Part shown: in pieces, positions 1-64,000 of the stretch
Position numbering within the stretch: the stretch's first letter is position 1
Layout: each line of letters begins with the position of its first letter
From: Parachlamydiales bacterium
Lineage (GTDB): Bacteria; Chlamydiota; Chlamydiia; Chlamydiales; Parachlamydiaceae
Reading direction: 5' to 3'
Length of the DNA stretch: 64,000 nt
Assembly: GCA_963709145.1 (NCBI GenBank)
Contig: CAVPVT010000053.1
Location: 15,819 to 79,818, forward strand
The notes under the pieces: model-generated
Databases searched by the model: none
Seen by the model: only the letters and a program-made list of their open reading frames with translations
Told to the model about the DNA's origin: nothing
Program-made: the position numbers and the translations under genes

Positions 1-8
1 ATTTTCAC

Positions 9-464
9 TTATAAATTTAAAACTTCTCGGATTTCTGAGAGATTAAACCCTTTACGTAAGAGGTTAGCGATCAGTTTGTCACGCTGGGAGCGTTCATTCA
101 AGTCCATCGATTTGCTTTTTTTAGCGATTAAGTTACGGATAGAGCTAGTCCGCGTCTCTTCACCGCAAAGTCGATTTAAAGCTTCTTGGATCAGTTCCTT
201 AGATATCCTTTTTTGCTGGAGTTTAAAGGCGATCGCTCTAGGACTTTGATTGCGGGATGACTCCCTCTTAACAAAAGCATCAATCCAAGCTTGATCATCA
301 AGATAACCGGCGGATTGACATTCCTTGATCACCCGCTCAATAATTGACTCCGAGTAGCTCCTATCCTCTAAGTGTTTCTTAAGTTCAATTGTGGGTTGAT
401 TCTTCCGTGCGAGTCTTTTCCAAGCATAAATTTTTGCTTTACGGTACTCTTCTTCTTCGCTCAC
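9..464 (-). CDS. recX: RecX family regulatory protein
   Basis: 151-aa ORF with RecX-like helical repeats (GYLDDQAWIDAFVKRE; AIAFKLQQKRISKELIQEAL; KLIANLLRKGF). Its start overlaps the parC stop by 4 nt. Confidence 0.7.
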   Translation of the reverse strand: MSEEEEYRKAKIYAWKRLARKNQPTIELKKHLEDRSYSESIIERVIKECQSAGYLDDQAWIDAFVKRESSRNQSPRAIAFKLQQKRISKELIQEALNRLCGEETRTSSIRNLIAKKSKSMDLNERSQRDKLIANLLRKGFNLSEIREVLNL

Positions 465-2410
465 GCTTTTTTGCTCTCTGTGGTTTTAGGAGTTACAGCA
501 TCGTCTTTGGAAGTCAACACCACAACCTTTTTAACTTCTCTTGGCGATAATCTAACCCCCTGAGCGGAGACACCTTTAACTAGATAAGAGCTTAAGCTAA
601 GATTGGCTTTCCCTGTTTTTTGTTTGACTTTGGGGATGAAAATCAATTCGATTTCAGGGTTTGATTGGGTATTGATCATTTCCAGATACATCCCTTCATC
701 CATAAAACGATACACTTTTTCCAGGATAAAGGCCGATATGATAAACCGTTTGACAAAGCAAAGGTGAGTTTTCGGATTTTTATAAACCACATTGAAGACG
801 GTTTTTTTATCAGCCACCCCCACAAAAACTACTTTTTGTCCTTCGTGGTGCACATATTGTTTTTCGGGGATGTTGATCACTTGATAACTGCCATCTTTGA
901 ACATCAGCAGAATCTTATCAAAATTTGTGCATTCCAACAGGTGGCCATTAAGAACTTTGGTCCCAACGAATCCTGTCGTGGGGTCAAATCCAACTTGAAT
1001 AGTGCGAGTTTCAATGGCACGTAAGTCGATCTGTTCGATCGCTTGGACTTCAGTTAACCGGGGAAATTCTTTTCCGTATTTCTGAATTAGCTTTTTGAGG
1101 TAATTGATTGTATATTTTTTGACCTGTTTTAAATCTTTTTCGACCCGATGAAGCTCCGTCTCTATATCTCGAATCTCTTGCTCGTTTTTATCGATATCAA
1201 ATTTAGAAATCCTACGGATAGGGATGCTTAAAAGCCTTTCCCGATCATCTTCTGTGGGGATTCGGGGCAACTGCTTATGAAATGGTTGCAAACTCTCTTC
1301 GATAGTTCTATGGACTGCTTCGTAAGTTTTTTGGTTCTCAATATTTTTATAAAGTCTATTTTCGATGAAAATTTGTTCCAAGGTTTTCTGGAAAATCTTT
1401 TCGGTGAGCCTATCTCGTTCGAGCTCCAGTTCTTTTTTGAGGTACTCTTGCAGTTTGTGGGCGTAGTAGGTGATGATCTCATTGACATACATTTCACAAG
1501 GGAGGTCGTCCTTAATCACCACGATTTGGGAATTTAAGGCGACTTCACATTCCGTATATGCATATAGGGCATCGATCAACTCTTCAGCATATTGACCACG
1601 TGGTAATTTGATCTCGATCTCTACTTTTTCCGCGGTATAATCATTGATCGATTCGATTTTGATTTTCCCTTTTTTAGCGGCTTCATCGATCGATCGGATC
1701 AAAGATTCTGTCGTTGTGCCATAACAAATTTCGACAATCACTAAAGTTTTGGGATCCCGGATGTCGACCCGAGCGCGTAATTTGACTTTCCCCCTGCCTT
1801 CATCATATTGGGAGGCATCCATGATCCCCCCTGTTGGGAAATCGGGAACAAGGTTAAATTTTTCCCCTTCCAATACAGCGATTTCAGCTTCTAAAAGTTC
1901 GATAAAATTATGGGGAAGGATTTTTGTGGCCATTCCCACAGCGATCCCTTCAGCTCCTTGCATAAGCAAAAGAGGGATTTTGGCGGGAAGAGAAACCGGT
2001 TCTTGATTACGCGCATCGTAGGAAGGGATGTAATCAGTAAGGTCAGGGTTAAACATCGTTTCATGGGCGAGTTTGGAAAGGCGCGTCTCAATGTAACGCG
2101 CAGCAGCGGAAGGATCGCCGGTGTAGGGATTACCAAAATTCCCTTGTCTATCTAAAAGAAAGCCTTTATTTGCTAGGGTCACGAGAGCTTCATAGATCGG
2201 GGCATCGCCGTGGGGATGGTACATCATTGTCTGCCCAACGATGTTGGCGACCTTATGGAGTTTTTCATCTCTTTGGTTAAACAGGGTGAACAGGATACGC
2301 CGCTGCACAGGTTTCAAGCCGTCGATCAATTTGGGAATAGCGCGTTCAAGGATCACATAGGAAGCATAATTCAGATAATTTTGCTGCATCAGCTGTTTAA
2401 ATTCTTCCAT
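461..2410 (-). CDS. parC: type IIA DNA topoisomerase subunit A (ParC / second-gyrase-A type)
   Basis: 649-aa ORF with an A-subunit N-terminus (YASYVILERAIPKLIDGLKPVQRRILF; HPHGD; catalytic-Tyr region AAARYIETRLS). It has a short C-terminal domain, and a B-subunit gene ends 2 nt upstream. Confidence 0.85.
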   Translation of the reverse strand: MEEFKQLMQQNYLNYASYVILERAIPKLIDGLKPVQRRILFTLFNQRDEKLHKVANIVGQTMMYHPHGDAPIYEALVTLANKGFLLDRQGNFGNPYTGDPSAAARYIETRLSKLAHETMFNPDLTDYIPSYDARNQEPVSLPAKIPLLLMQGAEGIAVGMATKILPHNFIELLEAEIAVLEGEKFNLVPDFPTGGIMDASQYDEGRGKVKLRARVDIRDPKTLVIVEICYGTTTESLIRSIDEAAKKGKIKIESINDYTAEKVEIEIKLPRGQYAEELIDALYAYTECEVALNSQIVVIKDDLPCEMYVNEIITYYAHKLQEYLKKELELERDRLTEKIFQKTLEQIFIENRLYKNIENQKTYEAVHRTIEESLQPFHKQLPRIPTEDDRERLLSIPIRRISKFDIDKNEQEIRDIETELHRVEKDLKQVKKYTINYLKKLIQKYGKEFPRLTEVQAIEQIDLRAIETRTIQVGFDPTTGFVGTKVLNGHLLECTNFDKILLMFKDGSYQVINIPEKQYVHHEGQKVVFVGVADKKTVFNVVYKNPKTHLCFVKRFIISAFILEKVYRFMDEGMYLEMINTQSNPEIELIFIPKVKQKTGKANLSLSSYLVKGVSAQGVRLSPREVKKVVVLTSKDDAVTPKTTESKKA

Positions 2411-2412
2411 CG

Positions 2413-4260
2413 TTAACTCCTTTTATTGGCTAACGTTGCAAGCTGCTGCATTTCGGCTTCTTCATTAATGAGGTTTTGCATGATAAATTGCTTCCGTTCA
2501 GGAGTATTTTTGCCCATGTAGAATTCTAGAGTCGGTTTGATATCGGAAAATGTATTGATGGTCACTTGTATAAGACGCATATTTTTACCGATAAAGGGTT
2601 TGAATTCATCGGGAGAGATTTCTCCCAATCCTTTAAAGCGGGTGACTTCAATCCCTTTTTTGAGTTCTTTTGAAGCTTGATCCCGTTCCTCTTCAGAGTA
2701 GCAGTAGATAGTTTTTTCTTTGTTACGCACTTTAAAGAGCGGGGTTTCGAGGATATAAAGATGGCCATTCATGACCAACCCTTCAAAGTAAGTGAGGAAG
2801 AAAGTGATGAGCAAGTTCCGAATGTGCATCCCATCCACATCTGCATCGGTGGCTAGGATCACTTTGTTATAGCGAAGGTTGTTGATATCATCTTCAATAT
2901 TTAAGGCGCTCATTAAGTTGAACATCTCTTCATTCTTGTAGAGCTGATCAAGTTTCATTCCATAAACATTTAAAGGTTTACCTCTTAAAGAAAACACCGC
3001 TTGGGTCATCGGATCGCGGGATGAAACGATGGAAGCACTCGCTGATTCCCCTTCTGTCAAGAAGATCATCGAGCTGTCCCCTTTACCTGAGGTGTCTTGG
3101 TAGTGGTATTTACTATCCCGTAATTTTGGGATTTTGAACGATATTTTCTTTTGCTTCTCTTTGGCTTCTTTTTTTACCGCAGCTAACTCTTTGCGAAGTT
3201 TTTCGTTAAAAACAATCCTTTCAATAATTCGATTTGCAGTATTTGGATTTTGATAAAGGAGATTGACGACAGCATCTTTGATCTCTTGAACAAGAGGACC
3301 TTTGAGATCGGTATTCCCCAGCTTGTTTTTAGTTTGAGACTCAAATATTGGGTCTTTCACTTTAACGAGGATTGTTCCTACCATCCCCTCACGCACATCA
3401 ACCCCTTGGAAGTTCTTTTTACTGTACTCGTTTACTCCTTTTAATATCCCTTCACGAAAGGCTGTCAGGTGTGTTCCTCCATCTGCAGTATATTGTCCGT
3501 TGACAAACGAAAAATAAGTCTCCCCATAGCTGTGAGTATGCAAAAAAGCGAATTCAAGCATTTTCCCGCGATAATGCAAAGGCTCGTAGAGTCGATCTTC
3601 GGTGACTTCGGTGTTGAGCAGATCTAAAAGGCCATTTTCCGATTGGATCGCTTCTCCATTGTAAACAAGCTTCAAACCTGTATTCAGGTAAGCATAATGC
3701 CACATCCGTTTTTGGATGTATTCTTTTTGAAATTTAAATTTTTTAAAGATCGCTGGGTCAGGAATAAATTCAATGAACGTTCCATTATGTTCTTTAGAGC
3801 CCCCTTTCTTTTCCTTGAGCAGTTTTCCTTCGGAAAAGATAGCTTCCGCGTACTGTCCGTCCCGATGACTTCGGACAATAAAATGGGCTGAAAGTGCATT
3901 GACTGCTTTGGTACCGACTCCATTTAAACCGACAGAAAATTGAAAAACGTCGTCATTGTATTTGGCACCCGTGTTGATTTTGCTGACGCAATCGATGATT
4001 TTACCTAAGGGAATCCCTCTTCCATAATCTCGAACCGATACCTTACCGGTTGCTTCATCGACATCGATATCGATCTGCTTACCATGCTTCATAATAAATT
4101 CATCGACACTATTATCGACCACTTCCTTTAGCATAACATAAATCCCATCGTCGGGATTTGAGCCATCCCCTAATCTCCCGATATACATCCCGGAGCGGAG
4201 ACGGATGTGTGTTAAAGAATCGAGTGTCGCGATCGTACTTTCATCGTATTGTTTAGTCAT
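2413..4260 (-). CDS. parE: type IIA DNA topoisomerase subunit B (ParE / second-gyrase-B type)
   Basis: 615-aa ORF with a GHKL ATPase box (LKEVVDNSVDE) and TOPRIM motifs (FLTEGESASAS; ILATDADVDGMHI). Confidence 0.85.
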   Translation of the reverse strand: MTKQYDESTIATLDSLTHIRLRSGMYIGRLGDGSNPDDGIYVMLKEVVDNSVDEFIMKHGKQIDIDVDEATGKVSVRDYGRGIPLGKIIDCVSKINTGAKYNDDVFQFSVGLNGVGTKAVNALSAHFIVRSHRDGQYAEAIFSEGKLLKEKKGGSKEHNGTFIEFIPDPAIFKKFKFQKEYIQKRMWHYAYLNTGLKLVYNGEAIQSENGLLDLLNTEVTEDRLYEPLHYRGKMLEFAFLHTHSYGETYFSFVNGQYTADGGTHLTAFREGILKGVNEYSKKNFQGVDVREGMVGTILVKVKDPIFESQTKNKLGNTDLKGPLVQEIKDAVVNLLYQNPNTANRIIERIVFNEKLRKELAAVKKEAKEKQKKISFKIPKLRDSKYHYQDTSGKGDSSMIFLTEGESASASIVSSRDPMTQAVFSLRGKPLNVYGMKLDQLYKNEEMFNLMSALNIEDDINNLRYNKVILATDADVDGMHIRNLLITFFLTYFEGLVMNGHLYILETPLFKVRNKEKTIYCYSEEERDQASKELKKGIEVTRFKGLGEISPDEFKPFIGKNMRLIQVTINTFSDIKPTLEFYMGKNTPERKQFIMQNLINEEAEMQQLATLANKRS

Positions 4261-4332
4261 GTCCGAAAACCACTTGAAAAGATGGAAAAATTAATGATAC
4301 TGATAATGATAACAGTACTAAGGCAAGATGGT

Positions 4333-5358
4333 ATGAAAAATTCCCCTATTTTTAAAGACAAAACTGTTCTTATCACCGGAGGTACGGGAAGCTTTGGTCG
4401 CGCATTTGCTAAAAGATTGCTCTCTGAAAATGACTGCCAGAAAGTCATTATATTGAGTCGGGATGAATGGAAACAATGGGATATGCAGCAAAGTGATCCG
4501 ATTTTTAATCATCCTAAAATCAGGTTTTTCCTTGGGGATGTCCGGGATGTGAACCGGCTTATCCGAGCTTTTAATGAGGTAGACTATGTCATCCATTCGG
4601 CAGCGTTAAAGCAAGTCCCTGCAGCTGAGTATAATCCAACTGAATTCGTAAAAACGAATGTGAGTGGCGGAATGAATGTGATCGATGCCGCAATTACTTG
4701 CGGTGTTAAAAAAGTGATTGCACTTTCGACCGATAAAGCGGTCAATCCTGTAAACCTCTATGGGGCAACGAAACTTTGTTCCGATAAACTTTTTATAGCT
4801 GGGAATTCTTATGTAGGTAAACGGGGATATCCTGTTTTTTCGGTTGTAAGGTATGGGAATGTGGCTGGAAGTCGAGGTTCGGTCGTTCCTTTTTGGGGGA
4901 AAATGATTCGGGAAGGAGTTAAAGCTTTGCCAATTACAGATCCCCGCATGACCCGTTTTTGGATCACTCTGGAGGAAGCTGTGGGGCTCGTGATCAAGGT
5001 TCTCAAAGAGGGAAGAGGGGGAGAAGTTTACGTACCTAAAATCCCCAGCTTTAAAATTGTGGACTTAGCCAAAGCAATGGCGCCCAACCTACCTTATGAT
5101 GTGAAGGGGATTCGGGAAGGAGAAAAGTTGCATGAGCTGATGATTGGGGTTGATGATTCACGCCACACGTACGAGTTTGATGACCATTTCATCATTACGC
5201 CTGAGCATGTCACCCATGATCCGGCGTTGCTAAAAAAGTTCCTTGCAGGTCGTCAAGGAATCCCTTTGCCAGACAATTTTTCGTATACTTCCGACAATAA
5301 CTCCCAATGGCTGACCGCTGCCCAACTTAAGAAGCTGGTTTCTCTTTATTTGATTTAG
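4333..5358 (+). CDS. pseB: UDP-N-acetylglucosamine 4,6-dehydratase, PseB/FlaA1/CapD family
   Basis: Start moved from the track's 4249 to ATG 4333 (MKNSPIFKDKTVLITGGTGSFG Rossmann motif). SRDEWKQ, GDVRD and LSTDKAVNPVNLYGATK match the PseB/FlaA1-type short-chain dehydratases. Confidence 0.7.
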   Translation: MKNSPIFKDKTVLITGGTGSFGRAFAKRLLSENDCQKVIILSRDEWKQWDMQQSDPIFNHPKIRFFLGDVRDVNRLIRAFNEVDYVIHSAALKQVPAAEYNPTEFVKTNVSGGMNVIDAAITCGVKKVIALSTDKAVNPVNLYGATKLCSDKLFIAGNSYVGKRGYPVFSVVRYGNVAGSRGSVVPFWGKMIREGVKALPITDPRMTRFWITLEEAVGLVIKVLKEGRGGEVYVPKIPSFKIVDLAKAMAPNLPYDVKGIREGEKLHELMIGVDDSRHTYEFDDHFIITPEHVTHDPALLKKFLAGRQGIPLPDNFSYTSDNNSQWLTAAQLKKLVSLYLI

Positions 5359-5423
5359 GATCCTTGGCAAGAAAATGAGGATTGATCTATATATTTTTCT
5401 TTAATCTTTGATCGGGAGACAGG

Positions 5424-6410
5424 ATGCGGGTCGGCGTCATTGGAATTAATCATAAGCTTGCAGACTTAACGTTGCGCGAGAAACTGGCAAAAGCAGCCCT
5501 AAAAAAATTCACCTTAGGGATTCTTGATATCGATCATCACTGTATTGTCCTTTCCACTTGTAATCGCACCGAAATTTATTTTAGCTCAGATGATTTATCT
5601 GCCACCCATTCCTATATTCTCTTTTTGCTGCGAGATGAAATCGGAGAAGAATTTGATCAGAAAATGTACTCTTTCTTTGGCCAAGACTGTTTTCTGCACT
5701 TATGCCGAGTGACAACGGGTCTAGACAGCGCTATCCTAGCTGAAACGGAGATCCAAGGTCAGGTCAAAGCGGCTTACGAAAATGGATGCAAAGTAATGGA
5801 ACTTCCCAAAGATCTGCACTATCTCTTTCAAAAGTCACTCAAAATTTCAAAACAGGTGCGCGCAGACTTGCCCATGGGTCGAGGTATGCCCGATATCGAG
5901 GACGCAATCGTTAATACTGGCAAACACCTATTTGAAAACCTTGAAAATACCTCCATACTCGTGGTAGGAGCCTCGGCTATCAATTTAAAAATCATCTCCT
6001 TTCTCCAAAACAAGCATCTACGCAACATTACCCTTTGCAATCGGACTATCCCCACAAGCAATATTGTCGAATCGATTTTACCTTGGGAAAAGCTTAATCA
6101 TTGGCATATGTATGAATGGATCATTTTTGGCACCAAAGCGCCTCATCACTTGATTGAAAAAGAGCATTTACCCAAAGATGTCTGTGGACGAAAACTGATC
6201 ATCGATCTAAGTGTTCCCCGCAACGTGGATCCTTGCCTTGCAAAGGACCCCAGAGTGACGTTGCTCAATATCGACCAAATCAATCGGATGTTGCGGATCC
6301 GCCGCAACAAGCTCAGGTCTTCTTTAGATCAAGCTGAGCTCATGATTTTCTCGCTTGTTTGCAAACACACTGATCTTTACCAACAAAAAATATCCAAAGT
6401 TGTAGCCTAG
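5424..6410 (+). CDS. hemA: glutamyl-tRNA reductase (short form)
   Basis: 328-aa ORF with N-terminal VIGINHK, the catalytic-Cys motif LSTCNRTEIYF and a central NADPH-binding region (ILVVGASAIN). Confidence 0.85.
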   Translation: MRVGVIGINHKLADLTLREKLAKAALKKFTLGILDIDHHCIVLSTCNRTEIYFSSDDLSATHSYILFLLRDEIGEEFDQKMYSFFGQDCFLHLCRVTTGLDSAILAETEIQGQVKAAYENGCKVMELPKDLHYLFQKSLKISKQVRADLPMGRGMPDIEDAIVNTGKHLFENLENTSILVVGASAINLKIISFLQNKHLRNITLCNRTIPTSNIVESILPWEKLNHWHMYEWIIFGTKAPHHLIEKEHLPKDVCGRKLIIDLSVPRNVDPCLAKDPRVTLLNIDQINRMLRIRRNKLRSSLDQAELMIFSLVCKHTDLYQQKISKVVA

Positions 6411-6414
6411 AACT

Positions 6415-7821
6415 TTAGAAATCGGCTTTGCCAGGAAATCGGGGAAATGGGATCACATCCCGAATGTTCTCCATACCAGTCACGAGGCGGATCAACCTTT
6501 CAAAGCCCAAACCATAGCCAGCATGAGGAACTGTCCCATATTTCCGAAGTTCCAAATACCACCAATAATCATCAATATTGAGTCCTTGCTGCTTAATTTT
6601 GCGCTCAAGCTCATCTAACCTCTCTTCACGCTGACTCCCCCCGACAATTTCCCCTATCTTAGCGACCAAAATATCCATCGCAGCCACTGTTTTGTTGTCC
6701 TCGTTGGAACGCATATAAAATGCTTTAATCTGCTTTGGATAGTCTGTAATAATCACAGGCTTATTAAAATATTCTTCCGTTAAAAACAATTCATGTTCCG
6801 ATTGCAAATCTGCACCCCAACTGACTGGAAATTCAAAAGGCTTATTGGCCTTCTCAAGCACCCTTACTGCATAAGTATAAGAAGCCCTTTCAAAAGGTGT
6901 CTCAACAATTTTACGAAGACGCTCCAATAACCCTTCGGAGACATGCTTATCGAAAAACTGCAAGTCTTCCATGCAATGGTCCATGGTATACTTGATGACA
7001 TACTTGATATAAGCTTCGGCATTGTCCATATTATCATTTATGTCAGCGAATGCCATTTCAGGTTCGATCATCCAAAACTCTGCAAGATGGCGAGCTGTAT
7101 TGGAATTTTCAGCCCTAAAGGTGGGGCCAAATGTATAAATGTCCGACAAAGCACTCGCAAAGATCTCCCCATTCAACTGGCCCGAAACTGTCAAATAGGC
7201 AGGCTTCGTGAAAAAATCTTGGGAAAAGTCGATCTTATTTTCAGGTGTTCTCGGAAGATTTTGCAAGTCTAAGGTAGTGACCTGAAACATTTTTCCGGCA
7301 CCCTCACAATCAGACGCAGTGATTATCGGCGTGTGGATATAAAGAAAACCCCTTTCTTGGAAAAATAAGTGAGTAGCAAACGCAAGGGCATTGCGCACAC
7401 GGGTAACTGCTCCAATCGTATTCGTTCTAGGACGGAGATGGGCAATCGTACGCAAAAATTCGAATGTATGCCTCTTTTTTTGCATCGGATATACTGTTGG
7501 ATCGCAAGTTCCAATAATCTGGATCGAGTGAGCATGCAGTTCAACATCGTTAGGTTTCCCCGGCACATTGGTCAAGGTCCCTGTGACAGACACAGACACC
7601 CCTGTCGTTAACTGGTCCATCAAACGGTCGTAATTAGGAACTTTTGGATCAGCAACAATCTGAAGATTAGAAAGGGTAGACCCATCGTTGATTTCGATAA
7701 AACTGAAAGTCTTTTGGTTTCGTGCTGTCCTCACCCATCCTTTAACAACTATTTCTTTGTTAATTAAAGAAGTAGGGGTGTTCGATTTCTGCTCTTTTAA
7801 AGTTTTAATACGAGTCCGCAT
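6415..7821 (-). CDS. asnS: asparagine--tRNA ligase
   Basis: 468-aa ORF with an OB-fold N-terminus and class II aaRS motifs ([24 protein letters not shown]; GYGLGFERL). Confidence 0.9.
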
Positions 7822-7839
7822 AATGCTCTCTATGAATGT

Positions 7840-8694
7840 TTAGATTGTTCTTAGTTTGGCGATTTCATGAACCCAAACCTCTACTCCACCAGGAGTTTCT
7901 AGATATTTGGGAAGATGGCGTGTCCTAAGGTCATGTACAAGGAATTTAAAACAGTCCCATCCGATTAAACCTTCACCGAGATTGGCATGTCTATCGACTT
8001 TTGATCCCAGCGGTTTCATCGAATCATTGATGTGGAATCCATATAGATGTTTGAGTCCGACAACTTGGTCGAACTCTTTTAAGGTTTTATCCCAACCTTC
8101 CGGAGTCCTTACATCGTAACCAGCAACAAAAATATGACAAGTGTCGATGCAGACACCGATAGGGATCTTAGTGTTGACCCTCTCAATGATATAGGCGAGT
8201 TCTTCAAATTTCCAGCCGACAGCCGATCCTTGTCCAGCGGTAGCTTCTAAAAGGAGACGAGTGGGTCCTTTGGACAGAAGCTTTTCATGCTTTAGAAGGC
8301 TAGCCACAATGGTATCTAAACATTGTTGCGGGGATTCCTTGATGGCCGCACCTGGGTGGAAGTTAAGATAATCGATTTTAAGGTTTAAACAACGCTGAAT
8401 CTCCTCTTCAAATGCATTGCGACTTTTCGCTAGCATTTCAGGGTCGGGAGACCCCAAATTGATAAGATAGCTATCATGACTCATAAGGTGGGTGAGACCG
8501 GTGTTATGTCGGGCTTCATTCCACAAGTCGATCGTTTCCTTGGAAAGGGGTTTACTTTCCCATCTTTTTTGATTGGTGGTAAAGAGCTGGATAGTGGTGG
8601 CCCCGATCTTTTGCCCTTCGAGCAAGGCGTTATGCACCCCTCCTGCTGCAGAGGTATGGGCTCCGATTAAGAGAGGGTGCATATTTTTTGACAT
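7840..8694 (-). CDS. nfo: endonuclease IV (AP endonuclease family 2)
   Basis: 284-aa ORF with endonuclease IV signatures (GAHTSAAGG; HDSYLINLGS; CIDTCHIFVAGYD; HINDS). Confidence 0.9.
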   Translation of the reverse strand: MSKNMHPLLIGAHTSAAGGVHNALLEGQKIGATTIQLFTTNQKRWESKPLSKETIDLWNEARHNTGLTHLMSHDSYLINLGSPDPEMLAKSRNAFEEEIQRCLNLKIDYLNFHPGAAIKESPQQCLDTIVASLLKHEKLLSKGPTRLLLEATAGQGSAVGWKFEELAYIIERVNTKIPIGVCIDTCHIFVAGYDVRTPEGWDKTLKEFDQVVGLKHLYGFHINDSMKPLGSKVDRHANLGEGLIGWDCFKFLVHDLRTRHLPKYLETPGGVEVWVHEIAKLRTI

Positions 8695-8698
8695 TTCT

Positions 8699-9319
8699 TT
8701 ACGAAGTGTGCGCTAAGAAGTCGCAAATTCCGGGTAGATCGATTTCGATAGGCCAAGGCATTTGCTCAAGAGAAGGAGGATTGAGGATTTTCCCTTCAAA
8801 TTTTTCTGCTTCAAGGGAAAGATACTCAGGCACATTACGGTTGCCATTATCTAAAGCTTCCTTGATAGTCTTCATGTTGCGCGATTTTTCCTTGATCGAG
8901 ATCGTCATCCCTGGCTTGACTTGGAAGGAACGGATGTCCACTTTTTTGCCGTTAACCATCACATGCCCGTGGGAAACGAGTTGCTGAGCGCTAAAAATTG
9001 TAGGGGCAAATTTAAGACGATAAACAATTGTATCTAAACGACATTCAAGCATTCCAGCGAGGTGGTGAGCGGTATTGCCGGGAATGCGGAGTGCTTTTTT
9101 ATAGTAGCGGACAAGCTGCTTTTCGCTCAGCATGCCGTAAACAGCCTTAAGCTTTTGTTTTTCTTCGAGTTGCAAACCGTAATCGGACTTCTTACGGCGA
9201 CGTGCGCCATGTTGTCCTGGGGGATTTTGCTTGTGCAAAAGAGGATTGCGGGAGCGACCGAAAATATTTGCGCCAAAACGTCGCGCAATGCGGTTTTTGT
9301 TACCTGTAAAACGAGCCAT
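8699..9319 (-). CDS. rpsD: 30S ribosomal protein S4
   Basis: 206-aa ORF with an S4 N-terminal domain (ARFTGNKNRIARRFG) and an S4 RNA-binding domain (RLDTIVYRLKFAPTIFSAQQLVSHGHVMVNGKKV). Confidence 0.95.
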   Translation of the reverse strand: MARFTGNKNRIARRFGANIFGRSRNPLLHKQNPPGQHGARRRKKSDYGLQLEEKQKLKAVYGMLSEKQLVRYYKKALRIPGNTAHHLAGMLECRLDTIVYRLKFAPTIFSAQQLVSHGHVMVNGKKVDIRSFQVKPGMTISIKEKSRNMKTIKEALDNGNRNVPEYLSLEAEKFEGKILNPPSLEQMPWPIEIDLPGICDFLAHTS

Positions 9320-9478
9320 TTGTTCTCCGATTTGTTAACAGTAAGAGCGAATTATGACATACGTATCAAATTTTCTGCAACATGGATTGTTTTGTCACTT
9401 TGTTAGTGTTAGTTAAGCTATTTTTTCATATGGTAAAATTACAGACTCACCTTAGGCTGAGTTACAAAGTGAGGGTGA

Positions 9479-10639
9479 ATGGAGCAGGTGGAGACAGGGC
9501 AACTTAAAGAGCTGGAGGAGACAGTCCATACGCTCAATCAAAAGGTTGCAGAGCTAGATTTAGTCAAACGTTATCTTGAAAGCATCTTGGGACACATCAG
9601 GCAAGGGATCATATTCATCGACACCCAAGGGACTCTTTCAACATACAATCCCGCTGCCGAGCGGATGCTGGGTTATAGCCGAAATCAAGTGTTGCACCGC
9701 CCTTTTTGGGAATTTTTCGAAGATGATTGTTTCGGCTTTTCAATCCGGGAGTCCTTAGAATCAAAGCAATCCCTTTCCACTTCTGTCGCCGCAACTGTCG
9801 AAGCATCGGGTAGACGGCGCGACTTAGAAGTTTACGCCACCTATGTTTCTCCAGTTCCTTCAGATGATGACAACGAGAATTTCCCACAAGCTCTCGAGGG
9901 ACTGATTTTGATCGTCAGAGATGTGACCGAACTGCGCAGGTTGGAAAATCAAGCGCATCGAAACGATCGAATGAAAGAGATTGGGGAAATGGCCGCTATG
10001 GTGGCGCATGAGATTCGCAATCCTTTAGGAGGAATCAAAGGGTTCGCCTCCCTTTTAAGTCGAGAGCTAAAGACCCAGCCAAAATTGAAACAGATGGCCG
10101 ACTATATTTTGGAAGGGACTGAAAGTTTAAACGATTTAGTAACCCAGGTATTAAACTATTCCCGCCCCCTCGATCTTCATTTGGAATCGGTCGATCTTAA
10201 AGTGTTGTTGGAAGATGTGCAGGCTCATGTTCAAGCCGACGAGACTTTAAAAGGGAAGGCAACACTAGAGCTTATTCACCCCAAAGATTCAGTGATCGTC
10301 CCCGTTGATGCTGCATTAATGCGTAGGGCCATTTTAAATCTTGTAGTCAATGGTATTCAGGCAACTCCACACGGCGGAACCGTGAGGGCTGCTCTTAGTT
10401 GCGATGGAGAATACGCCACCATCAAAGTTATCGATAAAGGAACCGGGATTACCCCTGAAAATCTTAAAAAAATATTTACCCCATTTTTCACAACAAAGCC
10501 GCAAGGAAATGGATTCGGCCTTCCTGAAGTCCAAAAGGTTGTACAGTGTCATGCCGGGCATATCGAGTTATCCTCTAAAGTCGGCGACGGTACGGTATTT
10601 ACAATAAAAATCCCTTGCAAGGTGTCGCATGGCTATTGA
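9479..10639 (+). CDS. soluble PAS-domain sensor histidine kinase (CtcB/AtoS-like)
   Basis: 386-aa ORF with a PAS region (IIFIDTQGTLSTYNPAAERMLGY), an H-box (MVAHEIRNPLGGIKG) and N/G boxes (NLVVNGIQAT; DKGTGI; GNGFGL). No TM segment. It overlaps the regulator gene by 11 nt. Confidence 0.8.
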   Translation: MEQVETGQLKELEETVHTLNQKVAELDLVKRYLESILGHIRQGIIFIDTQGTLSTYNPAAERMLGYSRNQVLHRPFWEFFEDDCFGFSIRESLESKQSLSTSVAATVEASGRRRDLEVYATYVSPVPSDDDNENFPQALEGLILIVRDVTELRRLENQAHRNDRMKEIGEMAAMVAHEIRNPLGGIKGFASLLSRELKTQPKLKQMADYILEGTESLNDLVTQVLNYSRPLDLHLESVDLKVLLEDVQAHVQADETLKGKATLELIHPKDSVIVPVDAALMRRAILNLVVNGIQATPHGGTVRAALSCDGEYATIKVIDKGTGITPENLKKIFTPFFTTKPQGNGFGLPEVQKVVQCHAGHIELSSKVGDGTVFTIKIPCKVSHGY

Positions 10640-11960
10640 AAAAGTTTTAATCGTCGATGATGAAAACTTAGTGAGAAAGTTTGTCGCTGAAGTTTTGCGC
10701 GGTAAAAATCTTGATGTTGCAATGGCTTCAAATGGGCAAGAAGCCCTAAAACTCATTAAAGATTCTGTGTTTGACTTGATTATCACCGACATGAAAATGC
10801 CCGATCTCACAGGGATCGACATCATAAAAAAGGTCAAAGAGCTATCGCCTAGCTCCATCGTTGTCGTTTTGACAGGTTTTGGCAGCATTGAAAATGCTGT
10901 GGAAGCGATGCGGGTGGGGGCATTTAACTACTTGATCAAGCCCGTTTCTCCTGACATGATTGAAACTTTGGTGGACAAGGTTGAAGAGCATTTGACGCTC
11001 GTCAATGAAAATCAATATTTCCGTTCCGAAGCCAGAAAGAAAGTGGGCAGCAATATCGGTGTCATTGCCCGAAGTCCGACAATGCAAGCCGTCATGAAAC
11101 AAGTCCAACAGGTGGCTAAAAGCAACGCAAACGTATTTATCACGGGTGAATCAGGGACCGGTAAAGAAGTGATTGCCCATGCCATCCACTATCAGTCCCC
11201 CAGAGCCATTGCACCCTTTATCAAAGTCAACTGTGCGGCGATTCCCGAAACACTGATTGAATCTGAGTTTTTTGGACATGAAAAAGGAGCTTTTACAGGG
11301 GCGAATGCAAAACGTTTGGGGCGTTTTGAACTTGCGAACACTGGAACTTTGCTTTTAGATGAAATCACTGAAGTGCCGCAAGGGCTGCAGGCTAAATTAT
11401 TGCGAGTGATCCAAGAACAGGAATTTGAACGGGTAGGAGGCAATAAACCTGTTAAGGTCAATGTGCGACTCATTTCCACTTCCAATCGGGATATCCAAGC
11501 CGCAATTAGAGAAAAAATATTACGCGAAGATCTCTTTTACCGATTAAATGTCGTGCCGATCCATTTGGCACCTTTGCGAGAAAGAAAGGAAGATATCTTG
11601 CCTTTAGCCGATTATTTTTTGACAACATTCTGCAATGAAAATCATTACCCAGTCAAAAAACTATCTAAAGATGCTCAAAAAAAGCTTTTGGCCTACCATT
11701 GGCCAGGAAATGTGAGAGAGCTTGGCAATATTATTGAACGGGCTGTTGTAATGGATACGACTGGCACGATCAACGCAAGCCAATTGTACATCGATGATTC
11801 TTCTTTAGGTACTCCCCGCCTTTCTTTGCAAGACCTTGAGAAACGGTTGATCATCGAAACCTTAGAAGCGCAAAACCATGATCGGATTGAAACTGCAAAA
11901 GCTTTGGGGATGACTCTAAAGACATTGAAAACTAAATTAGAACATTATTCCTTAGAATAG
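10629..11960 (+). CDS. sigma-54-dependent response regulator (NtrC family; CtcC/AtoC-like)
   Basis: 443-aa ORF with a receiver domain (VLIVDDE ... ITDMKMPD) and an AAA+ sigma-54 interaction domain (GESGTGKE; GAFTGA loop in EKGAFTGAN; LLLDEI). It ends in a C-terminal HTH. Confidence 0.85.
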   Translation: MAIEKVLIVDDENLVRKFVAEVLRGKNLDVAMASNGQEALKLIKDSVFDLIITDMKMPDLTGIDIIKKVKELSPSSIVVVLTGFGSIENAVEAMRVGAFNYLIKPVSPDMIETLVDKVEEHLTLVNENQYFRSEARKKVGSNIGVIARSPTMQAVMKQVQQVAKSNANVFITGESGTGKEVIAHAIHYQSPRAIAPFIKVNCAAIPETLIESEFFGHEKGAFTGANAKRLGRFELANTGTLLLDEITEVPQGLQAKLLRVIQEQEFERVGGNKPVKVNVRLISTSNRDIQAAIREKILREDLFYRLNVVPIHLAPLRERKEDILPLADYFLTTFCNENHYPVKKLSKDAQKKLLAYHWPGNVRELGNIIERAVVMDTTGTINASQLYIDDSSLGTPRLSLQDLEKRLIIETLEAQNHDRIETAKALGMTLKTLKTKLEHYSLE

Positions 11961-11976
11961 ACTTAAAAAGCGCTTT

Positions 11977-12657
11977 ATGGTCATTATTTTTGATCTTGAT
12001 GACACCTTGTATGATGAGTCACAATTTATCCGAAGCGGCTTTAAGGCTGTCGCTAAATATCTTGCCCCTCTACTCAACCTTAACCAAGAAAACATTGTTT
12101 CCGACCTTGAAAAAGAATGTGCTCAACAACGCGATTTGGTGTTCAACCGCTTTTTAGCCAAACATAAAATCACATCGGAGCAAGTGATCGATCATTGTGT
12201 AGGCATCTACCGCTACAATGAACCCTCTCTTTCCCTTTATCCTGAAGCGCTCCCCTGCTTTGAACGATTGGAGAATTATCCCCTTTATGTTCTCACAGAT
12301 GGGAATCGGATTGTTCAATGGAATAAATTTTTGGCCCTCGGTTTGCAACCGATCATGAAAAAATGTGTCTGCACTGATGAATATGGGCTATACCGCAACA
12401 AACCGTCTTCCTACTGCTTTGAAAAAATTTGCGAATGGGAAAAAATTTCCCCCTCGCAAGTTGTATATGTCGCGGATAATCCCTACAAAGATTTTATTGG
12501 AATAAAACCTTTAGGTTTTCGCACAGTGCGAGTGCTGACAGGAGCCAATGCCAAAGCTTGGGTATTTCCACGCTGGGATGGGGATATGAAAATTATGAAT
12601 TTAGGGGCACTGGATGTCCCGATGTTGAAAAAATTAATTAGGATTAACAATGCTTGA
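11977..12657 (+). CDS. HAD-superfamily hydrolase
   Basis: 226-aa ORF with HAD motif I at the N-terminus (IIFDLDDTLYD) and a late acidic motif (VYVADNPYKD). It starts 16 nt after the regulator stop and overlaps the next gene by 8 nt. Confidence 0.65.
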   Translation: MVIIFDLDDTLYDESQFIRSGFKAVAKYLAPLLNLNQENIVSDLEKECAQQRDLVFNRFLAKHKITSEQVIDHCVGIYRYNEPSLSLYPEALPCFERLENYPLYVLTDGNRIVQWNKFLALGLQPIMKKCVCTDEYGLYRNKPSSYCFEKICEWEKISPSQVVYVADNPYKDFIGIKPLGFRTVRVLTGANAKAWVFPRWDGDMKIMNLGALDVPMLKKLIRINNA

Positions 12658-13702
12658 AATCACAATCGGATCGCGCAAGGTAGGGTCAGCTTACCCCCCA
12701 TTCATCACCGCAGAGATATCTGGGAATCACAATGGTTCCTTAGAACGAGCTTTAAGCTTAGTCGATGCAGCTAAAAAGGCAGGAGTGGATGCTATCAAGC
12801 TACAAACTTATACACCGGATACAATGACTTTAGATCGGAAAGATGGGGATTTTTTTATTTCTAATCCCAAGAGTTTATGGAAAGGTAAATCGCTTTATGA
12901 TCTGTATAAGGAGGCATATACTCCTTGGGAGTGGCATAAGCCTATTTTCGATCGATGTCAGAAGTTGGGGTTAATCTTTTACAGCTCTCCTTTTGATGCT
13001 AGTGCGATCGATTTTCTCGAAAAATTCAACGTTCCTTGTTACAAAATTGCCGCCAATGAGCTTGGGGATCATGCTCTAATTTGCAAAGCGGCCAAAACAG
13101 GCAAGCCGTTAATTCTTTCAACAAGCACCTCGACGTTTGCGGAAATCGATGAAGCTGTGAGAGCCGTGCGTGAGGCAGGGTGCAAGGAACTTTTACTCCT
13201 CAAAGGCACCAATGCTTATCCAGCACCCCCAGAAGATATCAATCTGCGGACCCTTCCTCATCTAGTCGAAAGTTTTAACGTCCCTGTAGGCCTTTCAGAC
13301 CATAGTTCGGGGATTGGAGTGGCCATTGCTAGTATTCCGTTTGGCTCTTGTGCGATTGAAAAACATATGACACTATCGCGGACAGAAGGAGGAGTCGATG
13401 CAGCCTTTTCGTTGGAACCGAAGGAAATGGGAGAACTGGTCAGAGAAAGTCGACGAGCTTGGCAGGCACTTGGAAAAGTGTATTATGGGGTGCTGGATTC
13501 AGAAAAAAGTTCCCATTCGCATAAAAGATCCCTTTATTTTGTGAATAAGGTTAAAGCGGGGAACAAAGTTAAAGCTTCCGATATCCGTTCCATCAGACCA
13601 GGGAGTGGCCTTCCTCCTAAATTTTTTGATATTATAGTAGGTCTCAAAGTCTCCCATGATGTGGAAGTTGGGACCCCGGTTCAGTGGGAATTATTCCATT
13701 GA
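12650..13702 (+). CDS. pseI: nonulosonic acid synthase, NeuB/PseI family (pseudaminic-acid-synthase-like)
   Basis: 350-aa ORF with a NeuB-family barrel (FITAEISGNHNGSLERAL; AGVDAIKLQTY; PCYKIAANEL; GLSDHS). It has a C-terminal SAF-like domain (IRSIRPGSGLPPKFF). Confidence 0.7.
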   Translation: MLEITIGSRKVGSAYPPFITAEISGNHNGSLERALSLVDAAKKAGVDAIKLQTYTPDTMTLDRKDGDFFISNPKSLWKGKSLYDLYKEAYTPWEWHKPIFDRCQKLGLIFYSSPFDASAIDFLEKFNVPCYKIAANELGDHALICKAAKTGKPLILSTSTSTFAEIDEAVRAVREAGCKELLLLKGTNAYPAPPEDINLRTLPHLVESFNVPVGLSDHSSGIGVAIASIPFGSCAIEKHMTLSRTEGGVDAAFSLEPKEMGELVRESRRAWQALGKVYYGVLDSEKSSHSHKRSLYFVNKVKAGNKVKASDIRSIRPGSGLPPKFFDIIVGLKVSHDVEVGTPVQWELFH

Positions 13703-13752
13703 ATTAAAACTTAAGTGTTTGTATGATATCCTCTTAATAAAAAGGGTATAAT

Positions 13753-14499
13753 ATGAGTCCATTGAATCCATCTGCAAAAATATTAGATGCCTATGATCTA
13801 GAAACCTTAAGTTTCTTTGATTCTAAAAAAAATTTGTTAGGCGTTTTAACACTTCGTAATGGCAGTCAACATTTAGTCACCATTCCTCGTAAAAATGTGA
13901 CCTATTGGACAAGATTTCAAAGCATATTTAATTATGGCCCTCTAGCCGAATCGTTTAGGATTGGCAATAAAAACCTATGCGGGGACGTACAAGTCAAACT
14001 CAAAGCAGTGAAGAAATATTTTAAAGGGGTGGAGATTAAAAGCCTGGAAAGCTCAACTCAGAAAACGGTTTATGAGCTTGCTGGGAAATGGTTAATGGTG
14101 CAAAAGAAAAAGATCCCGCAGTTCTGGAAAAGAGCTTCGGAAGGTCCATATAAAATAGGTGGACGAAAAATGTGGATTAACTCTGCTTGTAAAGTAAAAC
14201 ATGTTAAAAAGATGTTCTTTCTCGGGGGTAAATATAAATCCAATGAAAAGAAAGGAAAATATCAGGAAGTTCGCACTGAGGACATTGTTGTTCGTAGAAT
14301 ATTCACTCTACAAGATGAATATATAAATCCAAAAATTAGAGCTTATACGATTGACGAATCTAATCATGGGGAAGAATCAGGCTTGGGAGATGATTATCTG
14401 ATTATGGGAGATGATTATCTGATTATGGAAGGTCCTGCATCCATCGACTGGAGCACACGTTACGTCATCGAACTTCCAGATTTTGGAATTCTGTCTTAG
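13753..14499 (+). CDS. hypothetical protein (contains a perfect GDDYLIM-GDDYLIM duplication)
   Basis: 248-aa ORF in an otherwise empty interval. I recognise no domain. A 21-nt perfect tandem duplication lies at 14386-14427. Confidence 0.45.
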   Translation: MSPLNPSAKILDAYDLETLSFFDSKKNLLGVLTLRNGSQHLVTIPRKNVTYWTRFQSIFNYGPLAESFRIGNKNLCGDVQVKLKAVKKYFKGVEIKSLESSTQKTVYELAGKWLMVQKKKIPQFWKRASEGPYKIGGRKMWINSACKVKHVKKMFFLGGKYKSNEKKGKYQEVRTEDIVVRRIFTLQDEYINPKIRAYTIDESNHGEESGLGDDYLIMGDDYLIMEGPASIDWSTRYVIELPDFGILS

Positions 14500-16775
14500 T
14501 TATGAGATAGGTGGATGTCCAAGGTGAGGAAAAACTGAGACTCTTGGATTTGTTCCAATAGTTTGATCATGTGTTTTGATTTAAATTTAAGAACCAGTTT
14601 TCTAAATAATTCTATCTCATGTTGAATCATAGATGCAGTTTCATTTTCTTCTCCTTTTGCCGAAATCAGGACTGTAAACACGCGATCTAGCAGCTGGTAC
14701 AGCGAATTCATTTGGTAAAAGAGAGCGAAGTTTAAATGAGATAGATATGTAAAAGGTGTGCCCTTAACCTGTTTATAAAGTTCTGAAAAATTAGCGAGAT
14801 TTGTTTTATAAAAGTTAGAACTAGGCTTAAAGAAAACCTCCAGCCATGTTTTAAAAAAACTGAACTGTTCTTGGTCTAATACAATATCCTGATTCGAATA
14901 TGATTCTTTAAAACTGCCACCCAACATCGCTTCAAAGTAGTCGGAGGAACGTTTCAAGATGGCAGAATTGAAGAAAAGGGTATTTTTAAGATCACTCAGT
15001 GTACAATCTGATAAAGGGGAATTTTGACTGCAGTCGAAATTAACGACCTCTATTTCAGGGAATTTTTGAATCAATATATTCAGTCCCTCATAAGTAAGTT
15101 TAGGAAATTGTGTGACATCAATGCAAACCCTCTCCGGTACTTTTGCGTGAAGTTTTGTGGCATCTAAATCGCGGACAAGCGTGAAAAAAATTTCATCGGG
15201 TATGTCAAAGATCGGTTTTGGTTTCGATTTATCCTGTTCGTCTAGTGATGATATAAGATAAGAAATAAGCCAATCCTCAAGAACTTCAAAGCAAATCTCC
15301 ATTAAATCACTATTATTTGCTTCTTTTGCCGCAAGCAACAATTTCACATAATTGAAAGAAGAAAAAAGAGTGCTGAAGGCCATACGAAACGATTGAGGTA
15401 AAGGATTCAATTGGGCGAGCCTTGGGATTAAAACATCCGAGACGGCGGTATCTTCAGAATGCAAAGCCATTAACAAAAAATATCGGGGATAATCGAGTAA
15501 ATCGGGGCCTTTTATAAAGCTCATATAATACATACGTTTTGGATGATCAGAAGGAAATGATTCAAAAGGAAGAAATGCAAATTTCACAAAATGGGAGGGA
15601 TTGGGAATTAATTCTTTCACAATTTTTTTCCAACCATCTGATATGGTCCCCGTTTTCTTAACCAAAAATCCCGTTTGATGAAGCTCATCTATTTTTAACT
15701 TTTCCTGCTTTGGGTCTGGATTATAATCTGAAATACGCATGATTAAAAGAAACAGCTGAGATTGCATGCTGCCCATGGTATCTACAAATAGACAGATTCC
15801 TTTTAACATCTCTTTTGCTTCTTGATCCTCGATCAGATTAGGAAGATGAGGTAAAAGCTTTCGCAAAAGGTCCTGTTTTCGAGACTCAAAAGGGTCTGAA
15901 AGAGGCTTTTCAGAAAGTCGGAAGTTTTTAAAGCGTTGGCCCACTTGGCATAGACTATGAAAAGTAGACAATTTATCCTTAGGACTATCATAGCTCTCCA
16001 CACACTGCTCTAAGTTAGAAAGTATATAGCCATCAAACGAATCGGCACGGTATCTTGAACTTTCGGAAGTTACATAGATAAACTCTAAAAATCCCCTTTG
16101 ATCAGCTCTTAAAACAGGAAGATTAAAAAGATTAACCGTAGTCTTATAAATCAAAACATCTATTTCATCTTTTCTATTACCATGACTCCAAGCATCAAGA
16201 CGGTATAATATGTCTAAGAATTCAGGATCCGTTCTTTCATCTGATTTACTTGAAATTTCGCTCAGAAGAAAATCTAAACACACTGCATGCTCCTGGCGCA
16301 TTTGAAAAGGCAGAATCTCATCTCTGAAATCCATCACCACTATAAACTTATTAAAATAAGGATTGAGTACCGGTCCTTTTTCGTTTAAGGAAAGAGGGAC
16401 ATGCGACAAAATAAGGCTGCGCAGTGAATCAATTTTTTTTCGAACTCCATTTGCTTCTTCAAAGGTTAGTAGTTTCCAAGCCATTTTCCTTAAGTTTCTC
16501 AATGCGTACGGTAGGCAGTCGCGAAGTTCCACATCCCGTAATAAGGCATAGTCTGTGCGTCGTATTTCTGTTTCTAAAGTGTTTACTGCTTGAGTAAACT
16601 CTTGAATTTGTGAAAAGTTCGTTTGCTCTGTTTTTTTAGAAAACAAGGAATTAAAAAAAGAATTTTTCTTACTTAGACTTAAATTTCCATGCAGATGAAC
16701 CGAATTAAAATCCTTTTCAGGGAGTCCTGCAAGTTTGTATAAATTAAATATGACAGGATTTATTTCTGGTTCCAT
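14496..16775 (-). CDS. BTB/POZ domain-containing protein (eukaryote-like)
   Basis: 759-aa ORF. The C-terminal segment FFNSAILKRSSDYFEAMLGGSFKESYSNQDIVLDQEQFSFFKTWLEVFF follows the BTB core pattern (H-AVLAA-S-YF-AMF-GG-KES ... I-L-D). The rest is unrecognised and AT-rich. Confidence 0.6.
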   Translation of the reverse strand: MEPEINPVIFNLYKLAGLPEKDFNSVHLHGNLSLSKKNSFFNSLFSKKTEQTNFSQIQEFTQAVNTLETEIRRTDYALLRDVELRDCLPYALRNLRKMAWKLLTFEEANGVRKKIDSLRSLILSHVPLSLNEKGPVLNPYFNKFIVVMDFRDEILPFQMRQEHAVCLDFLLSEISSKSDERTDPEFLDILYRLDAWSHGNRKDEIDVLIYKTTVNLFNLPVLRADQRGFLEFIYVTSESSRYRADSFDGYILSNLEQCVESYDSPKDKLSTFHSLCQVGQRFKNFRLSEKPLSDPFESRKQDLLRKLLPHLPNLIEDQEAKEMLKGICLFVDTMGSMQSQLFLLIMRISDYNPDPKQEKLKIDELHQTGFLVKKTGTISDGWKKIVKELIPNPSHFVKFAFLPFESFPSDHPKRMYYMSFIKGPDLLDYPRYFLLMALHSEDTAVSDVLIPRLAQLNPLPQSFRMAFSTLFSSFNYVKLLLAAKEANNSDLMEICFEVLEDWLISYLISSLDEQDKSKPKPIFDIPDEIFFTLVRDLDATKLHAKVPERVCIDVTQFPKLTYEGLNILIQKFPEIEVVNFDCSQNSPLSDCTLSDLKNTLFFNSAILKRSSDYFEAMLGGSFKESYSNQDIVLDQEQFSFFKTWLEVFFKPSSNFYKTNLANFSELYKQVKGTPFTYLSHLNFALFYQMNSLYQLLDRVFTVLISAKGEENETASMIQHEIELFRKLVLKFKSKHMIKLLEQIQESQFFLTLDIHLSHN

Positions 16776-16882
16776 ACAATTACAAATAATAATTATAAAA
16801 AATATTATACCATAAAATTATGATTTAATACAATCTTACTATTTTTTACTATTTTAAAACTAGAAAGTTGCAAACTGGATGA

Positions 16883-17209
16883 TCAGAATATCGCAACTCT
16901 GAAGTCTTAATTTTTTTTTGGTCGGATTTAAGACAGATTTTAACCAATAACGAGTGTGGCGGAGTTCTCCCGTTTTCACTAAAGCTCCTTTTCCACTAAG
17001 ATCCTCCCAATTCTACCATTTCCATCCTCGAAAGGATGAATGCTTTCAAAATAAACATGGGCAATAGAGGCTCTTACGAGTATGGATTCAGATGATCGTG
17101 TTGAATTAAACCAATCAATAAAAGCAGTCATCTGCGCGGGGACATTCGACGACGGAGGCGCCTCAAAAAAAACTTTGCGTGAGTCATATCGATGCGAAAT
17201 AATCTGCAT
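16883..17209 (-). pseudogene. truncated, internally deleted copy of the Fic gene at 18703-19845
   Basis: 16883-16994 is near-identical to the fic 3' end (about 18703-18826). 16995-17209 is near-identical to the Fic-motif region (about 19200-19412). The ~375 bp between and the whole 5' third are missing. The 76-aa ORF 16979-17209 still reads HPFEDGNGRIGR. Confidence 0.75.
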
Positions 17210-17338
17210 AGGCTAATATCGATGAGTCAACGTCTTTTAGTTGATGAAATAATTCATTATGATATAATAATTAATGAATCAAAGAGGATTATATTAAAAA
17301 ATTAATTAATAAAAAAATATTTAACTGGAGCATTAGCT

Positions 17339-18637
17339 ATGAGCAATCTTATAAGCCCGGAAAGTCTCTCAAAACAACCACAAGCTACTCCTATTGAAGG
17401 AGAAACAGCTCCTCAAATAAACCGAGCGTTACCTGACTTACCACCTGAGCTCTTTGATCACGCATTATCTTATTTAAAAGACATGGATTTGCAGAATACA
17501 GCTAGGGTTAACAAAATTTGGAATGCAGCAACTATAGAACAGCCGAAACACGAAGAATATGCACTGATAAAAGCTTACATAAATTTTTTAGGCGATCATT
17601 TGAAGAAGAATAAAAAAGATGACCCTAAGTTTGTTGATTTTGTTAATGAACTAAAAAATCTTGTGCGTGAGGACACAAAAATTTTAGGTTCTATTGACCT
17701 CATGCAAGTTAAGACATCGATCTCTGATTTAAAAGAAAAACTTTTGAATAAATTGAAAGAACTGTCAGAGGACGACTTAACAAAGCTAAGCGATGCAGCA
17801 AAAAATGAAAGAAAACCAAGGTTTTTTGAAAATCTATTTGATTTGGCCAAAATTTACCGTCAAATCGATGAAGCCAATAAAAAAACTGATGAAGATGAAA
17901 AGAATAGCGATCTTAGAACGGCTTGTGAAGCTCTGTGCAAAGAGAATGCTCTCGATAAAGCCTTAGAGGTTTCCCAAAGCATAACTAAGGAAAGCACGAT
18001 AAGCAGTGTACTTGAAGATATCTCTAATATATATGTTTACAAGGGCAATTTAGATAAAGCACTTGAAATTGCCAATACAATTCCCAAAACAGGTACACGA
18101 GACACTGTTTTGTCAACCCTTTCACGTAAATGGGCTTCACACGGTGATGGTGATAAGGCAGAAGCGATTGTCAATACAATATCTGAAAAGGATTCAAAAA
18201 AATACGCTTTTAGCCTGATTGCTCAGTTATTGGTTAAATATGGAGCTGCCGATAAGGCAATAAAGATTGCCAGAAACATATCCAATGTCGAAGCAAAAGA
18301 GAAGGTTCTTTTCGATGTTTATCTGGAATTAATGAAGCGGGGTGAAACAGCTAAAGCCAATGAGATTGCTCATGAAATACCCTTAGATTTTTTTGGAAAG
18401 CTTAAACGAGACGAGGCTTTAGTAGAGATCTCAAGGGACTTTGTCAATAGTGACAAAATTGATAAAGCCCAAGAGATTGCACTTTTAATATCTGATCCTC
18501 TTACCAAGACATTTGCTCTTATGAAGATTGGCGCGAAATTGATTCAAAGCGGTGATCGTGCTCAAGCAAAAGAAGTTACCGGATTAATACCTCTGGATGT
18601 ATATAGGCAGTTCATGCTGAGTGTTATACAAGCTTAA
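17339..18637 (+). CDS. F-box protein with about seven 33-aa TPR-like helical repeats (eukaryote-like)
   Basis: 432-aa ORF with an N-terminal F-box pattern (LPDLPPELFDHALSYLKDMDLQNTARVNKIWNAAT). It is followed by a repeating D-DKA-EIA--I ... G unit of ~33 aa. Confidence 0.65.
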   Translation: MSNLISPESLSKQPQATPIEGETAPQINRALPDLPPELFDHALSYLKDMDLQNTARVNKIWNAATIEQPKHEEYALIKAYINFLGDHLKKNKKDDPKFVDFVNELKNLVREDTKILGSIDLMQVKTSISDLKEKLLNKLKELSEDDLTKLSDAAKNERKPRFFENLFDLAKIYRQIDEANKKTDEDEKNSDLRTACEALCKENALDKALEVSQSITKESTISSVLEDISNIYVYKGNLDKALEIANTIPKTGTRDTVLSTLSRKWASHGDGDKAEAIVNTISEKDSKKYAFSLIAQLLVKYGAADKAIKIARNISNVEAKEKVLFDVYLELMKRGETAKANEIAHEIPLDFFGKLKRDEALVEISRDFVNSDKIDKAQEIALLISDPLTKTFALMKIGAKLIQSGDRAQAKEVTGLIPLDVYRQFMLSVIQA

Positions 18638-18702
18638 AAACCCGGTGAAGTCTGGGTGGTTTCGGTCTTTTTTTTGCATGAAGTCGGGATTTCGCATGAA
18701 GG

Positions 18703-19845
18703 TCAAGAATATCGAAACTCTGAAGTCTTAATTTTTGTTTTTTTGGTCAGATTTAAGACAGGTTTTAACCAATAACGAGTGTGGCGGAGTTCTCCCGTCT
18801 TCACTAAAGCTCCTTTTTCCACTAGATCGGTTAAATCGCGCGTTGCTGTTGCTCTGGAGGTCTTTGCAATTTTAATATAATTCTCAGCACTTAATCCCCC
18901 TTGAAAGCCCCTTAATCCCTCTGCAAACATTCTTAATAAAACTTTTTCCTGACGCAAATTGAGTTGCCCAGAGAGCTCTGTAAGTATCTTTGATTTTTCA
19001 ATCAAAAAGTAAAGAAGTCTCATTGATTCGTCTTGAGCCTGTAAAATCACGTCAGAAAAAAACTCTACCCAATGTCCAATCTCTAAGGTGCGATTACATT
19101 TTTCCAAGGCGGCGTAGTACTCTTTTTTTCGCTTTTCTAATACCTTAGATACTGCAATTAAAATAGGTTGTTCAATCCCTTGAGACAGAATTTTTTCAAC
19201 TAAGATCCTCCCAATTCTACCATTTCCATCCTCGAAAGGATGAATGCTTTCAAAATAAACATGGGCAATAGAGGCTCTTACGAGTATGGATTCAGATGAT
19301 CGTGTTGAATTAAACCAATCAATAAAAGCGGTCATCTGCTCGGGGACATTCGACGACGGAGGCGCCTCAAAAAAAACTTTGCGTGAGTCATATCGATGCG
19401 AAATAATCTGCATGGGTTCTTCATGAGTGCGATATTTGCCACTATTCGCAAGATCAGATTGACCGTCAAATAGCTCAGAATGCCATTTGAAAAGCATTTC
19501 GTGATTCAAAGGTTTATCAAAGGAATCATAAACACTGCAGAGAAGTTTGGCCATTCGAGATTCTTTATTGGCTTCTTGCTTTCGAAGAGTTTTCAAACCA
19601 AAATGCTGCTTGATTGAGGATTGCAAACTTTCTCTATCGAGGATTTCGCCTTCAATTCTGGAGCTTTTAAGTCCCTCCGTACTAAGGATCTCGACAACAA
19701 ATCCCTGGTAATCTTTCTCATCTATACTTTTTAGGAACGCGAATGCACCGCCAATACCCAATAGAAATTGCCTTTCTCTTCGGGATATCCTAGCCGGCTC
19801 ATAATTAAAGTGGGGCCAATCTGGAAGCTCCCAATTCCAAGGCAT
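18703..19845 (-). CDS. Fic family protein (AMPylase type) with C-terminal winged-helix domain
   Basis: 380-aa ORF with the canonical Fic motif HPFEDGNGRIGR. An upstream inhibitory-helix-type motif S-x-x-x-E-G occurs in KSSRIEGE. The C-terminal DNA-binding-like segment reads TSRATATRDLTDLVEKGALV. Confidence 0.85.
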   Translation of the reverse strand: MPWNWELPDWPHFNYEPARISRRERQFLLGIGGAFAFLKSIDEKDYQGFVVEILSTEGLKSSRIEGEILDRESLQSSIKQHFGLKTLRKQEANKESRMAKLLCSVYDSFDKPLNHEMLFKWHSELFDGQSDLANSGKYRTHEEPMQIISHRYDSRKVFFEAPPSSNVPEQMTAFIDWFNSTRSSESILVRASIAHVYFESIHPFEDGNGRIGRILVEKILSQGIEQPILIAVSKVLEKRKKEYYAALEKCNRTLEIGHWVEFFSDVILQAQDESMRLLYFLIEKSKILTELSGQLNLRQEKVLLRMFAEGLRGFQGGLSAENYIKIAKTSRATATRDLTDLVEKGALVKTGELRHTRYWLKPVLNLTKKTKIKTSEFRYS

Positions 19846-19919
19846 GAGTTATAGACCTCTATTCTATAACTCAAATTTATACATAAACGTGAGTTATAGA
19901 GCAAGGCTCTATAACTCAC
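19845..19919. promoter_or_regulatory. two inverted repeats sharing the half-site TGAGTTATAG, directly upstream of or overlapping the fic start
   Basis: IR1 is TGAGTTATAG-N9-CTATAACTCA (19845-19873). IR2 is GTGAGTTATAGAG-N5-CTCTATAACTCAC (19889-19919). Both arms are perfect. Confidence 0.4.
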
Positions 19920-19947
19920 GCGCTGCTTTTCCATATGCCCTGATAGC

Positions 19948-19982
19948 AAAAATGTGGGGCCAGGCGTGGCCCCACATTTTTT
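19948..19982. terminator. bidirectional intrinsic terminator hairpin
   Basis: AAAAATGTGGGGCC-AGGCGT-GGCCCCACATTTTTT has a 14-bp perfect stem flanked by A and T runs. It lies between the USP-like remnant and the fic promoter region. Confidence 0.6.
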
Positions 19983-19992
19983 AGATGAGCTA

Positions 19993-20498
19993 TTAGCTTG
20001 GATTAACTTTCCTGTAAACAAGATAATTAGCAAGAATCTTAAATTCAGTATTAGAAGGTTCGACCACTGTGATTACTGAATCATCGCAGAATTTCCATTT
20101 ACTATTCTCCTTTACTACCGATGTCCAATGAACCTGACCATGATTCTGGCAAAAGCCCACAAGTTCGTATTGAGCAACTTTAATTGTTTTATCTTCAAAC
20201 AAGCTTGCTAGATTAACAATGGAGTCAACAGATGGGTTCACCTGAGATGATCAAAACGAAATACTATCAACTCGGGAGGGGTTCCGACAATTTTAGTTTC
20301 TTGTGTCACATTTTTCGCCTGCATAGGAATTTTCTTAACTTCAAATTTCCAAGGATCCTTAAGTACTACTTGCTTGCTAGATTTGGCTTGATCAACTGCT
20401 TGCTGCACAGAAGTATGATTTCCCCGCAAAATGAAAACTCCCTGAGGATTTATTTCAATAAAAACCAGAAAAAACCAGAAAAAAACTAGGGAATTCAT
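19993..20498 (-). pseudogene. C-terminal remnant of a ubiquitin-specific protease (USP/UCH, peptidase C19-like), frameshifted and 5'-truncated
   Basis: ORF 20238-20498 ends PPELIVFRFDHLR (like the P-vL-i-LkRF segment). In another frame, ORF 19993-20241 reads YELVGFCQNHGQVHWTSVVKENSKWKFCDDSVITVVEP ... ANYLVYRKV, which is the His-box pattern Y-L-h-H-G ... H-W/Y ... W-FdD-V ... Y-L-Y-R. No Cys-box is present upstream. Confidence 0.4.
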
Positions 20499-20675
20499 TC
20501 AAAACTAATAGTCTTGAAGCAAAAAAAAAATAGGTATTGCTAGAGTTAGATAAATTAAAACAAAAATTACTATGGAACTCTGTACAAAAAGCCAAGAAGA
20601 TCGAGGAGGTTTGTCTAGGAAGCCAGCGAAATGACCAAAACATTCTAGAAACTCAGATCTTTTGAAATTAGCTAT

Positions 20676-21119
20676 CTATTTGCCTTTTTTCCTTTTGACC
20701 AATTCGGGAAATAATTCCTCAAATAACCAAGGACATGCTTCTGGGAAAGTTTTTTTGTCTAATCCCGTTTCAGAGGATGCCTCTAGCTTAGCAGAATAAT
20801 AAGCATCCGGCATGAATTCAGAAACATTTTTATTAAGGCTAGGATTTTTCTGGACTAATCTTCGTATTCTAAATTTTGCATTTTCAACGGAGTTTTCCCA
20901 AGAGTTGCTTCGCATGGCTGGTTGGAATTTTATCTTTAGAAGATATACAAAAAGCACAATAAGGTGGTTTTCAATGGCATTTTTCTCTGAATTCCCCAAG
21001 GATTCAATCTCCGCTATCAAATTTCTTAAATCCAATTTTTCGTATTCCTTTTTCTTTAGAAAAGTGACTTGAGTTCTTGTCCATTTGTAAAAATCATCAT
21101 CATGTGATAATGCTTCCAA
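20676..21119 (-). CDS. DUF29 family protein
   Basis: 147-aa ORF (TTG start). DDFYKWTRTQVTFLKKKEYEKLDLRNLIAEIESLGNSEKNAIENHL matches the DUF29 helical-bundle pattern. Confidence 0.65.
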   Translation of the reverse strand: MEALSHDDDFYKWTRTQVTFLKKKEYEKLDLRNLIAEIESLGNSEKNAIENHLIVLFVYLLKIKFQPAMRSNSWENSVENAKFRIRRLVQKNPSLNKNVSEFMPDAYYSAKLEASSETGLDKKTFPEACPWLFEELFPELVKRKKGK

Positions 21120-21277
21120 CTTTTCAGGGGAAACAACCGACAGCCTTTTACAAGACGCATGAATAGCTTTTTTTTCGTTTTCATAAGCTTCTATTATAGC
21201 TAATCTTTTGTTATTTAAGTTTAAGCAATTTGTATTGTCAAATTACATTTACGCTCGACTTGCGACATCAAAATTGC

Positions 21278-22137
21278 TTACATCGAGACCCATTGATAGG
21301 CATTGCCGGAATGTACCACGTGTCCAAATCCTGGAGCGGGCACATGAGCACCGCCAATTAAGATGTGTCTGTCCGCCGCTAAATCAAAGATGCGAAGCCG
21401 GCTTTCGACTGCTTTAGGTCCATTCGCATCAAAAAAGGTATAAAGAAAAGGATATTTAAACTGGATTCCTGCGCTATGGACAAGGTCACCCCACAAAAGA
21501 AGCTGTTCTCCTTCAGATGTAAACAAAAAAGCTGTATGACCCGGCGTGTGACCAGCTGTATTGACAGCTTGAATTCCTAAAATACCCGTCTCTTCAGTAT
21601 CAAGAAGACGTAAGTGTCCTTTTTCTTCATAGGGAGCTAACATTTCCCGAGCTAAAGCAAAACAAGGCTTAGCATCGTCGATAACATCCGTTTCGTTAGC
21701 GGGATTACGCCAAAAATTTGCTTCAACACTCGATAAGCAAACAGTCGCATTAAGAAAAGCGGGCTGTCCTTCAGAAGTAAGCAAACCACACATATGGTCC
21801 GGATGCAAATGAGTGATCAAAACGAAGGAAATATCTTCCGGCTTATAACCCACTTTTTTAGACTTTCATTGAGAAAGCCTGTGTTTTCTCCACAGCGCAG
21901 TCCACAGCCTGAGTCGACGAGCACCAAATGCTCTCCAGTATCCACGAGAAATCCAAAGACAGGTGTTCGTACTACTAACGGACTTATGCAGGCTATCCCA
22001 GCTTCATCCAACAATTGTTGAAAATCATCAGGATTACCATTCACAAACATATGTTGATCAAGGTCAAAGTATCCATCATACAAAGAACACACCGACCATT
22101 TTCCAAATGGGATTTTTTCTTCAGCTGTAAGATTCAC
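21278..22137 (-). pseudogene. MBL-fold metallo-hydrolase split by a single frameshift
   Basis: The N-terminal ORF (21817-22137) reads FLVDTGEHLVLVDSGCG. The C-terminal ORF (21278-21853) has the HxHxDH motif (ITHLHPDHMCGL). Adding one base to the T6 run at 21854-21859 restores ESLKKVGYKPEDISFVLITH. Confidence 0.7.
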
Positions 22138-22248
22138 AATAGAATATGTAAAAAAAAAACCAGAAAATCTTCATCCAATTTTGCAACATAAAGAACCCCT
22201 TTTGAAACAAGGAATTCTATGCAAATCTAGAATAAAATGCTCAATAAA

Positions 22249-22728
22249 TTAATTCTCTACAGTTATTTGACGAAGAGGTTTACCTTTGGGGGTAAAGAGC
22301 ATGGCTGTACCACGGAGTTGACCATGGTGGTAGTTAAGGTTTGTTTTTGGAGCGCCATTAGGATAAAAGTAGCTTTGTGGACCGTCAAGGATTCCATTGA
22401 TATAATTTTGAAGAGAATAGAGTTCACCTGTTTCATAATAATAACGGAATTCCCCATGCCGCTGTCCGTCTTTGTAGAGGCGACCTTCCACTAATAACTA
22501 ATGAGTAAGACTAAAAAAGCGGGACGGCCCATGAAGTCGACCGTTGCGGTAGTAAGTTTCTTGCCGGATTTCCCCCTTAGGATAAAGGAGAAGACACTGT
22601 CCATCTCTTTTTCCCTCTTTTTCAAGCCACCATTCAGATTCGGAATTATCCTTAGTTCCTCCACGGAGTGTATGCGTTTTCCCCACCTTCGACCCATGGA
22701 TTTTTTTGTGGGGAATTTTAACGTCCAT
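22249..22728 (-). pseudogene. MORN-repeat (YwqK-like) protein interrupted by one in-frame TAG
   Basis: ORFs 22498-22728 and 22249-22491 are in the same frame, separated by TAG at 22498-22500. Both show MORN-variant repeats (GEIRQETYYRNGRLHG; GEFRYYYETGELYSLQNYINGILDG). Confidence 0.6.
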
Positions 22729-24609
22729 CGCCTACCTCTTTCAAAGCATCTTGAATAAAAGCCCTATTGTTTTTAGCGACATTTTGCAAGAAGAGGCACT
22801 TTTCCGCCTGCAGTTCCAATTTCTGGTCTGCAATTTCCTTTTCTGGCTTGCTTTCACGGGAAAGTCGCAGCATCTTCAAACGTTGTGTCATGAGTTGCCC
22901 ATAGACTGTATTAAATAGATCCAAAATATAGTTGTATGCGGGTTCATCTGCTAGCTCTGTTTCAGCCAATGCGATCCGTCCAGTCAATAATTCTTGCGGG
23001 ACTTCATCAGTCTTCTTAATCTGTTCACGTAAATTTAAGGATTCATCAATCAAGATTTGTAGGTGCTCCACCGACCTATCCAAACTTTTGAGCATTTTCT
23101 TCATCAAGTTAATGATTCTTCGCTGAGTCACTTTTGGCATACGGGTGTTTTCGATTTCTCCATGAACACGACTGCGTAAATCCTTTGGGACTTGTAGATA
23201 CTTTGCAATCACTTTATCTAAAGGACGATTCACGATTTCAGGAATACCAATCCCCCCTTCAGTGGCATTGACAATAACAATCTCTGGATTGTTCTTAGAA
23301 AAATCGGAGATCCATTGGGCCTCGGCCACCCATTTCCAAAGGGTATAAACAGGCTTCCCATAAATATCGAGGCGTTTTATGGGTTGATTCACCTCTTCAT
23401 CAATTTCAAAAATGGCTTTTTTTGTCACACCGGCATCCTGTATTACCCCAGGAGCATACGATTGCATATCGGTATATGCGAGGTCCATGCCGACAAATAT
23501 GATCGGATTACAACCTAAAGCTTTGGCAATTTCTACACACATATTGACGACGTTAAAGCCTTCATCCAATTCAATACTTTGCAGTCCAAGTTCTTTCTCA
23601 AACCAAAAGGGTGTGTCATATCCTCCTGCGCCAGAAAGGAACAATCTAGGACCATGGATGAGTTTAAAGGCTTCATGATACATCCGATTTCGGTAGAAAA
23701 ATGGAACCTCATAAGCCCGATTTGTGCTGAGACGCTCAAGTTGAGCTGAAAATGGGTCGATCCCTGCACCAAAATGGGGCAGGATATCTCGGGAGCTTAA
23801 AGCATTGAGTGAGGAACCTCCCGCGAAAATCAAGGCGCGATCCTCGAGCCCTTTTATTTTTTCATATGTTTCGCTAATGAAGGACCTGCACCACAAATGA
23901 TGGCGGGGACTCTGGAAAATTTGCCGAAGAGTGCGTTGCCATTATAAGAGCTGCCAAGTTGAAGTAAATTTCGGTAAAAATTTTGATAAAAATAATTACC
24001 TAGACCTAGAAATTCTTGAATGGCGACATTTTTTGTGTGAGTGTCGAAAAGAAGTTTGTTTTGAAGTTCAGTAAAGCGAGTTTCTTTATGCTTTTGATAG
24101 ACGGGGAGCGCCGCGACGGCGATAGTATTGGTCATGAAAGACCAGACAAGATGCTCCAAAACCCTATCTTGGTCTTTTAGGTCAGCAAAATAATAGAGTT
24201 GCACTTGAGGATCTTTTAGAATTTTAGCGGCTTGTGCCGTCTCCATTAGCCTGCGGATCACCCTCAAATCATCTTCAAGGAAAATCAAATGATGTCCGGG
24301 ATGACTTTTGAGCCAAGGTTTTGCAGCATCATACCAATACCCTAAGCCAGACCCATAAACGTAAAGAACTTGCACTTTATCTAATGAAAGCTTGCCAAAC
24401 CTTTCTTTGGCATCTTGGAGCGGGTCTTCCGAATCATGATAAATCACTTTTTTTCCATCGATCTCCCCTTTCAAATTCAACGCTTTATTTTTTGATTCAA
24501 AAAGGATGAAATTTTCTGGATCTACATAAGGAAGCATGACAGCCGCTTTAGGGGATATCAAAGCCCACTTTTCAATATTGTGATGAAAGGCATTAACGTT
24601 TGTTTTCAT
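22718..24609 (-). pseudogene. Maf-like / DUF115 (MptE-like) putative glycosyltransferase, copy 1, frameshifted
   Basis: ORFs 23854-24609 and 22718-23896 together are collinear with copy 2 (26017-27501). The break falls at GAGPSL | SETYEKIKGLEDRALIF, one base missing near 23875. Shared motifs are VYGSGLGYWYD, LIFLEDDL and NATEGGIGI. Confidence 0.65.
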
Positions 24610-25027
24610 TTTGAATGTACTGCTTTAAGAAGCTAACTTGACTTTGCATTTGGGTAAAGGCGTCCCGTAACTTGGCGCTCATGAGTGCGATCTGTTGATC
24701 TAGGGTTCTTCGCATAGCGGGAGATTTCCAGATCTGCTCTTTATTGGCATCCCCCTTCAAGCCGGTCAATTCTAGCATGGTGGCCGTTGAACCTTTAAGC
24801 GTTTCTAACTCCTCTTTGACTTGTTCTACAGCGGCTTTCATCTCTGGCAAACTATTGGGGTCTTTAGACAGGGTTTCTGACAATTGGATGACCTGCAATA
24901 GTACAGATTCTATCGCATCAGTCAAAATTTGTATTTTCTTGGTCATTTTTTCGAAAAACCCTTCTTTTTCAAGTTCTTCTAAATCCAGTTCTTCCCCTTG
25001 CGTACTCCAGCGACGTTCCGCTTTCAC
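24593..25027 (-). CDS. coiled-coil hypothetical protein; its N-terminus runs on from the decayed MORN repeats upstream
   Basis: 144-aa ORF with a GTG start. An internal ATG at 24946 (MTKKIQ...) is an alternative start. The upstream reading frames contain MORN repeats ending in ...WHENGALRKEIEFNESGEVKAERRW, which joins this ORF. Confidence 0.4.
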   Translation of the reverse strand: MKAERRWSTQGEELDLEELEKEGFFEKMTKKIQILTDAIESVLLQVIQLSETLSKDPNSLPEMKAAVEQVKEELETLKGSTATMLELTGLKGDANKEQIWKSPAMRRTLDQQIALMSAKLRDAFTQMQSQVSFLKQYIQNENKR

Positions 25028-25552
25028 CTCTCCCGATTCATTAAATTCGATTTCTTTTCTAAGAGCACCATTTTCATGCCATTCCTTGGTGCTTCCGCTG
25101 GGTGTGTCATTTTTATAGTAGGCCTCAAAAAGTTTTTGTCCTGTAGGTAAAATATACCGGTCGACGCCGTCCCTTTTTCCCTGGGAAAATTGGATTTCCC
25201 TTTAATAAGTCCGGAAGGGTAATGCAACTTAACCGTCCCATCTAGAAGGCCGTTAACGTAAGGGATAACACTCTTGAGGTTGCCATCAGGGTAGAAATAG
25301 CTTGCACCCCTTCTTTTTGATTATCCTTATAAACTTCCCGTGCGATAAATTGGCCATTAAGATAATAGAAGAAGGCTTTTCCTTGCGCCTTAAGCCATCC
25401 ACGAACCATGTACGGCTTAATACTTGCCCACTTTCACCATAGGCAGTCGAATGGCCGTTAATTTGTCGTCAGTGTAATATTCTTCTAAAATGATTTTTTA
25501 AGCCGGTACGTAGCGGCCGAACTTCCATTCCAAGGCTTAGGGCGAATCCCAT
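25028..25552 (-). pseudogene. decayed MORN-repeat coding region (at least 5 frame changes)
   Basis: Manual three-frame translation gives MORN pieces in different frames: GKAFFYYLNGQFIAREVYKDNQKEG, GASYFYPDGNLKSVIPYVNGLLDGTVKLHYPSGLIKGKSNF and GKRDGVDRYILPTGQKLFEAYYKNDTPSGSTKEWHENG. Confidence 0.45.
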
Positions 25553-25599
25553 TTTAGATCATCAACGGCAATAAAGGATTGATATTAATTTAAGTCCAA

Positions 25600-26016
25600 G
25601 TTCAGCTTATCTTAAATCGGCCTTGTATATCATTCAGGTGCTCAATGTCGAAGTCGTTTTTGGGAAATTCATATTGGACAGGAGTATTTTCAATGGATTG
25701 CTTTAGATAGCGAAGATGTGAAGGCCATCTTAATATATTGTGCATGCATACATAAATGTTTGGTAATGAAACAAGACTCGCGTAGGATGTTCAGACTGGG
25801 GATCTGTCTTAGTTTCGGAGGCTTCTTGGATGATATCGATAAATATGTCTAATTTTTTAAGCAGTTCCCCTGCCAGAGCTTTGTAGGCATCTTGACTGTC
25901 AAGTTTTTTAAAAGTTCTTCAGGAACTCATCGGTCGCTTTATGATCATCGATCATTTTTAAGACTTCAATCATATTAATACGTAGATCGTCGAGATTTCC
26001 GCGAGATTGGCATTTG
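25600..26016 (-). pseudogene. decayed C-terminal tail of Maf-like copy 2
   Basis: Copy 2 stops ~135 aa short of copy 1. Downstream frames read NLDDLRINMIEVLKMIDDHKATDEFLKNF, LDSQDAYKALAGELLKKLDIFIDIIQEA and HLRYLKQSIENT. These loosely parallel the copy-1 tail (SLDRSVEHLQILIDESLNLREQIKK; LADEPAYNYILDLF; LFLQNVAKNN). Confidence 0.35.
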
Positions 26017-27501
26017 TCATTTTTTCAGGCGGCGGTTCCGTTGAGCGGCTGCATGGATCAATGAATGGATATCGATCGAACGGGTTAGGTAGGTGTTAAT
26101 CGCCTCTTCAAAAGCGATATTTTGAACATTCAGGAATCCGATCCCTCCCTCGGTACAATTGATAAGCTTGAAGTAGGGATTTTGTTTCGAAAACATGGTA
26201 AACCAATAAGATTCTGCAATCCATTTCCAAAGGGTTAAGGTGTCTTTGCCGTAAATATCTTTATGGATAATCAGTTCTTCAGATTCCGATTTTGTGGTGA
26301 TCGTCGATTTTTCCTTGTGAATGGCATGGGATTCGATTCCTGGGGCATAAGAAACTCCTCCAGTATAGGCCAAGTCTTGTCCGATAAGGATAATGGGATT
26401 GCAACCGAGATGTTTTGCTAAGCTGACAGAGAAATTCACAACGTTAGCGCCGGTATCGAGTAGCTCAGTTGACATTCCTAATTTGGACTCTAACCAAGCC
26501 CCTGTCGTATAACCTCCGCTATTACAGACATAAAAAGTAGGGCCGTGCACAGCATTAAAGGCTTCCACATTTACCCTTAAAGTATAAATAAAAGGGGTTT
26601 CAAAGGCAGTATTCATAATGAGTCGGGTAAATTGCGGTGTAAAAGGGTCGACACTTATGCCAAAATGGGGATAAAGGTTATGGGCATTTAAAGAATTCAT
26701 AGCGCTCCCTCCACCAAAAATCACAGCTTTATCGGAGAGCTCTTTTAAATGGTCGAACTGTTTTGAAAGAGAGGGTCCAGCTCCACAAACAATGGCAGGA
26801 ATATCCTTAAAGTAGTTTTTCATGTCGGAAAAGATATAGGAAGCAGGGAACTTAAACACATTGCGAAAAAATTGGCTGTAAAAGATACGTCCGTAATCCA
26901 AATATTCCAGATGTTGAACTTCGAGCCAGTGTTTGTAGAATTCAAACTTAAATTGGATAAGAACATAGGATTCAGATCGGCGCTGAGAATATTCTCGTAG
27001 TGCTGTGATATGGACTTTTTTTAAGAGAAGCTTTTTAACCGCATTATAAAAATCTTCATCCGTCGAATATTTGGGATGGATGGGTAAAAGAAGAACTTGA
27101 GGGTCATCCAGCAAGTCTGTGGCTTCCGGAAGCTCAAGAAAGGTTCTTAGAAGGAATAAATCATCTTCAACAAAAAGGATTAAGCGGAAGGGTCTTGCCC
27201 TTAGCCATTCCTTAGCAACTTTATAATAATAGCCCAAGCCTACTCCGTAAATGACAATGACTTCAGTCGTGGCAAGGTCGATAGAATTTAACCATTGTTC
27301 GGCTTCGGCGAATGGATTTTCAGGGCTATAAAGATAATAATCTTTTCCTTCAATGGTCCTTTTTAAGTTGCGGATTTTGAAAAATCCTGTTTCACAGATT
27401 TTCCAGAAAGAGGGTTTTAAAGTGTCGAAAACAGGTGCAAATTTCGGGCAATTTTTTAAAAATAACTCGTAATTTTTTTTATAAGTAGGATTTTCAGCCA
27501 T
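26017..27501 (-). CDS. Maf-like / DUF115 (MptE-like) putative glycosyltransferase, copy 2 (C-terminally truncated)
   Basis: 494-aa ORF, paralogous to copy 1 along its length (IYGVGLGYYYK; ILFVEDDL; AIVCGAGPSL; NCTEGGIGF). The layout is that of motility-accessory-factor-type proteins. Confidence 0.7.
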   Translation of the reverse strand: MAENPTYKKNYELFLKNCPKFAPVFDTLKPSFWKICETGFFKIRNLKRTIEGKDYYLYSPENPFAEAEQWLNSIDLATTEVIVIYGVGLGYYYKVAKEWLRARPFRLILFVEDDLFLLRTFLELPEATDLLDDPQVLLLPIHPKYSTDEDFYNAVKKLLLKKVHITALREYSQRRSESYVLIQFKFEFYKHWLEVQHLEYLDYGRIFYSQFFRNVFKFPASYIFSDMKNYFKDIPAIVCGAGPSLSKQFDHLKELSDKAVIFGGGSAMNSLNAHNLYPHFGISVDPFTPQFTRLIMNTAFETPFIYTLRVNVEAFNAVHGPTFYVCNSGGYTTGAWLESKLGMSTELLDTGANVVNFSVSLAKHLGCNPIILIGQDLAYTGGVSYAPGIESHAIHKEKSTITTKSESEELIIHKDIYGKDTLTLWKWIAESYWFTMFSKQNPYFKLINCTEGGIGFLNVQNIAFEEAINTYLTRSIDIHSLIHAAAQRNRRLKK

Positions 27502-27508
27502 GATAGAC

Positions 27509-27955
27509 CTACATCCTTTTCCACTTGTCGCCGCCCATTTTCCGAAATTTACTTCGTCTTTTTACGACGGCACGTTTTTTGCCCTTAGGAGACTTTTGAA
27601 AGACTTTTACGGTATCACCCGCTTTTATTTTATCGGCAAGCTTTTGTAAAACAAAACGGATCCCTTCCGCGTCCCAACGCAATTTGACGGCTTTCAACCA
27701 GGTTTCTTTTTGTTTTTCTGTAAGATTTTGGGGGATCTTGAAAGGATTTCGATTTTGCGCATCGACGTTGATTCCGATTTTTTTAGCATCGCTTTCAACT
27801 TTTTCTTTAAATTGCAAAACAGCATTTTCGAGAAAGTTAAGCCTTTCAACAACATCGGGTGGAATTTTTTTAATCGGTTTGCTTGCATTCTCCTGCGCCA
27901 ATTGCATAAACTCAGACATCTCGCGGAGAATGTCATCGATAGGATCTTTTTTCAT
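27509..27955 (-). CDS. hypothetical protein with a strongly basic C-terminal tail
   Basis: 148-aa ORF ending 8 nt upstream of Maf-like copy 2. The tail reads KGKKRAVVKRRSKFRKMGGDKWKRM. I recognise no domain. Confidence 0.5.
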   Translation of the reverse strand: MKKDPIDDILREMSEFMQLAQENASKPIKKIPPDVVERLNFLENAVLQFKEKVESDAKKIGINVDAQNRNPFKIPQNLTEKQKETWLKAVKLRWDAEGIRFVLQKLADKIKAGDTVKVFQKSPKGKKRAVVKRRSKFRKMGGDKWKRM

Positions 27956-28034
27956 TTGAAATCCTTATAACTATTTTAATGATATCTTATATTTATTATA
28001 CTTTCAATTTTACTTATATACGTAGCTTGAGCAT

Positions 28035-28334
28035 ATGGCTGTTAAAATTGCTTCGGTAAATGAAATCCCTGAGGGAAAAGGGATTGTTATCCAAGTTGAA
28101 TCGGGAAAAGAGATGGCCCTTTTTAAAATTAATGGGGAGATCTTTGCCCTGGATAATTTATGCCCTCATATGGGTGGTCCTCTAGGGGAAGGTGAGCTGG
28201 AAGGGGCTTGCTTAACTTGTCCCTGGCACGGTTGGCAATTTGATGTCCGTTCTGGCACTTGTGAAAATATGCCTGGAGATGATGCTACAAAAATCGAGAT
28301 TGTCGTTAAAAATGATGAGGTGTATTTGAAATGA
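28035..28334 (+). CDS. Rieske [2Fe-2S] domain protein (NirD-like small subunit type)
   Basis: 99-aa ORF with both Rieske boxes (CPHMGGPL and CPWHGWQF). Confidence 0.8.
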   Translation: MAVKIASVNEIPEGKGIVIQVESGKEMALFKINGEIFALDNLCPHMGGPLGEGELEGACLTCPWHGWQFDVRSGTCENMPGDDATKIEIVVKNDEVYLK

Positions 28335-28785
28335 GCGTTTCATACGTAGACAATCCGTTCTGAAACCGGTATTTCTGTCCATCATACCAGCCTAATCGAA
28401 TTTCTTCCTGATTGGCTACCGCAATGTAGTAAGCTTTGACAAAGTGGTTATAGCTGACCACTTGGTTAATAACGGCTTGATTTAAGGGCACTGCTTTGCA
28501 TTCTATTAAGAGTAATGGATATAAAGCATGTAAAGGGTGGATGCCAGGAGCAAAACTGATAAGATCTGCGCGTCGAACGGGAAGTTTTTGTTTGGAATTA
28601 ATATGAGGCATCTGCTTTAAGGCTTTTTCCACAGCGATGCCTGAAGCAGGATACCCCATTTCATCGATTAATTGTGTTAAAAGGGCCTGCCTTACCTTTT
28701 CTTCAGGTAAAGCGGCAACCCATTCCTTCCGTAGCCGGCAATATAGTTTTTCAAGCTTCGGTTTCAATAACTCCATAATGGCCAT
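28306..28785 (-). CDS. type I restriction enzyme HsdR N-terminal-domain-like (PD-(D/E)xK) protein
   Basis: 159-aa ORF. The pattern VRQALLTQLIDEMGYP ... RRADLISF ... LLLIECKA is typical of stand-alone HsdR_N domain proteins. Confidence 0.55.
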   Translation of the reverse strand: MAIMELLKPKLEKLYCRLRKEWVAALPEEKVRQALLTQLIDEMGYPASGIAVEKALKQMPHINSKQKLPVRRADLISFAPGIHPLHALYPLLLIECKAVPLNQAVINQVVSYNHFVKAYYIAVANQEEIRLGWYDGQKYRFQNGLSTYETLISNTPHHF

Positions 28786-29395
28786 CTTTACGTCGGTAGA
28801 TTACCTTGATTTTACGGTCTTCTTCAGAACGATAGATATGAAAAACATCGTGCGAAAGATCCATTCTCATTACGGCTTCTTCTTGAGTCAAGGTTTTGAG
28901 AGGCATGTTTTCTTGATTGACAACCTTATGAGGCTGATAAGACTGCAAAATGACTTTATCCGTTTCCTCTTCGATGCCGTCATTAATATCATTGATTTCA
29001 TCGGAGGATTGCCTTTCGATAATATTCACATTCATAGAACTGCTGGCAACATTGCGAGCTTGATGGTCCCTCAGCTTGGTTTTATATTTAAGCAATTGTT
29101 TTTCTAGCTTATTCACTGCCATATCCACAGAAGCATACATATCAGTGCTGACAGCTGAGCCGAATATTTTGATATTATTGACTCTAAGGGTAATCTCACA
29201 TTTTTGATCGGCGCGCTGTATATCCAAGATGACATTTACATTGATGATTCTATCTGTAAACTTTTCAATCCTGGAGATTTTATCTTGGACAAAATTCTTG
29301 ATGGCGTCAGTCAAAACCACATTGCGCCCTGTGATATTGAATTGATACCCTTCTTGTACAAATTCAGCAGCTTTAGCTTTGCGATTCATAGACAC
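28751..29395 (-). CDS. hpf: ribosome hibernation promoting factor, long form
   Basis: 214-aa ORF with an N-terminal RaiA/HPF fold (NITGRNVVLTDAIKNFVQDKISRIEKF ... MYASVDMAVNKLEKQLLKYK). It carries the C-terminal dimerisation extension. Confidence 0.85.
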   Translation of the reverse strand: MSMNRKAKAAEFVQEGYQFNITGRNVVLTDAIKNFVQDKISRIEKFTDRIINVNVILDIQRADQKCEITLRVNNIKIFGSAVSTDMYASVDMAVNKLEKQLLKYKTKLRDHQARNVASSSMNVNIIERQSSDEINDINDGIEEETDKVILQSYQPHKVVNQENMPLKTLTQEEAVMRMDLSHDVFHIYRSEEDRKIKVIYRRKDGHYGVIETEA

Positions 29396-29464
29396 ACCTC
29401 TTTTTAAGTTGAATGTCTTGTAATTCTTATTATAACTCTCTTAAAAGGTTAGGACTAGAAAAAA

Positions 29465-29537
29465 CGCACCGAAGAGGGCTCGAACCTCCAACCACCCGGT
29501 TCGAAGCCGGGTACTCTATCCATTGAGCTATCGGTGC
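29465..29537 (-). tRNA. tRNA-Arg (anticodon UCG)
   Basis: The cloverleaf folds by hand: acceptor GCACCGA/TCGGTGC, anticodon arm CCCGG-CUUCGAA-CCGGG, T arm GGAGG-TTCGAGC-CCTCT. No encoded CCA. Confidence 0.9.
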
Positions 29538-29635
29538 AGAACTTGGTATAATAGAGGATTCAACGATTTATGGATAGCTCAGCAATTGCTGGGTAATAGA
29601 ATGAGTTCAGTTAGCCTGGAAAATGGAAAGAGCTT

Positions 29636-30766
29636 CTGATATCATCATTAAATGAATGGAAACGGTCAGAAGGGATTGTGATGAAAGTGTTGCCTTCTCA
29701 GGGATGGATAACGCAAAGAATCAAAAAAAGAAAGTATCTATCTAATTATCATTGGCTTTTAAAACCCTTTGCGTCTTTGCGTTTTATTTATCTGAATCTA
29801 AATTAAATGCCTCGTTCAAAAGTATCCTCAGTCGGTGGGTATTTGGCGAGGACTAATATGGTCATTAAATTTTGAGCAGCAATATGACATCATATGAATG
29901 GAAACGGTCAGAAGGGATTGTGATGCAAGTGTTGCCTTCTCAGAGATGGATAACGCAAAGAAGCAGAGACGCAAAGGCGCAAAGAATCAAAAAAAGAAAG
30001 TATCTATCTAATTATCATTGGTTTGTAAAATCCTTTGCGCCTTTGCGCCTTTGCCTCTTTGCGTTTTATTTATCTGAATCTAAATTAAATGCCTCGTTCA
30101 AAAGTATCCTCAGTCGGTGGGTATTTGACGAGGACTAATATGGTCATTAAATTTTGAGCAGCAATATGACATCATATGAATGGAAACGGTCAGAAGGGAT
30201 TGTGATGCAAGTGTTGCCTTCTCAGAGATGGATAACGCAAAGAATCAAAAAAAGAAAGTATCTATCTAATTATCATTGGTTTGTAAAATCCTTTGCGCCT
30301 TTGCGTCTTTGCCTCTTTGCGTTTTATTTATTTGAATCTAAATTAAATGCCTCGTTCAAAAGTATCCTCAGTCGGTGGGTATTTGGCGAGGACTAATATG
30401 GTCATTAAATTTTGAGCAGCAATATGACATCATATGAATGGAAACGGTCAGAAGGGATTGTGATGCAAGTGTTGCCTTCTCAGGGATGGATAACGCAAAG
30501 AAGCAGAGACGCAAAGGCGCAAAGAATCAAAAAAAGAAAGTATCTATCTAATTATCATTGGCTTTTAAAACCCTTTGCGCCTTTGCGCCTTTGCCTCTTT
30601 GCGTTTTATTTATCTGAATCTAAATTAAATGCCTCGTTCAACAAGTATCCTCATTCGGTGGGTATTTGGCGAGGGCTAATATGGTCATTAAATTTTGAGC
30701 AGTAATATGACATCATACGAATGGAAACGGTCAGAAGGGATTGTGATGCAAGTGCTGCCGTTTCAG
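29636..30766 (+). repeat. tandem array of four units (about 242, 282, 258 and 283 bp), each re-copying the recO start region and containing a long hairpin
   Basis: The recO start context (ATGACATCATATGAATGGAAACGGTCAGAAGGGATTGTGATGCAAGTG) recurs at 29884, 30166, 30424 and 30707, with a degenerate copy at ~29642. Each unit carries an AACGCAAAG.../...CTTTGCGTT inverted repeat, e.g. 29952-29987 pairing with 30030-30065. Confidence 0.9.
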
Positions 30767-31330
30767 GACGCTGACGCAATTTTTACGGTTTATACCCACG
30801 ATTTGGGTTTTGCGAAGTTTGTGCTTAAGTATGCTTTATCTTCCCGCCAAAGGGGGAAAGGTGTGCCTTCCCCTCTCGCGTTAACGGAATTCATTTATAG
30901 GCCCACAAGTGGAGAGTTATTGTCGTGTAAAGAGGCAACAGTTTTAGACTCCTTCCATGCTTTAAGAAAGAATCTGAGTCTAATAGAAGCAGGAGGAGCT
31001 CTTTTAAAGGCGTTGTATCAAACGCAACCTTTAGGAAAAGTTTCCGATAAATTGTATAAGCTGCTGCTCGTTTATTTGGATAAACTTCCTCAAGTAGAGG
31101 ATCCTAAAGTGTTGGTTGCCAGCTTTAAGCTTAAAATTTTACGCTACGAAGGGGTGCTTACCTTCCACAACCAAAATTTAGATCACCTTGAAGGGTTTCA
31201 TCCGGAAGAAGCCAAAATGTTGTTTGTAATGGCTCTTACACAATCTTTGGGAGATCTGAAGCCACTGCTCCTGACTGCCCCATTGGAAGAAAAAATCGAT
31301 CAACTGTTCAAAGAGTTTTCTGCAGGCTAA
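30707..31330 (+). CDS. recO: DNA repair protein RecO
   Basis: ORF 30695-31330, with the start set to ATG 30707. The N-terminal OB-fold pattern (SEGIVMQVLPFQDADAIFTVYTHDLGFAKFVLK) and the size fit RecO. Confidence 0.7.
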   Translation: MTSYEWKRSEGIVMQVLPFQDADAIFTVYTHDLGFAKFVLKYALSSRQRGKGVPSPLALTEFIYRPTSGELLSCKEATVLDSFHALRKNLSLIEAGGALLKALYQTQPLGKVSDKLYKLLLVYLDKLPQVEDPKVLVASFKLKILRYEGVLTFHNQNLDHLEGFHPEEAKMLFVMALTQSLGDLKPLLLTAPLEEKIDQLFKEFSAG

Positions 31331-31379
31331 TTCTTCTTGCCATAAAGCATAGGAAATTGCTAAGATCGTGCTCTTCCAG

Positions 31380-31463
31380 GCGAAAGTGGCGGAATTGGTA
31401 TACGCGCTACTTTGAGGTGGTAGTGAGGGAAACCTCGTGGGGGTTCAAGTCCCCCCTTTCGCA
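31380..31463 (+). tRNA. tRNA-Leu (anticodon GAG)
   Basis: The cloverleaf folds by hand: acceptor GCGAAAG/CTTTCGC, anticodon arm CTACT-TTGAGGT-GGTAG, a long variable arm, T arm GGGGG-TTCAAGT-CCCCC. Confidence 0.9.
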
Positions 31464-31506
31464 TCTTACGTGCTTTTAATCTCCTTTTCTGATAAGCTTT
31501 TAAAAT

Positions 31507-32298
31507 ATGGAAACTTTTGCCTACTGCACGGCCGCTTCGTATCAATTGAAGCCGCTCTATGAAATGCTGCGCAGTTTATATAAATCAACACTATATCGGG
31601 ATGTGATTCACATCGAGGTCCCTACGACCGGATTGGTGGGCGATGTATTTTTCTTTGCCTACGGTGCTTTTGCTTCTTGGGGATTATCCAAAGAGAATAC
31701 ATTGCAGTTTAGGGAAATGATTCGTACTTACGAAAATTTACCTCTCGAAGAAATTGAAGCCGATGAATTTACTTTTCAATATGGGGAGATCGCCAAGGTT
31801 GAAGAGGATGACATCACACTCCCTAACCCCGAAATACTTACAAAGTTAGCGATTTCTCACGGGATTGCCCAATCGGTTAAACTTGGCTCATTTGAAACAG
31901 CGATCCAAAAAACTTTCAACTCCACCCGGCAAATTCCTGAAGATTTGGCCAAACGGGGCAAGATTGCCCTTTCCAAAAAGGAGATCCGGCGAAAAATGGG
32001 TGAGCTTTTCATTGAAAGGAGCTCGATCAGCGTCCACGTAGATGTTTTAGATACGCCAGAGTTTTTTTGGGAATATCCGGAGCTTGAGACCTATTATAAG
32101 ATGATTACAAACTATTTAGACGTTTCCGCTCGTGTGCAGGTGCTAAACCAAAGGCTAGATATTATTCATGAACTGTTCGAAATGCTCGGTAATGAGTTGA
32201 ATCATCAACATTCGAGTCGATTGGAATGGACCATTATCTGGTTAATCATCATTGAGGTGGCATTGACCATCTTCCTCGATGTGTTCCGAATTTTTTAA
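31507..32298 (+). CDS. RMD1/DUF155 (YagE) family protein
   Basis: 263-aa ORF. The overall pattern ([13 protein letters not shown] ... [13 protein letters not shown] ... C-terminal TM helix [13 protein letters not shown]) is typical of DUF155. Confidence 0.65.
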
Positions 32299-32503
32299 GT
32301 CTTTTATTCTCTTACTCATCAAAATTTATAAATGGACCATTAGTCCATTGCTTGGGAATTGTTGCCGCTTCTATCCAACTTGTTCTTCCTTTGCGCAGGA
32401 AGCTGTCGAAAAGTATGGATCGGTTAAGGGAAGCTGGCTCATCTTGAAGCGGATTCTTAAATGTGCGCCTTGGCATCCAGGCGGCCACGATCCAGTCCCA
32501 TAG
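32279..32503 (+). CDS. yidD: membrane protein insertion efficiency factor YidD
   Basis: 74-aa ORF with the YidD signature [27 protein letters not shown] ... [17 protein letters not shown]. Confidence 0.85.
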
Positions 32504-32587
32504 ATTTAATTTAAAATATTTATTGTACAAATTTTATAATTATTCCATTGTGCAATTTCATATTTTAAATTGTCAAAAGGTGATGCG

Positions 32588-35500
32588 ATGAAGCGTTGCA
32601 CATTTAAAAAGATCTACTTTCAACTTGCCTTTTTGATTTTGTCGGTAAGTACACAAGTGGGGGCGAATCCCGCTGCTCCAATTGTGATGTCAGGCAAGGC
32701 GCAATTTGAAAATACGAATGCCTCAACCCTGACTGTGAGGACAGGCGATCGAGTCGTTATCAACTGGGATAGCTTCTCAATTAATCATGGGGAACTGACC
32801 CGTTTTGTCCAGCCTGGTAAAAATTCAGCCGCCCTCAATAGAGTCACAGGAGGCTCTCGTAGCGAGATCTTTGGAGCTCTTGATGCAAATGGTCGAGTTT
32901 ATTTGATTAACCCAAACGGTATCTTAATTGACAAAGATTCTCAAATTAATGCAGCCGCGTTTTTAGCTTCCACATTAGATGTGACCGATTCTAGCTTTAT
33001 GCAAAATGGGGACCTCTTATTTTCAGGCTCAAGCGATGGTACAGTCGTAAACTTAGGCACAATCAATGCCTTTGATGGAGATGTCATTCTATTAGGCTTC
33101 CAAGTCGACAATCAAGGTAAGATTATTGCTCCCCGTGGAACTGCAGGGTTAGCGGCAGGTCAAGAAATTCTTCTTCAGGTGGGAGGGGATAAAAAGTTTC
33201 TGATCCGTCCTAAAAAAGAATCGACTAAAACCGATCTCACCGGAGTCAACATGGGTGGGATGATTCAGGCGTTAAGGACAGAAATCCAGGCGGACGGCCA
33301 TGCCTATAACTTAGCTATTAATCATACGGGGATGATCGATGCCACAAGTGTGATGAGCAAAAATGGACAAGTTTATCTTTGCGCCCCTGAAGGCAATACC
33401 TGCATCAACGGTGCCATTCATGCTCCGCAAGGTGAAGTGCAAATCTTAGGAAATGTCGTTGGGATGTTCGACAATACGAAAATTGATACGTCCTATGCAG
33501 GTGGAGGAGGAAATATTTACATCGGGGGAGGCTATCAAGGCTCAGAACCCGAAAAAATCAATGCAGTCAAAACTTATATCAGCTCCGGCGTCGAAATTGT
33601 CTCAGACGCCCTTGTCACAGGTGATGCCGGTCAGGTGATCGTTTGGAGCGAAACCTCGACCCAATTTTATGGAGACATTTCTGCTAAAGGGGGCACTGAG
33701 TCAGGGAATGGTGGATTTGTCGAAATTTCCAGCCACGGCGACCTTGGATTTAACGGAACAGCGGACAGAACCGCATACAATGGTGTAGGAGGAACGTTAC
33801 TCCTCGACCCAAGAAATATCACGATTTCATCCACCGCAACTGCCAATATCTCACAAAACTTTGCGGGCCCTGTTGATATTTTCACAGTGACGAATCCTGC
33901 ACTACCTGCGAATGTCGGGACAGCGACAGGCACTCCCAATATCGCGACCGCGCTTACGACGGGAGATGTAGTTATTCTAACCCAAAACGATGGTGGTGCT
34001 GGCAACGGAGATATTTCGTGGGTAGAAAATTCTGATCTGACAGTCAATACACCTTTTAATCTGACTTTGAATTCGCTGAACAATATTTACATGTCTTCTC
34101 TTTACACCAATAATGGAAATGGAAGCTTTTTCTTAACAGCTGTCAATGACATTACTTTAGTAAATACAGATCCAGCCACCACAAGTGTAGGGGTAGGCGC
34201 CAATCTATTAGGTACAGGGGGAATTACCCTTACAGGTAACAATATCTCCCTTCTATCTTCAACGATCCCTGTTGAATTAAATAATGGTGGCAATATCTTG
34301 AATGGGAATATCACCATCAATGCCTCAGGAGGATATATTCAGCAAGGAGGTTCAGTTTTAGCGGCGAATGCTTTGGTAAATTCGACAAATGGAAATATTT
34401 ATCTAAATGCTTTGGGAGGAGATGCGTACATTCAAGGGGGCTCGGGGGGAAACACTAATGCCAGCTTGGTCAGTACGAATGAAAATGTCGTTGTCAATAT
34501 CGCAACAGGATCCTTGTATTTGGAAGGGGGAACAAATCTGGTAGTGGGATCATTCGCCCAAATCTCTTCAGGTCTGGAAACGTCCATTAACACCGGACTC
34601 GATCTTAATTTATACGGAACAGTAGGAACCGGTAGTTCCTCTTCTATTAACGGTTCATCTGTCATCATTACAACAGGAAGAGATCTTAATCTTGTAGGCG
34701 GCAGCGGAGATTTTAATTCTGCAACTATTGCAAGCGTAGCAGATGGAAGTTACAAAATTGGGAATAATTTATTGCTGCAGGGTGGATCACTGGATGAATC
34801 CTTCGCAACCATTACAAGTGCGGGTGGTAATCTTACATTTGCTGTCGTCGGAGATGTCAATTTAATTGCGGGAACCGCTGACAACACCTTTGCGCAAGTG
34901 GGAAACAATACAACGACAAATCCGGTCAATATCTCCTTCAATTCGATTGGAGGGGATTTAAATCTCCTCGCTAACTCTAATGCCTTAGGATTATTCAATA
35001 ATTACGCTGTGATTGGAAATGGTTCAACTAATACGTCGTTGAATTCCGAAATAGGCAATATTTCCATTAGTGGCAGCAATGGATCAAACCTTGTGTTACA
35101 AGGTGGAGCCCTCGATAACAGTAACTTTGCACAGATTGGAAATTTTGCTTTTTCTACTGCGACAACGTCACTCTCTGGTAATGTTTCGATCAATGGATTT
35201 GGTCAAGCAGTCTCCTTAAATCCGGCCGGCATTTATGCTTTGATTGGGCATGGAACTTTAATAGGCACTGTCACTAATATTTCTGGCAATATCGACATCG
35301 ATTTACCCGGAGGCGATTTAAACTTAAATCCCGGTGTGAATATCAACTCCTTTGCAGCCGTCGGCTTTTTAAATCCAACCACCAGTGCTACAGGGAATGT
35401 GGATGTCAACTTAGGCACCGGTGAACTATTCATGCAACCCTTTGGATTAAGCACGGCGTCGAGCTCTAATGCCGGCTCTACGATCGGTTTTTTAAATTTT

Positions 35501-38500
35501 GCAAATACACCCAGTGCGTTCGGACAGATCAATGTCAACGCCGGAACAGTCGAACTTATGGGATCGATAAGCCCAAACAATGGGGCCGTTATTGGTTTTG
35601 TAAATACAGGCAGCATCCTAGGAAGTTCTTCGATCTCGGTTACAGCCAACGATAATATCCTATTAGAAGCGGGAGCAGGGACAACGTTTGGTTCAAGCAA
35701 TGCAGTTATCGGTCAATTAACGGCAATCTCTGGTCCCAACTACATCGATTCCATTGCCGTTACATCCATTGGTGGTAATGTCACTCTCGTGGGGAATTCT
35801 GCACTTAGTGGTGGAATAGCTTTAATTGGCAGTGAATTCCTTGGCACTGCTTCTGACTCCAATCAGGCGCAAAGCGCTGTGACTGTCTTGGCTCCCAATG
35901 GTACGGTGGGGTTGTATGGATCACCTCAGAATAGTAACTCACCAGGTGGACTTGCGATTATCAGTACAAATGCACTGACCCAACCCTATGATTTAAACAT
36001 CACTGCCGGCGAATTAACATTGATAGGAGGTTCAGCTTTAGGCGGAACAGGACAAGCGTTAATTACTAGCGCTAATAATACCTTTGTGAACGCAACCGGT
36101 GATTTTGAGCTAAACGCTCAAACAGGATCAGCCGTGTTTCAGACAGGCACAGGTCAATCCTCTTTCAAAGTAGGAGGAGATCTTATACTTAAAGGAGGCT
36201 CAGGAGCCTCCAGTATTGCATCAATCGGTACAAACCTGCCTCTAACCAATTCCGCAGATCTCACATTTGTAAATGTAGGAGGAGATGTTTACCTGGAAGC
36301 GGGTTCAGGATCGTTTGCGTCGGCTTTGATTGGACATGGACCTTTACCAGGGCAGGGATTTACAGGAAACCTCATCGGTAATATTGTCTTTGATAACATT
36401 GGCGGCAATGTCACTTTGTTAGGAAATACCTATTATGCGCAGATAGGTCACGTAGGTTCAACTGTTAGTGCTGTTCCTCTTTCCGGAGACATTATTTTCA
36501 CAAACGTAGATGGGGAAGTCAGTTTAACAGGCGGATCGGGAGCCGGCGCCACAGCCATTATTGGACATGGTAATGAAACTACTGCCAATGGGGCGACTTC
36601 CGTTGCCGGTTCGATCGCCATCAATGCTGGAGCAGTGAGTCTTCAAGGAGGGTCCAATGTGGCATCCAATGCGGTGATTGGATTTGACTCAGCTATAGGG
36701 GCCCCCCCGATCATCCAATCGAATGGGATCACAGTCACCTCAGCAGATGGGGTTAGCTTGACAGCCGGTCTCGGCAATGGAACAACGATTGCAGGGGGTT
36801 CTGCAGTCATTGGGTACTACAATCCCAACCAAACTGCTAACGTAGTTATTGATACCATCAATGTCACGGCCAAGAGTGGAGATATCACGCTAACAGCCGG
36901 CTTTGCACCTGCAGCTCCTTCGACAGCTGCCTTTATCGGAACCTACGTAGCACTTGCTGGAACTGGAAATAGCGAAATTAAAGTGACCACTCCCGGAAAC
37001 CTGATTTTAAATGTTCCATCTAGTGCAAGTTTAGGATTAGCGGCCATATATAATTCTGCTCCCAATAGTAGGACAGCGTTAGATGTCTCAATTGATCCTG
37101 CTGAAGTGATCCTTTTAAGCGGAACAGCGTCACCTCCAGGAACAGCGGCGATTTATTCCAGCAATAACCTGAATCTCGACTTTGTCGACAGTTTAGACAT
37201 TAATTATGACAAATCCAACCCAACGATAGTGCAGACAGGGTCAGCTTTTGTCAGAGCAAATAATAGCGTCTTCATCAATACAGACAAACCTTCGCTCGGG
37301 ACCGTCACAATACAAGGGCCTTCCTCTTTAGCTCAAGTCTCCACCATTGAAGCTTTGAATGGAGATGTGATCATCGGAACACGTCATGCAACAGGTGCAG
37401 GCATTGTCAATGTGGGAACAGGAATTCAAGTAGGGCCTGCGGCAATTTTATCAGACTTTGGTAATCTCGCTGCAAATGTTCAGGGACCTGTCAATGTCAT
37501 GGGAGGAGTTCCAGTTGGGTCTAATTCAACGATCGCTGGTTTCAAAAACTTAAATTTGAAGGCTTTTGAAGATATTAACTTGATATCGGCGGGTTTGGGG
37601 GGATCTACAATCACTTCCACATCTGGTAATTTGACAGTGGCAACAGAAAACGACGTGAACAATTCGGGCATCATCTTTAATGATGGTGGCACAAATGGAG
37701 AGGCTAACATCTACGCGAAAGGTTCCGTAAATGTTCCTGGGGGATCGATTGAAAACTTTGGTAATGGTGATACCAATGTGAAAGCTGGCCAAGATGTGAA
37801 CATTACTAATGCAGGAGACATTTTTGCCACTGGAACCGGCGATGTGAATGTGACTGCAGGGCGTGACTTTGATCTTTCAGCTTCAAACCTCAGTAGTGGG
37901 GGTGGAATCAATGTTAACACCGGAAGAGATATCAATCTGACAGATGGTTCGATAATTTCTCAGACGATTGCAAATACAAGTGGTATCGAGATGAACGCCG
38001 GCCGCAACCTGACGATCACAACCACAACGGGACCTACAACAATTTCTCAGCTCGGTACAGGTGAAACAGCACTCCACGCAGGACAAGATTTTGTGATGAA
38101 TTTAGGCTCTTCTCTGACGACAGCTGGATTAGATACATCTGTAACTGCCGGCAGAGATCTCAGCATCACCGGCAGCGCTATCACTCAAACTGGAACTAGC
38201 ACTTTTACTCTGAATGCAGGGGAAGATGTCAATCTCTTAGGAGCTACCACCATCACGACTGCGGCTGAAAGTGCAAACTTCAGTTCCGGACAAGATTTCA
38301 ATATTGCTGTCAGCACAATCACCCAAACTGGGACCAGCACATTTACTCTGAATGCAGGGGAAGATACCAATATTTCAGCAGGTACCTCCATAACCACGGC
38401 TGCTGAAAATGCTTCTTTGAGCTCAGCACAGAACTTTAACCTAACAGACAGTAGTATTACGCATACAGGCTCCAATACTTTTGCACTAACCGCAGGGGAT

Positions 38501-40114
38501 AATACAAATCTGAATGCAAGTTCGATTACAACATCCGCGCAAGAAGCCTCCATTGCGGCTGAAGAAGATATCGTACTGACTGGTAGCGCTATTATCCATA
38601 CGGGTACCAGCAGCTTTACCGCTAATGCGGGTGAAGACCTTACACTCGCCGATTCTTTCGTAAGTACGGCTGCTAATGATACGACACTCGCCGCTGGACA
38701 AGATGCCAACTTTAGCGGTAATTCAAGCGTTGTTCAAACGGGAGTCAATAATTTCCACTTAAATGCAGGAGATAATGTCAACTTCACAGATACTGCTTCG
38801 GTATATACTGCAGCTGATAATGCATTTGTGAAAGCGGGACAAGATATCAACTTTACTGGTGATAATACCTTTGCTCAAATAGGCGATAGTATCTTTAATT
38901 TCACCTCTGGGGAAAATATTAGCGTTGGAGGCTCGACTACGATTACCACCAACGCGGAAAATGCATCGTTCAACGCTGCTGATAACATCACCTTCAGCGG
39001 AACCTCTTCATTGACCCAGCCGGGGAATCAAAACATCTTAAATTTCAATTCAGGGGGTTATCTAACATTCACCGACTTTACTAAGATTACAACCTCGGCT
39101 AATGCGGTGAATTTGGCGGCTGCTCTAGATGTGACATTCTCTGGTAACTCGGTTTTAAATCAAACTGGAGAAAGCACCCTGGATGTGAGCGGTGAAAACT
39201 TGATTATGAGTCAAAATGGACGTTTGACAACCAACTCTCTGGCAGCGACTTTTGATATCGATGTCGATATGATCCTGAGCGGCAATGCGGAGATCAATTT
39301 CAATAGCGACGGTGTCCAAATTTACAATGTAGGACAAGATATCGAGCTGCATGACAATTCCTTCATTTCAACCATCACAGGAACCTCATTCTTCAATGCA
39401 GGAAGAGATTATGTGATGACTGGCCGCAGTAAGATCTTAAACTTTGATAGTCGCAGACTGGAAATCCACGCGAAGGATAACATCGATCTAAGTGACCACG
39501 CTTTGATCGATTCGTTTGGCGGGGAACTTCTGGCCGTGGCCAATTACAATATAACCTTAGACGATTATGCCCAGATCAACAACACCTTTGGCAATATCAC
39601 CTTGGTTGTAGATAACCAGTGGCCAATCTCACCTTCCTTTGGGGATGGCTCTTTCAAATTGCTTCGCCACACCGAAATCAATGCACCCCATGGAACCATT
39701 CGGGTCTTTACTTCGAGAAGAGCGTTCAATCAAATCCGTGGAACTTTGAATGGTCACCATTTTCATCCAGGGATCTTATTCTTGAACTCTCCAACCGAAC
39801 AATGGTGTACCTACTTTGACCATGCGATTAAAGGCGTTCCATTTACCATCTTCTACAAAGACTGCGGGGTTCCCCATTTCCCACCCAAGCCGTTGACTGC
39901 GGCTCAACTTGAACAATTTTTAGCTGCAATCTCTGAAGGGTTCCATGATTGGAAATACTACGACTACTTCGATTATGCCCTTCTTTGCATGGATATTATC
40001 GACGACTGCTATTCCCCAGGAACTTGCTGTGTCGAATACGATGCGATGCATTTGAAACTTCTCCGCGAAGTCTTTCATAATCGCCACACATTAAAATACA
40101 ACCTCCCATTCTAG
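32588..40114 (+). CDS. giant two-partner-secretion exoprotein (TpsA; filamentous-haemagglutinin-type)
   Basis: Signal peptide (MKRCTFKKIYFQLAFLILSVSTQVGA) and a TPS domain with NRVTGG..SEIFG and LINPNGI motifs. About 2,000 aa of G/N/S/T/I-rich beta-helix-type repeats follow. Start set to ATG 32588 (track: TTG 32570). Confidence 0.85.
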   Translation: MKRCTFKKIYFQLAFLILSVSTQVGANPAAPIVMSGKAQFENTNASTLTVRTGDRVVINWDSFSINHGELTRFVQPGKNSAALNRVTGGSRSEIFGALDANGRVYLINPNGILIDKDSQINAAAFLASTLDVTDSSFMQNGDLLFSGSSDGTVVNLGTINAFDGDVILLGFQVDNQGKIIAPRGTAGLAAGQEILLQVGGDKKFLIRPKKESTKTDLTGVNMGGMIQALRTEIQADGHAYNLAINHTGMIDATSVMSKNGQVYLCAPEGNTCINGAIHAPQGEVQILGNVVGMFDNTKIDTSYAGGGGNIYIGGGYQGSEPEKINAVKTYISSGVEIVSDALVTGDAGQVIVWSETSTQFYGDISAKGGTESGNGGFVEISSHGDLGFNGTADRTAYNGVGGTLLLDPRNITISSTATANISQNFAGPVDIFTVTNPALPANVGTATGTPNIATALTTGDVVILTQNDGGAGNGDISWVENSDLTVNTPFNLTLNSLNNIYMSSLYTNNGNGSFFLTAVNDITLVNTDPATTSVGVGANLLGTGGITLTGNNISLLSSTIPVELNNGGNILNGNITINASGGYIQQGGSVLAANALVNSTNGNIYLNALGGDAYIQGGSGGNTNASLVSTNENVVVNIATGSLYLEGGTNLVVGSFAQISSGLETSINTGLDLNLYGTVGTGSSSSINGSSVIITTGRDLNLVGGSGDFNSATIASVADGSYKIGNNLLLQGGSLDESFATITSAGGNLTFAVVGDVNLIAGTADNTFAQVGNNTTTNPVNISFNSIGGDLNLLANSNALGLFNNYAVIGNGSTNTSLNSEIGNISISGSNGSNLVLQGGALDNSNFAQIGNFAFSTATTSLSGNVSINGFGQAVSLNPAGIYALIGHGTLIGTVTNISGNIDIDLPGGDLNLNPGVNINSFAAVGFLNPTTSATGNVDVNLGTGELFMQPFGLSTASSSNAGSTIGFLNFANTPSAFGQINVNAGTVELMGSISPNNGAVIGFVNTGSILGSSSISVTANDNILLEAGAGTTFGSSNAVIGQLTAISGPNYIDSIAVTSIGGNVTLVGNSALSGGIALIGSEFLGTASDSNQAQSAVTVLAPNGTVGLYGSPQNSNSPGGLAIISTNALTQPYDLNITAGELTLIGGSALGGTGQALITSANNTFVNATGDFELNAQTGSAVFQTGTGQSSFKVGGDLILKGGSGASSIASIGTNLPLTNSADLTFVNVGGDVYLEAGSGSFASALIGHGPLPGQGFTGNLIGNIVFDNIGGNVTLLGNTYYAQIGHVGSTVSAVPLSGDIIFTNVDGEVSLTGGSGAGATAIIGHGNETTANGATSVAGSIAINAGAVSLQGGSNVASNAVIGFDSAIGAPPIIQSNGITVTSADGVSLTAGLGNGTTIAGGSAVIGYYNPNQTANVVIDTINVTAKSGDITLTAGFAPAAPSTAAFIGTYVALAGTGNSEIKVTTPGNLILNVPSSASLGLAAIYNSAPNSRTALDVSIDPAEVILLSGTASPPGTAAIYSSNNLNLDFVDSLDINYDKSNPTIVQTGSAFVRANNSVFINTDKPSLGTVTIQGPSSLAQVSTIEALNGDVIIGTRHATGAGIVNVGTGIQVGPAAILSDFGNLAANVQGPVNVMGGVPVGSNSTIAGFKNLNLKAFEDINLISAGLGGSTITSTSGNLTVATENDVNNSGIIFNDGGTNGEANIYAKGSVNVPGGSIENFGNGDTNVKAGQDVNITNAGDIFATGTGDVNVTAGRDFDLSASNLSSGGGINVNTGRDINLTDGSIISQTIANTSGIEMNAGRNLTITTTTGPTTISQLGTGETALHAGQDFVMNLGSSLTTAGLDTSVTAGRDLSITGSAITQTGTSTFTLNAGEDVNLLGATTITTAAESANFSSGQDFNIAVSTITQTGTSTFTLNAGEDTNISAGTSITTAAENASLSSAQNFNLTDSSITHTGSNTFALTAGDNTNLNASSITTSAQEASIAAEEDIVLTGSAIIHTGTSSFTANAGEDLTLADSFVSTAANDTTLAAGQDANFSGNSSVVQTGVNNFHLNAGDNVNFTDTASVYTAADNAFVKAGQDINFTGDNTFAQIGDSIFNFTSGENISVGGSTTITTNAENASFNAADNITFSGTSSLTQPGNQNILNFNSGGYLTFTDFTKITTSANAVNLAAALDVTFSGNSVLNQTGESTLDVSGENLIMSQNGRLTTNSLAATFDIDVDMILSGNAEINFNSDGVQIYNVGQDIELHDNSFISTITGTSFFNAGRDYVMTGRSKILNFDSRRLEIHAKDNIDLSDHALIDSFGGELLAVANYNITLDDYAQINNTFGNITLVVDNQWPISPSFGDGSFKLLRHTEINAPHGTIRVFTSRRAFNQIRGTLNGHHFHPGILFLNSPTEQWCTYFDHAIKGVPFTIFYKDCGVPHFPPKPLTAAQLEQFLAAISEGFHDWKYYDYFDYALLCMDIIDDCYSPGTCCVEYDAMHLKLLREVFHNRHTLKYNLPF

Positions 40115-40129
40115 AAGAGGAAACCTTAA

Positions 40130-42127
40130 ATGAAGACAACGTATACAAAACTCATTAAGATCCATCACCTGGCAGCCATTGCGTTAGCATGTACAGGACT
40201 CAATGCGGATGACTTTGAAGACTCTTACGTCTTAAAAGATGGTCAGGCTGTTTACGTAGTTCAGGATGATACGATCTCATCTTCTGATCTCATCGCTCCA
40301 TCTGATAATGTGCAGATGCCCGTCGAAGAGATGACATCCAGTCAACCATTGATCCAATTAGATGATAGGGCTAATCGGGAAACATTCAATAGCATCAAAT
40401 CGGCACAGCAAGAAAATTTGGAAATCCCTTCTCAAAATATTCAGAACTTACAACTGAACCCAGACGTGGTTAATTTTAATGCACCCGCTGCTCTCCCTCC
40501 CCTTCCGCCTACCAATCCGCAACCCCAAGTTGAACAAAAATCTCAAGTGCAAACGATGGTGCATGGAATACACATTATCAATAATCCTGAGCACTTTAAT
40601 CCTAACGGACGTTCAGGCGTTGATGGAGTGCACTATCATGATGTCGATATTCCAGGATCCAGAGAGGATCTAACTACGCATTTGCAGGACAACTTCTGCG
40701 GAAAACCGATTGATGAAACTTATGTTCCCCGATTGAAGTGTGCCATTCAAAACCATTATGCTGACGAAGGACATCCCTTGGTTATGGTGTGTGTGCCACC
40801 TCAAAATATCACTTGTGGATGTGTTCAAATTTTAGTGCAAGAAGCTACCTTAGGTGAAGTCCGTACGGAGGGCAATTGCTGGTTTTCTAGCAGGCTCCTC
40901 AAGAGTTATATTCACATTTGTCCTGGCGACACGATTTCTGAAGATGAGTTATTGAATGATGTGGCTTGGATGAACCGCAATATTTTTAGGTTCACCCAAG
41001 TGACTTTCACACCGGGTTCTCAACCTGGGACTACCGATATTGAACTTGTCACAGTCGATCGAAGACCTTTCCGAATTTATGTAGGGGTGGATAACGCAGG
41101 GTCTGACCAAACTTCCCAAACGCGTCTCTTTACCGGTTTCACTGCAGGAAATATTTGGGGTCTCGACCATATCCTAGGCTATCAATACACCTCATCACCC
41201 GATTTTCACAAATTTCAAAGTCATACATTGAACTACCAGATTCCTTTAACGTGGCAACACATGCTGATGTTTTACGGTGGATACGCTAACGTGCACCCCC
41301 ATCTTCGCGATTTTCATTCGCATGGTAGATCGTATCAAGCCAGTACACGTTACATTGTTCCGATCCGTCCGTTGTATGGAGATTCATTGAATGAAATTAA
41401 GTTTGGATTCGATTTCAAATCCACGAATAATAACTTGCAGTTTACCGATTCAGCCAAAACTAGCATTATCACCGGCACTGTAAACTTGTCCCAATTCATG
41501 CTTGGATACAATTATGGGGGTAGTTACGGTCGCCATGAATTATTGGGAAGCTTACAAGTCTATGTTTCACCCGGTGAGTTATTCTCCAATGAAACCAAGC
41601 GTGATTATCAACATTTGCGTTACAAAGCTTATCCTACCTATTGCTACGGGCAATTTACTGGAGGGTATAATTACGATTTTTCTTGGGGAAGTGAGATCTC
41701 TTTTCTAGTCAGAACACAATATAGTACGACTAACCTTCTGCCCAGCGAACAGTTTGTTCTTGGGGGGTACGATACTGTGCGCGGTTATAAAGAATTTGAG
41801 GTCTTAACTGATAATGGTCTCATTGTCAATGTAGAGCTGCGTACACCCGCTTGGAGTTTGTTAGGCGACTGCGCCACATTCTGTGGACATCCGATCCATG
41901 ATGAGTTGCGATTACTTGCCTTTGTCGATTACGGCAAAGGGTTTAACCACAAATTATTCCGTGATGAAAGGAGAGATTATCAGTTGTTGAGTGTTGGCCC
42001 AGGACTTAGGTATAAGCTCGCTAACAATCTTTCTGTCAGGCTGGATTGGGGTATAAAGCTAAAGAAAAGCAGTCGTTTATTTGGCTGGGGCAGCAAACTT
42101 CACTTTGGGGTAATCGCCGATTATTAA
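40130..42127 (+). CDS. TpsB transporter (ShlB/FhaC/HecB family, Omp85 superfamily)
   Basis: 665-aa ORF 15 nt downstream of tpsA. It has a hydrophobic N-terminus, a Pro-rich linker, a beta-barrel with the loop-6 motif LGGYDTVRGY, and a terminal aromatic residue (GVIADY). Confidence 0.8.
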   Translation: MKTTYTKLIKIHHLAAIALACTGLNADDFEDSYVLKDGQAVYVVQDDTISSSDLIAPSDNVQMPVEEMTSSQPLIQLDDRANRETFNSIKSAQQENLEIPSQNIQNLQLNPDVVNFNAPAALPPLPPTNPQPQVEQKSQVQTMVHGIHIINNPEHFNPNGRSGVDGVHYHDVDIPGSREDLTTHLQDNFCGKPIDETYVPRLKCAIQNHYADEGHPLVMVCVPPQNITCGCVQILVQEATLGEVRTEGNCWFSSRLLKSYIHICPGDTISEDELLNDVAWMNRNIFRFTQVTFTPGSQPGTTDIELVTVDRRPFRIYVGVDNAGSDQTSQTRLFTGFTAGNIWGLDHILGYQYTSSPDFHKFQSHTLNYQIPLTWQHMLMFYGGYANVHPHLRDFHSHGRSYQASTRYIVPIRPLYGDSLNEIKFGFDFKSTNNNLQFTDSAKTSIITGTVNLSQFMLGYNYGGSYGRHELLGSLQVYVSPGELFSNETKRDYQHLRYKAYPTYCYGQFTGGYNYDFSWGSEISFLVRTQYSTTNLLPSEQFVLGGYDTVRGYKEFEVLTDNGLIVNVELRTPAWSLLGDCATFCGHPIHDELRLLAFVDYGKGFNHKLFRDERRDYQLLSVGPGLRYKLANNLSVRLDWGIKLKKSSRLFGWGSKLHFGVIADY

Positions 42128-42300
42128 CCGCTATAGTATACGTTTATTACCGCCTGTTTGGAGTTCCTTCGTTTTGGCCTTACAACAATGTCAATATCTT
42201 GTCCTAGTGCATTTAAGAAATGGATTAGTCTTTCCACAGAAAAGCCTTCTAATTTGCGTCTAATAAGGGCCGAAATTTTAGGTTGACTGATACCTATCAC
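42124..42300 (-). pseudogene. N-terminally truncated XRE-family HTH (antitoxin-like) fragment
   Basis: Manual translation gives (V)IGISQPKISALIRRKLEGFSVERLIHFLNALGQDIDIVVRPKRR. This is the second half of an XRE/HigA-type HTH; the first helices and a partner gene are absent. Confidence 0.35.
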
Positions 42301-42328
42301 CTGGGCTTATTCAACTTTATTAATCGCC

Positions 42329-42664
42329 TTAGGCTAATTTGCTTCCATTGGGAACTTTTTTTTCCGGCACAGCCAAAACAACTTCATCTCCAAGAACCAA
42401 GCCAGTCGTCAAAACTTCAGAAACAAATGGACCTATTTTTTTAGGTTTGAAATTGACTACACAAAAAACCTGTTTTCCCACTAATTCCTCTATGGAATAC
42501 AACTTTGTGATCTGAGCACTGGATCGTTTTATACCTATTTCAGGACCGAGATCTATTTTAAGTTGATAAGCAGGCTTGCGTGCTTCAGGAAATTCCTCAA
42601 CTTCAACAATTGTTCCTACAAGCAACTCAACCTTTTCAAAATCATTCCATTCAATGGTTTCCAT
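42329..42664 (-). CDS. csaA: tRNA-binding (EMAP/CsaA-type) protein
   Basis: 111-aa [35 protein letters not shown] ... [17 protein letters not shown] matches CsaA-type OB-fold proteins. Confidence 0.8.
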
Positions 42665-42711
42665 TTTATTTTCTCATTGATTATTAAATAAAGTTTAGTT
42701 AGATTATTAGC

Positions 42712-43533
42712 ATGAATATTTCTGAAATAATTTGTCAACCTATTTTAAAGAATGACAAAAAATTAAAAAAGATCTGTGACCCTTTGTCCCAAATGTTTGG
42801 ACTAGACACTTTTTGGTATTACACACTGACCGATCAAGGAGAACTTTCTTACATTTGTAATAATCCGAGTGCTGCTGAATACTTTTATTCAAATAAACTT
42901 TACAACGGACATCCCTATTTTAAACATACGACTTTATTAAAATCGGGCTTCTTCTTTGCTGACAAAACAAAAGATACTGATTATGTGCAAACTCAGGGAA
43001 AGTTGCGCGACTTTACACAAATATTCATGGCAATGAACGTTGACGATGGAAAAACGGAAGGATATGGCTTTGCTACAACGGGGCACCTTCCTGATCTGTC
43101 AAACTGTTTCATCAATAACCTTTACCTTCTACGACGATTTATCCAGTATTTTCATAAAGAAGCTGAGGATCCAATCAAACAAATGAAGAAATGCTCTGTG
43201 GATATCGCCTCCGAATGCCACAAGAATTTCTATAAGCCTACGCAATATTTCGATACTCTTACATCTCAAGCAAATACAGGAGAATTCCTTAAACAAATCG
43301 ATCCTATGCGATACCAAGCGTTGCATTCTTTATCTCTACGCGAAAAAGAGTGCTTAAGATGGTTTTTAAAAGGAATGTCTGCTGTGCAAATCGGTAAAAA
43401 GGTCCATCTATCAAACCGCACCGTAGAGTTCTATCTCGAAAATGTAAAGAACAAGCTAGTTTGCAATACCAAACAAGAGTTGTTTGAAATCCTTCTCAAT
43501 TCTCGCGATTTCTTAACCCTTACTTTTTTTTAG
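42712..43533 (+). CDS. LuxR-family transcriptional regulator (solo)
   Basis: 273-aa ORF with a C-terminal LuxR/FixJ HTH (LSLREKECLRWFLKGMSAVQIGKKVHLSNRTVEFYLENVKNKL). The N-terminal ~190 aa are an unassigned sensor-like domain. Confidence 0.75.
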   Translation: MNISEIICQPILKNDKKLKKICDPLSQMFGLDTFWYYTLTDQGELSYICNNPSAAEYFYSNKLYNGHPYFKHTTLLKSGFFFADKTKDTDYVQTQGKLRDFTQIFMAMNVDDGKTEGYGFATTGHLPDLSNCFINNLYLLRRFIQYFHKEAEDPIKQMKKCSVDIASECHKNFYKPTQYFDTLTSQANTGEFLKQIDPMRYQALHSLSLREKECLRWFLKGMSAVQIGKKVHLSNRTVEFYLENVKNKLVCNTKQELFEILLNSRDFLTLTFF

Positions 43534-43605
43534 TAACTTTTACGGTATTTCAACATCAGCGGTCACTCCTATTATGATGTATTCTTTTAACAAAGGAGAA
43601 TCAAA

Positions 43606-45132
43606 ATGAGCAGTCTTATAATTAAAGAAGTTGATTATGGCTATATCGAACAAAACATAACGAGAATCACAGAATTAACGACCACAGCGTTTTTAGAAAA
43701 CCATAAAATCACTCAGGATGCTTTCCAAAAAACTAACGGGGATCATCGTTCAAAGTTTATCGATATCTTAAATGCTTACACACCGGATACAATGACTCAG
43801 GTTCAACAGCATGGTGGGATGTATTTTGTCGCAGAATCCTACAGTAAAATCGTTGGAATCTCGATAGGACGCCCCTACGGAAAAAGCGCTCTTTCAGATA
43901 AGTTTATCCAAAATGTCTTTGATTCGAAATGCTGCTTTAAAGAAGTTATGAAAGGATGGTGGGATTTGATGGAGAAATATCAAGGGAAGCCGCCAGGAAA
44001 GATCTACCACCAGGCAACAATGGCAATTGATCCTGATTATGCCGGCAAAGGGATCGGCGCCAAAATATGCGCTCTAACAGCTAAACGTATCCTCGAAATG
44101 GGATATGATGGCTACGCTACAGAAACCTCGAGTAACTCGGCGGATCAACTTGCTGAAAAGATGAAGAAGAATTTTAAAGTGATCGATCTTGATTCGAATG
44201 GTGCAGGATTGACACTCAGATTGCATCTTCAACCCAATGCACTTTCAGAAACGATACATCAATGGTTTTTAGCCAAGAATGATGTGCAAGCTGTTGCAAA
44301 AGACATTGATGTCCGACAAATCTCTACAGTTGGAGTTCACTATCACGTTGGGAATATTGCTGTCTGGGATTCTAATCCCAATAGCAAACAGCCTGTTTTA
44401 GTCATGCTGCATCCGAATTCCCTTAGCCGTCTTTGCTTTAAAAAACAGATGGAAGATCATAGATTGACAGATCACTATCGCCTGATTGCCTTAGATCTGC
44501 CAGCACACGGCGACAGCAAAGTGGTCGAAAATCCAAAAGCCACTTACACTTTTCAGGGCTATGCAGGAGTCGTTACCCAAACATTGCATGAACTCAATGT
44601 GCAAGATTTTGTCCTCTTAGGACATTCCTTGGGAGGCCATGTTGTGTTGGAAGCAATGAATCAGGCTCCTGGCATTAAAGGTATTATTTTGACGGGGACT
44701 CCTCCCGTTGTTGTTAGTGATGAAGGATTCAAACGGGGATTTAAAGAAATTTCTATCGAAATCGCTAAACTCATGAGCAAACGCCATTTTACTCGCAATG
44801 AGGCAGCAGAATTTGCAAGCGCGGTTGGCAATGAACCTTGGATGGTTGAATACGCTCTTAAAACAGATGGACGTGCACGTCAGAGATTGATGGAGTGGAT
44901 TCATGAAGGTGTAGGGGGCGATCAACGTAAATTAGTCGAAGAAACAAAGCTGCCAACAGCCCTCATTTTTGGGGATAATGATCTTGTAGACATAGAATAT
45001 TTAAAAAGCCTAAAGTATGGAAATCTCTGGGCAATGCGCATCATAAAAAATGGCGATCATGGTGTCATTTATAAAAAGTCATCTATTTATAATGGGATCT
45101 TGCTTGAGTTTCTTAACTCAATTTATACATAA
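43606..45132 (+). CDS. GNAT acetyltransferase - alpha/beta hydrolase fusion protein
   Basis: 508-aa ORF. The N-terminal half has a GNAT acetyl-CoA motif (MAIDPDYAGKGIGAKI). The C-terminal half has an alpha/beta-hydrolase layout (VLVMLHPNS; nucleophile elbow GHSLGGHV; late GDHG). Confidence 0.65.
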   Translation: MSSLIIKEVDYGYIEQNITRITELTTTAFLENHKITQDAFQKTNGDHRSKFIDILNAYTPDTMTQVQQHGGMYFVAESYSKIVGISIGRPYGKSALSDKFIQNVFDSKCCFKEVMKGWWDLMEKYQGKPPGKIYHQATMAIDPDYAGKGIGAKICALTAKRILEMGYDGYATETSSNSADQLAEKMKKNFKVIDLDSNGAGLTLRLHLQPNALSETIHQWFLAKNDVQAVAKDIDVRQISTVGVHYHVGNIAVWDSNPNSKQPVLVMLHPNSLSRLCFKKQMEDHRLTDHYRLIALDLPAHGDSKVVENPKATYTFQGYAGVVTQTLHELNVQDFVLLGHSLGGHVVLEAMNQAPGIKGIILTGTPPVVVSDEGFKRGFKEISIEIAKLMSKRHFTRNEAAEFASAVGNEPWMVEYALKTDGRARQRLMEWIHEGVGGDQRKLVEETKLPTALIFGDNDLVDIEYLKSLKYGNLWAMRIIKNGDHGVIYKKSSIYNGILLEFLNSIYT

Positions 45133-45238
45133 ACAGCGTTTTAAAATGATTGAACTAGAAGGCATTGCGAAATATACTGAACTTTTACATGCAGCCAATT
45201 TAAGTAGAAGAAATTTATTGGTAAGTTAGCGGTTGAAA

Positions 45239-46081
45239 ATGAAGACTTCTCTCGAAATCTCTGAAATAAATTGGAATCAAGAATCGGAACAGAAAAATCT
45301 TATCGCCTATCTTGAACTGCATGAAACCCAAGCACTATTCCTTCTTGGCAATATCCAAAGTCATTTTCAACCATCTTTTGTCTATGTTGCGAAGGAAAAA
45401 AAGCGAATAGTCGGGGTGTGCGGTTTCTATCCAACCTTTCAATCCTGCACCATTTTTTCTGAACACTCTGGAGCATCGAAAGCATTTGCGCAAATTGTGT
45501 TGAAAAAGCATGCCTCCGTGAATGCATTGTTGGGAATGGCTAATATGATCAAGCCTGCTTATCAAGAGTTTGTGGCTCAAGGGCGCAAGCCGATCAATTC
45601 TCCAGAAATGGATTTTTTTGAACTATCCATGAAGAACTTCAAGCCTTTCTTTTTACCTGACGCTGTCATTCACCCGGTCACTGAAAAAGATGTAGATTCT
45701 GTCGCAAGATTGCAGCGTCTTATTCACAATGATCCTATTGATGATCCACTCACAGAAGAAGAACGCGTGAAGGTGCGGTCAAGTTTGGTTTCATTTTGCC
45801 TGGAAGTCGATGGAAAAATTGTCGCAGTCGCCACTAGCAATGGACTTGCTATCCACGCCTTTCAAATTTTAGGCGTTGCTACAGAGCCTGCTTTTCAACG
45901 GAGAGGCTATGCAAAAGCACTTTGCTCGCATCTAATTGATTTCATGCAAAAACAGGGCGCAGAAAAAGCAATTATCTTTACTGATGAAGAAAATGTTGCT
46001 GCTCAAAAATGTTATCGCGATTTAGGATTTCAAATCACCGATCGGTATTATGTCGGTATTTTTCAGCCAGTGGCTCAATAA
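45239..46081 (+). CDS. GNAT family N-acetyltransferase
   Basis: ORF 45233-46081, with the start set to ATG 45239. The acetyl-CoA binding motif is VATEPAFQRRGYAKAL, followed by CYRDLGF. Confidence 0.7.
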   Translation: MKTSLEISEINWNQESEQKNLIAYLELHETQALFLLGNIQSHFQPSFVYVAKEKKRIVGVCGFYPTFQSCTIFSEHSGASKAFAQIVLKKHASVNALLGMANMIKPAYQEFVAQGRKPINSPEMDFFELSMKNFKPFFLPDAVIHPVTEKDVDSVARLQRLIHNDPIDDPLTEEERVKVRSSLVSFCLEVDGKIVAVATSNGLAIHAFQILGVATEPAFQRRGYAKALCSHLIDFMQKQGAEKAIIFTDEENVAAQKCYRDLGFQITDRYYVGIFQPVAQ

Positions 46082-46212
46082 TGGTGGTTTGATATGCACA
46101 GAGGAATTATTCAAAGAATTGAAGTTAAACTGCACTGTCCTCATTTGTTTGAAAGTTTGGTCGAAAGCGGGTTGGAAAGGGAACGATTGCTAGTTTGCAC
46201 GTAATGGATTAA

Positions 46213-54216: not shown

Positions 54217-55401
54217 TTACATCAATATTAAATTTTTTAGCGATCTTCCAGTAGGAGTCCCTTCTTGAACGACATAAATCTGCTCTTTTTTGGCAGGTTT
54301 TGTTTTTGGGAGGGGTAAAGGCTTAGATGATTTGGCATCCGCTATAGGTTTAGGAGCGGCTTTTTTAGGTGCTGCATTCCATTTAGGGGTTTGAGGGGCA
54401 AAGCGGGCAAGAATTGTTTGGGGATCATTTCCTTCAGGCAAAGCTTCCCCCACATAATCATAAAGACGTGCAGAGGCTTCTTTCCAAACACTATCGCTTC
54501 GGGGATTGCTCAATAAGGCGATCGCGAATCTTTGCGAGGAAGGTGTTTTGGTCGTCAAGAGTTCAAGCATCTGCAGGATCGTATTATCATCCAGTTTTTT
54601 GACAGAAAATTCGAAATCCGTTTTGAGCAACACATAGGCAGCTGCTTTAGATTTTTTGTGGATATACTCTACTAAAAAACGTTGTCTTCTAGCTGGAGAT
54701 AGATCTTGAGAAATGTTTTGCTTTTCAGCAAAGGAATTTAACATATTCCAATCGCCATCTCGCAAAATGGCGAGGATTTCTAATTTATCGATAGCAACCT
54801 CAGAACGGTTGAAAAGCAATTCGACAGCACGGTATTGGGATGAAAGGATAAAAGCGTCGACTAACGAAGTGTCGAAAGGCAACGGATTTCGACGCAAAAC
54901 CTGAAAAAGCCCTTGCGAAGTGAACGGCCATTTCTCTGTATTTGCAAAATGAATAATAGCTTGGTATTGCGAATCCGCAAGACCAGGATAAACAGTGATT
55001 TTTTCATTCCCATACAACAAAGCCCTTTTTTGCAAAGGCTGAGTCTGATGAGTGAGAGCCCGATTTAAATCGAAATGGTAATAAGCGACTAAAGTTACCA
55101 GTGCAATATCTCTTTGCGTATATCCATTTTCAATGAGCTGAATGTTATTCAGCTTAGCCTTAAGTTGCTCGTAAGGGAGTGATTTAAATGTCCCAATGAC
55201 TTCTGAATTGGTTTGGTCCATGGCTAATGGTTGCTCAGGAGAATTTTTAGAAGGTTTTAAGCTGTAGTAAGGTGTTGGTGGACGCTCTTTGAGAATCCAG
55301 TAGCTAAATCCCCCCAACAGGATAATATTTAAACTTCCACTGACGATCAAGGCTACGGTAAGCCTCTGGATCCTGTGAAGATAATGATTATCTTGATTCA
55401 T
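54217..55401 (-). CDS. membrane-anchored protein whose C-terminal LysM domain is displaced by a frameshift
   Basis: 394-aa ORF with an N-terminal TM helix and a Pro/Lys-rich linker. After ...IYVVQEG, the next frame reads DSYWKIAKKFNIDVNALKSYNNVQNDFLKPGISLKIPK (LysM) down to stop 54143-54145. Confidence 0.6.
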   Translation of the reverse strand: MNQDNHYLHRIQRLTVALIVSGSLNIILLGGFSYWILKERPPTPYYSLKPSKNSPEQPLAMDQTNSEVIGTFKSLPYEQLKAKLNNIQLIENGYTQRDIALVTLVAYYHFDLNRALTHQTQPLQKRALLYGNEKITVYPGLADSQYQAIIHFANTEKWPFTSQGLFQVLRRNPLPFDTSLVDAFILSSQYRAVELLFNRSEVAIDKLEILAILRDGDWNMLNSFAEKQNISQDLSPARRQRFLVEYIHKKSKAAAYVLLKTDFEFSVKKLDDNTILQMLELLTTKTPSSQRFAIALLSNPRSDSVWKEASARLYDYVGEALPEGNDPQTILARFAPQTPKWNAAPKKAAPKPIADAKSSKPLPLPKTKPAKKEQIYVVQEGTPTGRSLKNLILM

Positions 55402-57132
55402 GATTTAAGATTTTCAGTAAAAGTCTCCAGCTGCTTTGCGATAGGAAGTGGAAGACGATCCCCAAAGAGTTTGAAGTATTCACGTAAATTATTCAGATCG
55501 TTCAGCCATTCTTGATTGTCAACCTTAAGCAACTCTTCCACCTGGGCTGGGGCTAGATTGAGGCCGTTAAGATCTAAACTTTTTGCAGTAGGGACAATTC
55601 CTATAGGAGTTTTCAATCCCTGTGATTGTCCATCAATTCTCTCAAATATCCATTTAAGGACCCTACTATTTTCCCCAAATCCGGGCCAAAGATAATGCCC
55701 ATCCTGATCTTTGCGAAACCAATTCACCTGATAAATTTTGGGAAGCTTGGAGGGGTCAGCCATCAATCCGATGGTGAGCCAATGGGCAAAGTAATCGCCC
55801 ATGTTATATCCACAAAAGGGTAGCATTGCAAATGGATCATGCCTCAATTTTCCAACAGTCTCCTGCAGCAGCGGAAGTCATTTCCGAAGAGACATTGACG
55901 CCCATGAAAACACCATGTTCCCAATCCAACGCTTCAGTAACCAGAGGCACCACGGAAGCCCTTCTCCCTCCAAAAAGGATGGCTGAGATGGGTACCCCTT
56001 TTGGATCTTCCCACTCAGGTGATCGATCACGGGACATTGTTTTGCGGGAGCTGTAAAGCGGGCATTGGTATGCGCAGCTGGATCTTTTGACTCTGGTGTC
56101 CAATCGCGTCCTCTAGCCAATCGATCAGGTGTTTGGAGGGTTTATCCTTTGTCATCCCTTCCCACCAAACATCCCCATCATCTGTCAAGCGCCACATTGG
56201 TGAAAATTGTATTTTTGGTAAGGGACTTCATGGCATTGGGATTGGATTCCATCGATGTACCAGGAGCAACTCCAAAAAATCCTGCTTCAGGATTAATGGC
56301 GTAGAGGCGTCCATCAGGCCCAAATTTCATCCAGGCAATATCATCTCCGACTGTTTCCACTTTCCAACCTGGCAGAGTCGGATGTCAACATGGCAAGATT
56401 TGTTTTTCCGCAAGCACTAGGGAAAGCGGCTGCTACGTATTTCTTTTTCCCTTGTGGGTTGGTAATGCCTAAAACCAGCATATGCTCCGCCATCCACCCT
56501 TCATCGCGAGCCATCACAGAAGCAATCCGGAGGGCAAAACATTTTTTGCCTAAAAGGGCATTCCCCCCGTACCCGCTTCCATACGACCAAATGGTGCGAG
56601 TTTCGGGAAAGTGGACAATGTGTCTTTTCGGTGGATTGCAAGGCCATGGAACATCCTGTACCCCGGGTTTTAAAGGATGACCCGACCGAATGCAAGCCAG
56701 GGACAAAATGGCTCATCTCCAAGGACATCCAAAACATCTTTACCAATGCGGGTCATAATTTTCATGTTGCAGACCGCATAAGGGGAATCGGTAATTTGCG
56801 ACTCCTATGTGAGAAATCGATGATCCAAGAGGCCCCATGCAATAAGGGATAACATACATCGTGCGCCCTTGCATGCTGCCCTTAAAAAGCTCTTTAAGTT
56901 CGACAATCATTTCCTTTGGATCACGCCAATTGTTGGTGGGGCCTGCGTCTTCTTTCCGAATAGAGCAAATAAAGGTATATTCTTCGACTCTTGCGACATC
57001 TTCAGGATTTGACCTGGCAAGGAAACTGTTAGGACGAAGATCTCGATTTAGTTTGGTCAGCGTCCCCTTTTTGACCATATCCTTGACAAAGCTGATTGTA
57101 TTCTGCTTCACTTCCATTGCAAATGTGCACAT
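55398..57132 (-). pseudogene. pckG: GTP-dependent phosphoenolpyruvate carboxykinase, heavily frameshifted
   Basis: PEPCK(GTP) segments are scattered over at least 6 ORFs in all three frames. Examples: [25 protein letters not shown]; [26 protein letters not shown]; [40 protein letters not shown]; [15 protein letters not shown]; [32 protein letters not shown]; [16 protein letters not shown]; [18 protein letters not shown]; DPFAMLPFCGYNMGDYF. Confidence 0.85.
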
Positions 57133-57134
57133 TT

Positions 57135-58301
57135 TCAGGTAAACAAAGATGCTTTTACTTCGGCAATCCAATCTTTCAGCTTTTTATTTTCGATGTTCAT
57201 AGCCCTGACATAAAGTGCTTTGCGTTTCTTAAACTTATCAAGGTATTCGAGAGCTTTACCTGTTCCCAAACAAACTGCTAGCAGTGGATGTGGTGCAATA
57301 ATAACAGGAAGACCGGTTTCTTTGATCAACGCTTTGTCCAGTCCTTTAATCAGCGCTCCCCCACCGGCAATGACCATTCCCCTTTCGACTAGGTCAGCAG
57401 CCAATTCAGGAGGACATTTTTCAAGAGTCAACTTCACACTTTCAATGATCTGCTGGATCGGTTCCGCAAGGCATTCCCGAATTTCGACGGAATTAATCCG
57501 TTTTGTGACTGGCAACCCTGCCACTTGATCGCGCCCCCGCACTTCCATTTCTAATTCATTACCTCCGAGGGGATAGGCAGAGCCGATCGTCATTTTGATC
57601 TCTTCTGCCGTTCTTGGGCCAATCATTAAATTATAGGTGCGGCGCATATAATTGATGATGCACTCATCAAATTCATCACCTGCAATTCTTAAAGAGCGAG
57701 ATTCAACAATGCCGCCAAGAGAGATGATGGCGATTTCGGTGGTTCCACCGCCGATATCGATGATCATATTAGCCGATGGTTCATGCACAGGGAGATCGAC
57801 ACCAATCGCTGCCGCCATCGGTTCTTCGATCAGAATGACCTCCTGGGCTCCGGCATGGAGAGCAGAATCTTCTACAGCACGTTTTTCCACGCCGGTAATC
57901 CCGGAAGGAACGGCAATTAAAATTTTAGGCCGGAAAAGACTTCTAGAAGGGGTGACACGCGCTATGAGGGCCTTTAGCATCCCTTCAGCGATTTCAAAAT
58001 CAGCAATCACACCATCTTTCATGGGGCGCACGGCATGGATTTTTCTTGGGGTCTTACCCAACATTGCCTTAGCCTTATGGCCGACGGCCAGCACTTCGTT
58101 GGTCATCGAATCGACGGCCACGACGGAAGGTTCCGCTAAAACAATCCCTTTCCCCCGCACGAAAACAAGGGTGTTAGCGGTTCCTAGGTCAATGCCGATG
58201 TCGTTTGAAAAGACACCTCTAAATCGGTTTATCTTTTCGAACGCATAACGGGACAATTGGTTCAGGACCGCTTTGGCCCCTATTTGCTGTTTTTTTGTCA
58301 T
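57135..58301 (-). CDS. mreB: rod shape-determining protein MreB
   Basis: 388-aa ORF with actin-fold motifs (GIDLGTANT; [11 protein letters not shown]; [11 protein letters not shown]). It has N- and C-terminal extensions. Confidence 0.9.
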
Positions 58302-58309
58302 AATTTTCT

Positions 58310-61300
58310 TTATGTTTGTAACAATTCTAATACTTCTTCCCAGGTTAATTTTGCGATAGCTTCTTCATCGCAAGCCACGACCTGTTGAACTAACTCTTTT
58401 TTACGGTTTTGGAGTTGAATAATCTTCTCTTCAATGGTGTCGAGTGTCACTAGTTTGTAAGAGGCGACAGAACGTTGTTGTCCTAAGCGGTGCACCCTAT
58501 CCGTAGCTTGGTTTTCAACAGCAGGATTCCACCACATGTCGTAGTGGATCACAGTATCTGCTCCGACGAGGTTTAAACCGGATCCTCCGGCTTTTAGCGA
58601 TACCAAGAACACGGGTATCGTCTCATCTTCATTGAACTTTTTAACGATGCTTAGCCTGTTTTTGCTCGAACCGTCTAAATACTCAAATTTAATCCCCATC
58701 CGTGTCAAGTCAGCATGCATAATTTGCAGCATCCGGGTATACTGACTAAAAATGACCGTCTTATGTTTGCCTTCGATTAAGGTTTGCAAAAGTTCCATCA
58801 ACATATCGTACTTGGCAGAGTCGCCCGTTTCCGGTTTTTCTTTTGCAAAAATTGCGGGATGGCAACAGATCTGTTTTAAGCGGGTTAATGTGGCCAAGAC
58901 ATGAATTTGAACTCTGTCGAAACCTTCTTTTTTAACGAGCTGAGAGAGCTCTTCCCTTGCAGAATTAGCATAGGAACGGTAGAGGTCACGCTGCACTTCG
59001 GTCAAATGGCAGTGGTAAGGGATTTCGGAAACAGGGGGAAGTTCCGCCAAAACGTCCCTCTTCATCCTGCGTAAAATAAATGGGGAGACTTTGCGGCGCA
59101 AAACCTCCAGACTTTTGGTTCGAGTCACATTGGGATTGCGTAGGTAACGCTCGATAAAACGATCGTAGCTGCTCAGCAAACCTGGCATCAAAAAATCGAA
59201 TAAGCTCCAAAGCTCCTCTAAAGAGTTTTCGATCGGCGTTCCGGTTAGGATTAGACGGTGATCAGCTTGGATCATTTTTACCGACTTGGCATTGCGAGTG
59301 CCTCGATTTTTGATATGCTGCGCTTCATCTAATATGGCATAGTTAAATGGAATGGTCTTATAAAACTCGATATCTTTCTGCAACAAGCTATAGGAAGTGA
59401 TGATGACATCATAATGATTGATGTCGTTCAACAATTTTTTGCGCTGAATTGGCGTGCCATCGACGGGTAAAACACGAAGCTCGGGGTTAAATTTATTGAA
59501 CTCTTCTTTCCAGTTGTAAACAAGTGAAGTAGGGCAGATGATTAAAGCCACTCCATTGGGACGATCGATTTTATTTTGAGTAATGGCAATGATCGCCTGT
59601 AATGTTTTGCCCAATCCCATATCATCGGCTAAAATCCCATTTAGATGCATGTGGCGCAATCTTTCTAACCAGTGGACTCCTTCCAATTGGTAAGAACGCA
59701 ATGTGGCTTGCACGGCCTTAGGCACTTCTTCGGGATTAAATTCACTGAGACCCAACATCTGACGCTGAATCAATTTAAGTTTATCACTCATTTCAAACTT
59801 GATAGGCAGCCCTTCAAATTGCGCTGCGTCGATGTTGGCTAAACTCCACAAAGGGCGTAATTCTTTATGATTGTCCAAGATGTTGATGCCAATCTCATCA
59901 AAAATTTGCACGACCGGCGATAACCTTTCTAGATCGAGGACTAGGATTTTGTGGTTTTTCGATCCTTCAGACTCATTTTTCTTTTTGGGGATTTTTTTGG
60001 ATGCCAATTCGATAAACGCGCGACGCGATGATAAGCATTCCCAAAGCAAATCAAGAGTCACCCCTTTCAAGTGGCCCTCCACCGTTAAATCTACTTCATA
60101 AAGATCGATCCTATCGGACTCGCGCAGAACCATTTTGAAAGTCGATTCGTCATAAATAAATTGATCGAGAAGATTTTCAGGGCAATGGAATTTAACCTTG
60201 TCCTGATTTCGGGGGATTACTTCGGTCATGAACTCAACAATCTTTCGATCGTTCTTAGCCAAATATGCCCCTAAGGACTCATCATAAGTAAAGTCTTGAA
60301 ACAGGTCTTGGATGATTTTTTGCTCTTCTGTCAAATTGCGTGCTAAAATTCCTTGCTCTGTCGCGAAAGTTAGAATGTGCTCGACACTCAAATGGGAATG
60401 GGATGCCGGAATTTTAACACGGTCGTAGACAAATTCAAGGGTCGCTTCAAGTTCTCCATTTAAATAATGGATGTTACATTCCGCTCCAACTCTTCCTACA
60501 AAAGGCAAAGTCACGAACCGTTCAATAATATCCTTATTGGCAACTTCCACAAAACGCATCAGCTCTGATAATGAATTTTCTACAAATGTTCCAAATAATG
60601 GTTGTGGGATTGTGACATCTTTAATCGCTTTCAAATGGCGCAGATGCCTGCGTCGAATATTCACTGGAAAACGGTAGTAAGTCTGCTGATGGATAATTCC
60701 CGGCTGTGCACACTCAAAAAAATTAACGTCCGCAGGATCGGCAATATTTCCCCCTTCGAGAATCAGCTTGGGCTTTAGAAGTATTTTAGGACTGGATGCT
60801 ACTACATATTCCAATTCAAAACGGAAACGTGCGGGACTGCTAGCAAGACGCAAAGGCTCTTCCAATGTGCCTTTGTAGAGACAGGGCAAAACACATCCCT
60901 CTTCATTGTTATCGGTGACCGGAGGAACACCTTGACGCTTAGCTACCAACTCACTTGCAGCTGCCAAAAGAGCCCCAAAAGGCTCCGCGTCTATCAAAGC
61001 TGTGCGCAAATTGCGCTCCCCTTTATTGTTGGGTTCAGGTGGGCGGACATAGTCCATCAATAATTTCAAAATTTGTCCACTTTCTGGATCAAAGGATCCA
61101 ATTCCGAAAAAGTACCTTTTCGAACCTAAGTAAATAGGTTCTTCAAATCGAACCGCATCTAAAAATTCTTTGAGATTAAGAATGGCTAACGGCTTCGAGC
61201 GGTAGGGCAACCTTAAAGCCAACTGGATCTCTATATTTTGCTTCTGGTCAAAAATGACTGCGAGTTCAGCTTTATCTTGAGGTAACTCTTCTTCGGGCAA

Positions 61301-61786
61301 GAAAAATGACAACTGCCCCAACACTTTGGAAGCAGAAATATATTCGGTCAAAAGTTCTTTTTGATTCTTTTTACCCCGCCTGACCGTCTCTTTCGATTCT
61401 GCTTCTTTAAAAATGCGCGATAACTCGTGCTTATCTTCATCATCTTCCTGAGGTTGTTTACTCATATCGGGATCTTTTGAAAAATTGACAACTAATTCGT
61501 CCAATCTTTCTTCTAAGAAAAACAACACAGCTGCTAAGTGGTGACAATCATATTTATAGGTGCAATCACAATCGGCATCAATAGTGGCTGAAGCATGCCG
61601 GTCAACTTCAATTTCACAAGTATAAGTATTTTCAAAATTGCCTGAAACACGACTGCTAACGCGGACACTGTTCGCATTCAATTTCACGATTTTGGCTGAG
61701 ACAACCATTTTTTTATCGTGGAGGGAACGCCCTTCTTTGAGGATGGATGGAGAATAATCTTGTCGCAATTTGCGAAAATTCAGCAT
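58310..61786 (-). CDS. SNF2-family helicase with N-terminal SWIM zinc finger
   Basis: 1158-aa ORF with a SWIM motif ([15 protein letters not shown]), SNF2 motifs ([10 protein letters not shown]; LDEAQHIKN; [10 protein letters not shown]) and a C-terminal helicase domain ([37 protein letters not shown]). Confidence 0.85.
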
Positions 61787-61925
61787 GGGACCCAGCCATA
61801 CATTTGAATAAAAGCGCAGTATAGTACCCCCCCTTCAACTTGTCACCAAAAAAAAGAAGAAAAAAGGATGAAGAAGGTGCTTGCGGAAAATAGGAGTCCA
61901 ATCCTATACTCTGGCCTTTTGAAAT

Positions 61926-61998
61926 GCGGGTGTAACTCAGTTGGTAGAGCGTCACCTTCCCAAGGTGAATGTCGTGAGTTCGAACCTCATCACCCGCT
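61926..61998 (+). tRNA. tRNA-Gly (anticodon CCC)
   Basis: Hand-folded: acceptor GCGGGTG/CACCCGC, anticodon arm TCACC-TTCCCAA-GGTGA, T arm GTGAG-TTCGAAC-CTCAT. Confidence 0.9.
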
Positions 61999-62025
61999 AA
62001 GAGATTACGATTGTTTTATTTAAGT

Positions 62026-62097
62026 GCGGGTGTAGCTCAGTGGTAGAGCATCACGTTGCCAACGTGAGGGTCGTGAGTTCGAACCTCATCGCCCGCT
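62026..62097 (+). tRNA. tRNA-Gly (anticodon GCC)
   Basis: Hand-folded: acceptor GCGGGTG/CGCCCGC (one G-U pair), anticodon arm TCACG-TTGCCAA-CGTGA. Confidence 0.9.
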
Positions 62098-62120
62098 TTG
62101 TGAAATTTGAATTCTTATCC

Positions 62121-62192
62121 GCGGGCGTAGCTCAGCGGTAGAGCATCACGTTGCCAACGTGAGGGTCGTGAGTTCGAGCCTCATCGCCCGCT
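62121..62192 (+). tRNA. tRNA-Gly (anticodon GCC), second copy
   Basis: Hand-folded: acceptor GCGGGCG/CGCCCGC, anticodon arm TCACG-TTGCCAA-CGTGA. It differs from the previous copy at a few positions. Confidence 0.9.
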
Positions 62193-62215
62193 ATAGTTTA
62201 TAAAGCGAGGTTTTT

Positions 62216-63481
62216 GTGTCGGACACTGAAAATAAAGTTGAAAATGAGAATATCGAGGTCAATTACGAGCGCAAGCCTGGAAGTATTGCTAAGTTTCAGG
62301 TGCATATAAAACCTAAAGCCTCACAAGCTGCTTATTCTAAAGCCTTAAAAAATGTGACTAAAGAAGTGAGTTTGCCTGGATTTAGAAAAGGGAAAGCTCC
62401 TCAATCCCTCATTATTCAACATTATAATAAAGCGATCGACCAGGAATTCCGCGATATCCAAATCCAAACTGCTTTTATGGAAGCTGTTCAACTCACCAAA
62501 ATCGCTCCTTACGATCGCAATGATATGCGCCTTAAAATTCAAAAATATTCGTCAAATCCCGAAAACGGAGCCGATATCGACTTTGAATTTGAAGCTTTTC
62601 CATCAATTCCGGATATTGATTTAAATATCCTCGAAATTCCTAGGATCGATTTCGATGAAGTGAAAGCAGCTGATGTCGATGAAGTTCTCAATAATATAAG
62701 GCTTCAATTTGCAGATTGGCAAACAATCACCGATCGACCAGTGAAAGAAGATGATTATGTCCAAGGGCAAATTTTGACGAATGATAATAAGAAAATCTCA
62801 GAAAAATCCAGGATGTATCTCAATGATCCTTCATTCCCCGGAGGGTTAAAGAAACAAATGGTGGGAATGAATCCTGGGGAAACAAAAGATGTGACCCCAT
62901 CAGATTCAGAAGAAGATAAATGGTACCCCCAGCCTTATCGCATCGTAGTTGAAAACATTGAACTGCCAAATCTACCTCCTATCGATGATGAATTGGCTAA
63001 AAAGACCGGTGTTCCCAATGTCGATGAACTTAGAAAATCGATTGAAAATCAACTTGTTCAACGACGAAAGCAAAACGTATTAGAACACCAACGTCATCAC
63101 ATGCGGGAATTTTTGTTGGAACGATATAACTTTGACCTGCCAGGTAAGGTTGTGGAAAATGTCACCGGTAGAACTTCAGCAGCTCCTTCAGATGCCAATG
63201 AAAATGTCAGCCACTATCTCACAAATCAAGCAAGACTCGCATTTATGATCCATAGAGTTTCTCGTGATCATCAAATTGAATTATCAGAGGAGGAACTTCG
63301 ATTCGGAACAATGCGGCTCTGGTTAAATCACGTTTCTCAATATGGTGAAGACAATTCCCAAGAAACTTTAAAACGGATTCAAGAAACTGCACCTAACACC
63401 CTCCTTTCACATAAAGTTTTGGATTTTCTAATTTCCAAAGCCAAAGTGACGGAACCTTGTGATGGAGAGCATCACGAGTAG
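62216..63481 (+). CDS. tig: trigger factor
   Basis: 421-aa ORF (GTG start) with the ribosome-binding motif LPGFRKGKAP in the N-terminal domain. A central PPIase-like region follows, and clpP lies downstream. Confidence 0.85.
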   Translation: MSDTENKVENENIEVNYERKPGSIAKFQVHIKPKASQAAYSKALKNVTKEVSLPGFRKGKAPQSLIIQHYNKAIDQEFRDIQIQTAFMEAVQLTKIAPYDRNDMRLKIQKYSSNPENGADIDFEFEAFPSIPDIDLNILEIPRIDFDEVKAADVDEVLNNIRLQFADWQTITDRPVKEDDYVQGQILTNDNKKISEKSRMYLNDPSFPGGLKKQMVGMNPGETKDVTPSDSEEDKWYPQPYRIVVENIELPNLPPIDDELAKKTGVPNVDELRKSIENQLVQRRKQNVLEHQRHHMREFLLERYNFDLPGKVVENVTGRTSAAPSDANENVSHYLTNQARLAFMIHRVSRDHQIELSEEELRFGTMRLWLNHVSQYGEDNSQETLKRIQETAPNTLLSHKVLDFLISKAKVTEPCDGEHHE

Positions 63482-63589
63482 AGACGTCAGGGACGCAAGG
63501 GACCTTATTCTAAATTCTGAATCCTGTCTTTCTCCTTGACCAGGTGCCTGGTAAGTGTGTATAAAATAGAAAACAACCCAAGGTCAGCG

Positions 63590-64000
63590 ATGAGTAGCAA
63601 AATGAGAGCACAGGACTCTTTAGCCCCCTATGTAATCGAAGATACAGGCCGTGGCGAACGGTCTATGGATATCTTTTCTCGTTTACTGAAAGACAGGATT
63701 GTCTTTATCGGCACTGATATTACCGACCATGTCGCCAACGTTGTTGTTGCTCAGTTACAGTTTTTGAGAATGGAAGATTCTAAGAAAGATGTGCACATCT
63801 ACATCAACTCGATGGGGGGGTACATCTCTGCAGGTCTAGCGATTTTCGACATCATGCAATGGATGACCTGCAACGTTAACACCTATTGCTTTGGGCAAGC
63901 ATCCTCAATGGGTGCCCTACTTTTAGCTGCAGGCACGAAGGGGAAACGTTTTGCATTGCCGAACAGCCGGATTATGATCCACCAACCTTCGGGAGGAGTA
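63590..64000 (+). CDS. clpP: ATP-dependent Clp protease proteolytic subunit (5' part; runs off the window)
   Basis: Manual translation from ATG 63590 gives ...[19 protein letters not shown] ... YINSMGG ... [14 protein letters not shown] ... IMIHQPSGG. The catalytic Ser context is present. Confidence 0.9.

What the first reader, a model, noticed from the sequence alone, without database searches (positions are those of the whole stretch)
22249..27955. Duplicated, decaying Maf(DUF115)-MORN-coiled-coil module: remains of a nonulosonic-acid protein glycosylation system?
Seen: the minus-strand gene order is as follows. (1) A 148-aa basic-tailed protein. (2) Maf-like copy 2, intact for 494 aa, then ~420 bp of frameshifted tail. 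(3) MORN repeats running into a coiled-coil ORF, with at least 5 frame changes. (4) Maf-like copy 1, with one base missing near 23875. (5) A MORN protein with one in-frame TAG at 22498-22500. The two Maf-like proteins align throughout (VYGSGLGYWYD/IYGVGLGYYYK; LIFLEDDL/ILFVEDDL; AIICGAGPSL/AIVCGAGPSL; NATEGGIGI/NCTEGGIGF). Established: DUF115/MptE-like Maf proteins are the proposed pseudaminic/legionaminic-acid transferases acting on flagellin in Campylobacter, Helicobacter and Aeromonas. maf genes there are switched by slipped-strand frameshifts. Inference: with pseB- and pseI-like genes in the same window, this lineage has or recently had such a glycosylation system. No flagellin gene is in the window and the phylum is classically non-flagellated. 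The acceptor is therefore unknown, and the co-duplicated MORN/coiled-coil proteins are candidates for acceptor or adaptor. Every member except the 148-aa ORF is damaged, so the system seems to be in the process of being lost.
Basis: partly seen in the sequence, partly recalled or inferred. Interest (0 to 1): 0.65.

Follow-up and report, generated by a model that had tools for sequence, protein, structure and literature searches.

The report
Broken chlamydial Maf–MORN glycosylation operon
This stretch is a damaged copy of a four-gene operon found in many non-flagellated environmental chlamydiae, which most likely attaches the sialic-acid-like sugar pseudaminic acid to an unknown protein; the damage here is ordinary gene decay, and the intact operon in relatives is the part worth studying.

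Summary
Both Maf-like genes hit PF01973, the MORN repeats are real, and every frame break is present.

The anatomy needs correcting. This is not a recently duplicated five-gene module. It is one conserved operon, S148–mafA–mafB–mornB, with the same order and size as in intact relatives: L085 and L087 carry 148/150, 974/973, 631 and 156/157 aa.

- **mafA:** the "MORN plus coiled-coil ORF" is the C-terminal half of MafA. The coiled coil is homologous to the small S protein.
- **mafA versus mafB:** they are ancient paralogs, 37% identical.
- **mornB:** it is a natural separate gene.

Lesions:
- **mafA:** about 9–12 frameshifts plus 2 TAA codons, all within 26035–25203.
- **mafB:** one base lost near 23867.
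- **mornB:** a TAG at 22498–22500.

S148 is intact and under purifying selection. PseB and PseI score as equivalogs and are intact. In relatives pseI or pseB sits beside the operon, and no flagellin is present.

Best reading: recent, probably real decay (about 75–80%; reads not checkable) of a flagellum-independent Maf system. The MORN module would bind the acceptor and S would act as an adaptor. The acceptor is unknown. Interest is moderate and lies in the phylum-wide operon rather than in this broken copy.

The parts
27509..27955 (-). S148: intact small helical protein with a basic C-terminal tail (…KRRSKFRKMGGDKWKRM). It is the first gene of the operon.
   Evidence: The ORF is present. The family always sits directly upstream of the first maf gene, in 29 unique loci. 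It forms 159 clusters at 50% identity in 1.84e9 proteins, all about 135-165 aa. No Pfam or NCBIfam family matches. Against the 76%-identical L084 copy, pN is 0.14 and pS 0.82, which indicates purifying selection. The AF2 model gives three helices plus a disordered tail at low confidence.
26017..27501 (-). mafA, open N-terminal part: N-domain plus PF01973 catalytic core. It is homologous in frame to about codon 489 (about 26035); the last 5 codons and the TGA are out of frame.
   Evidence: Pfam E 6e-40. The model's top PDB hit is 5MU5 Maf, E 1.4e-16. It is 54% identical to L085 MafA. It keeps 64 of 69 family-invariant residues.
25203..26035 (-). mafA, degraded middle: helical region plus MORN_2 repeats. 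About 9-12 frameshifts at about 26033, 25996, 25910, 25766-25706, 25604, 25541/25517, 25458, 25385, 25301 and 25203, plus TAA at 25587-25585 and 25500-25498.
   Evidence: Frameshift-aware alignment to L085 and L087 MafA (974/973 aa) and to L001, L002 and P0007. Stop codons were checked directly.
24593..25201 (-). mafA, open C-terminal 202 codons: the last MORN repeats plus a helical tail domain homologous to S148 (…KEQIWKSPAMRR…). Its stop overlaps the mafB start by 17 nt.
   Evidence: Colinear with residues 770-965 of L085 MafA. Weak MORN_2 hit. The S-family HMM hits this ORF at E 3e-4 and long-Maf tails at 1.7e-8. hhalign of the S family against the tails gives probability 96%, E 3.6e-9, over 107 columns.
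22718..24609 (-). mafB (the 631-aa type): a complete gene apart from one missing base at about 23866-23868.
   Evidence: Two ORFs, 23854-24609 and 22718-23896, both hit PF01973. Restoring a single base gives a clean 630-aa ORF that keeps 68 of 71 family-invariant residues. It is 68% identical to L085 MafB over its full length. The lesion was placed with orthologous DNA.
22249..22728 (-). mornB: a separate MORN_2 partner gene of about 158 codons with a nonsense TAG at 22498-22500. Its ATG at 22728 overlaps the mafB stop by 11 nt.
   Evidence: MORN_2 E 4.7e-11. It is 55% identical to the L085 156-aa gene, which has the same 11-nt overlap and a conserved M-x-V-x-I-P start. A separate overlapping MORN ORF follows a maf gene in 39 loci of relatives. 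The TAG was verified.
4249..5358 (+). pseB (UDP-GlcNAc 4,6-dehydratase, inverting), intact, in the conserved gyrB-pseB-hemA neighbourhood.
   Evidence: TIGR03589 equivalog, 491 bits against a cut-off of 408. In L021 the same gyrA-gyrB-pseB-hemA block abuts S-maf-morn.
11977..13702 (+). HAD-family hydrolase (11977-12657) overlapping pseI (12650-13702), both intact. Relative to L085 the pair is inserted between ctcC and the 248-aa gene.
   Evidence: TIGR03586 PseI equivalog, 454 bits against a cut-off of 340. L085 has no pseI at this position. In L042 a PseI equivalog lies 2 nt upstream of a maf gene.

Best explanation
**Shown.** The region is this genome's copy of a conserved chlamydial operon, S–mafA–mafB–mornB. 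It sits between hpf–HSDR_N–Rieske and the ctcB/ctcC two-component genes.

- MafA is a long Maf paralog of about 970 aa. It carries an N-domain, the PF01973 glycosyltransferase core, a helical region, MORN_2 repeats and a C-terminal helical tail homologous to the small S protein.
- MafB is a 631-aa Maf followed by its own translationally coupled MORN_2 protein.
- Three of the four genes are disabled here:
  - mafA has about 9–12 frameshifts and two TAA codons, all in its middle third.
  - mafB has one lost base.
  - mornB has one TAG.
- The substitution level in the Maf genes is no higher than in neighbouring intact genes, so inactivation is recent.

**Inferred.** In intact relatives the operon is a cytoplasmic Ser/Thr O-glycosylation system.
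- It would use CMP-pseudaminic acid made through PseB…PseI.
- The MORN_2 module, fused or separate, would recruit the acceptor, as the TPR domain does in Shewanella Maf-1.
- S and the S-like tail would act as a small helical adaptor, as GlfM does for Maf-2.
- The acceptor is not flagellin and remains unknown.
For: **Family and fold**
- Pfam PF01973 on all Maf pieces.
- The AF2 model matches 5MU5 Maf at E 1.4e-16.

**Gene structure**
- tblastn and frameshift-aware alignments are colinear with the 974/631/156-aa orthologs.
- L085 (GCA_039806825.1) and L087 show the same four genes, the same overlaps and the same flanks.

**Conservation**
- S followed by 1–4 maf genes occurs in about 30 loci.
- A maf gene with a separate overlapping MORN ORF occurs in 39 loci.
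- All 80 best genome hits are chlamydial MAGs, four of them labelled Verrucomicrobia and about ten labelled only as uncultured bacterium.
- Parachlamydia acanthamoebae has an ortholog annotated as a Maf family protein.

**S and the MafA tail**
- hhalign gives probability 96%, E 3.6e-9.

**Link to pseudaminic acid**
- PseB and PseI are equivalogs in the window.
- pseI lies directly upstream of a maf gene in L042, and pseB-hemA lies next to S in L021.

**Recent inactivation**
- mafB reads as a clean 630-aa ORF after one base is restored, and keeps 68 of 71 invariant residues.
- The divergence ratios d(window,L085)/d(L085,L087) are 1.3–1.6 for the Maf segments and 1.5–2.35 for the controls.

**Lesions are real**
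- A 99.7%-identical sister contig (L083) carries a further 1-nt deletion at mafA codon 7.
- Lesions occur only in accessory genes. The gene for PEP carboxykinase (PEPCK) has at least 6 frameshifts confined to the gene, there is a broken metallo-beta-lactamase gene, and old ubiquitin-hydrolase remnants are present. About 45 kb of core genes, including a 2514-aa ORF, are clean.

**Precedents**
- TPR and GlfM as acceptor and adaptor modules: bioRxiv 10.1101/2023.12.03.569772.
- Parachlamydiaceae lack flagellar genes: PMC5826181.
Against: - No reads could be inspected.
- The mafA lesions are mostly indels. They cluster in 833 nt, with none in the flanking 1465 and 606 nt, and show no excess substitutions. 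A patch of poor long-read consensus would produce this pattern too. Related MAGs in this collection appear to be Nanopore-based, and one of them (L081) also shows fragmented maf genes.
- pseB, pseI and S148 are intact, so the system as a whole may not be lost. Other maf paralogs may lie elsewhere in the genome.
- The donor sugar is inferred. Characterised Mafs can also use Neu5Ac or Kdo (bioRxiv 10.1101/2020.06.03.131540), and all chlamydiae make CMP-Kdo (my own knowledge).
- pseC, pseF, pseG and pseH were not found in the window.
- No sequence link between S and GlfM was tested, and the S148 model has low confidence (pLDDT 57).
- NCBIfam PseD scores only 70 bits against a cut-off of 670.
Confidence: 0.7

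Rival explanations
1. The frame breaks are assembly or consensus errors, for example a low-coverage or mixed-strain patch in a long-read metagenome assembly. Under this reading all four genes are intact in the organism.
For: - Lesions in mafA are about 85% indels, at about 15 per kb within one 833-nt patch, and mostly not at homopolymers.
- After frame correction, amino-acid divergence to L085 is not elevated.
- mafB has a single 1-nt deletion and is otherwise a perfect ORF.
- Another MAG of the same apparent project (L081) also shows split maf genes.
Against: - Errors dense enough to give about 13 lesions in 833 nt should also hit the 45 kb of core genes, which are clean.
- The PEPCK lesions stop exactly at the gene's borders, and both neighbours are intact.
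- Three lesions are clean nonsense substitutions: TAA 25500, TAA 25587 and TAG 22500.
- The 19.7–20.7 kb region holds remnants decayed beyond recognition.
- An independent near-identical contig carries yet another frameshift in mafA.
Confidence: 0.2
2. One reading: a recently duplicated Maf + MORN + coiled-coil module, whose co-duplicated MORN and coiled-coil proteins are independent candidate acceptors or adaptors.
For: Two Maf-like genes lie in tandem, each followed by MORN repeats, and the two cores align throughout.
Against: - The copies are only 37% identical. Each has a closer ortholog in L085 and L087 (54–56% and 66–68%) at the same position.
- The tandem array is shared by many family-level lineages.
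- The MORN/coiled-coil stretch aligns colinearly to residues 640–965 of single 954–1021-aa proteins.
Confidence: 0.04
3. Remodelling rather than loss. The 489-codon MafA core, the S-like tail ORF (24593–25201, possibly from GTG 25027) and S148 would stay functional, and only the acceptor-binding MORN part has been discarded.
For: - No lesions occur in 1465 + 606 nt, against about 13 in the 833 nt between them (P about 1e-6 under uniform decay).
- The MafA core keeps 64 of 69 invariant residues.
- S148 is under purifying selection.
- pseB and pseI are intact.
Against: - The sister strain L083 has a frameshift at mafA codon 7.
- mafB and mornB are also hit.
- A Maf lacking its C-terminal helical region has no precedent among the homologs seen; the shortest intact ones are about 480–520 aa but are of a different subtype and are followed by a MORN gene.
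Confidence: 0.1
4. The breaks are regulatory: phase variation or programmed frameshifting, as with the homopolymer-switched maf genes of Campylobacter.
For: The mafB lesion is a single base.
Against: - No lesion lies in a tract of 7 nt or more. The mafB site is AAACA^TATG.
- About 13 lesions in mafA and two or three nonsense codons cannot be switched back.
Confidence: 0.02

Closest known systems
Shewanella oneidensis Maf-1 (Maf with a C-terminal TPR acceptor-binding domain; bioRxiv 10.1101/2023.12.03.569772)
   Same: A Maf core carrying a C-terminal repeat domain in one polypeptide. The donor is a CMP-nonulosonic acid made by a Pse pathway. Maf paralogs lie side by side.
   Different: The repeat domain here is MORN_2 (beta-hairpin repeats), not TPR, and it can be fused or a separate translationally coupled gene. 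No flagellin or flagellar genes are present. The acceptor is unknown.
Maf-2 + GlfM tripartite system (Shewanella, Kurthia, Pseudomonas; same preprint)
   Same: A small, soluble, helical protein encoded directly beside maf. The preprint's idea that the adaptor can be separate or built in is mirrored here: S is free-standing, and an S-like domain forms the MafA tail.
   Different: S is 148 aa, with three predicted helices and a lysine/arginine-rich tail ending in an invariant Trp. GlfM is 89 aa and a predicted four-helix bundle. No sequence homology to GlfM, FliS or FliT was shown. Any adaptor function is inference.
Maf of Magnetospirillum magneticum AMB-1 (PDB 5MU5)
   Same: It is the best structural match of the modelled MafA 1-494: Foldseek E 1.4e-16, TM 0.58, 558 aligned columns.
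   Different: Sequence identity is only 14%, and there was no sequence-level PDB hit. 5MU5 comes from a flagellated bacterium and has no MORN or S-like modules.
Campylobacter jejuni / Helicobacter maf (Cj1318 family; PseD, PseE, Maf4)
   Same: Multiple tandem PF01973 paralogs linked to Pse/Leg biosynthesis. NCBIfam PseD is the only NCBIfam model hit.
   Different: The PseD score is far below its cut-off (70 against 670 bits). Those genes sit in a flagellin glycosylation island and are switched by poly-G tracts. Neither feature is present here.
Non-flagellar nonulosonic-acid protein glycosylation (Tannerella forsythia surface proteins, PMC5420450)
   Same: It is a precedent for Pse/Leg on proteins other than flagellin.
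   Different: There the sugar caps an oligosaccharide built by a general O-glycosylation system with unrelated transferases, not by a Maf enzyme.

Membership tests
Maf / MAF_flag10 (PF01973, motility-associated factor glycosyltransferases) | PF01973 domain above Pfam's gathering score | tested here: met
   MafA scores 137.2 bits against 34.6. The MafB C-piece scores 102.4 bits. The MafB N-piece scores 28.5 bits, as a partial domain cut by the frameshift. L085 MafA scores 134.7 bits.
Maf / MAF_flag10 (PF01973, motility-associated factor glycosyltransferases) | Multi-domain Maf fold as in the solved structure 5MU5 | tested here: met
   The AF2 model has pLDDT 81. The top Foldseek PDB hit is 5mu5, E 1.4e-16, probability 1.0, TMq 0.58. 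The next hits are MptE kinases at E about 1e-3.
Maf / MAF_flag10 (PF01973, motility-associated factor glycosyltransferases) | Genomic linkage to nonulosonic-acid biosynthesis genes | tested here: met
   PseB and PseI equivalogs lie in the window, 17 and 9 kb away. pseI is 2 nt upstream of a maf gene in L042, and pseB-hemA lies next to S-maf in L021. pseC, pseF, pseG and pseH were not seen in the window.
Maf / MAF_flag10 (PF01973, motility-associated factor glycosyltransferases) | Linkage to flagellin or flagellar genes, with flagellin as acceptor | tested here: not met
   No flagellin family was hit in any window ORF of 120 aa or more, and none was listed among the called genes of loci L001, L002, L081, L082, L085 and L087. 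Parachlamydiaceae lack flagellar genes according to PMC5826181. The whole genome was not available.
Maf / MAF_flag10 (PF01973, motility-associated factor glycosyltransferases) | Transfer of a CMP-activated nonulosonic or ulosonic acid to Ser/Thr | not testable with these tools
   This needs biochemistry or glycoproteomics.
PseD (NCBIfam NF050051, flagellin modification protein) | Score above the curated cut-off | tested here: not met
   70.1 and 44.4 bits against a cut-off of 670. This indicates distant family resemblance only.
GlfM-type Maf specificity factor | Small soluble protein encoded directly beside maf | tested here: met
   S148 ends 8 nt before the mafA start. The same arrangement is seen in about 30 loci.
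GlfM-type Maf specificity factor | Four-helix bundle of about 90 aa with a conserved acidic residue in the last helix, and sequence relationship to GlfM/FliS/FliT | tested here: inconclusive
   The AF2 model of S148 has pLDDT 57 and shows three long helices plus a disordered basic tail. No FliS or FliT hit, nor any consistent Pfam hit, appeared in 25 members. The L085 MafA tail gives only a weak 4HB_MCP_1 hit, E 0.005. The GlfM sequence was not at hand for a direct comparison.
MORN_2 repeat proteins (PF07661) | PF07661 repeats above threshold | tested here: met
   The window mornB C-piece scores 42 bits against 29.6. L085 MornB scores 62.6 bits and L085 MafA 54.3 bits.
Pseudaminic acid pathway (PseB, C, H, G, I, F) | Equivalog-level hits for the pathway enzymes | tested here: inconclusive
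   PseB (TIGR03589, 491 against 408) and PseI (TIGR03586, 454 against 340) are met. No PseC, PseH, PseG or PseF was found among window ORFs, and the GNAT at 45233-46081 is not PseH. The rest of the genome was not available.
Phase-variable maf genes (Campylobacter type) | Frameshift located in a long homopolymeric tract | tested here: not met
   Lesion contexts are listed. The mafB lesion lies at AAACA^TATG.

The most novel reading that the evidence does not exclude
Environmental chlamydiae, which have no flagella, would maintain a phylum-wide protein O-glycosylation system that works without a flagellum. Its parts would be S, Maf paralogs and MORN_2 modules, fed by PseB…PseI.

Under this reading the system puts pseudaminic acid on a non-flagellin acceptor. 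By analogy with flagellin, which is modified before type III export, the acceptor may be a type III secretion substrate or a surface protein of the infectious stage. It could be a re-targeted relic of a flagellated ancestor.

MORN_2 would be a new acceptor-recognition module for Maf enzymes. The S/tail domain would be a new adaptor that exists both free and fused. The window would then show this system being shed in one lineage.
Probability: 0.35. Interest if true: 0.7.

Novelty: new variant of a known kind. Interest (0 to 1): 0.5.

Why it matters
Maf enzymes are known only as flagellin sialyl-like transferases. Here the family is conserved, in a fixed operon, across Parachlamydiaceae, Waddliaceae, Simkaniaceae and Rhabdochlamydiaceae MAGs and in cultivable Parachlamydia. 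That operon has 1–4 paralogs, MORN_2 modules and a dedicated small protein. Flagellar genes are reported absent from Parachlamydiaceae (PMC5826181), and none appeared in the loci read here.

This makes a concrete question testable: what do obligate intracellular bacteria glycosylate with a bacterial sialic-acid mimic, and does it matter for host interaction? It also widens the known set of acceptor-recognition modules for Maf enzymes from TPR and GlfM to MORN_2 and the S domain.

For this genome alone the finding is modest. It is one more decaying accessory locus in a genome that also carries broken PEPCK, metallo-beta-lactamase and ubiquitin-hydrolase genes.

Tried and rejected
- **Gene fusion at the mafB|mornB junction.** I first read the junction at 22718–22728 as a second frameshift in a Maf-MORN fusion gene, because 744–830-aa fused homologs exist. 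I rejected this. L085 and L087 have a separate 156/157-aa gene with the same 11-nt overlap and a conserved start, and 39 loci show separate overlapping MORN ORFs.
- **Placement of the mafB lesion.** I first put it in the A6 run at about 23860. Orthologous DNA moves it to about 23867.
- **Uncontrolled HMM iteration.** The small-protein iteration drifted into Maf proteins. I repeated it with a length filter and confirmed the S–tail link independently by hhalign.
- **Sigma-54 promoter.** I looked for TGG-N9-TGC within 200 nt upstream of S in 32 loci, because ctcC lies nearby. There were no matches.
- **Sequence search of PDB with MafA.** No hit; only the fold search worked.
- **Exact-product look-ups** of the window's 251-aa and 494-aa products, to find independent assemblies covering the lesions. 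Nothing was on record.
- **Homolog search for MafA.** It missed the 54%-identical L085 ortholog because of the candidate cap. The ortholog was found only through the mafB search.
- **Pfam and NCBIfam for S148** and for the 248-aa gene after pseI. No hits.
- **Literature.** Searches for chlamydial Maf, MORN or pseudaminic acid found nothing specific.
- **Fold search with the S148 model.** Not attempted, because the model is too uncertain (pLDDT 57).

Full report
**What is there**

- The 494-aa ORF (26017–27501) hits PF01973 (MptE-like, formerly MAF_flag10) at E 6e-40.
- The two pieces of the second copy hit the first and second parts of the same domain.
- The ORF at 22249–22491 hits MORN_2.
- An AlphaFold model of the 494-aa product (pLDDT 81) has the Maf glycosyltransferase of Magnetospirillum (5MU5) as its best PDB match by far, E 1.4e-16.

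The "would refute" condition of no DUF115 hit is therefore not met.

The window is from an environmental chlamydia. It encodes F-box, BTB, ankyrin and Fic proteins and the ctcB/ctcC sigma-54 two-component pair. All 80 best genome matches of the Maf are chlamydial MAGs, four of them labelled Verrucomicrobia and about ten labelled only as uncultured bacterium.

**Corrected anatomy**

Homologs come in three sizes:
- about 620 aa, Maf only;
- about 750–830 aa, Maf plus MORN_2;
- about 860–1020 aa, Maf plus MORN_2 plus a helical tail.

tblastn and a frameshift-aware alignment give two results. Reader items (2) and (3) are colinear with single long proteins. Items (4) and (5) are colinear with a Maf followed by a MORN module.

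The closest intact relatives settle the gene structure. These are L085 (NCBI GCA_039806825.1) and L087. Both read Rieske – S (148/150 aa) – MafA (974/973 aa) – MafB (631 aa) – MornB (156/157 aa), with 11-nt overlaps. BTB, ctcC, ctcB and rpsD follow, which is the window's own order.

The locus is therefore a four-gene operon.
- mafA and mafB are 37% identical to each other.
- They are 54% and 68% identical to their L085 orthologs, so they are old paralogs and not a recent duplication.
- mornB is a genuine separate gene. Its start (M-x-V-x-I-P) and the overlap are conserved.
- In 39 loci a separate MORN ORF follows a maf gene in another frame, while in others the two are fused.

**The small protein**

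S148 belongs to a family that always lies directly upstream of the first maf gene (29 unique loci).
- It forms 159 clusters at 50% identity in 1.84 billion proteins, all about 135–165 aa.
- It matches no Pfam or NCBIfam model.
- Its profile also matches the last about 100 residues of the long MafA-type proteins and the window's "coiled-coil ORF".
- Profile–profile comparison gives 96% probability, E 3.6e-9, over 107 columns.
- Against a 76%-identical relative, pN is 0.14 and pS 0.82, so the gene is under purifying selection.
- The structure model is weak (pLDDT 57): three helices and a disordered basic tail.

**Lesions**

*mafA*
- The frame is lost at about 26033.
- Further shifts follow at about 25996, 25910, 25766–25706, 25604, 25541/25517, 25458, 25385, 25301 and 25203.
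- TAA codons lie at 25587 and 25500.
- The last 202 codons (25201–24596) are open.

*mafB*
- One base is lost at about 23866–23868.
- Restoring a single base gives a clean 630-aa ORF that keeps 68 of 71 family-invariant residues.

*mornB*
- A TAG lies at 22498–22500.

Amino-acid divergence of every Maf segment from L085, relative to L085–L087, is 1.3–1.6. For the neighbouring intact genes it is 1.5–2.35. There is thus no excess of substitutions, and inactivation is recent.

**Are the lesions real?**

I could not see reads.

For an artefact:
- The mafA lesions are mostly indels packed into 833 nt, with clean flanks and no extra substitutions.
- Related MAGs appear to be long-read assemblies, and one of them (L081) also has split maf genes.

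For real decay:
- About 45 kb of core genes in the window, including ORFs of 2514 and 1158 aa, have no break.
- PEPCK carries at least 6 frameshifts confined exactly to that gene.
- A metallo-beta-lactamase gene is frameshifted.
- 19.7–20.7 kb holds remnants decayed beyond recognition, with only a weak ubiquitin-hydrolase (UCH) hit.
- Three lesions are clean nonsense substitutions.
- An independent contig 99.7% identical to the window (L083) carries a further 1-nt deletion at mafA codon 7.

I put real pseudogenes at about 75–80%. The clustering of mafA lesions in the middle third remains unexplained.

**What the intact system probably does**

*Shown*
- PseB and PseI are equivalog-level and intact in the window.
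- A PseI equivalog lies 2 nt upstream of a maf gene in L042.
- The gyrB–pseB–hemA block, also present in the window, abuts S–maf–morn in L021.
- No flagellin was found in the window or in the inspected loci.
- Parachlamydiaceae lack flagellar genes (PMC5826181).

*Established elsewhere*
- Maf-1 of Shewanella uses its C-terminal TPR domain to bind flagellin.
- Maf-2 needs the small cis-encoded helical protein GlfM (bioRxiv 10.1101/2023.12.03.569772).
- Some Mafs accept CMP-Neu5Ac or CMP-Kdo (bioRxiv 10.1101/2020.06.03.131540).

*Inference*
- The chlamydial Mafs transfer Pse, or possibly Kdo, onto Ser/Thr of a non-flagellin acceptor.
- MORN_2 is the acceptor-binding module.
- S and the S-like tail act as an adaptor.
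- The acceptor is unknown. A type III secretion substrate or a surface protein is a reasonable guess, but nothing here tests it.

**Comparison and novelty**

The Maf core passes the Pfam and fold tests for the family. It fails the flagellin-linkage feature and the PseD equivalog cut-off.

It is best filed as a new variant of the Maf kind. It has different accessory modules (MORN_2 and S), occurs in a phylum largely without flagella, and has no described function.
- NCBI already names the Parachlamydia protein a Maf family glycosyltransferase.
- I found no paper on it in the library searched.

The decay in this particular genome is ordinary. The conserved operon in relatives is the interesting lead.

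Noticed in passing
window 55398-57183 (- strand): The GTP-dependent PEP carboxykinase gene is broken into at least 7 frame pieces (at least 6 frameshifts). Classic motifs are still recognisable. Both neighbours, mreB (57135-58301) and a 394-aa ORF (54217-55401), are intact.
   Followed up: partly
window 21278-22137 (- strand): A metallo-beta-lactamase-fold gene is split by one frameshift into 106-aa and 191-aa ORFs that overlap by 37 nt.
   Followed up: partly
window 19731-20670: This stretch has no long ORF. It holds only short fragments, one with a weak ubiquitin C-terminal hydrolase (UCH) hit (E 2e-4). It looks like an old, heavily decayed eukaryote-like effector gene. A DUF29 gene (20676-21119) lies next to it.
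   Followed up: partly
window 11977-22200 compared with L085 12409-15555: Between mornB and ctcC the window carries about 10 kb: HAD-pseI, a 248-aa gene, BTB, F-box/TPR, Fic, DUF29 and remnants. L085 has only a BTB gene and a 250-aa gene there. The HAD-pseI pair is an insertion relative to L085. The HAD overlaps pseI by 8 nt, and its role is unknown.
   Followed up: partly
window 32570-42127 (+): A 2514-aa ORF with no Pfam hit is followed by a ShlB/FhaC-type transporter (665 aa), which suggests a two-partner secretion pair. The L085 ortholog (2472 aa) carries a TPS domain.
   Followed up: no
window 14496-18637, 47960-49123, 52991-54133: A set of eukaryote-like or effector-like proteins: BTB (759 aa), F-box + TPR (432 aa), a YopT/C58-like cysteine protease (387 aa, weak) and an ankyrin-repeat protein (380 aa). 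A Fic/DUF4172 protein lies at 18703-19845. A Fic gene is also next to the maf operon in L001 and L002.
   Followed up: no
window 61926-62192 (+): Three tRNA-Gly genes lie in a row (CCC, GCC, GCC) just upstream of trigger factor. tRNA-Arg(TCG) is at 29464-29538 and tRNA-Leu(GAG) at 31380-31463.
   Followed up: no
L083 1-1914 (= window 28654-26740): An independent contig from another sample is 99.7% identical to the window (5 mismatches, 1 indel). The indel is a 1-nt deletion at codon 7 of mafA (window about 27482), so a sister strain has an additional frameshift.
   Followed up: yes
L081 9539-18534: Another chlamydial MAG shows the operon in pieces: S149, Maf592, 92 aa, MORN 339 aa, Maf_N 206 aa, 595 aa, Maf787. 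This is either parallel decay or long-read assembly errors, and it is relevant to how far the window's breaks can be trusted.
   Followed up: no
L048-L080 (e.g. L053 7620-11626, Simkaniaceae complete genome CP073763.1): A second operon type occurs in Simkaniaceae, Rhabdochlamydiaceae and other MAGs: Maf of about 500 aa, then a separate MORN protein of about 260-290 aa, then Maf of about 600 aa. It has no S gene.
   Followed up: partly
L042 6134-12569: Gene row: 146 aa, then 782 aa (weak TPR/SH3/BatD hits), then pseI, then maf (615 aa), then 224 aa. The pseI stop is 2 nt from the maf start. The 146-aa and 782-aa proteins are uncharacterised and could be system components.
   Followed up: partly

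What the first reader, a model, noticed from the sequence alone, without database searches (positions are those of the whole stretch)
29636..30766. Four-unit tandem array that re-copies the recO start and embeds long (GCAAAG)n/(CTTTGC)n hairpins
Seen: the recO ribosome-binding region, ATG and first ~20 codons (MTSYEWKRSEGIVMQVLP) are repeated at 29884, 30166 and 30424 before the real gene at 30707. A degenerate copy lies at ~29642. Unit lengths are about 242, 282, 258 and 283 bp. Each unit contains an inverted repeat AACGCAAAGA...AAT / AT...TCTTTGCGTT around a ~42-nt A/T-rich loop. In the long units the arms are 36 nt (29952-29987 pairs with 30030-30065, about 32 of 36 positions complementary). 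The arms are themselves built from 8-9-nt CCTTTGCG-type sub-repeats. Unit length differences map to gain or loss of these sub-repeats. The array creates three 80-97-aa ORFs (29872, 30154, 30412) that begin like RecO and then diverge. It is not CRISPR-like because there are no unique spacers. Inference: this is a minisatellite generated by unequal recombination at the recO 5' end. It could titrate ribosomes or transcription, attenuate recO expression through the hairpins, or encode structured RNAs. The position between two tRNA genes (Arg at 29465-29537, Leu at 31380-31463) may be relevant.
Basis: partly seen in the sequence, partly recalled or inferred. Interest (0 to 1): 0.65.

Follow-up and report, generated by a model that had tools for sequence, protein, structure and literature searches.

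The report
Amplified recO start with palindromic repeat
A short selfish-looking DNA palindrome sitting at the start of the repair gene recO has been copied four times in tandem together with the gene's promoter and first 19 codons, and the palindrome turns out to belong to a family found across many bacterial phyla that elsewhere wraps around a small nuclease gene.

Summary
Between tRNA-Arg and recO lie one degenerate and three full copies of a 258-283-bp unit. Each unit is a 98-138-nt palindrome (H), 88 nt of recO upstream sequence and the first 56 nt of recO. The intact gene follows. Unit lengths differ only by whole 8-nt sub-repeats in the H arms.

The reading as a recombination-driven minisatellite is supported: a 540-bp higher-order repeat at 98%, mosaic variants and a diverged edge unit. 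A function in recO control is not supported. The closest relative lacks any insert. Three other relatives carry unrelated palindromic or sub-repeat inserts in the same spacer.

New point: H is not recO-specific. Its arms, (RC-GCAAAG)n, define a palindrome class found in at least 120 genome stretches from many phyla. Of 74 independently fetched GxxExxY (Pfam PDDEXK_3) nuclease genes, 55 are flanked by inverted repeats that are mostly built from these octamers or close variants. H is an ORF-less, MITE-like member of this class. I found no description of the class in the papers I could search.

Copy number could not be checked with reads. Most likely the array is a young, probably neutral by-product of this element.

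The parts
29464..29538 (-). tRNA-Arg(tcg). It is the ancestral left neighbour and not part of the repeat.
   Evidence: ARAGORN; Rfam tRNA, 66.7 bits. The same gene sits in the same place in L001, L002 and L003.
29539..29629 (.). Unique spacer X between the tRNA and the array. It holds sigma-70-like hexamers at 29523-29552 and 29617-29645.
   Evidence: X is not significantly similar to the unit's upstream part B or to the L002 spacer. Promoter-like sites come and are consensus matches only.
29630..29697 (+). A0: a degenerate copy of the recO start. The ATG context is lost, a 2-nt deletion and a 2-nt insertion are present, and Q15 is changed to K. It has no upstream part B.
   Evidence: Alignment A1; repeat family D2.
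29698..29795 (.). H0: a short palindrome with 1 octamer in the left arm and 2 in the right.
   Evidence: Fold -20.9 kcal/mol, z = -2.7. A Logan contig covering 29740-29915 is identical.
29796..29939 (+). B+A copy 1: 88 nt of recO upstream sequence plus ATG 29884 and 56 nt of recO coding sequence.
   Evidence: Family D3, 99% to the reference copy.
29940..30077 (.). H1: the full palindrome TCAGA...TCTGA, with 4 + 4 octamers and a 42-nt A/T-rich loop.
   Evidence: Inverted repeat I1. RNA fold -57 kcal/mol, z = -8.7; DNA fold -33.5 kcal/mol, z = -7.3.
30078..30221 (+). B+A copy 2 (ATG 30166). It carries the TTGACG-17-TAAATT promoter-like site at 30125-30153.
30222..30335 (.). H2: a palindrome with a 1-octamer left arm and a 4-octamer right arm.
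   Evidence: Fold -22.5 kcal/mol, z = -1.5.
30336..30479 (+). B+A copy 3 (ATG 30424).
   Evidence: Reference copy of family D3.
30480..30617 (.). H3: a full palindrome, 98% identical to H1 in register.
   Evidence: Family D1, 30307-30606 against 29767-30066, 98%. Fold -58.2 kcal/mol, z = -8.3.
30618..30706 (+). B4: the upstream region of the real recO gene, 89 nt.
   Evidence: A Logan contig covering 30673-30829 is identical.
30707..31330 (+). recO, 207 aa, intact. Repeat homology ends at about 30756 (codons 17-18, TCAG).
   Evidence: Pfam RecO_N, 1e-9. Homologues at 52-68% identity.
31380..31463 (+). tRNA-Leu(gag). It is the ancestral right neighbour and not part of the repeat.

Best explanation
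The array is a young, recombinationally active tandem amplification of a 258-283-bp block. It was nucleated by an ORF-less palindromic element (H) that sits at the 5' end of recO. H belongs to a family of palindromes whose arms are tandem octamers, (RC-GCAAAG)n facing (CTTTGC-GY)n.

Proposed history:
1. Shown: H lies after codon 17-18 of a recO start. The join falls inside a TCAG(R) that is shared by the recO codons TTT-CAG-GAC and by the outer end of the palindrome (TCAGA...TCTGA).
2. Inferred: a microhomology-mediated or template-switch event at the hairpin produced the first direct duplication of upstream region plus first 56 nt of recO on the far side of H. An intact gene with its own upstream region therefore survives downstream.
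3. Supported by pattern: unequal crossing-over, gene conversion and octamer slippage then expanded and partly homogenised the array.

Only the last copy continues into RecO. The three upstream pseudo-starts open 80-97-aa junk frames that read through H. H1 and H3 are very stable hairpins followed by TTTTATTTAT, so they may stop transcripts started in upstream units (inferred, untested). The array most likely has no selected function. It is collateral of a selfish or unstable repeat.
For: Anatomy and periodicity.

Evidence for array dynamics:
- A 300-nt segment repeats at offset 540 with 98% identity.
- CAGAG versus CAGGG and the loop variant group units (0,3) and (1,2), while arm length groups (0,2) and (1,3).
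- All length differences are multiples of 8.
- The edge copy A0 is the most diverged.

Evidence that the array is lineage-specific:
- The closest relative, L002 (RecO 68%), has only about 80 nt between tRNA-Arg and recO and no hairpin.
- L001, L003 and L204 have different palindromic or sub-repeat inserts ending 5-25 nt before the ATG.
- L001 and L204 RecO are 88% identical, yet their upstream DNA is unrelated from about -10.

Evidence that H is a member of a wider family:
- At least 120 genome stretches from many phyla carry (CTTTGCSN)3.
- 44 of these 120 have the inverted partner. 36 or more of the 44 are in the same polarity as H.
- They share flanks CAC/GTG or AAC/GTT.
- Three sites lie in one Chlamydiae MAG.

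Link to a gene:
- GxxExxY / PDDEXK_3 ORFs lie adjacent in 5 of the 120 stretches.
- In 80 independently fetched GxxExxY genes, 32 have exact runs within 300 nt.
- 55 of 74 have a flanking inverted repeat scoring at or above the cut-off I used, mostly built from these octamers or close variants.
- Runs are about 120-fold enriched next to the gene: 97 flank hits against 3 in 98 kb of background.

Tandem arrays that embed an octamer run together with adjacent host sequence recur elsewhere. L119 Dolichospermum has 81 nt x 6 at 99%, re-copying the 3' end of a gene upstream of hypF. L172 and L187 also carry such arrays.
Against: - The first duplication event cannot be reconstructed. The leftmost unit has a recO fragment but no upstream part B. 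Spacer X is not detectably related to B or to the relative's spacer. It therefore stays open which copy is ancestral and whether B arrived with H.
- Long flanking duplications are not a general property of the family: only 1 other case among 93 hairpins.
- No other H copy and no GxxExxY gene lies in the 64-kb window. Mobility of H in this genome is therefore not shown.
- Copy number in a single molecule is unverified.
- Neutrality is an inference from lack of conservation, not a measurement.
Confidence: 0.62

Rival explanations
1. The array is an adaptive regulatory device for recO. Tandem decoy promoters, leaders and start codons, each closed by a terminator-like hairpin, would tune or buffer RecO expression or produce small RNAs or peptides.
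For: Each unit carries the recO upstream region, with a -35/-10-like pair scored in unit 2, and a start codon. H1 and H3 are very stable and are followed by a T-rich tract. Three of the four differences between the pseudo-starts and the real start are synonymous (read from the sequence).
Against: There is no conservation. The closest relative has no insert and other relatives have unrelated inserts. H0 and H2 fold weakly. The 42-nt loop fails the terminator scan. There is no Rfam match. The pseudo-ORFs have no Pfam match. The units are so similar that no selection signal can exist.
Confidence: 0.1
2. The copy number or unit order is an assembly or population artefact. A metagenome assembler may have chained unit variants from co-existing strains, and any one genome may hold fewer units.
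For: The sequence is found only as low-depth fragments in soil metagenomes. A 144-150-nt stretch (B+A) is 99% identical between copies 1 and 3. Short reads therefore cannot phase the four H variants. No run with useful coverage is available.
Against: Four distinct H variants and three distinct B+A variants exist and fit one consistent path. An independent contig spans H0 into B and A1 with no differences, so at least one duplication junction is real. Comparable arrays occur in isolate genomes, for example L119 Dolichospermum sp. FACHB-1091.
Confidence: 0.15
3. The units are serial site-specific integrations of a small circular element (H + B + a recO-start att copy). This would work like an integron cassette or an integrative element that restores the 5' end of its target gene.
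For: The structure reads as A-[H-B]-A-[H-B]-A, that is, an element flanked by direct copies of the target. Spacer X is unrelated to B. H begins with AAC and ends with GTT, like the outer parts of attC core sites (read from the sequence).
Against: No integrase gene is near. The RYYYAAC/GTTRRRY cores are not matched: the sequence is GGATAAC / GTTTTAT, and most family members have CAC/GTG. Other family members lack long flanking direct repeats. The higher-order 540-bp repeat fits unequal crossover better.
Confidence: 0.05

Closest known systems
REP / REPIN elements with their RAYT (Y1 HUH transposase) genes
   Same: Both are short intergenic palindromes. Both occur as ORF-less copies and as inverted pairs flanking a small (about 125-150 aa) nuclease-type gene. 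They look like domesticated or selfish repeats.
   Different: The associated gene here is a PD-(D/E)XK protein (GxxExxY, PF13366), not an HUH transposase. The arms are tandem octamers of variable number and there is no GTAG head. Nearly the same octamer is shared across phyla, whereas REPs are specific to a species or RAYT.
MITEs (for example Correia elements and cyanobacterial Nezha) and cyanobacterial short tandemly repeated sequences (STRR heptamers). This comparison is from my own knowledge.
   Same: H is small and non-coding, has terminal inverted repeats and lies in an intergenic spacer. Short tandem sub-repeats appear in intergenic DNA of the same phyla.
   Different: No target-site duplication or transposase was identified. 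Dispersal in this genome is not shown. The STRR literature describes heptamers, not inverted octamer arms around a nuclease gene.
Bacterial minisatellites / VNTR and microhomology-mediated tandem duplications
   Same: Units are head-to-tail at 94-99% identity. There is higher-order structure, a diverged edge unit and length change by sub-repeat slippage.
   Different: The unit contains a gene's upstream region and start codon plus a long palindrome, so the gene start is re-created several times. Polymorphism between strains could not be tested.
23S rRNA intervening sequences that carry a small ORF inside a long stem. This comparison is from my own knowledge.
   Same: A small ORF sits exactly in the loop of a long inverted repeat. 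This is the GxxExxY architecture seen in L078, L155, L137 and L143.
   Different: The elements here are in intergenic DNA, not in rRNA. The stem is made of octamer repeats. The window copy has no ORF.

Membership tests
CRISPR array | Identical repeats separated by unique spacers of similar length, usually with cas genes nearby | tested here: not met
   The 'spacers' (B+A) are themselves 94-100% identical copies. No CRISPR family appears in the Rfam scan.
Minisatellite / tandem duplication array | Head-to-tail copies of one unit with high identity | tested here: met
   TRF period 258/282, 3.0/1.9 copies, score 1129/944; spacings 242/282/258/283.
Minisatellite / VNTR | Copy number varies between strains | not testable with these tools
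   No second assembly of this organism exists: the RecO cluster has 1 member on 1 contig. Sequencing runs hold only fragments.
Octamer-armed palindromes linked to GxxExxY genes (class defined here) | 5' arm of 1 or more GCNAAG-NN octamers and a complementary 3' arm, in the polarity GCAAAG...CTTTGC, with palindromic flanks (C/A)AC and GT(G/T) | tested here: met
   H1 and H3 read AAC-GCAAAG-AA-GCAGAG-AC-GCAAAG-GC-GCAAAG, loop, then four CTTTGC units and GTT. The same layout appears in 36 or more loci. The GCAGAG variant is also seen in GxxExxY flanks.
Octamer-armed palindromes linked to GxxExxY genes (class defined here) | GxxExxY/PDDEXK_3 ORF in the loop or adjacent | tested here: not met
   The H loop is 42 nt. 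No GxxExxY homologue lies in the 64-kb window (tblastn). H is therefore an ORF-less member at most.
MITE | Many dispersed copies in the same genome, a target-site duplication and a related autonomous element | tested here: inconclusive
No TSD was recognised. ORF-bearing relatives exist in other genomes. The relative L001 does have two copies of its own palindrome within 2.3 kb.
REP / RAYT | REP hairpin with a conserved GTAG head, associated with a Y1 HUH transposase | tested here: not met
   The associated protein is TIGR04256 / PF13366. No GTAG motif appears in the flanks.
Integron attC / cassette array | IntI integrase with attI; attC with RYYYAAC ... GTTRRRY cores; different cassettes | tested here: not met
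   The cores are not matched (GGATAAC / GTTTTAT). The units are identical rather than different cassettes. No integrase gene lies among the neighbouring genes.
Intrinsic (Rho-independent) terminator | Short G+C-rich stem, 3-8-nt loop and a U tract directly after the stem | tested here: inconclusive
   The scan finds none because the loop is 42 nt. Stable stems and TTTTATTTAT after the stem are present. Chlamydiae MAG copies with 10-nt loops and T tracts look like terminators.
Known structured RNA (Rfam) | Match at the family gathering score | tested here: not met
   Only sub-threshold plant miRNA hairpin models match. None matches in 18 other loci with such hairpins.

The most novel reading that the evidence does not exclude
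The octamer-armed palindromes, (RC-GCNAAG)n facing their complement, would be a previously undescribed class of selfish or mobile elements spread across phyla. Their autonomous form would carry a GxxExxY (PDDEXK_3) nuclease exactly in the loop, and that nuclease would recognise or cut the octamer arms. ORF-less derivatives such as H would then be able to seed local tandem amplification of adjacent host gene ends. Examples are the recO start here and the 3' end of a gene upstream of hypF in Dolichospermum.
Probability: 0.4. Interest if true: 0.75.

Novelty: new variant of a known kind. Interest (0 to 1): 0.5.

Why it matters
The array by itself is a curiosity. It shows how a palindromic repeat can land inside the first codons of a gene without killing it, because the gene start is re-created downstream. 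Such a locus can mislead gene callers, which may report three false RecO-like ORFs, and can break short-read assemblies.

The wider point is more useful. A large protein family of unknown function (GxxExxY / PF13366) is tied here to a specific DNA structure: inverted arrays of one octamer that is conserved across phyla. This gives a concrete substrate to test for that nuclease. It also suggests a repeat-plus-nuclease system parallel to REP/RAYT. If confirmed, it would explain many unexplained intergenic hairpins in soil and cyanobacterial genomes.

Tried and rejected
- Exact-protein look-ups of RecO (both possible starts) and of hpf found no other assembly.
- The RecO homologue search returned only four relatives.
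- Sequencing-run searches gave only three soil runs with 12% of words, and none for the flanking 9.4 kb. Copy number and transcription therefore could not be checked.
- A metagenome scan for the H loop found nothing.
Genome-wide dispersal of H in this organism is therefore unknown.
- Rfam gave only sub-threshold miRNA-hairpin noise.
- I tried to decide which copy is ancestral by aligning spacer X to B and to the L002 spacer. Neither is above shuffled controls.
- I considered a junction at the ACGCAA shared by recO (GACGCAA) and the H arm. I rejected it because the 7-9 nt before it differ far more than the rest of the unit. The join is better placed at TCAG(R).
- I tested whether long flanking duplications are typical of the family. 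They are not: 1 other case in 93.
- Literature searches for the octamer strings, GxxExxY, PDDEXK_3 and related phrases found no description of the repeat.
- A search for the relative's assembly accession, to fix the taxonomy, found nothing.
- The organism is probably an environmental Chlamydiota. It has a ParC matching the NCBIfam model PRK09631, which from memory I associate with Chlamydiae, and it is syntenic with GCA_039806825.1. I could not verify this.

Full report
**1. What is in the sequence**

The region between tRNA-Arg(tcg) (29464-29538, minus strand) and tRNA-Leu(gag) (31380-31463) holds recO (30707-31330). It was identified by Pfam RecO_N at 1e-9 and by four homologues. Upstream of recO, Tandem Repeats Finder reports one array of period 258/282 (score 1129/944). 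The repeat finder gives copies spaced 242, 282, 258 and 283 nt.

Reading the alignment of the units with the raw sequence, the order is:
- Unique spacer X, 29539-29629.
- A0, 29630-29697, a degenerate recO start.
- H0, 29698-29795.
- B+A, 29796-29939.
- H1, 29940-30077.
- B+A, 30078-30221.
- H2, 30222-30335.
- B+A, 30336-30479.
- H3, 30480-30617.
- B4, 30618-30706.
- The real gene, from 30707.

B is 88-89 nt of recO upstream sequence. A is the ATG plus the first 56 nt of recO. H is a palindrome that runs from TCAGR to TCTGA.

The arm motif occurs 14 times against 0.64 expected and nowhere else in the window. One correction: the arm sub-repeat has period 8 (ACGCAAAG / CCTTTGCG), not 6. Unit lengths differ by 24 nt (three octamers of the left arm, unit 2), by 24 + 16 nt (unit 0) and by one single-base insertion.

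**2. The hairpins**

H1 and H3 fold at -57 and -58 kcal/mol as RNA (z = -8.7 and -8.3). H1 folds at -33.5 kcal/mol as DNA. H0 and H2 have a one-octamer left arm and fold weakly (-21 and -22.5; z = -2.7 and -1.5). The loop is 42 nt and A/T-rich. The stem is followed by TTTTATTTAT. The terminator scan finds nothing because of the loop size. Rfam gives only sub-threshold matches to plant miRNA hairpin models, which amounts to 'a long hairpin' and nothing more.

**3. Signs of array dynamics**

- A 300-nt segment (29767-30066) recurs at offset 540 (30307-30606) with 98% identity, while the copy in between is 77% in register. The last expansion therefore copied two units at once.
- Variants are shared in incompatible ways. 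CAGAG versus CAGGG and the loop variant group units (1,2) against (0,3). Arm length groups (1,3) against (0,2). This needs recombination, gene conversion or recurrent octamer slippage.
- The edge copy A0 is the most diverged and has lost its ATG context. This is the usual pattern in arrays homogenised by unequal exchange.
- The real start differs from all pseudo-starts at four positions (TAC/TAT, CTG/TTG, CCG/CCT, TTT/TCT). Three of the four are synonymous.

**4. Where recO homology ends**

Pseudo-copies read ...GTG TTG CCT TCT CAG RGA TGG ATA ACG CAA AG. The gene reads ...GTG CTG CCG TTT CAG GAC GCT GAC GCA ATT.

Homology stops at TCAG(G). The same TCAGR is the outer end of the palindrome and pairs with TCTGA on the right. 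So the join lies in a 4-5-nt microhomology. I considered a join at the ACGCAA shared by recO and the arm. I rejected it because the bases before it are too different.

I could not decide which copy is ancestral. Spacer X is no more similar to B, or to the spacer of the closest relative, than shuffled sequence is.

**5. Relatives**

RecO has only four relatives in the protein collection. Their loci keep the synteny hpf - tRNA-Arg - recO - tRNA-Leu - DUF155. The tRNA genes are therefore ancestral neighbours, not part of the feature.

| Locus | RecO identity to window | Spacer between tRNA-Arg and recO |
|---|---|---|
| L002 | 68% | about 80 nt, no repeat |
| L003 | 58% | about 300-nt G+C-rich nested palindrome ending 4 nt before the ATG |
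| L001 | 52% | about 290-nt palindrome with heptamer and octamer sub-repeat arms ending 12 nt before the ATG |
| L204 | 51% | contig starts in (ACGGGC)n repeats 25 nt before the ATG |

L001 and L204 RecO are 88% identical, yet their DNA is unrelated from about -10 upstream. The L001 element has a second copy 2 kb away, upstream of the TPS gene, so it is a dispersed repeat there.

Conclusion: this spacer repeatedly acquires palindromic inserts. The window's array is lineage-specific. No conserved regulatory structure exists.

**6. What H is**

These came from Acidobacteriota (many Pyrinomonadaceae), Chloroflexota, Cyanobacteria, Verrucomicrobiota, Planctomycetota, Sorangium, Sphingomonas, Bacteroidota and Chlamydiota. 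My rough estimate of the chance expectation, from motif information content and collection size, is only a few hits.

In 44 of the 120 a GCAAAG-NN run lies within 400 nt in inverted orientation. 36 or more of the 44 have the polarity of H (GCAAAG arm first). Loops are 10-150 nt. The palindromic flanks were not part of my query: (t)ctCAC...GTGag(a), or AAC...GTT as in H. One Chlamydiae MAG has three such sites. These have 10-25-nt loops and T tracts and look like terminators.

Clustering the ORFs near these sites gave one small recurrent neighbour directly beside or inside the hairpins in 5 loci. It is TIGR04256 'GxxExxY protein' (E = 1e-43) = Pfam PDDEXK_3.

For the reverse test I fetched 80 GxxExxY genes from metagenome contigs by protein patterns only.
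- 32 of 80 have exact two-or-more-octamer runs within 300 nt.
- 55 of 74 with usable flanks score at or above the cut-off I used for an inverted repeat between their 5' and 3' flanks. These repeats mostly have the form CTCAC-(GCNAAG-RC)n, with variants GCCAAG, GCAGAG, GCGAAG and ACACAAAG.
- The runs are about 120-fold denser next to the gene than in the rest of the same contigs: 97 flank hits against 3 in 98 kb.

In clear cases the ORF fills the loop exactly. The arm ends at the start codon and the other arm begins after the stop codon (L155, L078).

Caveat: the 80 genes are the closest relatives of proteins that I had found next to such runs. The fraction may therefore be lower for the whole Pfam family.

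The window has no GxxExxY gene. H is thus an ORF-less, MITE-like member. I found no paper describing this link. PDDEXK_3 is listed as 'function unknown, multiple transfers' (PMC3424549). No solved structure matches by sequence.

**7. Is re-copying of a gene end typical of the family?**

Long direct duplications flanking a hairpin are rare: one other case in 93. Tandem arrays that embed an octamer run do recur, however.
- L119 (Dolichospermum sp. FACHB-1091, an isolate) has six 81-nt units at 99% identity. Each holds the last 14 codons and stop of the upstream gene plus a GCAAAG run, and the array lies just before hypF.
- L172 has 70-nt hairpin units x 2.5 and x 3.1 on both sides of its GxxExxY gene.
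- L187 has 171 nt x 2.4.

The window array is therefore one of a small set of similar accidents. This points to the repeat itself as the trigger, through fork stalling, slippage or template switching. That step is inference.

**8. Mechanism and its status**

- Shown: the structure, the junction microhomology, the array dynamics, the lack of conservation, family membership of H and the family's link to GxxExxY.
- Inferred: a hairpin-stimulated first duplication that kept an intact recO. Later unequal crossover. Possible termination at H1 and H3 of transcripts started in upstream units. No selected function.
- Not testable here: copy number per molecule and transcription. Only three identical fragments from low-depth soil metagenomes map: 29740-29915, 30673-30829 and 30761-30955. 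They confirm the H0-B-A1 and B4-recO joins but nothing more. B+A copies 1 and 3 are 99% identical over 144 nt. A short-read metagenome assembly could therefore have chained strain variants.

**9. Verdict**

The 'minisatellite by unequal recombination' reading is supported. The functional ideas are unsupported. The tRNA position is incidental, except that the spacer is an insertion hotspot.

The array is a new variant of known kinds: a tandem duplication seeded by a palindromic repeat. The more interesting result is the palindrome family and its tie to GxxExxY nucleases, which deserves its own study.

Noticed in passing
L124-L203 (80 metagenome loci); also L012, L013, L016, L067, L078: Genes for GxxExxY / PDDEXK_3 proteins (about 125 aa) are flanked by inverted arrays, mostly of the octamer GCNAAG-NN, often so that the ORF exactly fills the loop. 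55 of 74 show a flanking inverted repeat at my score cut-off. 32 of 80 have exact runs within 300 nt. Runs are about 120-fold enriched over the rest of the contigs. I found no description of this in the searchable literature.
   Followed up: yes
L119:5463-5948 (Dolichospermum sp. FACHB-1091): Six 81-nt tandem units at 99% identity lie directly upstream of hypF. Each re-copies the last 14 codons and stop of the upstream gene plus a (GCAAAG-NN)3 run. This is an independent parallel to the recO array.
   Followed up: partly
L172:1-173 and 577-791; L187:1881-2295: Tandem arrays of whole small hairpin units (70 nt; ACACAAAG-type octamers) lie on both sides of a GxxExxY gene. A 171-nt x 2.4 array with octamer runs lies downstream of another.
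   Followed up: partly
window 30707-31330 (RecO): This RecO is 207 aa and lacks a segment of about 23 aa. In all four homologues (226-227 aa) that segment holds the Cys-x2-Cys ... Cys-x2-His zinc-finger motif. The protein may be a zinc-finger-less RecO variant.
   Followed up: partly
L001:9701-9955 and 11902-12096: The relative GCA_039806825.1 has two copies of its own palindromic element. The inner arms have CACGGAG-type octamers and the outer arms have AGAAGTC/TTCTGAA heptamers. One copy lies before recO and one before the TPS gene, so it is a dispersed repeat there.
   Followed up: partly
L001, L003, L204 versus L002 (tRNA-Arg/recO spacer): Three lineages carry unrelated palindromic or sub-repeat inserts ending 5-25 nt before the recO ATG. 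The closest relative has none. L001 and L204 (RecO 88% identical) share no upstream sequence. The spacer is an insertion hotspot.
   Followed up: yes
window 46213-46371: A large palindrome lies between two convergent ORFs (45233-46081 +, 46382-47701 -). It has 64-nt arms, 89% complementarity and a 31-nt spacer with an inner GGGGTA...TACCCC hairpin. It has no tandem sub-repeats. It could be a bidirectional terminator or another repeat element.
   Followed up: no
window 61926-62192: Three tRNA-Gly genes lie in tandem (ccc, gcc, gcc), about 95 nt apart. TRF reports them as a 95-nt repeat.
   Followed up: no
window 19842-19921: A pair of adjacent nested palindromes (GAGTTATAGA...TCTATAACTC twice) lies right after the ORF ending at 19845.
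   Followed up: no
soil metagenome runs X1-X3 laid on window 30029-30065 and 30291-30323: Short contigs from other organisms match only the octamer arm, one at depth 18, and continue into unrelated sequence. Such octamer runs are therefore common in these soils.
   Followed up: no
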